Positions 1 through 33,753 of a stretch of 33,753 nucleotides of DNA are shown here, in pieces. The translations under genes were made by a program, and so were the position numbers. Position 1 is the first letter of the stretch; every line of letters begins with the position of its first letter. The notes beneath the pieces were generated by a model. It searched no databases and had not been told where the DNA came from. It saw only the letters and a list, made by a program, of their open reading frames with translations. The DNA comes from Planctomycetota bacterium (GTDB taxonomy: Bacteria > Planctomycetota > Phycisphaerae > Sedimentisphaerales > Anaerobacaceae). Where the stretch lies: assembly GCA_020344865.1 (NCBI GenBank), contig CP070830.1:2569383-2603135 (forward strand), given 5' to 3'.

Positions 1-1068
1 CGTCTGATTAAGGACATCCGCCCGCCGTACAATACGGACCTGGTCGACGACAAGACTTTTCCGTATCTGGAGATTAGGACGGGGGAGGATTTCCCGGGGG
101 TGCACATAACCCGCAAGCCTCGGTCGAAGGGGAGCCGGCTTTTCGGCCCGTTTGCGAGCGCGAAGGACCTGCGGGGCGTATTCGTGGAGCTGCAGAAGAT
201 ATTCAGGTTCCGCAGCTGCAAGCTGGAGATAAGCGAGGGGGACGAGAAGCGGCGTTTTTTCCGGCCTTGCCTTTTATACAGCATAAAGCAGTGCGTCGGG
301 CCGTGCGCGGCGAAGGTCGGCAAGGCAGATTACAAAAAAATCATCGGCGATTTGATGAAATTCCTGCGGTCGAAGCGCTCGACGGTGCTTAGGCAGCTAA
401 AAAAACAGATGGCGGAGGCATCGGAGAGGTATGAGTACGAAAAAGCGGCGATGCTACGGGACCGTATGCGGCTTATTGAGCGGCTCGACCGGCGGGGCAC
501 GCCTGATGAGGACGTTCAGCCGGAGGTATTTGCGGTTGAGCCCACCGAGGCTCTCGAAAAGCTGCAAAATCTGCTGCAAAGCCGTGAGGCGGTCAGGATT
601 ATCGAGGGTATCGACGTGGCCAACATCGGGGGCGCTGAGTCGGTGGGCTCATTGGTCAAGTTTATTGACGGAAGGCCATTCAAGAACGGCTACCGGCGAT
701 TCAAGATAAAGACCGTCAAGGGAATCGATGACTACGCGATGATAGCGGAGGTGGTCAAACGCCGTTATAAATACGCCCTTAGAGGTGAAGAACTGTGGCC
801 CGACCTCGTTTTGATAGACGGCGGCCTGGGCCATTTGCACGCCGCGGAAGCAGCTTTTAGAGAAATGAAGGCGCCTGTGCCGAAAATCGCCTCGATTGCC
901 AAGAAAGAGGAGGAAATCTTCCTGCAGGGAAGCTCTAAACCGGTGAGGCTGCCTGCCAACTCCCCTGCCCGCAAGCTGCTGCAGTACGTCCGGGATGAGG
1001 CCCACCGCTTCGCCCAGCATTATCACCACATACTGCGAAGCAAGAAGATGTTGGACAAAAAAACCTGA
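1..1068 (+). CDS. uvrC: Excinuclease ABC subunit C (UvrC), 5' end cut by the window edge
   Basis: Frame 1 is open from base 1 (RLIKDIRPPYNTDLVDDKTFPYLEI...), so the GTG at 100 in the ORF track is internal. There is a UVR-like helix (YEKAAMLRDRMRLIERL) and a UvrC endonuclease-domain signature (IEGIDVANIGG...YRRFKIK...DLVLIDGGLGHL...RDEAHRFA). The stop is at 1066-1068. Confidence 0.88.
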   Translation, partial: RLIKDIRPPYNTDLVDDKTFPYLEIRTGEDFPGVHITRKPRSKGSRLFGPFASAKDLRGVFVELQKIFRFRSCKLEISEGDEKRRFFRPCLLYSIKQCVGPCAAKVGKADYKKIIGDLMKFLRSKRSTVLRQLKKQMAEASERYEYEKAAMLRDRMRLIERLDRRGTPDEDVQPEVFAVEPTEALEKLQNLLQSREAVRIIEGIDVANIGGAESVGSLVKFIDGRPFKNGYRRFKIKTVKGIDDYAMIAEVVKRRYKYALRGEELWPDLVLIDGGLGHLHAAEAAFREMKAPVPKIASIAKKEEEIFLQGSSKPVRLPANSPARKLLQYVRDEAHRFAQHYHHILRSKKMLDKKT

Positions 1069-1105
1069 GGCGCTCCCAGCTTGGGGCATTTCAATAAAGA
1101 ACAAA

Positions 1106-2266
1106 CTAAGAATCTGCCTTTTGTCCAGGCGTGCCCGACAAAACCTCATCGAGTGCGTGTTTTGTTAGGCCGGAGAGTCGGATATCTTCGCCGAATTGAC
1201 CGGTTTCGACGTGGTGTAAGTCAAGACCCTCGGTCAATTCGGACATTGGGGGGCTTATTGAGGCGCTGCCGGCGGTACCGAGGAGCTTCGGCGTAATGTA
1301 AACGACAATTTCGTCGGCAAGGCTCTCTTTGAGAAATGAGGCGATTACGGTTGGGCCGCCCTCGACGAGCAACTGAGCGACACCGCGATTGCTCAATTCA
1401 TCGAGCAAAAAGTGTAAATTAGAGCGGCCTGTTTCCGGGCAGACAAGGACCTCAGCCCCCCTACCGGTGATTTGTTCCTGCTTTTGCGGATTATTACGGG
1501 CGGCCTCGGCACTGGTTACGACCAGCACAGGGGTATCTTTGGCAGTGGTCAGCAACTTACAGTCCAAGGGAATCCTTAGATTGCTGTCGAGAACGACTCT
1601 GGTTGGCTGTTTACCCTTGTCGGGCCGGGCCGTCAACAGCGGGTCATCGGCAAGTACCGTATTTATACCCACCAATACGGCGCCCGCCCGCCGACGCAGC
1701 TTGTGGGCATCATCTCTACTACGCTCGCCCGAAATCCATATGCGGCTGGCGGTAGTTTCAGCCCAGGCCAGCTTGCCATCGATGCTCTGTGCCCACTTTA
1801 ATATGACCCAGCATCTGCCGGTGGCGGCAAACTTGATAAAAGGGGCATTCAGCAGCTTCGCCTCGGCTTCACAGACACCGGTCTGGACCTCGATTCCAGC
1901 GGTGCGTAATTGCTCTACGCCCTGGCCGTTAGCGTGCTGCGAGGGATCAATCGTCGCTACAACGACCTTTGCCAATTTAGCGTTGATAATTGCATCGGTG
2001 CAGGGCGCGGTCTTACCCTGATGGCAGCACGGCTCGAGTGTGACGTACATAGTGGCAGCCTGCGGCTTAGCGGCGAGCTTGTTACAATCCTCAAGGGCGT
2101 TTATCTCCGCGTGCGGGCCGCCGAACTTCCTGTGCCAGCCCTTGCCGATAACCTGACCCGCCTTGACCAATACGGCGCCGACGGGAGGGTTCGGCTCAAC
2201 CGAGCCGATACCCCGCCGGGCCAGTTTCAGGGCCATCTGCATGTATTTTTCGTCCTCGGTGGCCAT
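1106..2266 (-). CDS. ribD: Bifunctional riboflavin biosynthesis deaminase/reductase RibD
   Basis: 386 aa. It has CMP/dCMP-type deaminase zinc motifs (GGPHAEINAL and TLEPCCHQGKTAPC). The RibD C-terminal reductase domain follows (VILKWAQSIDGKLA...LLVEGG). It begins 16 nt downstream of the ligA stop on the same strand. Confidence 0.92.
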   Translation of the reverse strand: MATEDEKYMQMALKLARRGIGSVEPNPPVGAVLVKAGQVIGKGWHRKFGGPHAEINALEDCNKLAAKPQAATMYVTLEPCCHQGKTAPCTDAIINAKLAKVVVATIDPSQHANGQGVEQLRTAGIEVQTGVCEAEAKLLNAPFIKFAATGRCWVILKWAQSIDGKLAWAETTASRIWISGERSRDDAHKLRRRAGAVLVGINTVLADDPLLTARPDKGKQPTRVVLDSNLRIPLDCKLLTTAKDTPVLVVTSAEAARNNPQKQEQITGRGAEVLVCPETGRSNLHFLLDELSNRGVAQLLVEGGPTVIASFLKESLADEIVVYITPKLLGTAGSASISPPMSELTEGLDLHHVETGQFGEDIRLSGLTKHALDEVLSGTPGQKADS

Positions 2267-2282
2267 TTTAGCGAGCCTTAAT

Positions 2283-4283
<2,001 letters not shown>

Positions 4284-4366
4284 TCAATTTATACGCTGTA
4301 TCGGCGCAGTTTGCAACAAGAAGATGATTGGCCTAAGGTAAAAGCGAATTAGCGCCGGAATGGCAT

Positions 4367-4395
4367 TTGACAAGGCCGTTAAACTTTTGGATAAT
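4367..4395 (+). promoter_or_regulatory. Candidate sigma70-type promoter for tRNA-Asn
   Basis: TTGACA (4367-4372), a 17-nt spacer, then GATAAT (4390-4395), about 60 nt upstream of the tRNA 5' end. This is a sequence match only. Confidence 0.4.
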
Positions 4396-4455
4396 ACTCT
4401 AAAATTTATATGAAGATGGCTCTTTGAGCCGATGTATCGATTTTTGGTGTGCTAT

Positions 4456-4528
4456 TCCCCGATAGCTCAACTGGTAGAGCGAGCGGCTGTTAACCGCTAG
4501 GTTGTAGGTTCGAGCCCTACTCGGGGAG
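4456..4528 (+). tRNA. tRNA-Asn (anticodon GTT), CCA not encoded
   Basis: The cloverleaf was folded by hand. Acceptor stem TCCCCGA/TCGGGGA; D arm GCTC-AACTGGTA-GAGC; anticodon arm AGCGG-CTGTTAA-CCGCT with GTT at positions 34-36. Variable loop AGGTT; T arm GTAGG-TTCGAGC-CCTAC; discriminator G. Total 73 nt. Confidence 0.9.
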
Positions 4529-4531
4529 TTT
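4490..4531 (+). repeat. Direct repeat copy 1: tRNA-Asn anticodon loop to 3' end plus 3 nt
   Basis: The 42 nt ttaaccgctaggttgtaggttcgagccctactcggggagttt are identical to 4808-4849. Confidence 0.95.
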
Positions 4532-4811
4532 GGTATTTTTCGTTTACATTCTCGAAAGCCAATCCACAGGACGGCATTACATCGGGCAAACCGACAATAT
4601 CGCCCGTCGCCTCGAAGAACATAATGACCCCGAGCACAAACTCAGCAAATATACCAGTAAACAAGGCGGCCCATGGAAACTGATTTACACAGAAGAACAC
4701 CCAAGCCGACCGGCGGCCGTGAAACGTGAACACTGGTTAAAGAGCAGGTCGGGACGGCGGTGGGTTGAATCTAAATTTGGTAGAGCGAGTCCGTCAATAC
4801 TGCCGGATTAA
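4530..4811 (+). CDS. Small stand-alone GIY-YIG domain nuclease family protein (UPF0213/YhbQ-like)
   Basis: 93 aa beginning VFFVYILESQSTGRHYIGQTDNIARRLEEHN, which matches the GIY...YIG...R..EH pattern. The only available start is TTG at 4530, 2 nt after the tRNA discriminator base. The last ~11 codons and the TAA stop (4809-4811) are read from tRNA-derived sequence. Confidence 0.7.
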   Translation: MVFFVYILESQSTGRHYIGQTDNIARRLEEHNDPEHKLSKYTSKQGGPWKLIYTEEHPSRPAAVKREHWLKSRSGRRWVESKFGRASPSILPD

Positions 4812-4849
4812 CCGCTAGGTTGTAGGTTCGAGCCCTACTCGGGGAGTTT
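4778..4849 (+). pseudogene. Degenerate partial tRNA-Asn copy: D-arm fragment, an 18-nt divergent segment, then a perfect 42-bp 3' half
   Basis: tggtagagcgag (4778-4789) matches 4472-4483. 4808-4849 is identical to 4490-4531. There is no matching 5' acceptor strand, and the anticodon stem cannot pair (gccgg versus ccgct), so this copy is not a functional tRNA. Confidence 0.75.
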
Positions 4850-4864
4850 CAGGGTTGGCAGGCC

Positions 4865-4897
4865 TTTTTCAGTGATTGCGGCTGAAAAAAGATTTTT
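4865..4897 (+). terminator. Weak AT-rich hairpin plus T-run downstream of the tRNA/GIY-YIG unit
   Basis: TTTTTCAG (4865-4872) pairs with CTGAAAAA (4882-4889) across a 9-nt loop, followed by agattttt. The stem is all weak pairs, so confidence is low. Confidence 0.25.
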
Positions 4898-5001
4898 GTA
4901 TAATCGCGGAATTGAAAGACTTGATTGCACAGCTGGCCTTTAATATGGGAATGGCAGTTTATGTGGAATTAACTCACAGATAAATTCAAGGAAATATTAT
5001 T

Positions 5002-6276
5002 ATGAAGAGAGTATTCTTCGTTTTATTTGTGGGAGTAATTTTGCCTACCAACTGTTTTGCTGTTGAAAATTCTCTTAAGTTACCAAAAATTGATCGAAGA
5101 CCGGATCCAATAAACTGGGTGCGAGGTGAGCTAAATTCCCTGCCCAAATATAATCATGAGTCGAACAATGCTTTCCAGGTGGACTTACGATGTTATAACT
5201 TATCCAGACTCGATTTGAGTAATTCTATCGACGACCTACAGTATGCAACCTTTGATGATAGGACAATCTGGCCAGCACCTGAGCACATGCCCAAGGAGTT
5301 TGATTGGAAGCGGGTTATGGAAATGGGTAAGAATCCTGGACTTGGTATCCGCAAACTTCATGAGAAGGGTATTACCGGGCGAGGTGTGGGTATCGCAATA
5401 CTCGATCAGCCATTACTGGTTGATCATGTGGAATATACCGAACGCTTACGTTTGTACGAGGAAATTAATATACAAAGTGGTAAGAAATCACAAATGCATG
5501 GGCCTGGTGTGGCTTCGATTGCTGTTGGTAGGACTTTGGGAGTTGCCCCCGAGGCAGACCTTTATTATATTGCTAAGTGGAACGGAGATTACAAAGGTAG
5601 AAATTTCACCTGGAACTTTACATATCTTGCTCAGGGGGTCCACAGAATCTTAGAGATAAATGAACAGCTTCCAAAGGATAGGAAAATTCGGGTAATCTCA
5701 ATGTCCGTAGGCTGGGGACCATCACAAAAAGGTTACAAGGAAATAACTGAGGCAGCCCAAAAAGCAAAGGAAGCAGGCATGCTTGTGATATGTTCGTCCA
5801 CTGACGAGATACATGGATTCCGTTTTCATGGTCTTGGCCGTCCTCCCTTAGCTAACCCAGATGATTTCAACTCTTATAAGCCTGGTTCCTGGTGGGCTAA
5901 AATGTTTTATGATGGCAATCCGTTTCATAGCGGTATGAATAGTTTATTAATCCCAATGGATTCACGAACAACAGCTAGCCACACAGGTACTAACGAATAT
6001 GTTTTTTATCGTCATGGAGGATGGAGCTGGTCGATTCCATATATTGCAGGTGTTTATGCTCTTGCGGCACAGGTCGAACCCAACATTACGCCTGAAAGAT
6101 TTTGGGCTTTGGCTATGAAGACAGGGCGAACTATTGAACTGGAAAACAAAGAGAGAAAAATCGCGTTTGGCCCAATACTAGATTCCGCCAAAATTATTGA
6201 AAAACTCAAAAAAGGTGAGCTTTCCAATAGTAAAGCTATAAAGGCGGAGTTAGAAAAGTATAACATTGACTTGTGA
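5002..6276 (+). CDS. Secreted subtilisin-like serine peptidase (S8 family)
   Basis: 424 aa with an N-terminal signal peptide (MKRVFFVLFVGVILPTNCFAVEN). The catalytic triad motifs appear in D-H-S order: GVGIAILDQ, HGPGVASIAVG, and GGWSWSIPYIAGVYAL (compare GTSMAAPHVAG). GC content is clearly lower than the neighbours. Confidence 0.8.
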   Translation: MKRVFFVLFVGVILPTNCFAVENSLKLPKIDRRPDPINWVRGELNSLPKYNHESNNAFQVDLRCYNLSRLDLSNSIDDLQYATFDDRTIWPAPEHMPKEFDWKRVMEMGKNPGLGIRKLHEKGITGRGVGIAILDQPLLVDHVEYTERLRLYEEINIQSGKKSQMHGPGVASIAVGRTLGVAPEADLYYIAKWNGDYKGRNFTWNFTYLAQGVHRILEINEQLPKDRKIRVISMSVGWGPSQKGYKEITEAAQKAKEAGMLVICSSTDEIHGFRFHGLGRPPLANPDDFNSYKPGSWWAKMFYDGNPFHSGMNSLLIPMDSRTTASHTGTNEYVFYRHGGWSWSIPYIAGVYALAAQVEPNITPERFWALAMKTGRTIELENKERKIAFGPILDSAKIIEKLKKGELSNSKAIKAELEKYNIDL

Positions 6277-6441
6277 TCATTATACGAGATGTAAGTCTAC
6301 AGGTAATCCAATTGTCTTTACAATGACAATCGCCCCAGGACCTTTGTTACTCTAGCTCTGGAAATACCAATATATCTGGCTCGTTCGGATTTAGGGAGAA
6401 TATCGCCGACTGGGACAAACCCTGCTCGGCTGAAATAGGCT

Positions 6442-7692
6442 CTATTGCCAGAACTTAGGTACCGTCTCCCCCGTTTTCTGTGTCCATCTCCGGCTGTCTT
6501 TCTCGAACTCGACAGCCGCCTCGTGTATTTTGATGACTTTTACGCCATGTATCGTCTGGCCTTCCTTCAATAACCGGCTGTCAATTATCACCGATGGATT
6601 GTCCTCCGCATAGACTATTGCGCCAACCACTCCGTGCGTGACCTCTCGCTTTGTTGTCACTACGTTTTCTTCAAGCCGTGCTTTCAAACTCGTCCTCTGC
6701 AAGTCCCACTGCTCGAATTCAACCGATTCTTCCATCTCAATCTTATCCCCACGGTACTGAATCGACGCATTCTGCCTGTTTTGTAATACTTCATCGTCGC
6801 CGGGATACTTAAGGAAAATATAAACCGGCTTCATTGTCTCGAATAACGCTTCCTGAAGCCACTGCTCTTCGACATCGCCCCACGTCGGGTCGAAAGGAAC
6901 CCAGCCGTAATTGCGCAGATAAACCTCCGTCCACGCATGTTTGGGTAATGTCTCACTCACAATAACAGCATAGCCGGTAACCACTCTCGCCGGTATCCCA
7001 TTTGCCCTGCACATCGCCACAAACAACGCCGAATACTCCGAACAATCGCCTTCACCATGCTGTGCTGCATAGGACGCTCCCTGCTCCTTGTCCTGGACGC
7101 AATAGTCCAGACTATTAATCACATAATTGTAGATGCTCCGAACCGTCTCTATGTCACTTTGACCTTTTATCTCTCTCGCAGCTTTCTGTATCAGGTAGGC
7201 ATTGCATTCTATCCCGCCTTCTTCATGCAGAAAATCATCACCGCCGTCACCTGGGAAAAATCTGTCCACGTACCTTTTTTGAGCCATCGACAAATCATAT
7301 CTCAGCAGTTCAGCCCTTACCTGTATTTCCACCTTGAACCGTCTTTTCGGCTCTTCGAAAATAAACTCCGCGTATTCGTTTCCGCTTTTGCTGGTAAATC
7401 TCCTCAACGGCCTCGGAAAACACTTCACCCAACGAACCTCCTGCCTGTCCGGTATTGTCTTCGGAAGAGCGGCGGTTAGCCTTATTTCCGATGTATCACC
7501 CGGCACGAAAAACTCATAGAACAAACTCCATTCCACTACATTATTCAACGGCGCAAAAGTCTCAGGAAGCGAGGGAACTTCGACCGGATTATTATCGGAA
7601 TCCATCCCTTCCGGCTCACCTTCGCCTCCTGTATCAGTCGCAAACCACAGCCCGATTACCAACACCAACAACAACAGAATTTTGCGCTTCAT
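6442..7692 (-). CDS. Secreted transglutaminase-like cysteine peptidase superfamily protein
   Basis: The transglutaminase core motifs are GEGDCSEYSALFVAMCRANGIPARVVTGY, then KHAWTEVYL, then GWVPFDPT (Cys-His-Asp). The preferred start is ATG at 7692 (MKRKILLLLVLVIGLWF signal peptide, with AGGA 5 nt upstream). The ORF track's longer start is at 7710. Confidence 0.8.
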   Translation of the reverse strand: MKRKILLLLVLVIGLWFATDTGGEGEPEGMDSDNNPVEVPSLPETFAPLNNVVEWSLFYEFFVPGDTSEIRLTAALPKTIPDRQEVRWVKCFPRPLRRFTSKSGNEYAEFIFEEPKRRFKVEIQVRAELLRYDLSMAQKRYVDRFFPGDGGDDFLHEEGGIECNAYLIQKAAREIKGQSDIETVRSIYNYVINSLDYCVQDKEQGASYAAQHGEGDCSEYSALFVAMCRANGIPARVVTGYAVIVSETLPKHAWTEVYLRNYGWVPFDPTWGDVEEQWLQEALFETMKPVYIFLKYPGDDEVLQNRQNASIQYRGDKIEMEESVEFEQWDLQRTSLKARLEENVVTTKREVTHGVVGAIVYAEDNPSVIIDSRLLKEGQTIHGVKVIKIHEAAVEFEKDSRRWTQKTGETVPKFWQ

Positions 7693-7839
7693 GTAATTCC
7701 TCGCACCCATTTAACTCCGATATATCGGCAATTTTAACCCCACCCTTAACCTTCCTGCACGTCAATAACCGACCTCCTGCAAAAGCAGCCGAAATCTGAT
7801 TACAAAATCCAGCAGGTAAGTTTCCAAGGGCAAAGCCCG

Positions 7840-7857
7840 GAGCCCTACTCGGGGAGT
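7840..7857 (+). repeat. Third, 18-bp copy of the tRNA-Asn 3' end (T-loop/acceptor strand)
   Basis: gagccctactcggggagt is identical to 4512-4529 and 4830-4847. It lies in the intergenic region between the transglutaminase-like gene and the kinase gene. Confidence 0.8.
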
Positions 7858-7882
7858 AGTTCGACGCGGCCACCCTGGCCTT

Positions 7883-7915
7883 GGCCAGTACAAGGTTCAG
7901 ATGGCCGTTTTTTTT
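7883..7915 (+). terminator. Terminator-like hairpin with a T8 tract downstream of the 18-bp tRNA fragment
   Basis: GGCCA (7883-7887) pairs with TGGCC (7902-7906) across a 14-nt loop. An alternative outer stem is CGGCCA/TGGCCG (7867-7872 with 7902-7907). Eight T residues follow at 7908-7915. No plus-strand CDS ends here. Confidence 0.35.
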
Positions 7916-8141
7916 GCCGATATTATGAAAAATTTTCGTAATGGTGGAAAACAGGCCAACTAAATTATAAGTTATTGGTTTTGTAGAGGCCGGTTTTGTG
8001 TAAAATACAGTTTGATATATTAATAGCGGCCACATCGCCAAAAGACAAAATTAAGGGAACAGATGGCGGCTTTGGCGCATCTATAGAGGATTAGACCTAC
8101 ATTTGAGAAGACACCCGAATTATTAGGTTTTTATAAGTAAA

Positions 8142-9020
8142 ATGGCTAAGGACATACTCAACGTCGGCGGGTTTACCATCCAGAGGAGGATTGGCGTCGG
8201 CGCTCGCAGCACAATCTATCTGGCAACGGACGATACAGACCACAACGATATCGCCCTAAAACGGGTTATCTTCGAGAAACCGGAGGATTCGAGGATATTC
8301 GAGCAGGTGGAGACCGAATATAAAGTTGGCAGCCGGATAGACAACCCCTATGTCCGCAAGTGCCATAAACTAAAGAAAATACGCAGTATGCTCAAGGTCA
8401 AGGAGATGCTGCTTTCTATGGAGTATTTCGACGGCAAGAACCTCGAAGACGGTCCCGCCCTCAGCCTGCTGGATGTGCTGCTGGTATTCAGGATGGTGGC
8501 GGGCGGTCTCAATGCCATGCATCAGCACGGGTACGTTCACTGCGACATAAAGCCCAATAATATTCTTCTGAGCACGGCCGGGGCTATTAAAATAATCGAC
8601 CTCGGCCAGAGCTGCAGAATAGGGACGACAAAGCGCCGGATTCAGGGGACGCCGGACTACATCGCACCGGAACAGGTCAGGCGCAAACCCATGGGCCCAA
8701 AAACCGATATCTTCAACCTTGGCGCGACAATGTACTGGGCCCTGACGGGAAAGCACGTCCCCACGTTGATACCCAAAAAGGACAGTCTGGGCCTGCCGCT
8801 GCCACGAAAGCGCCGGGCACCCCACGAGATAAAAAAACAGTTGCCAATCGGAATCTCAAAGTTTGTAATGGACTGCACAGAAGACGAACCTGCGGACCGG
8901 CCGCCCGATATGATGACGGTCATATCGAGGCTGGACCTGCTGATACACAGCATATTAGGTGGCAAGGTAAGAACAAATAACAATGCCGCAAACAATAGTC
9001 GAGTTGCTGAACGAAGGTAA
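8142..9020 (+). CDS. Hanks-type Ser/Thr protein kinase, kinase domain only
   Basis: 292 aa. It has the Gly-rich loop IGVGARSTIY, the conserved Lys in IALK, the catalytic loop HCDIKPNNILL, DLG in place of DFG, and the activation/P+1 motif GTPDYIAPE. There is no TM segment or extra sensor domain. Confidence 0.9.
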   Translation: MAKDILNVGGFTIQRRIGVGARSTIYLATDDTDHNDIALKRVIFEKPEDSRIFEQVETEYKVGSRIDNPYVRKCHKLKKIRSMLKVKEMLLSMEYFDGKNLEDGPALSLLDVLLVFRMVAGGLNAMHQHGYVHCDIKPNNILLSTAGAIKIIDLGQSCRIGTTKRRIQGTPDYIAPEQVRRKPMGPKTDIFNLGATMYWALTGKHVPTLIPKKDSLGLPLPRKRRAPHEIKKQLPIGISKFVMDCTEDEPADRPPDMMTVISRLDLLIHSILGGKVRTNNNAANNSRVAERR

Positions 9021-9831
9021 AGAAGCGAACATCGCTGATAAATTTCGGCGCGGCAACGCGATTTACCTGCCCAGCGGCGTCAACGTGATTGCAACCGGTG
9101 ACATACACGGCCACAGGCGAAACTTCGACAGAATCGTCGCCTATGCGGATTTAGAAAACAATCCCGAAAGACACGTCGTCCTGCAGGAAATCATACACGG
9201 AGGAACGGAGGACGCAGAAGGAGGGTGCCTGTCCTATAAACTACTGTTCGATGTTGTGCGTTACAAACTGAGCTTTGCCGACCGCGTCCACATTATTATG
9301 GGAAATCACGATATCTCATTTATCAACAACAGCGACGTGATGAGAGGCGGCAAGGAAATGAACCGCTCGATGCGTCTTGCCCTCGAGCGGGAATTCGAAC
9401 AAGACGGCAGTGACATCACACTGGCTATAAGCGATTGCTTACGTGCACAACCGCTGGCGGTCAAGTGCGAGAACAAGATATGGCTGAGCCATTCGCTGCC
9501 GGGCGACCGGCTGGCGGATAAATTTGACGGGCGGATTCTGGACAGGCCGCTGGAAGACGACGACATGGTCAAACCGGGCTCGGCTTATCTTCTGACGTGG
9601 GGGAGGAAACACAGTCAGAAAACGCTCGACAAAATGGCAGAGCTGCTTGGTGTAGATATTTTCATTCTGGGCCATCAGGCACAGCCGGAAGGATGGAGCC
9701 GGGCCGGCGAGAATCTTATCATTATCGCCTCCGACCACAACCACGGCTGTCTGTTACCCGTCGACGCGGGGAAATCCTACACTGTAGAGACACTGGCCGA
9801 GTCGATAGTGTCGCTGGCGTCCATATCCTGA
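8983..9831 (+). CDS. Calcineurin-like metallophosphoesterase (PPP/ApaH-like phosphatase)
   Basis: 282 aa with motifs GDIHGH (nt 9097-9114), GNHD (IIMGNHDISF) and a later GH (ILGHQAQP). Its ATG at 8983 overlaps the kinase 3' end by 38 nt. Confidence 0.8.
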   Translation: MPQTIVELLNEGKEANIADKFRRGNAIYLPSGVNVIATGDIHGHRRNFDRIVAYADLENNPERHVVLQEIIHGGTEDAEGGCLSYKLLFDVVRYKLSFADRVHIIMGNHDISFINNSDVMRGGKEMNRSMRLALEREFEQDGSDITLAISDCLRAQPLAVKCENKIWLSHSLPGDRLADKFDGRILDRPLEDDDMVKPGSAYLLTWGRKHSQKTLDKMAELLGVDIFILGHQAQPEGWSRAGENLIIIASDHNHGCLLPVDAGKSYTVETLAESIVSLASIS

Positions 9832-9838
9832 AGTATAG

Positions 9839-9867
9839 TTGACAATCCAGCAAGTAAAGCAATAATC
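9839..9867 (+). promoter_or_regulatory. Candidate promoter immediately upstream of the glycosyltransferase ATG
   Basis: TTGACA (9839-9844), a 17-nt spacer, then ATAATC (9862-9867). The ATG is at 9875, and the 7 intervening nt contain no Shine-Dalgarno sequence. Confidence 0.3.
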
Positions 9868-9874
9868 AATCGGC

Positions 9875-11089
9875 ATGGACTGGTATTACTATATAGCCGG
9901 CGTGCTGATTCTGTCGCAAGTGCTCATTTTGCTTCATGCGTACAGAAACTATCACTACGCTCTGAGCAAATACAGTAAGACCCGTTCAAAGTATCGTCCG
10001 CGAACCGTGCTCATAGTACCCTGCAAGGGAAAGGACCTGGCCTTCGAGCACAATGTCACTTCCTTTTTCAATCAGGACTATGAAAATTATCTGCTCTGGT
10101 TTGTGGTTGCGGAGGAGTCGGACCCGGCCCATGAGGAACTGTGCAAATTGAAAGACCGTCTGAGCGGCGGCTCAAAGGCTCAAGATGTGCAGGTGTTGGT
10201 GGCAGGTCACGGGCAAACGTGCAGTCAGAAAATTCACAACCTGCAGTACTGCTACGAAAGGTTGAGCGATGACATCGAGGTCATGGCCTTCGCCGATTCA
10301 GACGCCTGCGTCCGAAGAGACTGGCTGAGTCACATTGTGCATCCGCTTCGAAAATCCAAGAACGGGGCGGCCAGCGGTTATCGCTGGTTCGTAACAAGAA
10401 AGAACAATCCGGCCAGCCTGGCGCTGTCGGCAATGAATGCCAAGGTTGCGCAGCTGCTTGGTAACAGCCCATTCAACCAGGCGTGGGGCGGCTCTATGGC
10501 CATTCGAGTTGACGTCTTTCGGCAGTTAGGGCTCGAGGAGATTTGGCCGAAAGCCTTGAGCGATGATTTGTCGCTGAGCTACGCTGTCAAAAAAGCAAGG
10601 AAAAAAGTGGTTTTTGTGCCGGCCTGTCTCGTGGCGTCATACGAATCGACCGATTGGGACAAACTTTTTGAGTTCGGCCGGCGACAGTTTTTAATAACCC
10701 GCGTGAGTAACCCGGGAACATGGTGGTTCGGACTGCTGAGCAGTTTGTATTCGGTACTGGGTCTGTGGGGGGGCGCTGCCGCCACATACTACGCTGCAAT
10801 GAGCGGAGGCAAAAACGTGTTTGTATTTGCCGCGGTACCGGCAGCATTTCTGGCAGGTCAGATGTGGCGAGCGGTACTGAGACAAAGAATGATTAGTAAA
10901 CTGCTGAAAGAGGATTTGCCGAAGATGAAGGTCGCTATGGCCGCTGATATACTATTGTTCTGGGTATGGTCGATACTTCTGCTGGTTATCATTATCTCTT
11001 CGGCCTTCGGAAGAACGGTGACGTGGCGAGGAATACGCTATAAGCTGCTCGGGCCAACCAAAACAATCGTGCTCGGCCCTGTAGCGTAA
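9875..11089 (+). CDS. Membrane-bound GT-A glycosyltransferase (GT2/GT21, ceramide-glucosyltransferase-like)
   Basis: 404 aa with an N-terminal TM segment. Motifs: VLIVPCKGKD, the DxD-like FADSDA, and GGSMAIR. Several C-terminal TM segments are present (WWFGLLSSLYSVLGLWGG..., ILLFWVWSILLLVIIISS). Confidence 0.72.
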   Translation: MDWYYYIAGVLILSQVLILLHAYRNYHYALSKYSKTRSKYRPRTVLIVPCKGKDLAFEHNVTSFFNQDYENYLLWFVVAEESDPAHEELCKLKDRLSGGSKAQDVQVLVAGHGQTCSQKIHNLQYCYERLSDDIEVMAFADSDACVRRDWLSHIVHPLRKSKNGAASGYRWFVTRKNNPASLALSAMNAKVAQLLGNSPFNQAWGGSMAIRVDVFRQLGLEEIWPKALSDDLSLSYAVKKARKKVVFVPACLVASYESTDWDKLFEFGRRQFLITRVSNPGTWWFGLLSSLYSVLGLWGGAAATYYAAMSGGKNVFVFAAVPAAFLAGQMWRAVLRQRMISKLLKEDLPKMKVAMAADILLFWVWSILLLVIIISSAFGRTVTWRGIRYKLLGPTKTIVLGPVA

Positions 11090-11156
11090 GGTTTACGGCC
11101 ATCAAAAGAACTGAATAATTATTGTTCGCAGACCAGTCAGTAAGAGAGAACTGAAA

Positions 11157-13373
11157 ATGAGATACAGAACTATTTTTCTTAGTGCCGTTGTATTATTACT
11201 GTTGGTTAATCCGACGAATTGTTTTTCATCCAACCAGGAGGATACACAGGCCTTTATCAAAGGTGCAGAAACCATTGCATGTGCCGAGGGCTGGTTCGAC
11301 CGTCCGATGAGATGGGCGCAACTGACGCTCGTGGAAAACGACCCCGGGCGATACGACCCGCAATTCTGGCTGGATTATTTCAAGCGGACGCATTCGGATG
11401 CCGCTTGCCTCAGCGCAGGTGGGTGCGTGGCCTATTATCCTACCGAGATTGAGCTGCACCATCGCAGCGCGTGGATGGGGGATACGGACCCATTCGGCGA
11501 GCTGGTGGCGGGGTGTCGGAGGATGGGAATGGTGGTAATTGCACGCACGGACCCCCACGCCGTACATCAGGATGTTTACGAGGCCCATCCGGACTGGGTA
11601 GCCGTCGACGCCGAGGGGCGCAAGCGGCGTCACTGGTCGTCGCCGGATATGTGGGTGACATGCGCATTAGGGCCGTACAACTTCGAGTTCATGACGGAAG
11701 TGCACAAGGAGATCATGTCACGTTATATGGTGGACGGTATCTTCAGCAACCGCTGGTCGGGGTCGGGGATGTGCTACTGTGAGCACTGTCAGCGCAATTT
11801 CAAGGAGTACTGCGGTCTGGAGCTTCCACGCACGACGAATCCGCAGGAACCGGAGCTTCGCAACTATATCGTATGGCGACAGAAGAGACTTTTCGAACTC
11901 TGGGCGCTCTGGGATAGAGAAATTCGCAAGATAAATCCGAAGGCCCGCTATATTCCAAACTCAGGCGGCGGAGCTATGACGTCTCTTGATATGAAAAAAA
12001 TCGGTCAGTTAGCCGACATACTTTTTTCCGACAAACAGGCGAGGCGGGGAGTCGCACCACCCTGGGTAAACGGTAAAAGAGGCAAGGAATTCCGCGCGAC
12101 ATTGGGGCAAAAGCCCATAGGCGGTATTTTCAGTATGGGTCTGGAGGAGCCGTACCGGTGGAAAGATTCCGTGCAAGGTGAGGCGGAGATTCGCATCTAC
12201 GTCGCCGATGGAATCGCAAATGGTCTGCGGCCGTGGTTCACGAAGTTTTCCGGTTATCTTTATGACAAACGATGGCTCAGTGTCGTAGAGGATATTTACA
12301 ACTGGCACTGGCGGGCCGAACGGTATCTGCGCAACGAAGCGCCTCTGGCGCGAGCAGCGATGGTCTATTCACAGCAGACGGCGGCCTTCTACGGCGGCAA
12401 GGATGCCCGAGAAAAAGTAGAAAACCACCTGCTCGGAATGTATCACGCGCTCATCGAGGCCCGCATCCCATTCGAGATGGTTCACGATGGACTGTTGGAC
12501 AGCGAACACGTCGACCAATTCAAAACGTTGATTTTGCCCAACATCGCAGCTCTTTCGGACGAGCAGTGCCAACAGATTCGCGATTATGTCAAGCGCGGAG
12601 GCAGTATCGTGGCTACATACGAGACTTCTCTCTATGACCAATGGGGCGTTCGGCGGGAGGACTTCGGGCTGGCAGACCTCTTCGGGGTTGAGTTTAAGGG
12701 TAAAATCGAAGGCCCGATGAAGAACTCTTATCTGCGCATTGAGAAGGACCCCGTAACCGGCAAACACCACCCGGTGCTGGCTGGCCTGGAGGATGCCGGA
12801 AGAATAGTAAACGGCATCTACCGACTGCACGTTGACGCACGGGCGAAAACGCCCAATCCGCCGCTTACGCTGATACCATCGTACCCCGACCTGCCTATGG
12901 AAAAAGTCTATCCGCGCGAGCCTAAAACGGACGTGCCGGAAGTTTACCTACACGAACTCGGCAAGAGCCGAATCGTTTATTTTCCGTGGGACATAGACAG
13001 GAGCTTTTGGGAGATTATGAACGTCGACCACGGCAGGCTGCTGCGCAACGCCGTAGAGTGGGCCACAAACGAGGAAAAACCGGTGACGGTCAGCGGCCCG
13101 GGAGTCCTTGATGTCACTGTATGGCGGCAGAAAAACTCTATGACCGTGCACTTAGTCAATCTGACCAATCCGATGATGATGAAAGGCCCATACAGGGAAC
13201 TGATACCTGTCGGTGAGCAAACGGTGCGGCTGCGGCTACCAGAGGGCAAAAAGGCCAAGTGCATCCAACTGCTGCGAGCCGGACGGATACCCGAAGTAAC
13301 AGAGACAGAGGGACACTTAACCGTAACAGTACCGTCCATACTGGACCACGAAGTCGTTACCATTGACCTGTAG
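11157..13373 (+). CDS. Secreted putative glycoside hydrolase (GHL6/GH42-like with a beta-galactosidase-trimerisation-type domain)
   Basis: 738 aa with a signal peptide (MRYRTIFLSAVVLLLLVNPTNCFS). The N-terminal region resembles hypothetical glycosyl hydrolase family GHL6 (WLDYFKRTHSDAACLSAGGCVAYYPTE). The central segment LILPNIAALSDEQCQQIRDYVKRGGSIVATYETS looks like the GH42 middle domain. The family call is from memory of motifs only. Confidence 0.6.
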   Translation: MRYRTIFLSAVVLLLLVNPTNCFSSNQEDTQAFIKGAETIACAEGWFDRPMRWAQLTLVENDPGRYDPQFWLDYFKRTHSDAACLSAGGCVAYYPTEIELHHRSAWMGDTDPFGELVAGCRRMGMVVIARTDPHAVHQDVYEAHPDWVAVDAEGRKRRHWSSPDMWVTCALGPYNFEFMTEVHKEIMSRYMVDGIFSNRWSGSGMCYCEHCQRNFKEYCGLELPRTTNPQEPELRNYIVWRQKRLFELWALWDREIRKINPKARYIPNSGGGAMTSLDMKKIGQLADILFSDKQARRGVAPPWVNGKRGKEFRATLGQKPIGGIFSMGLEEPYRWKDSVQGEAEIRIYVADGIANGLRPWFTKFSGYLYDKRWLSVVEDIYNWHWRAERYLRNEAPLARAAMVYSQQTAAFYGGKDAREKVENHLLGMYHALIEARIPFEMVHDGLLDSEHVDQFKTLILPNIAALSDEQCQQIRDYVKRGGSIVATYETSLYDQWGVRREDFGLADLFGVEFKGKIEGPMKNSYLRIEKDPVTGKHHPVLAGLEDAGRIVNGIYRLHVDARAKTPNPPLTLIPSYPDLPMEKVYPREPKTDVPEVYLHELGKSRIVYFPWDIDRSFWEIMNVDHGRLLRNAVEWATNEEKPVTVSGPGVLDVTVWRQKNSMTVHLVNLTNPMMMKGPYRELIPVGEQTVRLRLPEGKKAKCIQLLRAGRIPEVTETEGHLTVTVPSILDHEVVTIDL

Positions 13374-13441
13374 TAAGGAATTGCAACCGAGCAGCGCCAT
13401 TAGACTCGTAGGGGGAAAGTAACGCTCAAGGCGGTGTTAGG

Positions 13442-14497
13442 TTATTCGACGTCGGCGATGTCGCTTTTGGGTCTTCCAACCAGATAGATTCTGTTTTTTC
13501 CGCTGCGCTTAGCATCCAGCAGCGCAGTATCGGCCTGGCGGAAGAGCTGCTGCATCGTCGAACCATCGCGGGGGAAGCTCGCCAGACCGCCGCTTATCGT
13601 CAGGACGCCTTTGCCTTCGGGGCCGAGCAAATGAAGCTCGGCTTTTCCCAATTCCTTTCTGAAGCGCTTCGCCACGAAGATGGCCTCTCTCGGATGGTCG
13701 ACCGCCGCCGAGCGTCTTTCGGTCTGCTCGGCGAGCGCTTTTCTTCGAGGGTCATCCCAGAAAACGGCTGCAAATTCGTCGCCGCCGATTCTGCCAACTA
13801 CATCGTGGGCCCGGCAGCTCCGCTGCATTAGAACGGCGGCCTGTTTTAGTATTTCATCGCCGGCCGAATGGCCGTAAACGTCGTTGTAATGCTTAAAGTT
13901 ATCGATATCGAAGATGAGCAGCGTTACTCTGCCGTTTTCTTTCCTGGCGTGCTCAATAATCTGTCTGGCAAATTCCCAAATGTACCTTCGGTTCTTCAGT
14001 CCCGTCAAATCATCCTCAGTAGCCAACTTCTCAAGCTGCTTTATCCTCGCGTCCATCGGGCGGGCAACAGGTGGAGCTGCGGGCAATTCGACCTTCGGCC
14101 GGGGACGCGTCGAGACAACAGATTCGTAAAAGCCGCCCGCCTGAACGGGGCAGACGAGATAATCGTCCGCCAACGCGGCACCGTTAAATGTCGAGCCGAC
14201 AAGCTGAATAGCGAGGGGCTCTTGATGCATCTGCGCCAGAAGAACAATTTTGGCAGAGGCACTGGCCGCTCTTAAGGACTTCAAGTCAGAATTTAATTTA
14301 GCGGCGGTGCCGGAGATTACGACAGCAACGGCCGTAAAATTGTTTTTCGCGGCCGCGTCGATGGCATCCGATATATTTCCGTGTATTTCGCAGGGCAGCC
14401 GACGAGCGGCATCGGTATCCAAAAAGGCCCTGCCGATATCACCCACCAGCAGGATTTTACACGCGTCCGTGTGAGAGGATGAATCAGAAGCTCCCAT
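13442..14497 (-). CDS. Diguanylate cyclase (GGDEF) with an N-terminal degenerate receiver-like domain
   Basis: 351 aa. The GGDEF domain includes TGLKNRRY, LIFDIDNFKHYND and RIGGDEFA. An RxxD I-site (RAHD) lies 5 residues upstream of GGDEF. The N-terminal ~120 aa look like a CheY fold (KILLVGD...KIVLLA). Confidence 0.88.
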   Translation of the reverse strand: MGASDSSSHTDACKILLVGDIGRAFLDTDAARRLPCEIHGNISDAIDAAAKNNFTAVAVVISGTAAKLNSDLKSLRAASASAKIVLLAQMHQEPLAIQLVGSTFNGAALADDYLVCPVQAGGFYESVVSTRPRPKVELPAAPPVARPMDARIKQLEKLATEDDLTGLKNRRYIWEFARQIIEHARKENGRVTLLIFDIDNFKHYNDVYGHSAGDEILKQAAVLMQRSCRAHDVVGRIGGDEFAAVFWDDPRRKALAEQTERRSAAVDHPREAIFVAKRFRKELGKAELHLLGPEGKGVLTISGGLASFPRDGSTMQQLFRQADTALLDAKRSGKNRIYLVGRPKSDIADVE

Positions 14498-14658
14498 TTC
14501 ACAAAATGGCCCAAAAAGCGCAAAAAAGCAAACGATTATCGGTCTTTAGAATAACATAATCAGCGAAAAAGTCAAACCTAATCCCCCCTTTGGCCCTACG
14601 CAGGACAGGTATTGTTCACGTAGATATTTGAACTACGGCCAGCCGTTCCATAACCGTT

Positions 14659-17106
14659 CTACTCATAATATGCCTGCTTGCGCCTGTACATCTCCAGCCT
14701 CCGTCCAATTCCAGCCGCCAGTTCCCTTGCCCCTAACAATTGTGCAACTTTCAAAGCCATTTCGGCTGTCCCAACGGCCTCGCCAAATCTTCCTACTCCT
14801 GCATACGCTGCCGCCAAGCTATCAAGTAATTTTGGCTCTTTATAAGCAGTTAGTTTACACCCGCGTTCGGCAATCTCGACAGCCCGAATTGGATCCCGGT
14901 AGCTCGCATCTGCACATGTTGCCAGGAACCAGCTCAGTTTATTAAGGACACTAACATAGTCCGGCTTCAAACGCAGTACCTGCTCCCAATGCTCAATTGC
15001 CCTGTCGAACTGGCCCAGACGACGATACGCTGTCCCCAAGTTACTATGTAACACCAATTCTGCAGGATTAACCTGCACCAACCGCTCCCATTGTTCGATG
15101 GCTTCCCGGAGCTTGCCTTGCTTGGCCAAAGCGTTGGCCAGATTACTCTGCGCCTCAAGATAGTCCGGCTTCAAACTCAGTGCTTCGTTGTAATGTGTAA
15201 CCGCTTCATCAAGCTTATTCATATCCATTAGAATATTGGCCAGACCGTAGTGTACTGTGGGCTGCTCGGGATTTAGCCGAAGTGATTCAGCATAATGCCT
15301 GATCGCCTCATCCTGCCTGCCCTGCTTGCGCAACATATCTGCGAGATATTCATGAACCTCATAACAAGCGGTCCTGTGCTGCTTAACCAAAGGACTATAA
15401 CCAACCTCGTAACAATCGGTCATGTGCTCCAAAGCATTTCTGTAATAGGTGATGGCCTGGTCGATTTTACCACTCTTGGAAAGAGCATTGGCTAACCTCA
15501 CATTTGCTTCAGAATAATTCGGTGCAAGTGTCCATGCCTTCTTATAGTGGAAAATGGCCTCATCGATTCTACCCCCCAAGAATAAAACGTTACCCAAATT
15601 ACCGTGCTCGCTATGCCCGTGCTCTGTCTCAATTTTTGGCGTAAAACTGTTGCAGAAGAGCACCAGCACCATCACTAAAACAGTCCACAACAACGCTCTT
15701 GCTTTGACGCCCTGCTTGACGTAACCAATGAAAGTCTGCAAGGCAAAAGCGGCATAAATAGCAAGTAAAGGTATGGCCAGCAGACGGTAACGCGCGGTCA
15801 CAAAAAAAGCAACAATAAAAATGAACTGTACTGCAATCAAGCCCAACAGCAGTAAATGCTTGCGCCACAATTTAAGACTTAAACATATACCAACAAGCCC
15901 GAAAGGTATAATCAGCCCCGATGGAAACGCAATAATCCTTTTCCACAACAACACGCTCAATACAGTTGAGTATCGCCGAAAGGCATACAGGTTCGCATTG
16001 CGCGGGATCTCCACTCCGTTAAAAAGCTCAAATAGTTTAAGCCCCGTAAGCCTGATAAAATCCCCGGGCTTTTCAAAAATGTGTCGCAGGGTCTGACGAA
16101 CAAAATACCTGCTTTGGCCGAAAGCACTCTCAATGCCCTTCCGGCCGGGCTCATCCATGATGCGATGGAAATACATGAAATGTTCCGGATGATTGATGTT
16201 ATTGACCTCGCGAAGCTCCAAATGGTTACCAAGATAGAAATTGATACCGAGGTTTGTCGCGACAGGTAGAAATCCGGTCGAAGCAAGCTGTTTTAAGCCC
16301 ACTGGCTGCGGTTTTCCATCAACTATCGACCTGTCATACCTGACATTGTGCACAACCACCGGAAAGATAACAAGACCCACCGGTATCAACAGGGCAACGG
16401 CCTTCTTCCAAAACACCGTCCCTTCGGATTTGTCCGCGGGCTGGCTATTCTGACTCTGCGCCATATACATCCAGAATAGAACAACCGGAACAAACAGCAG
16501 GATTGCCCCCCTGTTGATAGCGGATAAGCCAATAACAAGTCCGGCCAAGGCCCACCAGGCTGCATGCCTGCGCCGGGATGCAAAAAGTAACAGCCAGATT
16601 ACCGATAGTCCCAAAAGCACATCAAGGCTGACGGACAGCAACTGACTATCAAAGTAAACAAGCGTCCCGTATAGACAGCATATAATCGCCGCCACAATCG
16701 ATACAAAACGACCGCTAAAGAGGGCCCGCGCAATAAGATAAACAAGCACACAACTTAACGAGCCCAGTGTTAGATGAACGATTTTGAGAAAAGTGATGTT
16801 TTGTCCGGCTGTCTTGTAGAGTATGCCAAGGAACAATGGATAAAGCGGAGGCCAGCTAAAGACCTGTCCATCAGGCCAAGTCCCGTCCACAAAACCAACG
16901 GCCATCGTATGGTACTGCTGTGAATCAATACCGCGGTAGTTATAAAATGGGGAATCTATGTTTTCCGCCAAGAAGGTCAGGCGCACCAACAGAGCGAAAC
17001 AAAAAATGGCAAACGGCACCCACCACAGGCCTCTGGTTGACAACGTACTTTGTCTCGAGTTGCCGGTCAACTTTCTGTTTTCCGTATTCGAACCTAATTT
17101 TGCCAT
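14659..17106 (-). CDS. GT-C fold glycosyltransferase (GT39/GT83, PMT/ArnT-like) fused to a C-terminal TPR array
   Basis: 815 aa. The N-terminal ~490 aa have at least 10 predicted TM helices, with a PMT_2-like first loop (SPFYNYRGIDSQQYHTMA...WPPLYPLFLG). The C-terminal ~320 aa form about 8 TPR repeats (for example AIEHWEQVLRLKPDY and AVTHYNEALSLKPDYLEA). Confidence 0.8.
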   Translation of the reverse strand: MAKLGSNTENRKLTGNSRQSTLSTRGLWWVPFAIFCFALLVRLTFLAENIDSPFYNYRGIDSQQYHTMAVGFVDGTWPDGQVFSWPPLYPLFLGILYKTAGQNITFLKIVHLTLGSLSCVLVYLIARALFSGRFVSIVAAIICCLYGTLVYFDSQLLSVSLDVLLGLSVIWLLLFASRRRHAAWWALAGLVIGLSAINRGAILLFVPVVLFWMYMAQSQNSQPADKSEGTVFWKKAVALLIPVGLVIFPVVVHNVRYDRSIVDGKPQPVGLKQLASTGFLPVATNLGINFYLGNHLELREVNNINHPEHFMYFHRIMDEPGRKGIESAFGQSRYFVRQTLRHIFEKPGDFIRLTGLKLFELFNGVEIPRNANLYAFRRYSTVLSVLLWKRIIAFPSGLIIPFGLVGICLSLKLWRKHLLLLGLIAVQFIFIVAFFVTARYRLLAIPLLAIYAAFALQTFIGYVKQGVKARALLWTVLVMVLVLFCNSFTPKIETEHGHSEHGNLGNVLFLGGRIDEAIFHYKKAWTLAPNYSEANVRLANALSKSGKIDQAITYYRNALEHMTDCYEVGYSPLVKQHRTACYEVHEYLADMLRKQGRQDEAIRHYAESLRLNPEQPTVHYGLANILMDMNKLDEAVTHYNEALSLKPDYLEAQSNLANALAKQGKLREAIEQWERLVQVNPAELVLHSNLGTAYRRLGQFDRAIEHWEQVLRLKPDYVSVLNKLSWFLATCADASYRDPIRAVEIAERGCKLTAYKEPKLLDSLAAAYAGVGRFGEAVGTAEMALKVAQLLGARELAAGIGRRLEMYRRKQAYYE

Positions 17107-17232
17107 TTCTTGTTTTTAGGCGAACCTATGCACAGAAAATCGCAAAGAGCGAAAACCTTAATACTCATCGGCGTTGATGGTGTGTCGACTTAAACTTAAG
17201 TCCCCCAACATGGCGTGGTGCGGACGGGGCGG

Positions 17233-19281
17233 TCACTGGCCCTTCTTGCCGCTCTGGGCCAATGCCGCGGCTATGTTGTTTTTGACTTTCGGCTGGTCGG
17301 GCTTGATTTTCAAAGATTCATTCCAATATTTAAGGGCTTCATCGAGTTTGCCCAGTCGGTAAAAGGCGCTGCCCAGTTTGTTAAGAATAAGGTGCGGCTT
17401 TCCGGCATTAAGTTTAAGTGATTCAGTCCAGTGCTCGATGGCCTCATCAAATTTGCCAAGCCGGTAAAAGGCATTGGCGATTCTGACATGTATGTCAAGC
17501 TGATTGCGCTTTAGTCTCAGCGATTCGGCAAAATGTTCGACGGCCCGGTCAAGCCTGCCCTGCTTTGCCATCAGCAGACCAAGATTATTATGCGAAACGA
17601 TCTGGTACGGGTCAATCCGCAGTGATTCGGTGAGCTGTTCAATGGCCCGGCCGTACTCGCCCTGTCTGGCGAAAATCACACTCAAGTTATTGTGCAGGTC
17701 CGACTGATTCGGATTTAGCCTGAGGCTCTCGAGCATGTAGGCCTTTGCATTTTCGTCATCATCCTCTCCGAAGGCAATCTTACCGAGGATGCGATAAATC
17801 TCAGAAGAATTGGGGCGCTGTTCAAGCAATTGCCTGCACAAACTCTTGGCCTCGGAATTCTTCTTTTGGCCAATAAGTTTCTGCACCTGCGTATTCGCAA
17901 GATGGAAGGCAATCAAATCCTTGGGGTCTTCTTTGCTCTGGTCAAACTCGAAGTCCTCGGCCACCGCGCCGCCGATGTAGCCGAGCGATTCGAGGCGCTT
18001 TCTCGTCTGCTCGTCCGAGGCGGCTTTGCTGTCGGCTGCATGCCGACTGACTGTCTGTTCCAAGATTTGTTTTAAGCGGTCCTGCAGGACGCGGGCCCGC
18101 TGAGGCTGCTGTTGTATTAAGTTGTTGGCCTCTTGTGGGTCTTGAATAAGGTCGTACAACTCGGGGCGGGTGGTCTGAATGTATTTGAAGCGGTCGGTAA
18201 CAACACCGAGAAGGGTATTGGCGTTGTATTTCGTGGCGTAAAGGGACTCGGTGTAGATGTATCTGTCATTTTGCGAAAGTGGTCTTCGGGTAAAACAGGC
18301 GGACAGGTCCTGTCCCTGTACGGCCTCGGGCGGTTGAATGCCCAGCAGGCCGCAGACAGTCGGCACAATATCGATTAAGCCAACCAGGCCTTTTATGATT
18401 TTAGCTTTGCGCTGTCCGGGTAGCTTAAAGAGCAAAGGGACTTTGATAGCACTTTGGTAAATGAAATAGCCGTGGTCCTCTTCGCCGTGCTCTCCGAGCA
18501 TCTCACCGTGGTCGCCGGTAATAATAATAAGGGTCGAATCGTAGAGGTTGAGCTCTTTGAGCTTGTCAATGACCCGGCCAATGCAATAATCTGTGTAGGC
18601 GATTTCCCCGGCATACAGGTCATCCGCGAACCTCGAGGCAAAAGGCTCAGGGGGGACGTAATCGGTATGCGGGTCGTAATAATGCAAAAAGAGGAAGAAT
18701 CTTTCGGTCTTGTGTCGGTCGAGCCATTCGATAGCGAAACGGGTGGCTTCGCCGCCTTTTCGCTCAGAAATTGTACCGGCCATGTACGGCCGCTCAAAGC
18801 GGTCGTTAAAGCTGTCAAAGCCCTGGTTTACGCCAAACTGCGAATCGAGAACAAAAGCGCTGATGATGGCTCCGGTGACAAAACCGTAGTCCTTTAGTAT
18901 TTCAGCAATGGTAACGTTGTAATCGCCGAGCCGATATCCAAGGTTGTCATGCATACCGTGATAAGGGGGGATAGTGCCGGTGAGCATGGAGCCGTGGGCG
19001 GGCAGCGTCAAAGGAACGGAAGAGATGACATTCTCAAAGAGAACGCTGCGGGCGGCGACGGCATCTATATTAGGGGTGGTGTCGCGGCGAAAGCCGTAGC
19101 AACCGAGATAGTCGGCCCGGCAGGTGTCGATACTGACAAGGACGATACTGCGAACATCTCCCGGCACAAAACCCGAGCGAAGGAGCAGCCACCCCCCTAC
19201 CGCGACCACCAGCAGCAATGCCAGCGATACCCAGAGCGGCCGCATATTCGCTGCTCCGGACGATTTTAGTCTCTGAACCAT
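17233..19281 (-). CDS. Sulfatase-fold (alkaline phosphatase superfamily) hydrolase/transferase fused to a C-terminal TPR array
   Basis: 682 aa with an N-terminal TM/signal anchor. The sulfatase-family N-terminal metal site is VLVSIDTCRADYLGCYG, and later motifs are LHYYDPHTDY and ITGDHGEMLGEHG. The C-terminal ~230 aa are TPR repeats (AIEHWTESLKLNA, ALKYWNESLKIKPD). Confidence 0.8.
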   Translation of the reverse strand: MVQRLKSSGAANMRPLWVSLALLLVVAVGGWLLLRSGFVPGDVRSIVLVSIDTCRADYLGCYGFRRDTTPNIDAVAARSVLFENVISSVPLTLPAHGSMLTGTIPPYHGMHDNLGYRLGDYNVTIAEILKDYGFVTGAIISAFVLDSQFGVNQGFDSFNDRFERPYMAGTISERKGGEATRFAIEWLDRHKTERFFLFLHYYDPHTDYVPPEPFASRFADDLYAGEIAYTDYCIGRVIDKLKELNLYDSTLIIITGDHGEMLGEHGEEDHGYFIYQSAIKVPLLFKLPGQRKAKIIKGLVGLIDIVPTVCGLLGIQPPEAVQGQDLSACFTRRPLSQNDRYIYTESLYATKYNANTLLGVVTDRFKYIQTTRPELYDLIQDPQEANNLIQQQPQRARVLQDRLKQILEQTVSRHAADSKAASDEQTRKRLESLGYIGGAVAEDFEFDQSKEDPKDLIAFHLANTQVQKLIGQKKNSEAKSLCRQLLEQRPNSSEIYRILGKIAFGEDDDENAKAYMLESLRLNPNQSDLHNNLSVIFARQGEYGRAIEQLTESLRIDPYQIVSHNNLGLLMAKQGRLDRAVEHFAESLRLKRNQLDIHVRIANAFYRLGKFDEAIEHWTESLKLNAGKPHLILNKLGSAFYRLGKLDEALKYWNESLKIKPDQPKVKNNIAAALAQSGKKGQ

Positions 19282-19425
19282 AAGGCTTATGGTAGCTTAA
19301 TCCACACAAACGTCAAATCCAAACCCCGACAGTTGGTTGCGCTACATCTCAGTTCGAAAAAGAATTTAGCCCCCCCTTAGCGGTGCGAAAGCGGGGAAGG
19401 AAAAGGGATTAAACAGCACTTGGGG

Positions 19426-21300
19426 TTAATCGGCGGCGGGCAGGTCATCGAGATTTTTTCTGACCTGCTCGGTACAGATGCTGTCAGGATAGAGGCTCAG
19501 AAAGCTGGTGAGGGTATCTCTGGCATCTGCGAGATACTTTTTCTTCTGCTGGAGATTCGAATCGTTCTGCCGGCGCCATAAATGAATCTTCAGTAGCGCC
19601 AGCTCGTACAACGCCTGCATCCCGCCATCGGTATTTTGGAACCGGCCGTGCAGGAGGGCCAGCCTTTCGGCCCGCAGCTGGTCATCGGCAATAAGCTTCG
19701 TCTGAGCCAATAAGATGTTGTCACGTAGGGGGTCGTTGTCCGCAGTCTGCTGGAGCAGTCCTTCAAGGCGCTGGGCGTAATCCGGGGTGTGGGGATTCAT
19801 CATAACAAACTCGGCGAGACGCTTGGCGGAGGCGGGCTTTTCGGTGCGATTTTCCGAGCTTATGAGGGCGCGCAACTGACTTAACTTCCTTTGCAAATCG
19901 GCCAGTTTGAAGGCCGTCATAACGGAATCAACCGGCGGTCGAAACAGGCTGAAAAGAGTTTCGTCCCGGCCGGGTTCTTCATCGAGCAGCTTCAACCGTT
20001 CGGCGAGCCTGCCTTGCGCCTCTGCGAGAAGCTGGTCGGCCTGCTCAAATCTACCCTGCCCGGCCCAATGCCTGGCTATGCGCCATCGCGCCTCCAGAGA
20101 TTCCGGGCTGTCACCGAATTCCCGGTACAGGCGGTACCATATCTCCCGCGAACGTTCGTGAGGGTAATCGCTGGAAAAATGCAGCACCTCTCTGCCACCA
20201 AGCATCTGCGTCTCGGGACTATATTCGCTCAAGAGCGCCTTACAGTATAGGGCCATGGGCATTCGCGGAGTCCTCGACCGGCGGCTTATAAACAGGTCGT
20301 ACTGTTCGAAGAGCCATTGTCTCTTTGCCTGGAACTTGAGCTCGTCGGGCACTATGAACCAGCTCGGCCAGCGGCCGTTACTTAACTGAATCTGGATTTC
20401 CTTCTTCAAAGCCGCACGCAGCGGTATTGGTTCGGTGGGATAAAAGAAACCGGCCAGATATCTCCTGACGGCGACGTTCTCGAGCGTTTCGTCGAGGGCC
20501 TCGGTTATGCTGTGGTCGTGAAACTCTATTATCTGTTCAGGGTTATTCTTGGCGACGTAGAGCTGATAGTCCAGCTCTGCAAAACCAATCTGCGTCTCAA
20601 AGACAACAACAGCCATCACAAGAACGAGGCAGGTAAACGCCCAGACGAGGCCCGGCCGATAGCGGGTAAAATGACCTATGCCAAGGACCAGACCGGCCAC
20701 AGCCAGGCCGACAAGCCACGCGCAAATCCACGGCGTAAAAGAAAATCCCCACTTAACGGGTTCGACTCCCCTGGCACTTCCGAAATACGCCCAATAAAGA
20801 AGCTGCGGGGCGGTGCACAGCGCTATGGCGGCGAATCGGGAGCGAAAGCGCAGCGGCCGGCATGCGGCGGCAACACAGCTTACCAAGAGACATACCGCGA
20901 AGCCCGGGAGGTTGGCCAGGAAAGCGACCGAAAGTATAAAAGGCAGGCTGTAGGCGAAACTCAGAAGCTGTGATATCAGCACCGGAACGATGGCGAGAAT
21001 ACCCATAAGCAGCCCCAGGACAAGAATCTGCCAGGGATACTCGAATATGGTGACACCGCTTAAGACAAACTGGTCCAAATGCCAGAATTCGGCGGAAGTT
21101 ACAGAGCTGAAACTGAACGACCAAAACGACCCGGCAAGTATCTTCGACCAGAAAAGGCAGGTCGTTGCAAAGGCCACAACGGCAAGCAGCCAGCACCTTT
21201 GAACATTCTTATGGCTGTAGTGCAGGGTCGGGCCTACAGCCATAAAAGACTTCGGGACTACCCTGGGTGCCTTTTCGGCCTCTATGTTATCCATAGACAT
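19426..21300 (-). CDS. Polytopic membrane protein with a helical-repeat (TPR-like) C-terminal domain, function unknown
   Basis: About 8 hydrophobic helices occupy the first ~250 aa (for example LLAVVAFATTCLFW, ILVLGLLMGILAIVPVLISQLL, ICAWLVGLAVAGLVLGIG). An alpha-helical soluble region of ~370 aa follows. The start is uncertain: ATG at 21300 (MSMDNIEAEK) is preferred over the TTG at 21345 used by the ORF track. Confidence 0.6.
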   Translation of the reverse strand: MSMDNIEAEKAPRVVPKSFMAVGPTLHYSHKNVQRCWLLAVVAFATTCLFWSKILAGSFWSFSFSSVTSAEFWHLDQFVLSGVTIFEYPWQILVLGLLMGILAIVPVLISQLLSFAYSLPFILSVAFLANLPGFAVCLLVSCVAAACRPLRFRSRFAAIALCTAPQLLYWAYFGSARGVEPVKWGFSFTPWICAWLVGLAVAGLVLGIGHFTRYRPGLVWAFTCLVLVMAVVVFETQIGFAELDYQLYVAKNNPEQIIEFHDHSITEALDETLENVAVRRYLAGFFYPTEPIPLRAALKKEIQIQLSNGRWPSWFIVPDELKFQAKRQWLFEQYDLFISRRSRTPRMPMALYCKALLSEYSPETQMLGGREVLHFSSDYPHERSREIWYRLYREFGDSPESLEARWRIARHWAGQGRFEQADQLLAEAQGRLAERLKLLDEEPGRDETLFSLFRPPVDSVMTAFKLADLQRKLSQLRALISSENRTEKPASAKRLAEFVMMNPHTPDYAQRLEGLLQQTADNDPLRDNILLAQTKLIADDQLRAERLALLHGRFQNTDGGMQALYELALLKIHLWRRQNDSNLQQKKKYLADARDTLTSFLSLYPDSICTEQVRKNLDDLPAAD

Positions 21301-21372
21301 CAATCTCGCATTTCGTTTTGGCGCGTCGCACGATGCCGTCGGCAAAGATGCGCTAAACGAGATGCGAGCTCA

Positions 21373-22632
21373 TCAGGTCCCTTCCCCGCTGGTGGCAAGA
21401 TACTCAATCTGCTCCGGCGTAAGTTTGTCTATGTCGATGCCCATTGATTTTAGTTTGAGCTTGCACACCCGCTGCTCTATCTCCATGGGGACATCGTGAA
21501 CCGCTACAGCAAGCTTGCTGCGTCTTTTCAACACATATTCAGCCTCCAGCGCCTGCGTGGCGAAGCTCATATCCATCACACTCGCGGGGTGGCCCTCGGC
21601 GGCCGCAAGATTAATCAACCGACCCTCGGCCAAAAGACAGATGCGCTTGCCGTTGCTCAAGACATACTCATCGACGTAATTGCGAACACCGCGGTTGACC
21701 TTTTTGCTTATCTTTTTCAGGGCCGGTATATCTATCTCAACGTTGAAGTGACCGCTGTTTGCAACAACGGCCCTGTCTTTCATCGCACGGAAGTGCTCGG
21801 CACGTATGACGTTCTTGTTACCGGTAAGGGTTACGAACAAATCCCCAACCCTTGCCGCCTGTCCCATCGGCATAACGTCAAAGCCGTCCATAGCCGCCTC
21901 AATCGCCTTGATTGCGTCAACTTCGGTAACTATAACGATAGCGCCCATCCCTCTGGCCCGCATAGCAAAGCCCCTACCACACCAGCCGTAGCCGGCCACG
22001 ACAACTTTGTTGCCCGCCATAAGAAAATCGGTGGCTCTAATAATACCATCAACAGTTGACTGGCCCGTGCCATAGCGATTATCGAAGAGGTGTTTACTGG
22101 CGGCATCATTTACCGCGATAACCGGAAATTTCAGTTTACCCGCATTCGCCATCGCCCGCAGACGAATAACGCCGGTTGTCGTCTCCTCCATACTGGCGAT
22201 AATCCGGCCGGCTTCTTTCTTTCTGGTCGTATGCAGCTCATTTACCAAGTCCGCTCCATCATCAAACGTAATAACCGGCTTATGGTCAATCGCCGCGTAG
22301 ATGTGTTTGTAATACGTGCTGCGATTCTCACCACAGACGGCAAAGACGGGTATGCCAAAATCCTTCACAAGAGAAGCGGCCACATCATCCTGCGTGCTGA
22401 GAGGATTGGATGCGCACAGAACGGCATTCGCCCCCCCTGCTTTCAGCGTCCTGGCCAGATTCGCCGTCTCGGCGGTTATGTGCAGGCAGGCAGAGACGTT
22501 CATCCCCTTCAAAGGCTTCGACTTCGAGAAGCGCTTGCGTATCGCCGCCAGCACAGGCATATCATTATCAGCCCACAGTATCCGCTTCTTGCCCCCTGCC
22601 GCCAAGGATAAATTAGCCACGTCTTTCTTCAT
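21373..22632 (-). CDS. ahcY: Adenosylhomocysteinase (short, ~420 aa type)
   Basis: 419 aa. AhcY signatures are SCLHITAETANL-like (VSACLHITAETANLARTL), DDGADLV, and the NAD-binding motif VVVAGYGWCGRGFAMRARGMGA, plus NSGHFNVEID and LLAEGRLINLAAAEGHP. Confidence 0.95.
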   Translation of the reverse strand: MKKDVANLSLAAGGKKRILWADNDMPVLAAIRKRFSKSKPLKGMNVSACLHITAETANLARTLKAGGANAVLCASNPLSTQDDVAASLVKDFGIPVFAVCGENRSTYYKHIYAAIDHKPVITFDDGADLVNELHTTRKKEAGRIIASMEETTTGVIRLRAMANAGKLKFPVIAVNDAASKHLFDNRYGTGQSTVDGIIRATDFLMAGNKVVVAGYGWCGRGFAMRARGMGAIVIVTEVDAIKAIEAAMDGFDVMPMGQAARVGDLFVTLTGNKNVIRAEHFRAMKDRAVVANSGHFNVEIDIPALKKISKKVNRGVRNYVDEYVLSNGKRICLLAEGRLINLAAAEGHPASVMDMSFATQALEAEYVLKRRSKLAVAVHDVPMEIEQRVCKLKLKSMGIDIDKLTPEQIEYLATSGEGT

Positions 22633-22666
22633 TCACTAACCCTTTCTAAAATCAGCCGAAACGGCG

Positions 22667-22695
22667 AGTATAAGAAAAAAAGCCGAAATTTGCAA
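22667..22695 (-). promoter_or_regulatory. Candidate sigma70-type promoter for ahcY
   Basis: On the minus strand: TTGCAA (22695-22690), a 17-nt spacer, then TATACT (22672-22667). This sits ~35 nt upstream of the ATG, with an AAAGGG Shine-Dalgarno-like element between. Confidence 0.45.
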
Positions 22696-22961
22696 CACCT
22701 TTATCCCCCAAATACGGGCTCGACCCCGTCCCTGCAGGTTTAGCTTGGCGCCTCTTTTTTCCATCTGGCCGCCTGCCTGTGCTCCCTGAAGACAACAGGC
22801 GGCTCTTAGTCGAGGCGTAATTTGTACTGACGCCTCACCTTATTTCCAAACCCTCTTTTTAGCCCAAAAACCCGGCTTATCGCCTATTTTGCACGAAAAA
22901 TCCGCCTTCCCGCCTGCAGACCCACACCCATAAAAAACGTTTTTTTTTATTGACAAAACGC

Positions 22962-22990
22962 TTGACAGAAATCATAGCCAAGGGTAAAAT
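22962..22990 (+). promoter_or_regulatory. Near-consensus sigma70-type promoter for the pseudopilin gene
   Basis: TTGACA (22962-22967), an exact 17-nt spacer, then TAAAAT (22985-22990). It is preceded by an A/T-rich tract (aaaaaacgttttttttta) and a second TTGACA at 22950-22955. Confidence 0.5.
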
Positions 22991-23074
22991 GGAGAAAATT
23001 CGGGAAATGTAAGGCTGGCTGTGGGTAGCCTAAAAGGCGGGGCTTGTAGTCTAGCCGGTAGTGAGGAGTTAAGG

Positions 23075-23944
23075 ATGCGCTGGAGAAAAGGCTTTTCCTT
23101 AGTGGAATTGCTAGTGGTGGTATCGACCATTGCGCTTCTCATGTCAGTACTGTTGCCTGCACTGATGCGGACAAGGCGGCAGGCGCAGAACGTCATCGGC
23201 CAATCCAATTTGAAACAATGGGGCGCCTGTTATTCGATGTATGCCAACGATTGGGAAGGTTCCGCCCCCAGAGGCTGGTGGCAGAACAGTGCGAGCGGTC
23301 TGCAGGTGAAACACACTGATTATTGGATGGAGGCACTGCGGCCATACTACGGCAACGAGCACCATCTGCGCTGCTGCCCAAGGGCCATAAAGCCCGGCTC
23401 CGAATTACGACCAGGATACTATACGGGACAGTTGGGCGCGCTTGTAGGTTGGGGCACATTTCCAGGCGAGCCTGGGAAGCCCTCGAGTTGGTGGCCATCC
23501 GTGACGGCGGGTGATTACGGCAGTTACGGAATGAACGCCTGGATTTGCAACCCACCGGCCGACGCACCAAGGTTTCAGAACCATAATGTAGCTAAGAACA
23601 ACTGGAGGAATTTTATCATCAAAGGCGCATCTCAGATACCTTTGCTTGGTGACGAGCAGTGGATTGATTGCTGGCCGGAGGTAGAAGATCCAGTTCCGCC
23701 ATGTGATGGCGAGCCATGGGGACCTTATGCGAATTATGGCCACATGGTACGCGTATGCCTGAACCGCCACGATGGCTACGCAAACTGGGTTTTTATGGAC
23801 TATTCTGTCAAGTCAGTGGGCCTAAAGGGGTTGTGGAAGCTTAAGTGGCATCGGAACTATGACGTTGACCTGGTACCGCCGGAGGAGGAATTCAACACGG
23901 CCGGTGATGGCTGGATGAGAAAGTTCACAGACGAATTAAAATAA
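23075..23944 (+). CDS. Prepilin-type N-terminal cleavage/methylation domain protein (type II secretion/type IV pilin-like pseudopilin) with an H-X9-DG-like C-terminal motif
   Basis: The start was moved to ATG 23075, which has GAGGAG 7 nt upstream. The N-terminus is MRWRKG|FSLVELLVVVSTIALLMSVLLPAL, a class III signal with G-1, F+1 and E+5. The C-terminal segment is NRHDGYANWVFMDYS, which reads H-X9-DY. Confidence 0.85.
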   Translation: MRWRKGFSLVELLVVVSTIALLMSVLLPALMRTRRQAQNVIGQSNLKQWGACYSMYANDWEGSAPRGWWQNSASGLQVKHTDYWMEALRPYYGNEHHLRCCPRAIKPGSELRPGYYTGQLGALVGWGTFPGEPGKPSSWWPSVTAGDYGSYGMNAWICNPPADAPRFQNHNVAKNNWRNFIIKGASQIPLLGDEQWIDCWPEVEDPVPPCDGEPWGPYANYGHMVRVCLNRHDGYANWVFMDYSVKSVGLKGLWKLKWHRNYDVDLVPPEEEFNTAGDGWMRKFTDELK

Positions 23945-24151
23945 CCACCGCACAAAAAGAGCAGCTGAATCCAAAAAAACACCTCACTCATTTAAACGTA
24001 ACTGCCACCAGTGGTTTCATATCCTGACCAACATTTCATACTCACGATACGCACGACCCACAGTTAAAGTTAAAGACAAATTCTATTGTAAGCCATTTAG
24101 ATGCAAATTATATTAGCGGCATCTGTATGGTCAAATAAGGAGCAAGTTATA

Positions 24152-26674
24152 GTGCCGAAAATATCTCTTGACCTGATTGGAAAATGGGAATTCAAGCAAT
24201 ACCCGCTCCAGGCCCGGCGAATGCGCGACCTGGATTCAGCCGACTGGCTGCAAACATCCGTCCCCGGCTCCATCTTTAACAGCCTAATTGAAGCCGGGCA
24301 AATAAATCGGAGTGACATTGATACCGACCCTGAGAAATTCTCGTGGGTCAGCGAAAAACCGTGGGTATACAAAAAAGTTTTTGATGTCGGAGCCGAGCTG
24401 CTCAACTGCGACCGAGCCGAGCTGGTCTTCGACGGCCTGGACACAATAACCAGTGTCTGGCTCAACAACAAACTTATCGGCAAAACAAATAATATGTTCA
24501 TTCCATTTCGATTCGATGTAACAGGATTGTTGAATCCACAAAAAAACTCGCTACTGGTCAAATTCGAATCCGCCACTCTATACGCCGAGAAGCTGATGGG
24601 TCGATATACCTCGTTTACCGAGCCAGCGTCAACAGACCCCCGCCGTGCCTACATAAGAAAGGGACAATACCAGTTCGGCTGGGATTTCTGCCCCGCTCTT
24701 GCCGGCTGCGGAATCTGGCGAGACGTTCGCCTTGAAGGCACCAAAAAAGCGAGAATCGCTGATTTACACACCCGAACAGTTGAGTGCAACCAACGCTATG
24801 CCGACCTTAAAATCGCGCTAAACCTGGACACAGTTGCGAAAGAAGAAATCCTTTGCAGGCTGAATTTATCCTGTGCAGGGCAAGTAATCGAGCACGATGT
24901 GACTTTTGAGGCCGGCGAAGATGCTCAATCCACCGTAATCCGCATCGAGAAACCGTTTCTCTGGTGGCCAAGCGGCTACGGCCGACAGCACCTCTACAAA
25001 CTGGTGCTTGTGCTGCTAAGCGGCGATGAAATCATAGAGCAAACGGAGAAAAAAATCGGCATAAGAACGGCCAAAGTCAATCGCCTGCCGGATGAGCACG
25101 GCGAAAATTTTCAGTTTGAAATCAACAACAAACCTGTATTCGCCAAGGGAGCAAACTGGGTGCCTGCCTCCATATTTGCAGGCTCGGTCACAAGCAGCGA
25201 TTATAAAAAACTCCTCGACTCAGTAGCTGCATCGAACATGAATATGCTCCGTGTATGGGGCGGCGGCTACTACGAATCCAATAAATTTTACGAACTGTGC
25301 GACCAGCTCGGAATAATGGTCTGGCAGGATTTTATGTTCGCCTGCGCTTACTATCCCGACCGTCAGTGGTTTCTTGAGGAAGTAAAAAAAGAGGCAGCCA
25401 CAATTATAAGGCGGCTGAGAAATCACCCATGCCTTGTGCTATGGTGCGGCAATAACGAAATTGATTTAATGCATCATACAGGCAAGCTTGGCAAGAGCAA
25501 AAAGTTCCATGGCAAAAAAATTTACCACGAGCTTTTGCCGCCGCTGGCTGCCGAACTGGACCCCGATACCGACTACATACCGACAACACCACTGGGTGAT
25601 AAAAACAAGTTCAAAAGCGGTGAGTCACTGACAATACATCAATGGGGTGTCTGGTCCGGCCATCAACCGGTTCGCCAATACTTATGTCGTCCTCAAAACG
25701 TCCCGCGGTTCGTTACCGAATTCGGCTTACAATCACTGCCAAATATGGAAAGTATCAAAAATTTTTGTCCCCCCGAGCGGATGCGCATCGGCGGCCGCCC
25801 AATCGAAAAACACAACTATCAAATAGACGGCAACGGCCGCATATACCGTTACATGGGTGATCTGTTCGGCAGCGCCGAAAACCTTGAGCAGTTCGTGTAT
25901 TTGTCACAACTCACACAGGCTCGCGCAATCAAATCACACGTCGAATATTTAAGGGCACACAACCACCGAAATCACGGCGTATTATTCTGGCAGTTCAACG
26001 ATTGCAGCCCGGCAATAAGCTGGTCCTCGATGGACTACTTTAAAAAACCAAAAGCGCTTTATTACTACGCCAAGCGATTCTTTTCGGATATCTTAGTTGC
26101 GCTGGTGCCGGATTCGGAGCAAGCCCAGACAACTTCAGCACCGGCGCTGCAATCACCCAACGTTATTGTAATAAACGACAGCAATCAGCCAATAAGCGCT
26201 GCCCTAAGTTGTCGGCTGATTGACTTGTCCGGACATCTTCTCGACGAGGCTGTATTAACGTCCGCGATTGCTCCGTTTAGCACATCGGCCCCGCACAGAC
26301 TCCCGAAAGCAATCGTTTCCCCCACATATCCGGACAAATCGGCTTTACACCTGTTAGTTGAAAAGGACGGCGAGAAAATCGCAGAGAACCTGTTCTTCTA
26401 CCTGCCTGATAAATACATCGACTGGCCCAGAGTAGAAATCATCAAGTCAGTCTGCCAAATAGCAGACAAGCAGTGGCGGCTCGAACTAAAGTCAAATGCA
26501 ATTGCAAAGGATGTTCAAATCAACAGATCCGTCGCAGCAGAATTCAGCGACAATTTTGTAGATGTGATACCGCCCAGGCAGGTTGAGATAACAATCGATT
26601 GTGAGCAACCTACCGGTTCAATTGAACCTGAACTACAGCTAAAATCAATTAACTCGGTATTCCAAGGCTACTAA
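24152..26674 (+). CDS. Glycoside hydrolase family 2 beta-mannosidase-like enzyme
   Basis: The GH2 sugar-binding N-terminus includes LVFDGLDTITSVWLNNKLIGKTNNMF. The TIM-barrel motifs are NMLRVWGGGYYE and WQDFMFAC, with the acid/base motif WCGNNE and the nucleophile motif VTEFGLQS. The preferred start is GTG 24152, which has AAGGAG at 24138-24143. The ORF track's ATG at 24101 is the alternative. No signal peptide is present. Confidence 0.82.
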   Translation: MPKISLDLIGKWEFKQYPLQARRMRDLDSADWLQTSVPGSIFNSLIEAGQINRSDIDTDPEKFSWVSEKPWVYKKVFDVGAELLNCDRAELVFDGLDTITSVWLNNKLIGKTNNMFIPFRFDVTGLLNPQKNSLLVKFESATLYAEKLMGRYTSFTEPASTDPRRAYIRKGQYQFGWDFCPALAGCGIWRDVRLEGTKKARIADLHTRTVECNQRYADLKIALNLDTVAKEEILCRLNLSCAGQVIEHDVTFEAGEDAQSTVIRIEKPFLWWPSGYGRQHLYKLVLVLLSGDEIIEQTEKKIGIRTAKVNRLPDEHGENFQFEINNKPVFAKGANWVPASIFAGSVTSSDYKKLLDSVAASNMNMLRVWGGGYYESNKFYELCDQLGIMVWQDFMFACAYYPDRQWFLEEVKKEAATIIRRLRNHPCLVLWCGNNEIDLMHHTGKLGKSKKFHGKKIYHELLPPLAAELDPDTDYIPTTPLGDKNKFKSGESLTIHQWGVWSGHQPVRQYLCRPQNVPRFVTEFGLQSLPNMESIKNFCPPERMRIGGRPIEKHNYQIDGNGRIYRYMGDLFGSAENLEQFVYLSQLTQARAIKSHVEYLRAHNHRNHGVLFWQFNDCSPAISWSSMDYFKKPKALYYYAKRFFSDILVALVPDSEQAQTTSAPALQSPNVIVINDSNQPISAALSCRLIDLSGHLLDEAVLTSAIAPFSTSAPHRLPKAIVSPTYPDKSALHLLVEKDGEKIAENLFFYLPDKYIDWPRVEIIKSVCQIADKQWRLELKSNAIAKDVQINRSVAAEFSDNFVDVIPPRQVEITIDCEQPTGSIEPELQLKSINSVFQGY

Positions 26675-26685
26675 AAACATCCTCG

Positions 26686-28674
26686 TCATCGACCAGGAGG
26701 CCCATAGCCTGGGGGTCCGTAACCAGGAGGACCAAAGCCAGGAGGCCCGTAGCCGGGAGGACCATACCCCGGAGGCCCACCCTCTCCCGGTCTCGGGGCA
26801 CGCCTGTCCAGACCCGACTTGGTGCCCCATTCCCGCAAAGGCTCTTTCGGCTCCTTCTCGGCCCTTTTGATTTCATTGAATTTGCTCAACAACTCTTCGG
26901 ACCAATACCTCGACCTAATAGGCATGCGGTCCATATTCGCCCCATCAAAACTGTAAAGCATATCAAAATAATGCCTGGCTCGTAAATTTTTCCCGCCCGA
27001 CCAGTCGTTCACAGGCATGATGTCCACCATAACTGCTCCGGTAGCATAATCGACCATCTCCGGCACGGTAACTTTTTCTTTCTCCTCCTCATCTGTCATT
27101 TTGTACTCACTTGCGATGCCAATTGCCTCACCCTGCCTGACAGTAAAGTCCTTGGTGTACCAATACCCCAACACGTATCTGCATACCTGCACCGTCACCG
27201 CCTCGGCTGCTTCCTGTATATCCCGCGGGAAGAAGTACAACTTACCCGGAATATCCACGGGTTCCGTTGTATCAGAAAACCCGCTCCACAAAATAGCCTT
27301 GTCTTTCAGCGATTTGTCCTCCTCGTGGAACTGATTCGTACCGGCTATCGGATTATAAACACCCAAGCGCATTCGGTACCGGTAGCTTCTCTCGGGCTCA
27401 ACAGTATCATCATGCGCCCAGAACACCAACGGCTCATCTAACTTCGAAATATCCTTTTTCCTGTTAATTAAAAGTTCATCGAATTTTTTATAAACATCAC
27501 TTGTTGTCTTTAGAGCCTCTTTGGCCTTGTCCAGACGTTCCCTGTCACTGTCGCGATCCTGCTCAACACGCCTTCTTCTGGTAGGCGACCTTCTTCTTGT
27601 GGACATACCGCCCATAGGACCGCCGCCGCCGCCATAACCGGGAGGTCCACCACCACCTCCCCCACCAAACGGGCTGCCTACTCCCAACGTGGGACGCGTT
27701 CTCGATGTCCTGTTGCGTCGTTCCGAGCGTTCTTCTTTTCGCTCTTCCTTTTTTGCAGTCATGGCCTCACGCTTCTCCTGGGCATCTATCTCTCTCTGAT
27801 ACTCCAAATATTCCTTGTGCAACGATGGAGGAAACCATTCTTCTTTTGCAGATGCAATCTGATAACTCTCCGGCTGCAGCAGGTCCGCCTTGACCTGCCA
27901 ATCATCAAACTGTAGCATGCGCACTTTTATCCCTCCCGTCGGCAACTTATCCACATCCTCTATAACCTCAAACATTTTTTTGCAATGGTCAATCTTGGTT
28001 CGAGACACGTTTTCCCAAGTGCCCCAGCTGCCGTCGGCAAGCAACTGTTGTCTTTGCAACTGCACGGCCGCAAAAACCGGGATACCAAGACACGGATCAC
28101 GCCAGTCCTCCTGAACATTCTCACCGGCAAAACTTTCTCGGAATTTCTCGTATAGTCCCGCAACATCGAATTTCGCCTCCACAGTCACAAAATCAAGGTC
28201 ATTTGGCTCGTGCTCCGCCTGGTTATAAGTATTATCCTCGTCAATTTCCTGGGTAGGCACATAAGCCACCGCTCTGATATGCTCAACTTTAATGTCATTA
28301 ACCTCCCCGACAGACGGAATGCGATACTTTCTGTTGGCGATCACGTCCGTCAAGCTATGCCTGGGCTGGGGAATACCGAGGCTAACATCAATATTACTTA
28401 TGGCCGAGTCGAGGCGAGCCTCAAAATCAATAACCTGTGGTTTATATGGCTGCTTCGTCTGAGGCTTACGGCTGAGCTTGTCTTCAAGGACCTTGGTCCG
28501 TTCGACAATATAATTGTCAATATCACCGGAACTGAATTTCTTGCCGTCGTACTCCACGTGAGTGGGACTAAAAAGAACGTAGCTGATAAAAAGCCAGATG
28601 CAAACAAGCCCAAAGACTGCCAAAACTATCTTTTCAACATGCTCTTCGAAAAAGTTGCTGCCTTTTTTTACCAT
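26686..28674 (-). CDS. Membrane-anchored protein of unknown function with internal and C-terminal Gly/Pro/Tyr low-complexity tracts
   Basis: This is a long ORF with uniform coding character. A single N-terminal TM segment is present (IVLAVFGLVCIWLFISYVLF). I recognise no catalytic or family motif. The C-terminus is GGPPGYGPPGYGPPGFGPPGYGPPGYGPPGR. The preferred start is ATG 28674 (MVKKGSNFF); the ORF track uses TTG 28713. Confidence 0.7.
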   Translation of the reverse strand: MVKKGSNFFEEHVEKIVLAVFGLVCIWLFISYVLFSPTHVEYDGKKFSSGDIDNYIVERTKVLEDKLSRKPQTKQPYKPQVIDFEARLDSAISNIDVSLGIPQPRHSLTDVIANRKYRIPSVGEVNDIKVEHIRAVAYVPTQEIDEDNTYNQAEHEPNDLDFVTVEAKFDVAGLYEKFRESFAGENVQEDWRDPCLGIPVFAAVQLQRQQLLADGSWGTWENVSRTKIDHCKKMFEVIEDVDKLPTGGIKVRMLQFDDWQVKADLLQPESYQIASAKEEWFPPSLHKEYLEYQREIDAQEKREAMTAKKEERKEERSERRNRTSRTRPTLGVGSPFGGGGGGGPPGYGGGGGPMGGMSTRRRSPTRRRRVEQDRDSDRERLDKAKEALKTTSDVYKKFDELLINRKKDISKLDEPLVFWAHDDTVEPERSYRYRMRLGVYNPIAGTNQFHEEDKSLKDKAILWSGFSDTTEPVDIPGKLYFFPRDIQEAAEAVTVQVCRYVLGYWYTKDFTVRQGEAIGIASEYKMTDEEEKEKVTVPEMVDYATGAVMVDIMPVNDWSGGKNLRARHYFDMLYSFDGANMDRMPIRSRYWSEELLSKFNEIKRAEKEPKEPLREWGTKSGLDRRAPRPGEGGPPGYGPPGYGPPGFGPPGYGPPGYGPPGR
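26692..26778 (-). repeat. Coding tandem repeat: about 5 x 15 nt encoding (G-Y/F-G-P-P)n at the C-terminus of the 26686-28674 protein
   Basis: Read directly. The units use different synonymous codons for Gly (ggt/ggg/ggc/gga) and Pro (cct/ccg/ccc/cca). Confidence 0.9.
27604..27669 (-). repeat. Coding Gly-rich low-complexity tract (FGGGGGGGPPGYGGGGGPMGGM) inside the 26686-28674 protein
   Basis: Read directly from the translation. It is flanked by Arg/Ser/Thr-rich segments. Confidence 0.85.
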
Positions 28675-28782
28675 TTTAATTTTCCCGTCTTGAATTCTCG
28701 CTGACCAAGACAAATTAAATGACCCTTTGCGTTTGGCGGCCCGTTACCAACCAATACCCATCCATCTCCTTAATTCTTACAC

Positions 28783-30018
28783 CTACTCCGCCGCCGGCTT
28801 TGTGGCCTTCTTAATCGATTCCGGTTTGATTTCATCGTAGCCGTTCTTGTTAAAAATATACTCGCAAACCAGCTCCAATTCCACTACGGCGTCTTCGCCA
28901 TAGCGGTAGAGAAGGTGATTTGGACTTTCCCGATTAATAGCAATAACATCACTCTCCAAAACCGTTATTTGATTACGCTTGAAAATCCGCTCCTGCTCGT
29001 CCCCGAGAAATCCCCTGAACTTATGTTCTTTGGCGCTGCACAGCTGCTGCATAAAAGGTAAAATCGCCTTCGCGCTAATCACAACAGCCACATTAAAATG
29101 CACAATATCAATATCGTCATCCGTAAACCTTCCCGTACAGGGCTCCGCCAACCCCTGCCCAAGCACAAGAACATATTCAGGTCTCCCGCCAGTTGACGCT
29201 GACGTCTTCACAGTAGTGCTGCCCGCAATCCCACCAACGAAACTCACGCCCAAAAGCCTCTTGACCGGTGAGGTAAAAACACTGTTCGAGCCAGAATTCA
29301 GATCGCGTATCGTATAAACAACATCCTCCACGATCCAATAAGCCAACTGCCAATACCAACAGTCATCAATTGCGGTCGCTCTTCCGATGTACTGATACTC
29401 TTCCCAGAATTCGTAGCCGGGCAAATCTCGCGGTGTGGCATAAACAGATGCAGATTCAGCTTTTTCCCGGCAAATAACGTCGGTTATCGCAGTATCAACC
29501 TCGCTCAACCTGCCCGCCAACCCCCTGCCTCCCCTGAGGCTAAAAGCCGGTGAACTCTGCAAATTCCTCTGCAACTCGCTCTCTGAAGGACAATCACGAG
29601 CGTTCATAAGGGTTATCAGCTCCTCGACAGCTCCGCGATAACTCTTGCCGAACTCCTGAAAAATCAACGTAGACGTATCTTTGGGCTCCGGAAATACCTT
29701 ATAACTCAACAACTCTCTTTGAGTACTTTGCTTGGCTAAAAGGGCCGTCTGATTGGCGTCCGCCTCGTAAGCCTTCTGATACTCCTGCTCAATCTGCCAT
29801 TGGTTACGGGCAACAGTACTTTTGCTTAGAGACTCAACCTGCCTGCCCTTTGAAACACTTTCAGTTACTATTCGCTCCCTGAGCTTGCCACTCATTAACC
29901 TGGTAGGTATAAAAACAAGCACGCCTACCACAAATATAATGACCGGCACCAAAAACGCTGAATAATTCTTGAAAAAACTAAGCTTTTTAAAGAAGTTTTT
30001 AAGTCCTGAGATATTCAT
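28783..30018 (-). CDS. Membrane-anchored protein of unknown function, in the position PilO would occupy
   Basis: 411 aa. It has an N-terminal TM segment (YSAFLVPVIIFVVGVLVFI), then a predicted coiled-coil stretch (NQWQIEQEYQKAYEADANQTALLAKQ), then a globular region with no motif I recognise. It lies between, and is co-directional with, the PilMN-like gene and the 26686-28674 gene. Confidence 0.7.
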   Translation of the reverse strand: MNISGLKNFFKKLSFFKNYSAFLVPVIIFVVGVLVFIPTRLMSGKLRERIVTESVSKGRQVESLSKSTVARNQWQIEQEYQKAYEADANQTALLAKQSTQRELLSYKVFPEPKDTSTLIFQEFGKSYRGAVEELITLMNARDCPSESELQRNLQSSPAFSLRGGRGLAGRLSEVDTAITDVICREKAESASVYATPRDLPGYEFWEEYQYIGRATAIDDCWYWQLAYWIVEDVVYTIRDLNSGSNSVFTSPVKRLLGVSFVGGIAGSTTVKTSASTGGRPEYVLVLGQGLAEPCTGRFTDDDIDIVHFNVAVVISAKAILPFMQQLCSAKEHKFRGFLGDEQERIFKRNQITVLESDVIAINRESPNHLLYRYGEDAVVELELVCEYIFNKNGYDEIKPESIKKATKPAAE

Positions 30019-30166
30019 TTCAGCTCAACTGCCTATTCTTGTCTTCGATTGTTTGTTACCAACGCACCGGAACTTTTGCGGCACGCATGCCTTATACCCA
30101 CTCTACTCTTGACGGCCAATTCCGTAAAAAACAACATAGAAAACGCCAACCTCCGAGGCCGCGGCT

Positions 30167-32434
30167 TTAACTATCCGTGGCGGGCTCACTCGTCTTTGGC
30201 GCATCCTTCCAGATAAATTTTACATCCAACCTAAACCAATGGTCATTAGTTTCATAAACAACGTTGCCCGCTCTATCGATTTTCTCTTTTCCGTACTCGT
30301 CCACCTCGGCCATCCTGCTGATAATCTCCTTTGTCATAGGGTCGACCAAGACATCCACGCCCTCATCTCTGCGAACAACTTCTCCGCCTTTTACAGACCT
30401 GACATCACTAAGCCCTATGCCGGGCGGCACGCCGGCTTCCAGGTCCACTTCACTTATTTCCAACTTGAAATGTTGGACCTTGTCCTTTTTGTATAGTTCA
30501 AACGGGCTGTTGCCGTCGACAATTTCGTCAAGATGAAGCAATCGAGTAACGACACCCCATTTACTCGGGTCGTTCTCCACACCAACAGGGTCCATAAGTT
30601 CACCCAAATTCTCATACGGGCTGTAGCCCACTACGGTTACAATAAACCCGGGCTTTTCGCCCTCGTCCTTCGCCGAGTCATCTTCTTCCGCGCCCCTTCT
30701 TGAAGACCTCCTCGAACCGTACCCGCCGCCCATGCCAGGAGGACCGTAACCGGGAGGACCATAACCGGGAGGGCCGCCCATGCCAGGAGGACCATAGCCG
30801 GGAGGACCGTAACCCATAGGACCACCACCAATGCTCTTCTTACTTCTTTTCTTTCTAAGTCCGGCTCTCAGTAAATCGGCGGCGCCAAAATCTGCCTTGG
30901 CAATATCACCCGAAAAGAAAACGGACATATTTGTTATAAAGACCTGTTTGCGCTCTTTGCGGGGGATTTTCAAAACCGCTTCCACATCACCATCTGCAAA
31001 AGCCCCGTAAAGCCCACGCTGTTCAGGATTGTACTTTTCGCTCGGCAAAACCGAGAACAAGGTCTGGTGCAGTAACGGAACCACATCACGATAGCTAAAC
31101 GGCTCAAAGGCTTTTTCTATCGCCGCTTTATAGCCTGAGGCTTTGCTCTCCTCCGCATCGAGTTTGCTAACAGCTTGCCGGGCGGTCCTAACGACATTGT
31201 CAATCTTTTGCCGAACTTGAGCGTTACTAGCGTAACTGACCCTATCAACAAAAAACGTCCTTGCGAAAGCCAGAACCGAAACTAACAACAGCAAGCCGGC
31301 CGCCACGTTGAAATACTTGGCTTTACTCGCCCAAGCCATCGAGCGGGCAATGCTGCGAGGCAGCAGGTTGCTCTCAATCCTTGCCAAACCTAAGCCCTGT
31401 AAAGCAAGACCATAAACAATGCCAAAATCGCTTACGCTCTCATGAAACTTCGCCGTTGAGACACCCGAACCAATCGCGAGCCTCTTAAAAGAATCAGGCC
31501 TTTCGACAGGCATCTGCAGCGTCTGCTGCAAGTATTTGAGCAGACCGCGCATCTTCGTTCCGCCACCCAGCGCAATAATCCTCGACAATTTAGTGTTGGG
31601 ATTGGAACTATTGTAAAAGCCAAGCGACCTCTGGATTTCGGAGGCCAAATCCGTAAATACCGGCCTCATCGCCTGGAACACCTGCCGGGCATACTTGCTC
31701 ATAGGAGCAGTGCGCTTAAGTTTCTCAGCCTTTTCAAAATTCAGCTTAAAGGTATCAGCTATGGCCTTCGTAAAGGCATTGCCCCCCATCGGTATACACC
31801 TTTGCCAGACCGCTGATTTTGTGCAGACGACCAAATCGGTGTTTTCAGCACCAATATCAATAATAACAACAGCTTGACTCTCGGACTGGACCAAATCACC
31901 GCGGTCGTACAACGCGTAATTATACAGGGCCATCGGGGCCATCTGAACATAGCCAACCGTCACATTCTCCCTGCTAAAATGCTCCAGAAGCGAGCTGACC
32001 ACCTCATTCTTAATCGCAAATATACCCACCCTTTTCTCGGGGCTGTCCGCTTCGGTCATCAGCTGCCAGTCCCACTGCACCTCGTTGATATCAAAGGGAA
32101 TCTGTTGAGCGGCCTCAAATCTAACAATTTCGGGTATGCGCTTCTGCTCCACCGGTGGCAGCTTCACAAAGCGTGCAAAACTGTTATGGCTCGGCACAGA
32201 AACTACCACATCAGCCTTGGTTAAATCGTTCTGTTTGGCGAACTGGCGCAAGCTTAATGCAATCAGCTCTTCTCTTTCTGCGGGCTTGATACCACTTCCG
32301 GTAAGAATTTTGCTGTGCTGAATACTGTCGAAGCCGATTACTTGAACAGCATCTCCTACACTGCTCAAATGTAAAGCTTTTAATGCGTTATTTCCTATAT
32401 CTATTGCCCAAACCGAGCCGGATTCCACAGCCAT
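30167..32434 (-). CDS. PilM-PilN-like fusion protein (actin-like ATPase, PilN-type anchor and TM segment, ~370-aa periplasmic extension)
   Basis: 755 aa. The actin/PilM phosphate and adenosine motifs are WAIDIGNNALKA, VVIIDIGAENTDLVV and IIALGGGTKMRGL. A PilN-like SNLLPRS motif follows, then a TM segment (YFNVAAGLLLLVSVLAF). The long C-terminal region contains GGGPMGYGPPGYGPPGMGGPPGYGPPGYGPPGMGGGYG. GAGGG lies 8 nt upstream of the ATG. Confidence 0.8.
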   Translation of the reverse strand: MAVESGSVWAIDIGNNALKALHLSSVGDAVQVIGFDSIQHSKILTGSGIKPAEREELIALSLRQFAKQNDLTKADVVVSVPSHNSFARFVKLPPVEQKRIPEIVRFEAAQQIPFDINEVQWDWQLMTEADSPEKRVGIFAIKNEVVSSLLEHFSRENVTVGYVQMAPMALYNYALYDRGDLVQSESQAVVIIDIGAENTDLVVCTKSAVWQRCIPMGGNAFTKAIADTFKLNFEKAEKLKRTAPMSKYARQVFQAMRPVFTDLASEIQRSLGFYNSSNPNTKLSRIIALGGGTKMRGLLKYLQQTLQMPVERPDSFKRLAIGSGVSTAKFHESVSDFGIVYGLALQGLGLARIESNLLPRSIARSMAWASKAKYFNVAAGLLLLVSVLAFARTFFVDRVSYASNAQVRQKIDNVVRTARQAVSKLDAEESKASGYKAAIEKAFEPFSYRDVVPLLHQTLFSVLPSEKYNPEQRGLYGAFADGDVEAVLKIPRKERKQVFITNMSVFFSGDIAKADFGAADLLRAGLRKKRSKKSIGGGPMGYGPPGYGPPGMGGPPGYGPPGYGPPGMGGGYGSRRSSRRGAEEDDSAKDEGEKPGFIVTVVGYSPYENLGELMDPVGVENDPSKWGVVTRLLHLDEIVDGNSPFELYKKDKVQHFKLEISEVDLEAGVPPGIGLSDVRSVKGGEVVRRDEGVDVLVDPMTKEIISRMAEVDEYGKEKIDRAGNVVYETNDHWFRLDVKFIWKDAPKTSEPATDS
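30716..30829 (-). repeat. Coding tandem repeat encoding GGGPMGYGPPGYGPPGMGGPPGYGPPGYGPPGMGGGYG in the PilMN-like protein
   Basis: Read directly. It has an internal duplication of the GYGPPGYGPPGMGG unit. Confidence 0.9.
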
Positions 32435-32526
32435 AATTAGCCCTCGCCGTTATGCTCAAAACCTGCTTTGAATAATCCTGTAAGTTAGCTTCAACAATAC
32501 CTCATTATACCATATTATATCATATT

Positions 32527-33753
32527 ATGAAAGCTTTTGCCATAACTACTCTTGGCTGCAAAGTTAATCAATACGAAGGCCAGCAGATTCGCCAACTGCT
32601 TGAGCAATTCGGACTTACGCAGGTTCGGAGGGGCGAGGGGCCCGAGATAGTTGTAATCAATACCTGCTGTGTTACTCGCAGTGCTTCGGCGAAGAGCCGG
32701 CAATATATCCGAAGAGCTGAAAAACTAAGTCCTGATGCAGTTATCGTCGTTTCTGGGTGTTTGCCGGTTGTGGAAATCGGCGAATTAGGCTATTGCGGCA
32801 AGAACGTTCATCTAATCAGGCAGCGCGAGCATACGGCGGCGGTCTTGACGGAAATAGTCAATGGCGAAGCTGGGGGGCGGAACCGCGGAAACACGCAAAC
32901 TGACCAATATGTTAAAAGAGCCAAAAACGGGCCTAAAGACAGGCCTTACAATGATTTATGTAGTCCCGCGAAGCTGCCACAACTAACATCGTTCAAAGGC
33001 CATACACGGGCTTTTCTCAAGGTTCAAGATGGCTGCGACGGCTATTGCAGCTACTGTATTATACCCAAGGCGCGGGCGAATGTTCACAGTAAGTCAGCGG
33101 GAGAGGTGCTTGAAGAGGCGGAGGCATTGGTGAAGGCGGGGCATAAGGAAATTGTCGTAACCGGTGTATTTTTAGGGGCTTACGGGCGGGAGAGCGTGAG
33201 GCGAAAGCGGTGGGCGAACGAGCGGAATGACGCATTGGCGGAGCTGCTGGATGAGATGGCGGGGATAGCGGGGCTTGCGCGGATACGTCTGAGCTCGCTT
33301 GAGCCGGGGGACGTGACGGAGCGATTGATGGATAGTTTCTGCAGAAATAGCAATATAATGCCGCATCTGCATTTGTCGCTGCAGTCGGGTTCGGATGCGG
33401 TTCTGAAGCGGATGGGGAGGCAGTACGATGTTCGTAAGTTCCTGCGGGCGGTGGAGTTAGCGAAGTCGAGTTTGGAGCGGCCGGCGATAACGGCGGACGT
33501 GATTGTGGGATTTCCGGGTGAGACGGAGGGGGATTTCGAGGCGACGGTGGAGGTGGCGAAGGAGGTGGGGTTCGCGAAGATGCATGTTTTCGGGTTTTCG
33601 GCGAGGGGCGGGACGGCGGCGGCGGAGATGCAAGATGTTGTGAATAATAGAGTTATAAAGAGGCGTTCGGAGGTGTTGCGGGAGGTGGATGCGGAGCTGG
33701 GGCGACGGTTTAGGGAGGGATTTATCGGTGAGGAATGCGAGATTCTGGTTGAA
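32527..33753 (+). CDS. mtaB: tRNA (N6-threonylcarbamoyladenosine-37-C2)-methylthiotransferase MtaB-like radical SAM enzyme, 3' end cut by the window edge
   Basis: This ORF is absent from the ORF track because it has no stop in the window. ATG 32527 opens a frame that runs 409 codons to base 33753. The UPF0004 N-terminal domain is MKAFAITTLGCKVNQYE...VINTCCVT. The radical SAM cluster motif is VQDGCDGYCSYCIIP, followed by SLQSGSDAVLKRMGR and VGFPGETEGDF. Confidence 0.85.
   Translation, partial: MKAFAITTLGCKVNQYEGQQIRQLLEQFGLTQVRRGEGPEIVVINTCCVTRSASAKSRQYIRRAEKLSPDAVIVVSGCLPVVEIGELGYCGKNVHLIRQREHTAAVLTEIVNGEAGGRNRGNTQTDQYVKRAKNGPKDRPYNDLCSPAKLPQLTSFKGHTRAFLKVQDGCDGYCSYCIIPKARANVHSKSAGEVLEEAEALVKAGHKEIVVTGVFLGAYGRESVRRKRWANERNDALAELLDEMAGIAGLARIRLSSLEPGDVTERLMDSFCRNSNIMPHLHLSLQSGSDAVLKRMGRQYDVRKFLRAVELAKSSLERPAITADVIVGFPGETEGDFEATVEVAKEVGFAKMHVFGFSARGGTAAAEMQDVVNNRVIKRRSEVLREVDAELGRRFREGFIGEECEILVE

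Follow-up and report, generated by a model that had tools for sequence, protein, structure and literature searches.

Why does a gene for a small nuclease begin at the base directly after an intact tRNA-Asn gene and end inside a broken second copy of the same gene? This arrangement lies in the 33.7-kb stretch of bacterial DNA analysed here (the window), and its features are collected in Table 1. The explanation favoured here, with moderate confidence, is that positions 4490–4849 are one copy of a widespread selfish cassette, ~0.32 kb long, that occupies tRNA genes, chiefly tRNA-Asn. Three elements make it up: a GIY-YIG nuclease gene, a TCC...GGA hairpin at the tRNA-proximal junction, and a duplicate of part of the host tRNA. 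Its recurrence at tRNA genes across many phyla, together with its absence from close relatives, gives it the look of a selfish element that is tied to tRNA genes, very small and hitherto undescribed. Whatever the mechanism, the association between nuclease and tRNA gene is real and strong: it crosses phyla, is exact at the junction and involves a covarying hairpin.

Table 1. Features of the tRNA-Asn locus and its nuclease gene, in order of position in the window.
Feature	Position	Strand	Evidence or remark
Sigma-70-type promoter, TTGACA-17 nt-GATAAT	4367..4395	+	11/12 consensus matches; upstream of the tRNA
Leader hairpin, GGCTC-TTT-GAGCC	4418..4430	+	Between promoter and tRNA; sequence scan for hairpins
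tRNA-Asn (anticodon GTT), intact, CCA not encoded	4455..4529	+	ARAGORN; Rfam RF00005, full length, 68.8 bits (match at 4456–4528)
Direct repeat, copy 1	4490..4531	+	tRNA positions 35–76 plus 2–3 nt of flank; exact 42-nt repeat
GIY-YIG nuclease ORF, 93 aa, TTG start	4530..4811	+	Pfam PF01541
D-arm remnant, TGGTAGAGCGAG	4778..4789	+	Exact 12-nt repeat of 4472–4483; in the 3' end of the ORF, codons G-R-A-S
Junction hairpin, TCCGTCAATACTGCCGGA	4790..4807	+	Replaces tRNA positions 29–34; weakened TCC...GGA family hairpin
Direct repeat, copy 2 (disabled tRNA-Asn 3' half)	4808..4849	+	Exact 42-nt repeat; no tRNA call
Native flank 3' of the tRNA locus	4850..4897	+	Hairpin TTTTTCAG-N9-CTGAAAAA, then AGATTTTTG

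The anatomy of the locus was largely as the original prediction had described it. A GIY-YIG ORF lies between tRNA-Asn and a second copy, bracketed by a perfect 42-bp direct repeat, and this holds to the base. A repeat search returned exact matches for both the 42-nt repeat and the 12-nt D-arm fragment, and the 93-codon ORF with its TTG start is present. The start codon had been placed 2 nt after the tRNA; it begins at the very next base. The 42-nt repeat runs from T35 to 2–3 nt past the tRNA, leaves the loop bases CTG outside, and in its first copy takes in the first two bases of the TTG. A 19-nt piece of it occurs at only two sites in the window, against a chance expectation of 0.02 matches. 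The ORF is the sole content of the 276 bp between the repeats. Its last codons and stop are read from tRNA-derived sequence, as had been proposed; the TAA at 4809–4811 is T36-A37-A38 of the anticodon loop in the second copy. Relatives hold the same D-arm remnant at the same place.

The tRNA-Asn gene is the sole tRNA called by ARAGORN in the window, and neither ARAGORN nor Rfam calls a tRNA in the second copy. An Rfam E-value scan of 4300–5000 matched the tRNA alone, with no ribozyme core found and the tRNA uninterrupted, and a group I intron or other known RNA was rejected. Between the D-arm remnant and TTAACC, six nucleotides of tRNA (CGGCTG) have been swapped for an 18-nt imperfect hairpin. 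This hairpin takes the place of one anticodon-stem strand, and the second copy is thereby disabled. That copy had been called decayed; the term is apt in that no tRNA is called there, but the copy is patterned and hairpin-substituted rather than randomly decayed. Among ORFs of at least 150 aa scanned between window positions 100 and 13373, no integrase or transposase domain was found within 8 kb.

By its profile and model matches, the window protein is a member of the GIY-YIG superfamily, in the Slx1/UPF0213 branch, with a catalytic domain only. Residues 3–76 match positions 2–74 of the 78-position Pfam profile (E = 4.2e-14; score 53 bits, cut-off 22.6). Profile matches to structures in the PDB include 1zg2 (6e-15), 1ywl (7e-14) and SLX1 (2.6e-8). 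In the AF2 model (pLDDT 80) the GIY-YIG domain occupies residues 3–83 of 93, and residues 84–93, the tRNA-derived tail, are predicted to be disordered. The top Foldseek matches are 1zg2 and Slx1, with an rmsd of 2.2–2.5 Å over 72–76 columns, and TMq is ~0.62 for Slx1, 0.49 for I-TevI and 0.43 for UvrC. The nearest relatives in both sequence and structure are UPF0213 and Slx1, not UvrC or I-TevI. Residues Y6, Y17, G19, R26/R27, H31, N32, E67 and K71 are all present in the window protein and are 95–100% conserved among 85 family ORFs, or 96–100% when N32 and K71 are left aside. Domain searches detected no DNA-binding domain. Values of dN/dS are 0.05–0.2 in the family, also between copies of one array, and indicate that the protein is under purifying selection. 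Decayed copies occur too, such as one with a nonsense codon (L008). Related proteins form 4319 clusters at 50% identity. The literature searched reports neither a cleavage activity nor a target for any bacterial UPF0213 member. Membership of a defence system was rejected; PADLOC gave only weak, partial matches to the N-terminal motif (PDC-S14, E about 1e-4, residues 5–35).

The same design recurs far beyond the window. In GTDB genomes 493 relatives were found, and tRNA linkage was counted on the best 80 of them, which span at least eight phyla. In 46 of these 80 a same-strand tRNA-Asn(GTT) lies no more than 700 nt upstream, with a median gap to the ORF of about 27 nt (0–1 nt in nine). Some tRNA flanks the ORF in 61 of the 80, against a background density of 0.02 tRNA per kb. 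Homologues on viral contigs, used as a negative control, showed no tRNA linkage. The ORF nearly always ends with the TAA of the tRNA-Asn anticodon-loop TTAA, and the downstream tRNA part is identical to the local tRNA over up to 45 nt. The original prediction had asked whether other tRNA genes carry the same ORF; it is found at tRNA-Asn in many phyla and also at tRNA-Pro, tRNA-Gln, tRNA-Leu and tRNA-Trp. There are tandem arrays of three units (L059) or two (L014, L020, L076), divergent pairs (L013, L016, L022), orphan units with a 5'-truncated tRNA, and mirror-image forms, of which L040, L074 and L084 keep only short 5' tRNA fragments. The tRNA segment that is duplicated always comes from the locus itself; the duplication sometimes takes in the terminator there as well (L065, L067). 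A chance repeat or a decayed tandem tRNA was rejected on the ground that the same patterned, hairpin-bearing copy occurs in dozens of loci. No tRNA-linked UPF0213/GIY-YIG cassette was found described in the literature searched, and papers outside it may exist. The GIY phylogeny broadly tracks host phyla, and a large share of inheritance may accordingly have been vertical. Candidate vectors were not supported: homologues on viral contigs are more distant as well as unlinked to tRNAs, which argues against a phage, and 72,556 plasmids gave no match.

A conserved GC-rich, covarying hairpin of the form TCC...GGA marks the junctions of the family. A perfect stem of at least 6 bp abutting TTAA is present at 40 of 50 X|TTAA junctions, whereas shuffled-sequence controls, scored in the same way for a stem anchored at TTAA, averaged 0.2 and never exceeded 2. 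Perfect stems, selected as such, comprise 31 distinct TCC...GGA hairpins, in which inner positions of the stem show GC/CG/AT exchanges. The window carries a weak version, with only 4 bp anchored at TTAA; the junction of L133 has the same degenerate version, and L007 has a perfect one (TCCGGCAGGACTGCCGGA). Hairpin density is 2.7 per kb near cassettes and 0.5 per kb outside, and a genome-wide REP-like hairpin was rejected, with TCC...GGA concentrated at cassettes and the outside matches lying mostly near other tRNA-Asn copies. In the window, one TCC...GGA match is unrelated to the cassette and lies inside ligA. The hairpin is retained in any reading frame, even 3' of the stop codon in L035 and L047. 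That it is kept in order to encode a C-terminal tail was also rejected: its lengths of 15–18 nt shift the frame, it can follow the stop, and the tail is predicted to be disordered. Across family loci the disabled tRNA copy always lacks its anticodon stem. The hairpin is also found inside D arms and T arms.

Comparison of filled and empty sites indicates that presence of the cassette is polymorphic. Empty sites, for which the original prediction had proposed a search, do exist. Locus L210 is filled, and in L218 and L240 an intact tRNA is followed directly by the same flank, at 87% identity over 250 nt. At the ligA–tRNA-Asn locus the cassette is present in the window, L133 and L208, and no GIY gene follows the tRNA in L132 and L138; the ligA genes of filled L208 and GIY-less L132 are 99.5% identical. 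Among 91 resolvable metagenomic tRNA-Asn loci with an identical 39-nt 3' half, 17 (~19%) are filled and the remaining 74 lack the cassette. Filled loci with that identical 3' half hold seven protein clusters (<60% identity) plus degenerate copies. Relatives show neither a conserved tandem tRNA-Asn pair with an unrelated spacer and no sign of mobility, nor a single-copy, fixed ORF that is never linked to tRNA genes.

These comparisons are subject to several constraints. Downstream flanks differ among the window, L133, L132, L138 and L208, a common flank being seen in the L210/L218/L240 trio only, and flanks on one side are unlike in most filled/empty comparisons. The exact insertion point could not be read from the relatives of the window, and even in the trio the breakpoint is hidden because of the direct repeat. 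Instability of tRNA loci in general may cause part of the polymorphism, and classical integrase-type partial tRNA-Asn copies are present in the same lineage. A flank resembling that of the window (TTTCAGGGCGGCAGGCC...) comes after tRNA-Asn 3' halves in L214 and L238. Synonymous divergence between the window and L133 is 0.096 for the GIY gene, 0.333 for the adjacent ligA and 0.148 for the transglutaminase gene beyond; recent horizontal transfer was not accepted from the low GIY value, which is ambiguous because the transglutaminase gene is also low, and ordinary recombination may account for it.

Two histories had been offered for this locus. In the first, a minimal, homing-like GIY-YIG element targeted the tRNA gene, which is kept intact by the duplicated 3' half; in the second, the 5' half of one member of a tandem tRNA pair was overwritten. 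Elements of the second also describe the anatomy. The comparative data favour the first, because the architecture recurs, empty sites exist, divergent lineages share a site, and arrays and decaying copies occur. Against it stands that the repeated tRNA part is always local, which fits duplication in situ at least as well as a tRNA half carried by the element.

Expression had been expected to ride on the tRNA transcript, and this fits the window, where a strong promoter lies upstream and no terminator separates tRNA and ORF. The sigma-70-type site is the only candidate promoter for the tRNA–ORF unit. Sequence scans found no promoter-like site between tRNA and ORF and no terminator-like site in 4250–5050. 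The ORF is most likely transcribed from the tRNA promoter at 4367–4395. At the position of the leader hairpin, relatives carry GGCTCTGGGAGCC (L004) or GGCTGTCGAAGCC (L132, L133). The hairpin in the downstream flank was not scored as a terminator in the terminator scan; the transcription unit may end there. Riding on the tRNA transcript is not universal, because a terminator-like hairpin splits tRNA and ORF in several relatives (L001, L012, L067). Where the two are co-transcribed, 3' processing of the tRNA would free an ORF mRNA starting at, or one base before, the TTG.

A mechanism can be proposed for the selfish cassette. The nuclease would nick or cut the DNA of tRNA genes at the anticodon arm, which in tRNA-Asn includes the palindrome GTTAAC; single-stranded or extruded DNA could there give branched or hairpin structures, the kind favoured by Slx1-type enzymes. 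The cassette would then be copied into empty tRNA genes as the host repairs the break by recombination, with ~35–45 nt of tRNA homology on each side, and spread would amount to gene conversion of a homing-like kind. Arrays would expand, solo disabled copies appear and units eventually decay as a result of the same breaks. The hairpin may confer self-immunity, block deletion between the repeats or act as a binding site. The host loses nothing, because the duplication leaves one tRNA copy intact. However, the cassette does not obviously follow the classical target-destruction rule, because the intact tRNA, identical to that of the empty allele and the presumed target, persists beside it. The lack of a DNA-binding domain also speaks against a selfish element, as every characterised GIY-YIG homing endonuclease has one.

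A bolder form of the same proposal is put forward tentatively, and is possible rather than probable. The cassettes could be a new class of autonomous mobile element, at ~0.3 kb among the smallest known, in which nuclease and hairpin recognise structure and not a long sequence. The targets would be tRNA-gene stem-loops in extruded, single-stranded or R-loop DNA. Cutting in the anticodon or T loop and insertion with a target duplication of 40–100 nt would let the tRNA survive, and the tRNA promoter and tRNA processing would then yield a leaderless mRNA. If this is true, the UPF0213 family would gain its first function, and the anticodon-arm palindrome would explain why tRNA-Asn is the preferred home.

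Three other explanations were weighed. The first, which is unlikely, is that the locus acts at the RNA level as an addiction module. The substrate of the protein would be tRNA or another RNA; it might cut the anticodon loop of tRNA-Asn, for instance, or serve as a tRNA quality-control factor, and the hairpin-substituted pseudo-tRNA would be a non-cleavable decoy, an antitoxin or a regulator. Linkage to the tRNA would then serve co-expression, and patchiness would reflect selfishness of the toxin-antitoxin kind. The disabled copy does retain tRNA-like parts while always losing the anticodon stem, the hairpin is conserved at the nucleic-acid level independently of translation, and pseudo-tRNA and ORF share one transcription unit. 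Arrays that pair a repeat with a gene are reminiscent of type III toxin-antitoxin loci. Prokaryotic Slx1-like domains also occur in fusions or operons with a TrmH-like tRNA methyltransferase and COG4123, for which a role in RNA metabolism was suggested (Dunin-Horkawicz et al. 2006, PMC1564403). However, a decoy RNA needs neither adjacency to its cognate tRNA nor lineage-specific exact identity over up to 45 nt, terminators included, and the mirror-image forms with short 5' fragments could hardly mimic a tRNA. The window pseudo-tRNA folds no better than shuffled sequence (z = +0.59) and its relatives only slightly better, and a stably folded tRNA-like RNA was accordingly rejected. To our knowledge, moreover, the GIY-YIG enzymes characterised to date are DNases.

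A second explanation, which seems quite unlikely, is a non-autonomous satellite or cis-mobilisable cassette inserted by tyrosine integrases that are encoded elsewhere, on islands or prophages. The segment from anticodon loop to 3' end of tRNA-Asn would be attB, the 42-nt repeats attL and attR, and the nuclease a cargo, for stabilisation or competition, for example. Integrases reportedly use the anticodon loop, T loop and 3' end as sublocations in tRNA genes, and the repeat boundaries coincide with these. Partial tRNA-Asn copies starting CTG|TTAACC follow unrelated, island-like DNA in L139, L143, L152, L168, L169, L214 and L244, an integrase gene adjoins the tRNA-Pro/GIY locus L002, and a promoterless ORF with a hairpin site in arrays has the layout of integron cassettes. 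Against this, no integrase was found among ORFs of at least 150 aa within 8 kb in the window, and none lies inside any 0.3-kb unit. The identity expected across a tyrosine-recombinase overlap is not kept, because the cassette loop has GGA|TTAA in place of CTG|TTAA. The occurrence of the hairpin in D arms and T arms is also unfavourable, and the nuclease looks like the driver because the cargo is always of the same nuclease family.

The third, a domesticated and essentially immobile host gene, is the least probable. An old tandem duplication of the tRNA region would have captured a small structure-specific nuclease that serves a break-prone, highly transcribed tRNA locus, for example by resolving an R-loop or cruciform, with patchiness arising through repeated loss by recombination between the repeats. 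Purifying selection is strong, protein clades broadly match host phyla, L007, which is more distant, has the same ligA–tRNA-Asn–GIY synteny as the window, L133 and L208, Slx1 relatives are nucleases that act in repair, and precise loss between the 42-nt repeats would recreate an apparently empty site. Yet seven protein lineages below 60% identity reside at tRNA-Asn genes with an identical 3' half, the design is repeated at Pro, Gln, Leu and Trp tRNAs, in mirror image and as orphan units, there are tandem arrays of diverged copies and many pseudogenised ones, and about 80% of loci lack the cassette. A host gene also gives no reason for the junction hairpin or for an ORF that reads into the tRNA copy. 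An IS200/IS605-type transposon is dismissed: the sole ORF is GIY-YIG, there is no HUH (Y1) transposase, and the hairpin stands at one junction, not at both ends.

If the selfish cassette is the correct explanation, the stand-alone, Slx1-like/UPF0213 GIY-YIG family of bacteria would gain a concrete, testable role. It would represent a new selfish-gene lifestyle, in which ~320 bp suffice and the cassette itself need supply neither a DNA-binding domain nor a promoter or ribosome-binding site. Such a cassette would park in an essential, highly expressed tRNA gene, where partial duplication keeps the gene alive and the hairpin disables the spare. For tRNA genes, long known as insertion sites, a further, nuclease-driven route would be established, and a compact nuclease would be at hand whose specificity may rest on DNA structure. 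The cassettes may also account for many unexplained pseudo-tRNA fragments and for breaks at tRNA-Asn in assemblies of environmental genomes.

The cassette shares individual traits with several known systems. Group I introns occur in the anticodon loops of bacterial tRNAs, some with GIY-YIG homing endonucleases (PMC3984707). The anticodon-loop position, the association of GIY-YIG with a tRNA gene and the sparing of tRNA function are common to both; introns interrupt the tRNA and rely on a ribozyme and splicing, whereas the cassette has no ribozyme, the tRNA is duplicated, and function is saved by that duplication. Integron gene cassettes are likewise very small promoterless units with a hairpin-forming end site, arrayed behind a single strong promoter. 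Their cargo is varied, whereas every tRNA cassette holds the same nuclease, each unit carries a tRNA fragment, and a tRNA gene anchors the array; the window yielded no IntI integrase. Islands and prophages inserted by integrases also leave an intact tRNA and a direct repeat that starts in the anticodon loop (or T loop) and ends just beyond the 3' end of the tRNA, and they use tRNA-Asn as a site in the same lineage. The cassette differs in its integrase-free 276-bp insert, a conserved hairpin junction that removes the loop CTG, the D-arm remnant upstream of that junction, and an ORF that reads into the repeat.

The closest protein relatives are the stand-alone UPF0213 proteins (1zg2 BH0048, 1ywl EF2693 and the E. 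coli YhbQ type), which agree with the cassette protein in size, fold, best matches and conserved residues. Linkage to tRNAs, target duplication and a junction hairpin are unreported for them in the literature searched, and by these traits the cassettes define a large subfamily. The closest relatives in lifestyle are free-standing GIY-YIG homing endonuclease genes of T4-like phages, the Seg family, such as SegB in the T4 tRNA gene cluster (PMC2330249). Both are GIY-YIG genes without an intron or intein, located among or beside tRNA genes, patchy among relatives and subject to a cycle of invasion and decay, and both would be expected to spread by break-induced repair that copies the gene with its flanks. 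Seg proteins and I-TevI have about 200–250 aa with a C-terminal DNA-binding domain, and in I-TevI, I-BmoI and Seg this domain, which tolerates sequence variation in a long target, tethers the nuclease; the cassette protein, at 93 aa, is the catalytic domain alone and, as a member of the Slx1/UPF0213 branch, scores closer to Slx1 than to I-TevI. Seg genes belong to phages, whereas the cassettes reside in bacterial chromosomes of many phyla and their homologues on viral contigs are not linked to tRNAs. The cassettes are further set apart from Seg by a target tRNA that is duplicated, one copy being disabled by a hairpin, by fusion of the ORF to that copy, and by tandem arrays.

The data show that the GIY-YIG cassette, about 0.32 kb of ORF, junction hairpin and duplicated tRNA sequence, is a small protein-coding unit under purifying selection that is tied to tRNA genes at base-level precision. 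It is patchy in close relatives, with several nuclease lineages occupying its site, prone to arrays and decay, and without a recombinase of its own, the nuclease being its only enzyme. The most economical explanation is that the cassette is a selfish, homing-like element.

The architecture of the window cassette is largely that of the original prediction. The perfect 42-bp repeat bracketing the ORF and the recurring D-arm fragment are both exact, and the 93-codon GIY-YIG ORF between the repeats was confirmed, with its stop read from tRNA-derived sequence (the TAA is T36-A37-A38 of the anticodon loop of the second copy). The start is close behind the tRNA as predicted, not 2 nt after it but with TTG on the very next base. 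The second copy, predicted to be decayed, is indeed not called as a tRNA by ARAGORN or Rfam, but simple decay does not describe it: a palindrome has replaced part of the tRNA, and the hairpin recurs across the family. A 19-nt piece of the long repeat has no third occurrence in the window (chance expectation, 0.02 matches), and no integrase or transposase lies within 8 kb of the cassette.

Features of the window cassette and its surroundings, in window positions
Feature	Position	Strand	Remark
UvrC homologue	100-1068
Palindrome TCCGCC-N5-GGCGGA, exact	2415-2431		Inside ligA coding region
Promoter TTGACA-17-GATAAT, near-consensus	4367-4395		About 60 nt before the tRNA
Hairpin GGCTC-TTT-GAGCC	4418-4430		Between tRNA promoter and tRNA
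tRNA-Asn(GTT)	4455-4529	+	ARAGORN; Rfam 68.8 bits; sole tRNA gene in window
D-arm repeat, exact, 12 nt	4472-4483 and 4778-4789
Direct repeat, exact, 42 nt	4490-4531 and 4808-4849		tRNA positions 35-76 plus 2-3 nt of flank
GIY-YIG ORF, 93 aa, TTG start	4530-4811		Single ORF between repeats; GIY-YIG domain alone (PF01541, E=4e-14)
Imperfect palindrome TCCGTCAATACTGCCGGA, 18 nt	4790-4807		In second copy; replaces tRNA CGGCTG (positions 29-34)
Subtilase-family gene (Peptidase_S8)	5002-6276		Just past the cassette

The subtilase-family gene is missing in L133, one of the homologous or tRNA-Asn-bearing loci (L numbers) compared here (L133 3376-3480), where the next gene after the cassette is a transglutaminase-like one sharing 94% nt identity with window 6442-7710. 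The palindrome in ligA is the single exact case in the window, where shuffles expect none; it matches the cassette hairpin in type and is probably coincidental to coding. The nearby UvrC homologues (also L132 4571-5833 and L133 7190-8509) are short, at 420-447 aa in the relatives, and have UVR and RNase H-like endonuclease domains, with the N-terminal GIY-YIG domain weak, faint or not reported.

The design of the window recurs in all of the first five metagenomic homologues. L001 and L005 are tRNA-Asn versions; L004 carries the window's tRNA-Asn unchanged, followed by an ORF of 68% identity, a disabled copy and the beginning of another ORF; and L002 is a tRNA-Pro(GGG) version in which the ORF end is a T-arm copy. 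Among one genome per GTDB species, 493 relatives were found. The best 80 of these 493 belong to Planctomycetota, Nitrospirota, Desulfobacterota, Acidobacteriota, Chloroflexota, Synergistota, Verrucomicrobiota/Lentisphaerota, Patescibacteria and others; most loci are from metagenome-assembled genomes (MAGs), whose taxon labels and contig ends are imperfect. A tRNA-Asn(GTT) lies at most 700 nt upstream on the same strand in 46 of the best 80, with a median gap of about 27 nt (0-1 nt in nine), and a tRNA of some kind flanks the ORF in 61; at distances above 1.5 kb in these loci, the background is 0.02 tRNAs per kb. At most loci the ORF terminates on the TAA within an anticodon-loop TTAA and is followed by as much as 45 nt repeated from the local tRNA. 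The same ORF at other tRNA genes, a possibility raised in the original prediction, was found, for example at tRNA-Pro(GGG) in L002, Gln in L074 and Leu in L084. None of the 23 viral-contig homologues scanned (L087-L109), which are more distant relatives, has a tRNA nearby, and the plasmids searched contain no homologue, indicating that tRNA linkage belongs to a chromosomal subfamily.

In the window, nothing promoter-like lies between the tRNA and the ORF, and no terminator-like site separates the two. In nine relatives the start codon, usually TTG, lies 0-1 nt behind the tRNA; 3' processing of the tRNA would release an mRNA beginning at its start codon. Terminator-like hairpins stand between tRNA and ORF in L001, L012 and L067, and in L055, the one tRNA-Pro locus examined for expression, what precedes the ORF is a second copy of the tRNA promoter with a disabled tRNA as leader. 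Use of the tRNA promoter thus recurs, and read-through from the intact tRNA is not universal. The hairpin between promoter and tRNA, retained with other loops in L004, L132, L133 and L138, may be a leader or processing element.

The cassette junction almost always carries a GC-rich hairpin, for example TCCGCC-NNN-GGCGGA, TCCCGAA-NNNN-TTCGGGA, TCCCGAC...GTCGGGA or TCCGGCAG-GA-CTGCCGGA. Type 1 junctions consist of a D-arm remnant, the hairpin, TTAACC and the remaining tRNA 3' half, and type 2 junctions of GGCTGTTAA, the hairpin and tRNA sequence that resumes in the variable loop or T loop; in both, one anticodon-stem strand is replaced. When every X/TTAA[CT]C near an ORF end with X other than the native CTG was taken, a perfect stem of at least 6 bp abutted TTAA at 40 of 50 junctions (shuffles: mean 0.2, maximum 2). 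Hairpin density is 2.7 per kb at cassettes versus 0.5 per kb elsewhere. The 31 distinct TCC...GGA hairpins share the same outer three pairs, and their inner positions vary among G-C, C-G and A-T. Because hairpin length varies (15-18 nt), the upstream remnant is read in different frames, and L035 and L047 have an earlier ORF stop yet retain the untranslated hairpin, indicating that the conserved object is DNA or RNA, not a peptide. The window hairpin is a weakened version, carried identically by L133, and in some disabled copies the T arm holds another such hairpin (L010, L013, L018, L030 and L037). The hairpin could confer spare-copy immunity, block deletion between the repeats, or serve as a binding site or an RNA end.

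As a homing-like element, the cassette would spread through breaks that its nuclease makes in tRNA-gene DNA, the host copying it by way of tRNA homology during repair, with the duplication keeping the tRNA functional. An intact tRNA does persist beside the cassette. The repeats are always local sequence, which fits duplication in situ, e.g., by widely staggered nicks or template switching. The target is presumably the anticodon arm, since every disabled copy lacks it, the junctions centre on the loop TTAA, and the tRNA-Asn loop with its first stem pair forms the palindrome GTTAAC.

A profile of the window ORF and five homologues matched, among solved structures, UPF0213 proteins BH0048 (1zg2, E=6e-15) and EF2693 (1ywl, E=7e-14) and the eukaryotic Slx1 nuclease domain (E=2.6e-8). 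The AlphaFold model (pLDDT 80) has a predicted beta-beta-alpha-alpha-beta-alpha-alpha fold over residues 3-83 and gives its best superpositions with 1zg2 and Slx1 (rmsd 2.2-2.5 A, 72-76 columns), poorer ones with I-TevI and UvrC; the C-terminal residues, whose codons lie in tRNA-derived DNA, are predicted to be disordered. Across 85 family ORFs, conservation is 95-100% at motif residues Y6, Y17, G19, R26/R27, H31, N32, E67 and K71. Related clusters in a full-library search number 4319 with E<=1e-3 as the cut-off and 326 with E<=1e-10. Being akin to Slx1, the nuclease may recognise branched or hairpin DNA instead of an extended sequence, and a protein of only 93 aa could in this way locate a tRNA gene. 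Tentatively, the cassettes may represent a new, structure-targeting class of mobile element.

COG4123 now counts as a tRNA m6A37 methyltransferase, which would tie the Slx1-like nuclease branch to tRNA in a second, independent way. Prokaryotic Slx1-like domains are reported to be fused to, or in operons with, COG4123 methyltransferases and a TrmH-like SPOUT methyltransferase (PMC1564403). Such fusions are the hint behind a rival reading, an unlikely one, in which the cassette acts at the RNA level or like a toxin-antitoxin pair and the pseudo-tRNA serves as decoy; this reading does not account for the position of the unit next to the local tRNA gene or for the exact match between them.

LigA comparison places the window in Planctomycetota, near Sedimentisphaerales-type MAGs. 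The ligA-tRNA-Asn locus is filled in L133 and L134 (LigA 86% aa), with a cassette 96% (nt) identical to that of the window, and in L208, with a cassette 86.5% (aa) identical; L132 and L138 have ligA and tRNA-Asn with no GIY gene behind the tRNA. The ligA genes of L208 and L132 are 99.5% identical over 1647 nt. DNA beyond the tRNA differs in each ligA-tRNA-Asn locus compared, so the whole site is unstable, an indel hot spot. A clean comparison is provided by filled L210, with tRNA, ORF, TCCGGCAGAAATGCCGGA, tRNA 3' half and flank, and L218 and L240, in which L210's flank directly follows the tRNA (87% identity, 250 nt); the empty tRNA-Asn sites considered in the original prediction therefore exist. 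The flank in L214 and L238 resembles the window right flank from 4850.

The exact 39-nt 3' half of the window tRNA-Asn was found in 120 metagenome contigs: in 74 the tRNA is intact and GIY is absent from the nearest 800 nt, an "empty" class that may include island-separated cassettes, 17 are filled, 14 are too short and 15 lack an intact tRNA. The GIY proteins of the 17 filled loci form seven clusters with <60% identity between clusters. In several contigs without an intact tRNA, partial copies begin at CTG/TTAACC behind unrelated DNA. Partial copies starting (G)CTG/TTAACC, with unrelated and often AT-rich DNA in front, occur in L139, L143/L150, L152, L168, L169, L214 and L244; they resemble the attR/attL ends left by classical integrative elements that use this anticodon-loop-to-3'-end segment. 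Mobilisation of the cassette in trans by integrases using this att region would fit both these copies and the repeat boundaries, but is quite improbable given the altered loop at the junction and the constant cargo. One GIY lineage lies about 95 nt behind tRNA-Asn, after a conserved two-hairpin spacer (CTGTGAACCACGTGGGGTTCACAGCC...; L153, L154, L163, L207, L222 and L248). A similar spacer still follows the tRNA in L138, which has no GIY gene, and may be a lost-cassette footprint or a separate small element.

Tandem arrays have three units in L059 and two in L014, L020 and L076, and L013, L016 and L022 have two diverged copies. In mirror-image forms, the disabled copy is upstream and the intact tRNA downstream, and the ORF sometimes reads into the intact tRNA (L040 and L070, Asn; L074, Gln; L084, Leu; L055 and L063, Pro). 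In L055, TCCCTTAGGGA replaces the whole anticodon arm of the upstream copy, and the tRNA promoter appears to be duplicated as well; in L070, the duplication includes sequence upstream of the tRNA. L063 has hairpin-substituted fragments, with TCCCTTAGGGA replacing the anticodon arm, at 4875-5000 and 5380-5470, either side of the ORF and intact tRNA, as if this pair had split a disabled tRNA; the upstream fragment has a 48-nt structured insertion in the D loop. In L010, L032 and L033 a disabled 5' copy stands alone ahead of the intact tRNA, and orphan units in L052 and L081 start with a 5'-truncated tRNA. Pairwise dN/dS is 0.05-0.2 in many pairs, including copies within arrays (L020: dS 0.42, dN/dS 0.09). 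Decay is seen as a nonsense codon (L008), truncated second copies (L017, L019 and L053) and degenerate ORFs (L149, L213, L217 and L241). A domesticated, immobile host nuclease with recurrent loss, the least probable reading, would fit the purifying selection and partial synteny but neither seven lineages at one site nor the other tRNAs, mirror forms and arrays.

Predicted proteins P0007 (214 aa) and P0009 (205 aa) each have two GIY-YIG stretches and may be genuine fusions, read through a pseudo-tRNA that separates tandem units, or artefacts of gene calling. Among short-read contigs, L131 (1-40) ends at GGCTGTTAAC, exactly where the repeated tRNA half begins, and L004 (497-596) breaks off inside a second ORF copy. 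Such breaks are to be expected if near-identical tandem units confuse assembly, and cassette copy numbers in MAGs are probably underestimated.

The full-text literature searched, with incomplete coverage, contains no description of tRNA-linked UPF0213/GIY-YIG cassettes, and a 2006 survey of the GIY-YIG superfamily examined the neighbourhoods of prokaryotic Slx1-like genes with no mention of tRNA genes (PMC1564403). Integrase att duplications and integron cassettes are similar in layout only. Among known systems, free-standing GIY-YIG homing endonuclease genes come nearest, e.g., T4 SegB in a tRNA cluster (PMC2330249). Unlike these genes, the cassette encodes a nuclease of a different branch without a DNA-binding domain, has a different host range, duplicates its target with a hairpin-disabled copy, and forms arrays.

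Follow-up and report, generated by a model that had tools for sequence, protein, structure and literature searches.

The locus lies in a window of 33,753 nucleotides (the whole stretch of DNA analyzed) from a Planctomycetota bacterium of the class Phycisphaerae. It consists of three co-directional genes on the minus strand, here called g1, g2 and g3, which code for proteins of 755, 411 and 662 aa and are separated by gaps of 148 nt (g1-g2) and 108 nt (g2-g3). The initial annotation, made from the sequence alone, had proposed this layout, and the ORFs confirm it:

30167..32434, minus strand: g1, whole gene (ORF, 755 aa), a PilM::PilN fusion
28783..30018, minus strand: g2, whole gene (ORF, 411 aa), a bitopic protein with a predicted Amuc_1100/PilO-like fold
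26686..28674, minus strand: g3, whole gene (ORF, 662 aa from the ATG at 28674), a bitopic protein
32435..32526, no strand assigned: divergent intergenic region of 92 bp between g1 and a MiaB-like gene, with sigma-70-like matches

The longest ORF for g3 (26686-28713, minus strand) would give 675 aa from a TTG start, but we placed the start at the ATG because the homologs align from there. The trio is flanked by a MiaB-like gene (radical-SAM/UPF0004), divergent to g1 and starting at 32527, and by a GH2 mannosidase gene, convergent with g3 and ending at 26674. Two sigma-70-like matches (minus strand, 32543-32504) are located near the start of g1, and the 92-bp divergent region is the likely promoter of the operon, although this call is only a pointer, as the number of such matches does not exceed that of shuffled controls. 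A domain search of the window ORFs of at least 150 aa recovered no PilB/PilT, PilC, secretin or prepilin peptidase domains, in agreement with the first description, and the pilin-like gene that had been reported beyond the convergent mannosidase gene does contain an N_methyl pilin motif (ORF 23021-23944).

We identified 1189 homologs of g2 and 1045 of g3; the g2 family alone, which forms 549 clusters at 50% identity, spans 256 species-level genomes or more. All the g2 and g3 relatives whose records carry a source name are described as "hypothetical protein." The g1-g2-g3 order is kept in the 81 related loci examined, all from uncultured Planctomycetota; g1 is present in 78 of them, always directly upstream of g2, and g3 is always directly downstream of g2. 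The trio is also maintained where g2 is only 31% identical and the flanking genes differ, and complete Phycisphaerae genomes such as CP070728.1 and CP070675.1 are among its carriers. The number of homologs and this synteny show that the genes are real. The idea that the three ORFs are unrelated neighbors, and that the frame running from PilM through a transmembrane (TM) helix into a long extension is an annotation or assembly artifact, is effectively refuted, as ~78 independent assemblies show both the fused frame of 700 to 850 aa and the gene order. One relative (L087) seems to split g1 into two genes, which would favor an artifact, but the apparent break is a run of unknown bases in a scaffold gap, located within the TM helix.

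Gene content around the trio was read within +/-10 kb. The only conserved neighbor is the housekeeping MiaB-like gene (65 loci), while no secretin, pilin, PilB/T or PilC gene was found beside the trio in any of the 81 loci, and no flagellar, division or other machine genes adjoin it in them. Two recurrent flanking clusters (proteins of 623 and 349 aa) were considered as PilB/PilT candidates and rejected, one having no Pfam match and the other being a GGDEF protein.

The g1 product can be divided into six regions:

31391..32413, minus strand: residues 8-348, cytoplasmic actin-fold PilM domain (phmmer, conservation)
31358..31390, minus strand: residues 349-359, GLARIESNLLP, PilN-type N-terminal PilM-binding peptide (alignment to 5EOU)
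31247..31315, minus strand: residues 374-396, single TM helix (Kyte-Doolittle)
30890..31246, minus strand: residues 397-515, putative periplasmic coiled-coil stretch and conserved region A (conservation profile)
30650..30889, minus strand: residues 516-595, predicted disordered Gly/Pro/Tyr/Arg-rich insert with PPGYG repeats (tandem repeat, low conservation)
30170..30649, minus strand: residues 596-755, putative periplasmic conserved region B (conservation profile)

The identity of the PilM domain is clear. Pfam PilM_2 (PF11104) matches residues 11-346 (4.9e-39, 134.7 bits, cut-off 27), the NCBIfam PilM model TIGR01175 scores 157.4 bits, above its cut-off of 133, and phmmer retrieves the PilM proteins of T. 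thermophilus (2YCH, 2.2e-26) and M. xanthus (3JC8, 1.1e-23). The nucleotide-binding motifs picked out in the initial annotation are all in place, with DIG at residue 12, DIGAENT at 193 and GGG at 290. The mean column identity of the domain is 76%. Across 68 relatives, D12 and G290-G292 are near-invariant and the position of D193 is occupied by Asn in 48, a pattern that makes nucleotide binding likely and hydrolysis doubtful.

Directly after this domain, GLARIESNLLP aligns with GMARI--NLLP of the engineered PilM-PilN(1-12) chimera (PDB 5EOU), and the alignment extends through residue 359 with the NLLP matched (SNLLP starts at residue 355). N356, L357, L358 and P359 are 99 to 100% conserved among the 68 relatives. 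A Kyte-Doolittle scan with a 19-residue window detects one hydrophobic helix (peak 2.15) at 374-396, so the earlier observation of a PilM running into an SNLLP motif and a TM helix holds. The g1 protein is a natural PilM::PilN fusion, made of PilM plus a PilN-type N-terminus and TM helix. PilM normally binds the N-terminal peptide of PilN in trans; in g1 the peptide is present in cis, where the PilM domain may bind it.

The remainder of g1 is less familiar. Regions A and B have no Pfam match and their profile retrieves no PDB sequence, and none of the C-terminal fragments of the 68 relatives matches Pfam PilN (PF05137). Region B is nevertheless conserved (mean column identity, 0.53; 68 relatives), unlike the insert, which contains a 15-nt tandem repeat at 30738-30814, has a column identity of ~0.15-0.3 and is gap-rich; relatives have G/E/R/M-rich linkers of 31 to 84 residues in its place.

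The best NCBIfam match of g1 is Amuc_1101_fam (NF045709), from the Akkermansia Amuc_1098-Amuc_1102 (MUL2) locus, with an E value of 1.4e-74 over g1 residues 37-443, a stretch that extends beyond the TM helix and corresponds to profile positions 34-444 of 608. The score of 252.1 bits is below the equivalog cut-off of 650, while genuine Amuc_1101 reaches 754.9 bits, and BLASTP aligns both proteins with 30% identity (7e-40). Of the 68 C-terminal fragments, 25 match Amuc_1101_fam (best E, 1e-7), whereas any other family is matched by three fragments at most. The hhalign comparison of the C-terminal parts of g1 and Amuc_1101 gave 114 columns with a probability of only 14%. By these scores, g1 is a relative of the Amuc_1101 family and not a member of it.

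As g1 also gives weak FtsA-domain matches (Pfam FtsA, 9e-13; TIGR01174, 1.8e-10), a PilM/FtsA-like g1 acting together with g2 and g3 in FtsZ-independent division or septal envelope remodeling could be imagined, an idea that we regard as pure speculation and very improbable. The ftsZ gene is absent from all planctomycetes, and ftsA from most of them (PMC12673574). The operon is also highly conserved and located in a housekeeping neighborhood. However, g1 is a far better PilM than FtsA (157 versus 40 bits) and carries the PilN peptide, and no division genes are adjacent. In addition, Amuc_1101 and its neighbor Amuc_1100 occur within a pilus-like locus in Akkermansia, which has FtsZ.

The second protein had been considered unassignable and devoid of PilO features, and profile searches would lead to the same conclusion. 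Neither g2 nor the members of its 94-sequence alignment gave a usable match against Pfam or PDB sequences, and PilO (PF04350) or T2SSM in Pfam is matched by 0 of the 94 relatives. The g2 protein itself has no match at E<=1 to NCBIfam Amuc_1100_fam (NF038287; Pfam counterpart, PF28028), 2 of the 94 relatives match this family weakly (best E, 0.023, in a search of 18,950 NCBIfam models), and hhalign detects no match to Amuc_1100 with either a single sequence or a 14-sequence family. The predicted structure tells otherwise:

29902..29964, minus strand: g2 residues 19-39, N-terminal TM helix (hydropathy peak 2.76)
28828..29382, minus strand: g2 residues 213-397, predicted alpha-beta-beta-alpha-beta-beta (ferredoxin-like) core with two disordered loops (model)

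An AlphaFold2 run with only 12 close homologs was unusable (pLDDT, 40), and we used 94 diverse sequences instead, which gave a model with a pLDDT of 89.2 and a pTM of 0.80. The TM helix falls within a long helix (residues 4-66) and is followed by a coiled coil and the ferredoxin-like core, as in PilO. In Foldseek searches of the PDB, Amuc_1100 chains occupy every rank from 1 to 10 (E, 9e-4 to 3e-3; probability, 0.99 to 1.0; target-normalized TM, 0.44 to 0.47), followed by the PilO structures 2RJZ, 3JC8_Oa and 5UVR. The g2 core superposes on PilO cores over 92 columns with an rmsd of 2.8 to 4.0 (2RJZ: probability 0.99, rmsd 3.6 over 92 columns). This confident model (Foldseek E of ~1e-3, TM of ~0.45) predicts an Amuc_1100/PilO fold for g2, with the connection to Amuc_1100 drawn from the fold. 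Pairwise identity within the g2 family is 60 to 76%, and conservation this high, like that of the g1 PilM domain, is atypical for PilN/PilO proteins.

The g3 protein alternates conserved and variable stretches:

28567..28629, minus strand: residues 16-36, N-terminal TM helix (hydropathy peak 2.74)
27820..28566, minus strand: residues 37-285, conserved domain A (identity 0.45-0.79, gapless)
27475..27819, minus strand: residues 286-400, charged helix followed by an Arg/Gly/Glu-rich, predicted disordered linker (low identity, gap-rich)
26815..27474, minus strand: residues 401-620, conserved domain B, with an FWAHDDTVEP..SYRYR motif (conservation 0.55-0.85)
26689..26814, minus strand: residues 621-662, predicted disordered PPGYG-repeat tail (tandem repeat)

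Across the family, the linker varies from 82 to 157 residues and is rich in R (0.18), G (0.13) and E (0.11). Domain B is, in our own reading of the sequence, probably beta-rich. The tail contains a 15/30/45-nt tandem repeat at 26692-26779 and is variable among relatives. Searches of g3 with 66 relatives against Pfam, NCBIfam and PDB sequences gave no family match (the PDB profile search returned low-complexity noise only), with none of the relatives matching the Amuc_1099 (NF042425), PilP, GspC or secretin models of NCBIfam and Pfam, and hhalign found no match between g3 and Amuc_1099. No PilN/PilO-type paralogy was detected by hhalign among the g1, g2 and g3 families either. The single N-terminal TM helix annotated in both downstream proteins is recovered by hydropathy, and the statement that these proteins cannot be assigned and have no PilO, PilP or PilQ features stands for g3 and for the profile searches of both, but not for the fold predicted for g2. 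An ordinary fused T4P operon, for which the initial annotation expected profile assignments of both proteins to PilO and PilP/PilQ-type families and canonical pilus genes next to the trio in relatives, is not what the profile searches and the 81 loci showed.

The arrangement finds its closest parallel in Akkermansia, where the order Amuc_1101, Amuc_1100, bitopic protein and secretin resembles that of g1, g2 and g3. Like g1, Amuc_1101 is a PilM-type protein with a degenerate NLxP motif, a TM helix and a periplasmic extension. It is directly followed by Amuc_1100, as g1 is by g2, and another bitopic protein comes next, in the position of g3. There are also differences. The pilin-like Amuc_1102 and the TPR-secretin Amuc_1098 belong to the Akkermansia locus, and neither type of gene is beside the trio, here or in the 81 relatives. 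The last 310 residues of g1 have no Amuc_1101_fam match, g2 is 94 residues longer than Amuc_1100 and has no sequence-profile similarity to it, and g3, at 662 aa, has no relationship to the 337-aa Amuc_1099. The Akkermansia locus has already been described as type IV pilus-like, with a secretin. The MUL genes, which code for pili and periplasmic complexes, are required for mucin uptake (PMC12418764; PMC13174399). We found no connection between Amuc_1100 and planctomycetes in the literature searched.

Compared with the PilM-PilN-PilO-PilP complex of T4aP (Pseudomonas, Myxococcus, Thermus), the trio shares a PilM domain scoring above the family thresholds, the N-terminal peptide of PilN with its TM helix, and a g2 model that superposes on PilO cores. 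It departs from this complex in having PilM and PilN joined in one polypeptide and in periplasmic parts that are two to three times larger, contain disordered inserts and are recognized by neither of the Pfam models for PilN and PilO; there is also no PilP lipoprotein and no pilQ downstream. T2SS offers a similar domain architecture, as GspL is a single protein in which a TM helix connects a cytoplasmic actin-like domain to a periplasmic one, with a PilO-like bitopic partner (GspM, comparable to g2) and a third bitopic protein (GspC, comparable to g3). In the T2SS platform, GspC is the protein that reaches the secretin. The resemblance is one of architecture only, since g1 is below the cut-offs of the GspL models (PF05134 T2SSL, 18.2 versus 25.5 bits; TIGR01709, 19.3 versus 65 bits), it has a full PilM, with the nucleotide-binding motifs preserved, as its cytoplasmic domain, and gspD, gspE, gspF and gspG are not found near the trio.

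Our preferred interpretation, to which we give a probability of roughly 0.55, is that the trio is the Phycisphaerae version of a PVC-type inner-membrane alignment module (Amuc_1101-Amuc_1100-like) whose partner genes are elsewhere. The trio would provide a type IV filament-type machine with its inner-membrane/periplasmic alignment scaffold (assembly platform), as the planctomycete counterpart of Amuc_1101-Amuc_1100(-Amuc_1099). In g1, the actin-fold nucleotide-binding domain would be tethered in cis to the PilN peptide (ARIxSNLLP), followed by the TM helix and then by a coiled coil and a periplasmic domain that is enlarged and interrupted by the disordered insert. The g2 protein would be its PilO-type bitopic partner, presumably forming a heterodimer with g1, while g3, which is bitopic, lineage-specific and built of two conserved domains joined by Arg/Gly-rich disordered linkers, may extend the scaffold across the periplasm in a PilP- or GspC-like role. 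The genes for the motor ATPase, platform protein, pilins and secretin would lie at other sites in the genome, and the periplasmic topology and the coupling to a pilus or secretion machine are likewise predictions.

"Undescribed system," as the locus was initially presented, is too strong a term, given the nearest relative of g1, the predicted fold of g2 and the description of the Akkermansia locus. The kinship with Amuc_1101 and Amuc_1100 and the pilus-like character of their locus instead make the fallback offered at the time, a very divergent T4P/T2SS subcomplex, the better-supported reading. Several observations count against an alignment module. Neither in the window nor in the 81 loci is there an adjacent secretin, pilin, PilB/T or PilC gene, while Akkermansia has both a secretin and a pilin-like gene. 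The connection of g2 to Amuc_1100 comes from the fold, at a Foldseek E of ~1e-3 and a TM of ~0.45, while profile-profile comparison finds no match. The periplasmic part of g1 matches neither the PilN model of Pfam nor any PDB sequence, and g3 has no similarity to Amuc_1099, PilP or GspC. The score of g1 is far below the Amuc_1101 cut-off, and the conservation is unusually high.

The same missing neighbors are what an orphan PilMNO-derived scaffold would show, recruited together with g3 to another envelope structure, possibly a flagellar motor cage as in Helicobacter pylori or a Phycisphaerae-specific structure that organizes the periplasm. We consider this the main alternative, although less probable than an alignment module. 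H. pylori provides the precedent, with an orphan pilM-pilN-pilO operon without other pilus genes, in which PilN and PilO are part of the flagellar motor cage (PMC10823254; bioRxiv 10.1101/2023.04.27.537399). That operon also lacks pilus-gene neighbors and is also beside miaB (Fig. 1A legend, PMC10823254), but it codes for separate, unfused small proteins (PilO, 179 aa), without a third large protein or disordered inserts, and the likeness is drawn from the published description of that operon. Recruitment would also agree with the 81 loci in which the MiaB-like gene is the sole conserved neighbor, with the very strong conservation of g1, g2 and g3, and with the fact that nothing in known alignment complexes corresponds to g3 or to the large disordered inserts. 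Against it, the closest relatives of g1 and g2 have genes for a secretin and a pilin-like protein in their locus, and genes for flagella or other machines are no more adjacent to the trio than those for pili. Planctomycete genomes are known for their dispersed gene organization, so the missing pilus neighbors carry little weight.

A further variant, which we hold to be somewhat less probable still, is that g1, g2 and g3 form a self-contained, pilus-independent scaffold spanning inner membrane and periplasm, derived from PilM-PilN-PilO, that gained g3 and the Arg/Gly-rich linkers. The process served in FtsZ-less Phycisphaerae would then be the architecture of the division site or the periplasm, a flagellar cage or a macromolecule-uptake pit. 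If true, it would represent, after the Helicobacter flagellar cage, the second case in which a pilus alignment complex was independently exapted, and an orphan scaffold in general would bear on the role of a recruited pilus scaffold in FtsZ-less bacteria.

Under the alignment-module interpretation, the "hypothetical" g2 and g3 families gain a structural explanation through their link to a type IV filament machine, and a planctomycete family is tied to Amuc_1100 and Amuc_1101, components of a medically studied Akkermansia locus. This link supports the view that Amuc_1100 is an alignment protein of the PilO type and that its relatives extend across the PVC superphylum. The g3 protein adds a conserved envelope protein of 660 aa without recognizable relatives in the families searched. 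Pili-mediated uptake of polysaccharides has been proposed for planctomycetes (PMC12673574), and the trio provides concrete candidates for the machinery that would build these fibers.

The operon consists of three co-directional minus-strand genes (g1, g2 and g3, together the trio), whose products of 755, 411 and 662 aa and intergenic gaps of 148 nt (g1-g2) and 108 nt (g2-g3) are as proposed in the initial annotation. For g3 the ATG at 28674 was taken as the start, since 65 homologues align from it. As a divergent MiaB-like gene lies upstream and a convergent mannosidase gene downstream, the unit comprises exactly three genes.

Features of the locus
32527-33753, plus strand: radical-SAM/UPF0004 (MiaB/MtaB-like) gene, upstream of and divergent from g1, extending beyond the window end
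30167-32434, minus strand: g1, ORF of 755 aa
28783-30018, minus strand: g2, ORF of 411 aa
26686-28713 (from TTG) or 26686-28674 (from ATG, 662 aa), minus strand: g3, ORF
ending at 26674, convergent with g3: GH2 beta-mannosidase gene, downstream flank

A Pfam scan of all ORFs of at least 150 aa detected no PilB/T, PilC, secretin or prepilin peptidase in the window, and a single N_methyl pilin-type protein (23021-23944), bearing out the earlier description. A terminator-like hairpin (30147-30161, minus strand) lies inside the g1-g2 gap; such sites in the region do not exceed the number in the shuffled control.

Elsewhere in the window, a 639-aa ORF with no Pfam match (19426-21345, minus strand) adjoins the S-adenosylhomocysteine hydrolase gene and is probably homologous to a similar gene of ~623 aa, also with no Pfam match, that recurs in 18 related loci. 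The stretch from ~4000 to 8000 has a G+C content of 0.43-0.49, against ~0.52-0.57 in the flanking stretches, and encodes a subtilase (5002-6276) and a transglutaminase-like protein (6442-7710). On the plus strand, a Ser/Thr protein kinase gene (8142-9020) and a calcineurin-like phosphoesterase gene (8983-9831) overlap by 38 nt, while 14659-19281 (minus strand) codes for two large fusions, a PMT_2 glycosyltransferase-like protein with TPR (815 aa) and a sulfatase with TPR (682 aa).

The N-terminal part of g1 is a PilM domain, scoring 134.7 bits against Pfam PilM_2 (residues 11-346, above the curated threshold) and 157.4 bits against NCBIfam TIGR01175 (cut-off 133), with Thermus PilM 2YCH (2e-26) and Myxococcus PilM 3JC8 as the closest solved structures. 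It carries the motifs DIG at residue 12, DIGAENT at 193 and GGG at 290, followed by SNLLP at 355 and a single hydrophobic helix (residues ~374-396). In 5EOU, an engineered chimera of Pseudomonas PilM joined to PilN residues 1-12, the PilN N-terminus GMARI--NLLP aligns with residues 349-359 of g1 (GLARIESNLLP), and N356, L357, L358 and P359 are 99-100% conserved among 68 family members. The curated PilM thresholds, this alignment and the conservation of NLLP agree with the original reading of a PilM domain running into the SNLLP motif and one TM helix of a PilN N-terminus. In canonical systems this peptide is bound by PilM in trans; in g1, a natural PilM::PilN fusion, it is part of the same chain. 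The aspartate of the phosphate-2 motif DIGAENT (D193, ~31856-31858) is replaced by Asn in 48 of the 68 relatives, which suggests that the family in general serves as a scaffold that binds nucleotide and is not an obligate ATPase, most relatives probably not hydrolyzing the nucleotide.

The remainder of g1 (residues 397-755) had no match in Pfam or PDB sequences; the family alignment divides it into three parts.

C-terminal parts of g1
residues 397-515: conserved region A
residues 516-595: disordered insert
residues 596-755: conserved region B

In NCBIfam, g1 matches NF045709 best, ahead of generic PilM; this is the "Amuc_1101 family PilM-like pilus complex protein" (1.4e-74), in which residues 37-443 cover profile positions 34-444 of 608 with a score of 252 bits, far under the equivalog cut-off of 650. 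BLASTP against Amuc_1101 of Akkermansia gave 30% identity over 304 residues (7e-40), extending through the NLxP motif. When the last 400 residues of the 68 family members were searched, 25 matched Amuc_1101_fam (best E value of 1e-7) and no other family was found in more than three. The C-terminal profile of g1 was also compared by hhalign with the C-terminal part of Amuc_1101; the aligned elements are the TM helix, the coiled coil and the motif YxD(V/I)(V/I)xxL, and the probability is just 14%.

The two downstream proteins, each with one N-terminal membrane helix by hydropathy, had been described as unassignable, which holds for g3 and no longer for g2. The g2 sequence had no match in Pfam, NCBIfam or PDB sequences, and belongs to a family of 1189 proteins in a word-indexed search (57-76% identity among the best 120) and of 549 clusters at 50% identity in an exhaustive search, where the members listed reach down to ~30% identity. 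AlphaFold with 12 close homologues gave a pLDDT of 40; the final model, built on 94 diverse sequences, is confident (pLDDT 89.2, pTM 0.80). In it, an N-terminal TM and coiled-coil helix leads into a helical region; the C-terminal core has the order alpha-beta-beta-alpha-beta-beta and contains two disordered loops. Amuc_1100 chains (6LAD, 6LAF, 6KNY) fill ranks 1 to 10 of a Foldseek search against 350,542 PDB chains, with modest scores (E values of 9e-4 to 3e-3, probability of 0.99-1.0, target-normalised TM of 0.44-0.47), followed by PilO: 2RJZ of Pseudomonas aeruginosa (probability of 0.99, rmsd of 3.6 over 92 columns), 5UVR, and 3JC8_Oa of Myxococcus xanthus. A profile-profile comparison with the Amuc_1100 family alignment, whose Amuc_1100 sequence is identical to the PDB one over residues 31-317, found no match. 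The fold match is supported by two independent facts: g2 lies directly downstream of an Amuc_1101-like gene, the same place as Amuc_1100 in Akkermansia, and 2 of the 94 family members weakly match NCBIfam Amuc_1100_fam (18,950 models scanned). In its fold, g2 is a PilO/Amuc_1100-like protein. One homologue of g2 (P0266, 542 aa) has about six tandem copies of an "IIDFINxLQxM"-type helix at the core-helix position of the PilO-like domain.

The g3 protein has 1045 homologues (54-76% identity among those listed). Searches with the protein itself, a 66-member profile and individual members found no meaningful counterpart in Pfam, in NCBIfam or among PDB sequences, and no similarity was found to Amuc_1099, which has its own NCBIfam family.

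Parts of g3 in the family alignment
residues 16-36: TM helix
residues 37-285: conserved domain A
residues 286-400: charged helix, then an Arg/Gly/Glu-rich disordered linker
residues 401-620: conserved domain B, with a near-invariant FWAHDDTVEP..SYRYR motif
after residue 620 to the C-terminus: disordered tail

Judging by its sequence, domain B may be rich in beta structure, and the 286-400 linker varies from 82 to 157 residues across the family (R 0.18, G 0.13). The g3 tail (26692-26779) and the g1 linker (30738-30814) both contain PPGYG units encoded by 15-nt tandem repeats; few relatives have the exact repeat, while disordered linkers rich in Gly, Arg, Met and Glu occur at the same positions in the whole family.

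A scan with the g2 alignment, covering a single genome for each GTDB species, found a g2 relative in 256 species-level genomes; the best 80 loci were examined. Nearly all of these are labeled Planctomycetota (Phycisphaerae/Sedimentisphaerales, or "Pirellulales" according to the submitters), the others being a few "uncultured bacterium" and one 2-kb contig labeled "Nitrospirales." The trio proved syntenic, with the same order and strand wherever the DNA suffices (g1 in 78, g2 in 81 and g3 in 78 of 81 loci). Four g2 relatives of ~30% identity, from those listed, made up a distant sample: one locus (L086) has a full trio of 846, 469 and 600 aa with wholly different flanks, and three short contigs have a co-directional gene on each side of g2. 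An apparent fission of g1 in a distant relative (L087; 850-2037 and 3-890) was rejected, as a scaffold gap of unknown bases falls inside the TM helix; with this and the recurrence across the related loci, an artefactual trio or fused frame is excluded. What the analysis shows directly is the identity of the domains and the conserved synteny. Clustering of the flanking ORFs revealed only one consistently linked neighbor, the divergent MiaB-like gene (65 of 81 loci); next in frequency come AdoHcyase, in 23 loci, and the GH2 mannosidase, in 18. None of the flanking clusters in the 81 loci is a secretin, a pilin or a traffic ATPase; the operon is, as had been claimed for the window, unaccompanied by other pilus genes. 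Where the source record gives a name, g2 and g3 relatives are always "hypothetical protein," save two g3 records named "uncharacterized membrane protein YgcG" (JGI).

The system had been put forward as a candidate undescribed one; a described relative exists in the Amuc_1101-Amuc_1100 locus of Akkermansia muciniphila. Its order is Amuc_1102 (pilin-like), Amuc_1101 (PilM, TM helix and extension, 612 aa), Amuc_1100 (317 aa), Amuc_1099 (bitopic, 337 aa) and Amuc_1098 (TPR and secretin, 906 aa). This pili-like cluster, whose products are abundant in the envelope (PMC5332112), is now named MUL2 and is conserved in Verrucomicrobiales (PMC13174399), and mucin uptake requires MUL genes for pili and periplasmic complexes (PMC12418764). 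The trio corresponds in order and architecture to the central Amuc_1101-Amuc_1100-bitopic part. Unlike MUL2, it includes neither a pilin-like nor a secretin gene. Its scores fall under the curated family cut-offs, its periplasmic parts are much larger, and its third protein is an unrelated one.

Of the readings considered, the most likely (about 0.55) is that a type IV filament-type machine uses the trio as its alignment or assembly-platform scaffold. The interactions, topology and filament coupling that we infer are as follows: the cytoplasmic PilM domain of g1 would be clamped onto its own PilN peptide, g1 and g2 would contact each other along their TM helices, their coiled coils and their ferredoxin-like cores, in the manner of PilN-PilO and GspL-GspM, and g3 would carry the assembly onward across the periplasm. 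For the topology, the positive-inside bias is weak. Genes for the ATPase, the platform protein, the pilins and the secretin would lie at other genome sites. The main competing explanation, which we hold to be possible and clearly less likely, is that the trio is an orphan functionally and not just positionally. Helicobacter pylori offers a precedent, with a pilMNO operon without other pilus genes whose PilN and PilO are part of the flagellar motor cage (PMC10823254). That operon lies beside miaB (Fig. 1A legend, PMC10823254) and the trio adjoins a MiaB-like gene, a shared adjacency that may be coincidence. A role in cell division seems very improbable; the case for it consists of the absence of ftsZ from all planctomycetes and of ftsA from most (PMC12673574), plus a weak FtsA-domain similarity of g1. 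For the filament scaffold, a tie to the fibre-mediated polysaccharide uptake proposed for planctomycetes (PMC12673574) would be an attractive possibility.

The trio represents a large, conserved and unannotated family with a new structural link to Amuc_1100. If it is orphan in function, the pilus alignment complex would have been exapted a second time, which is a live possibility.
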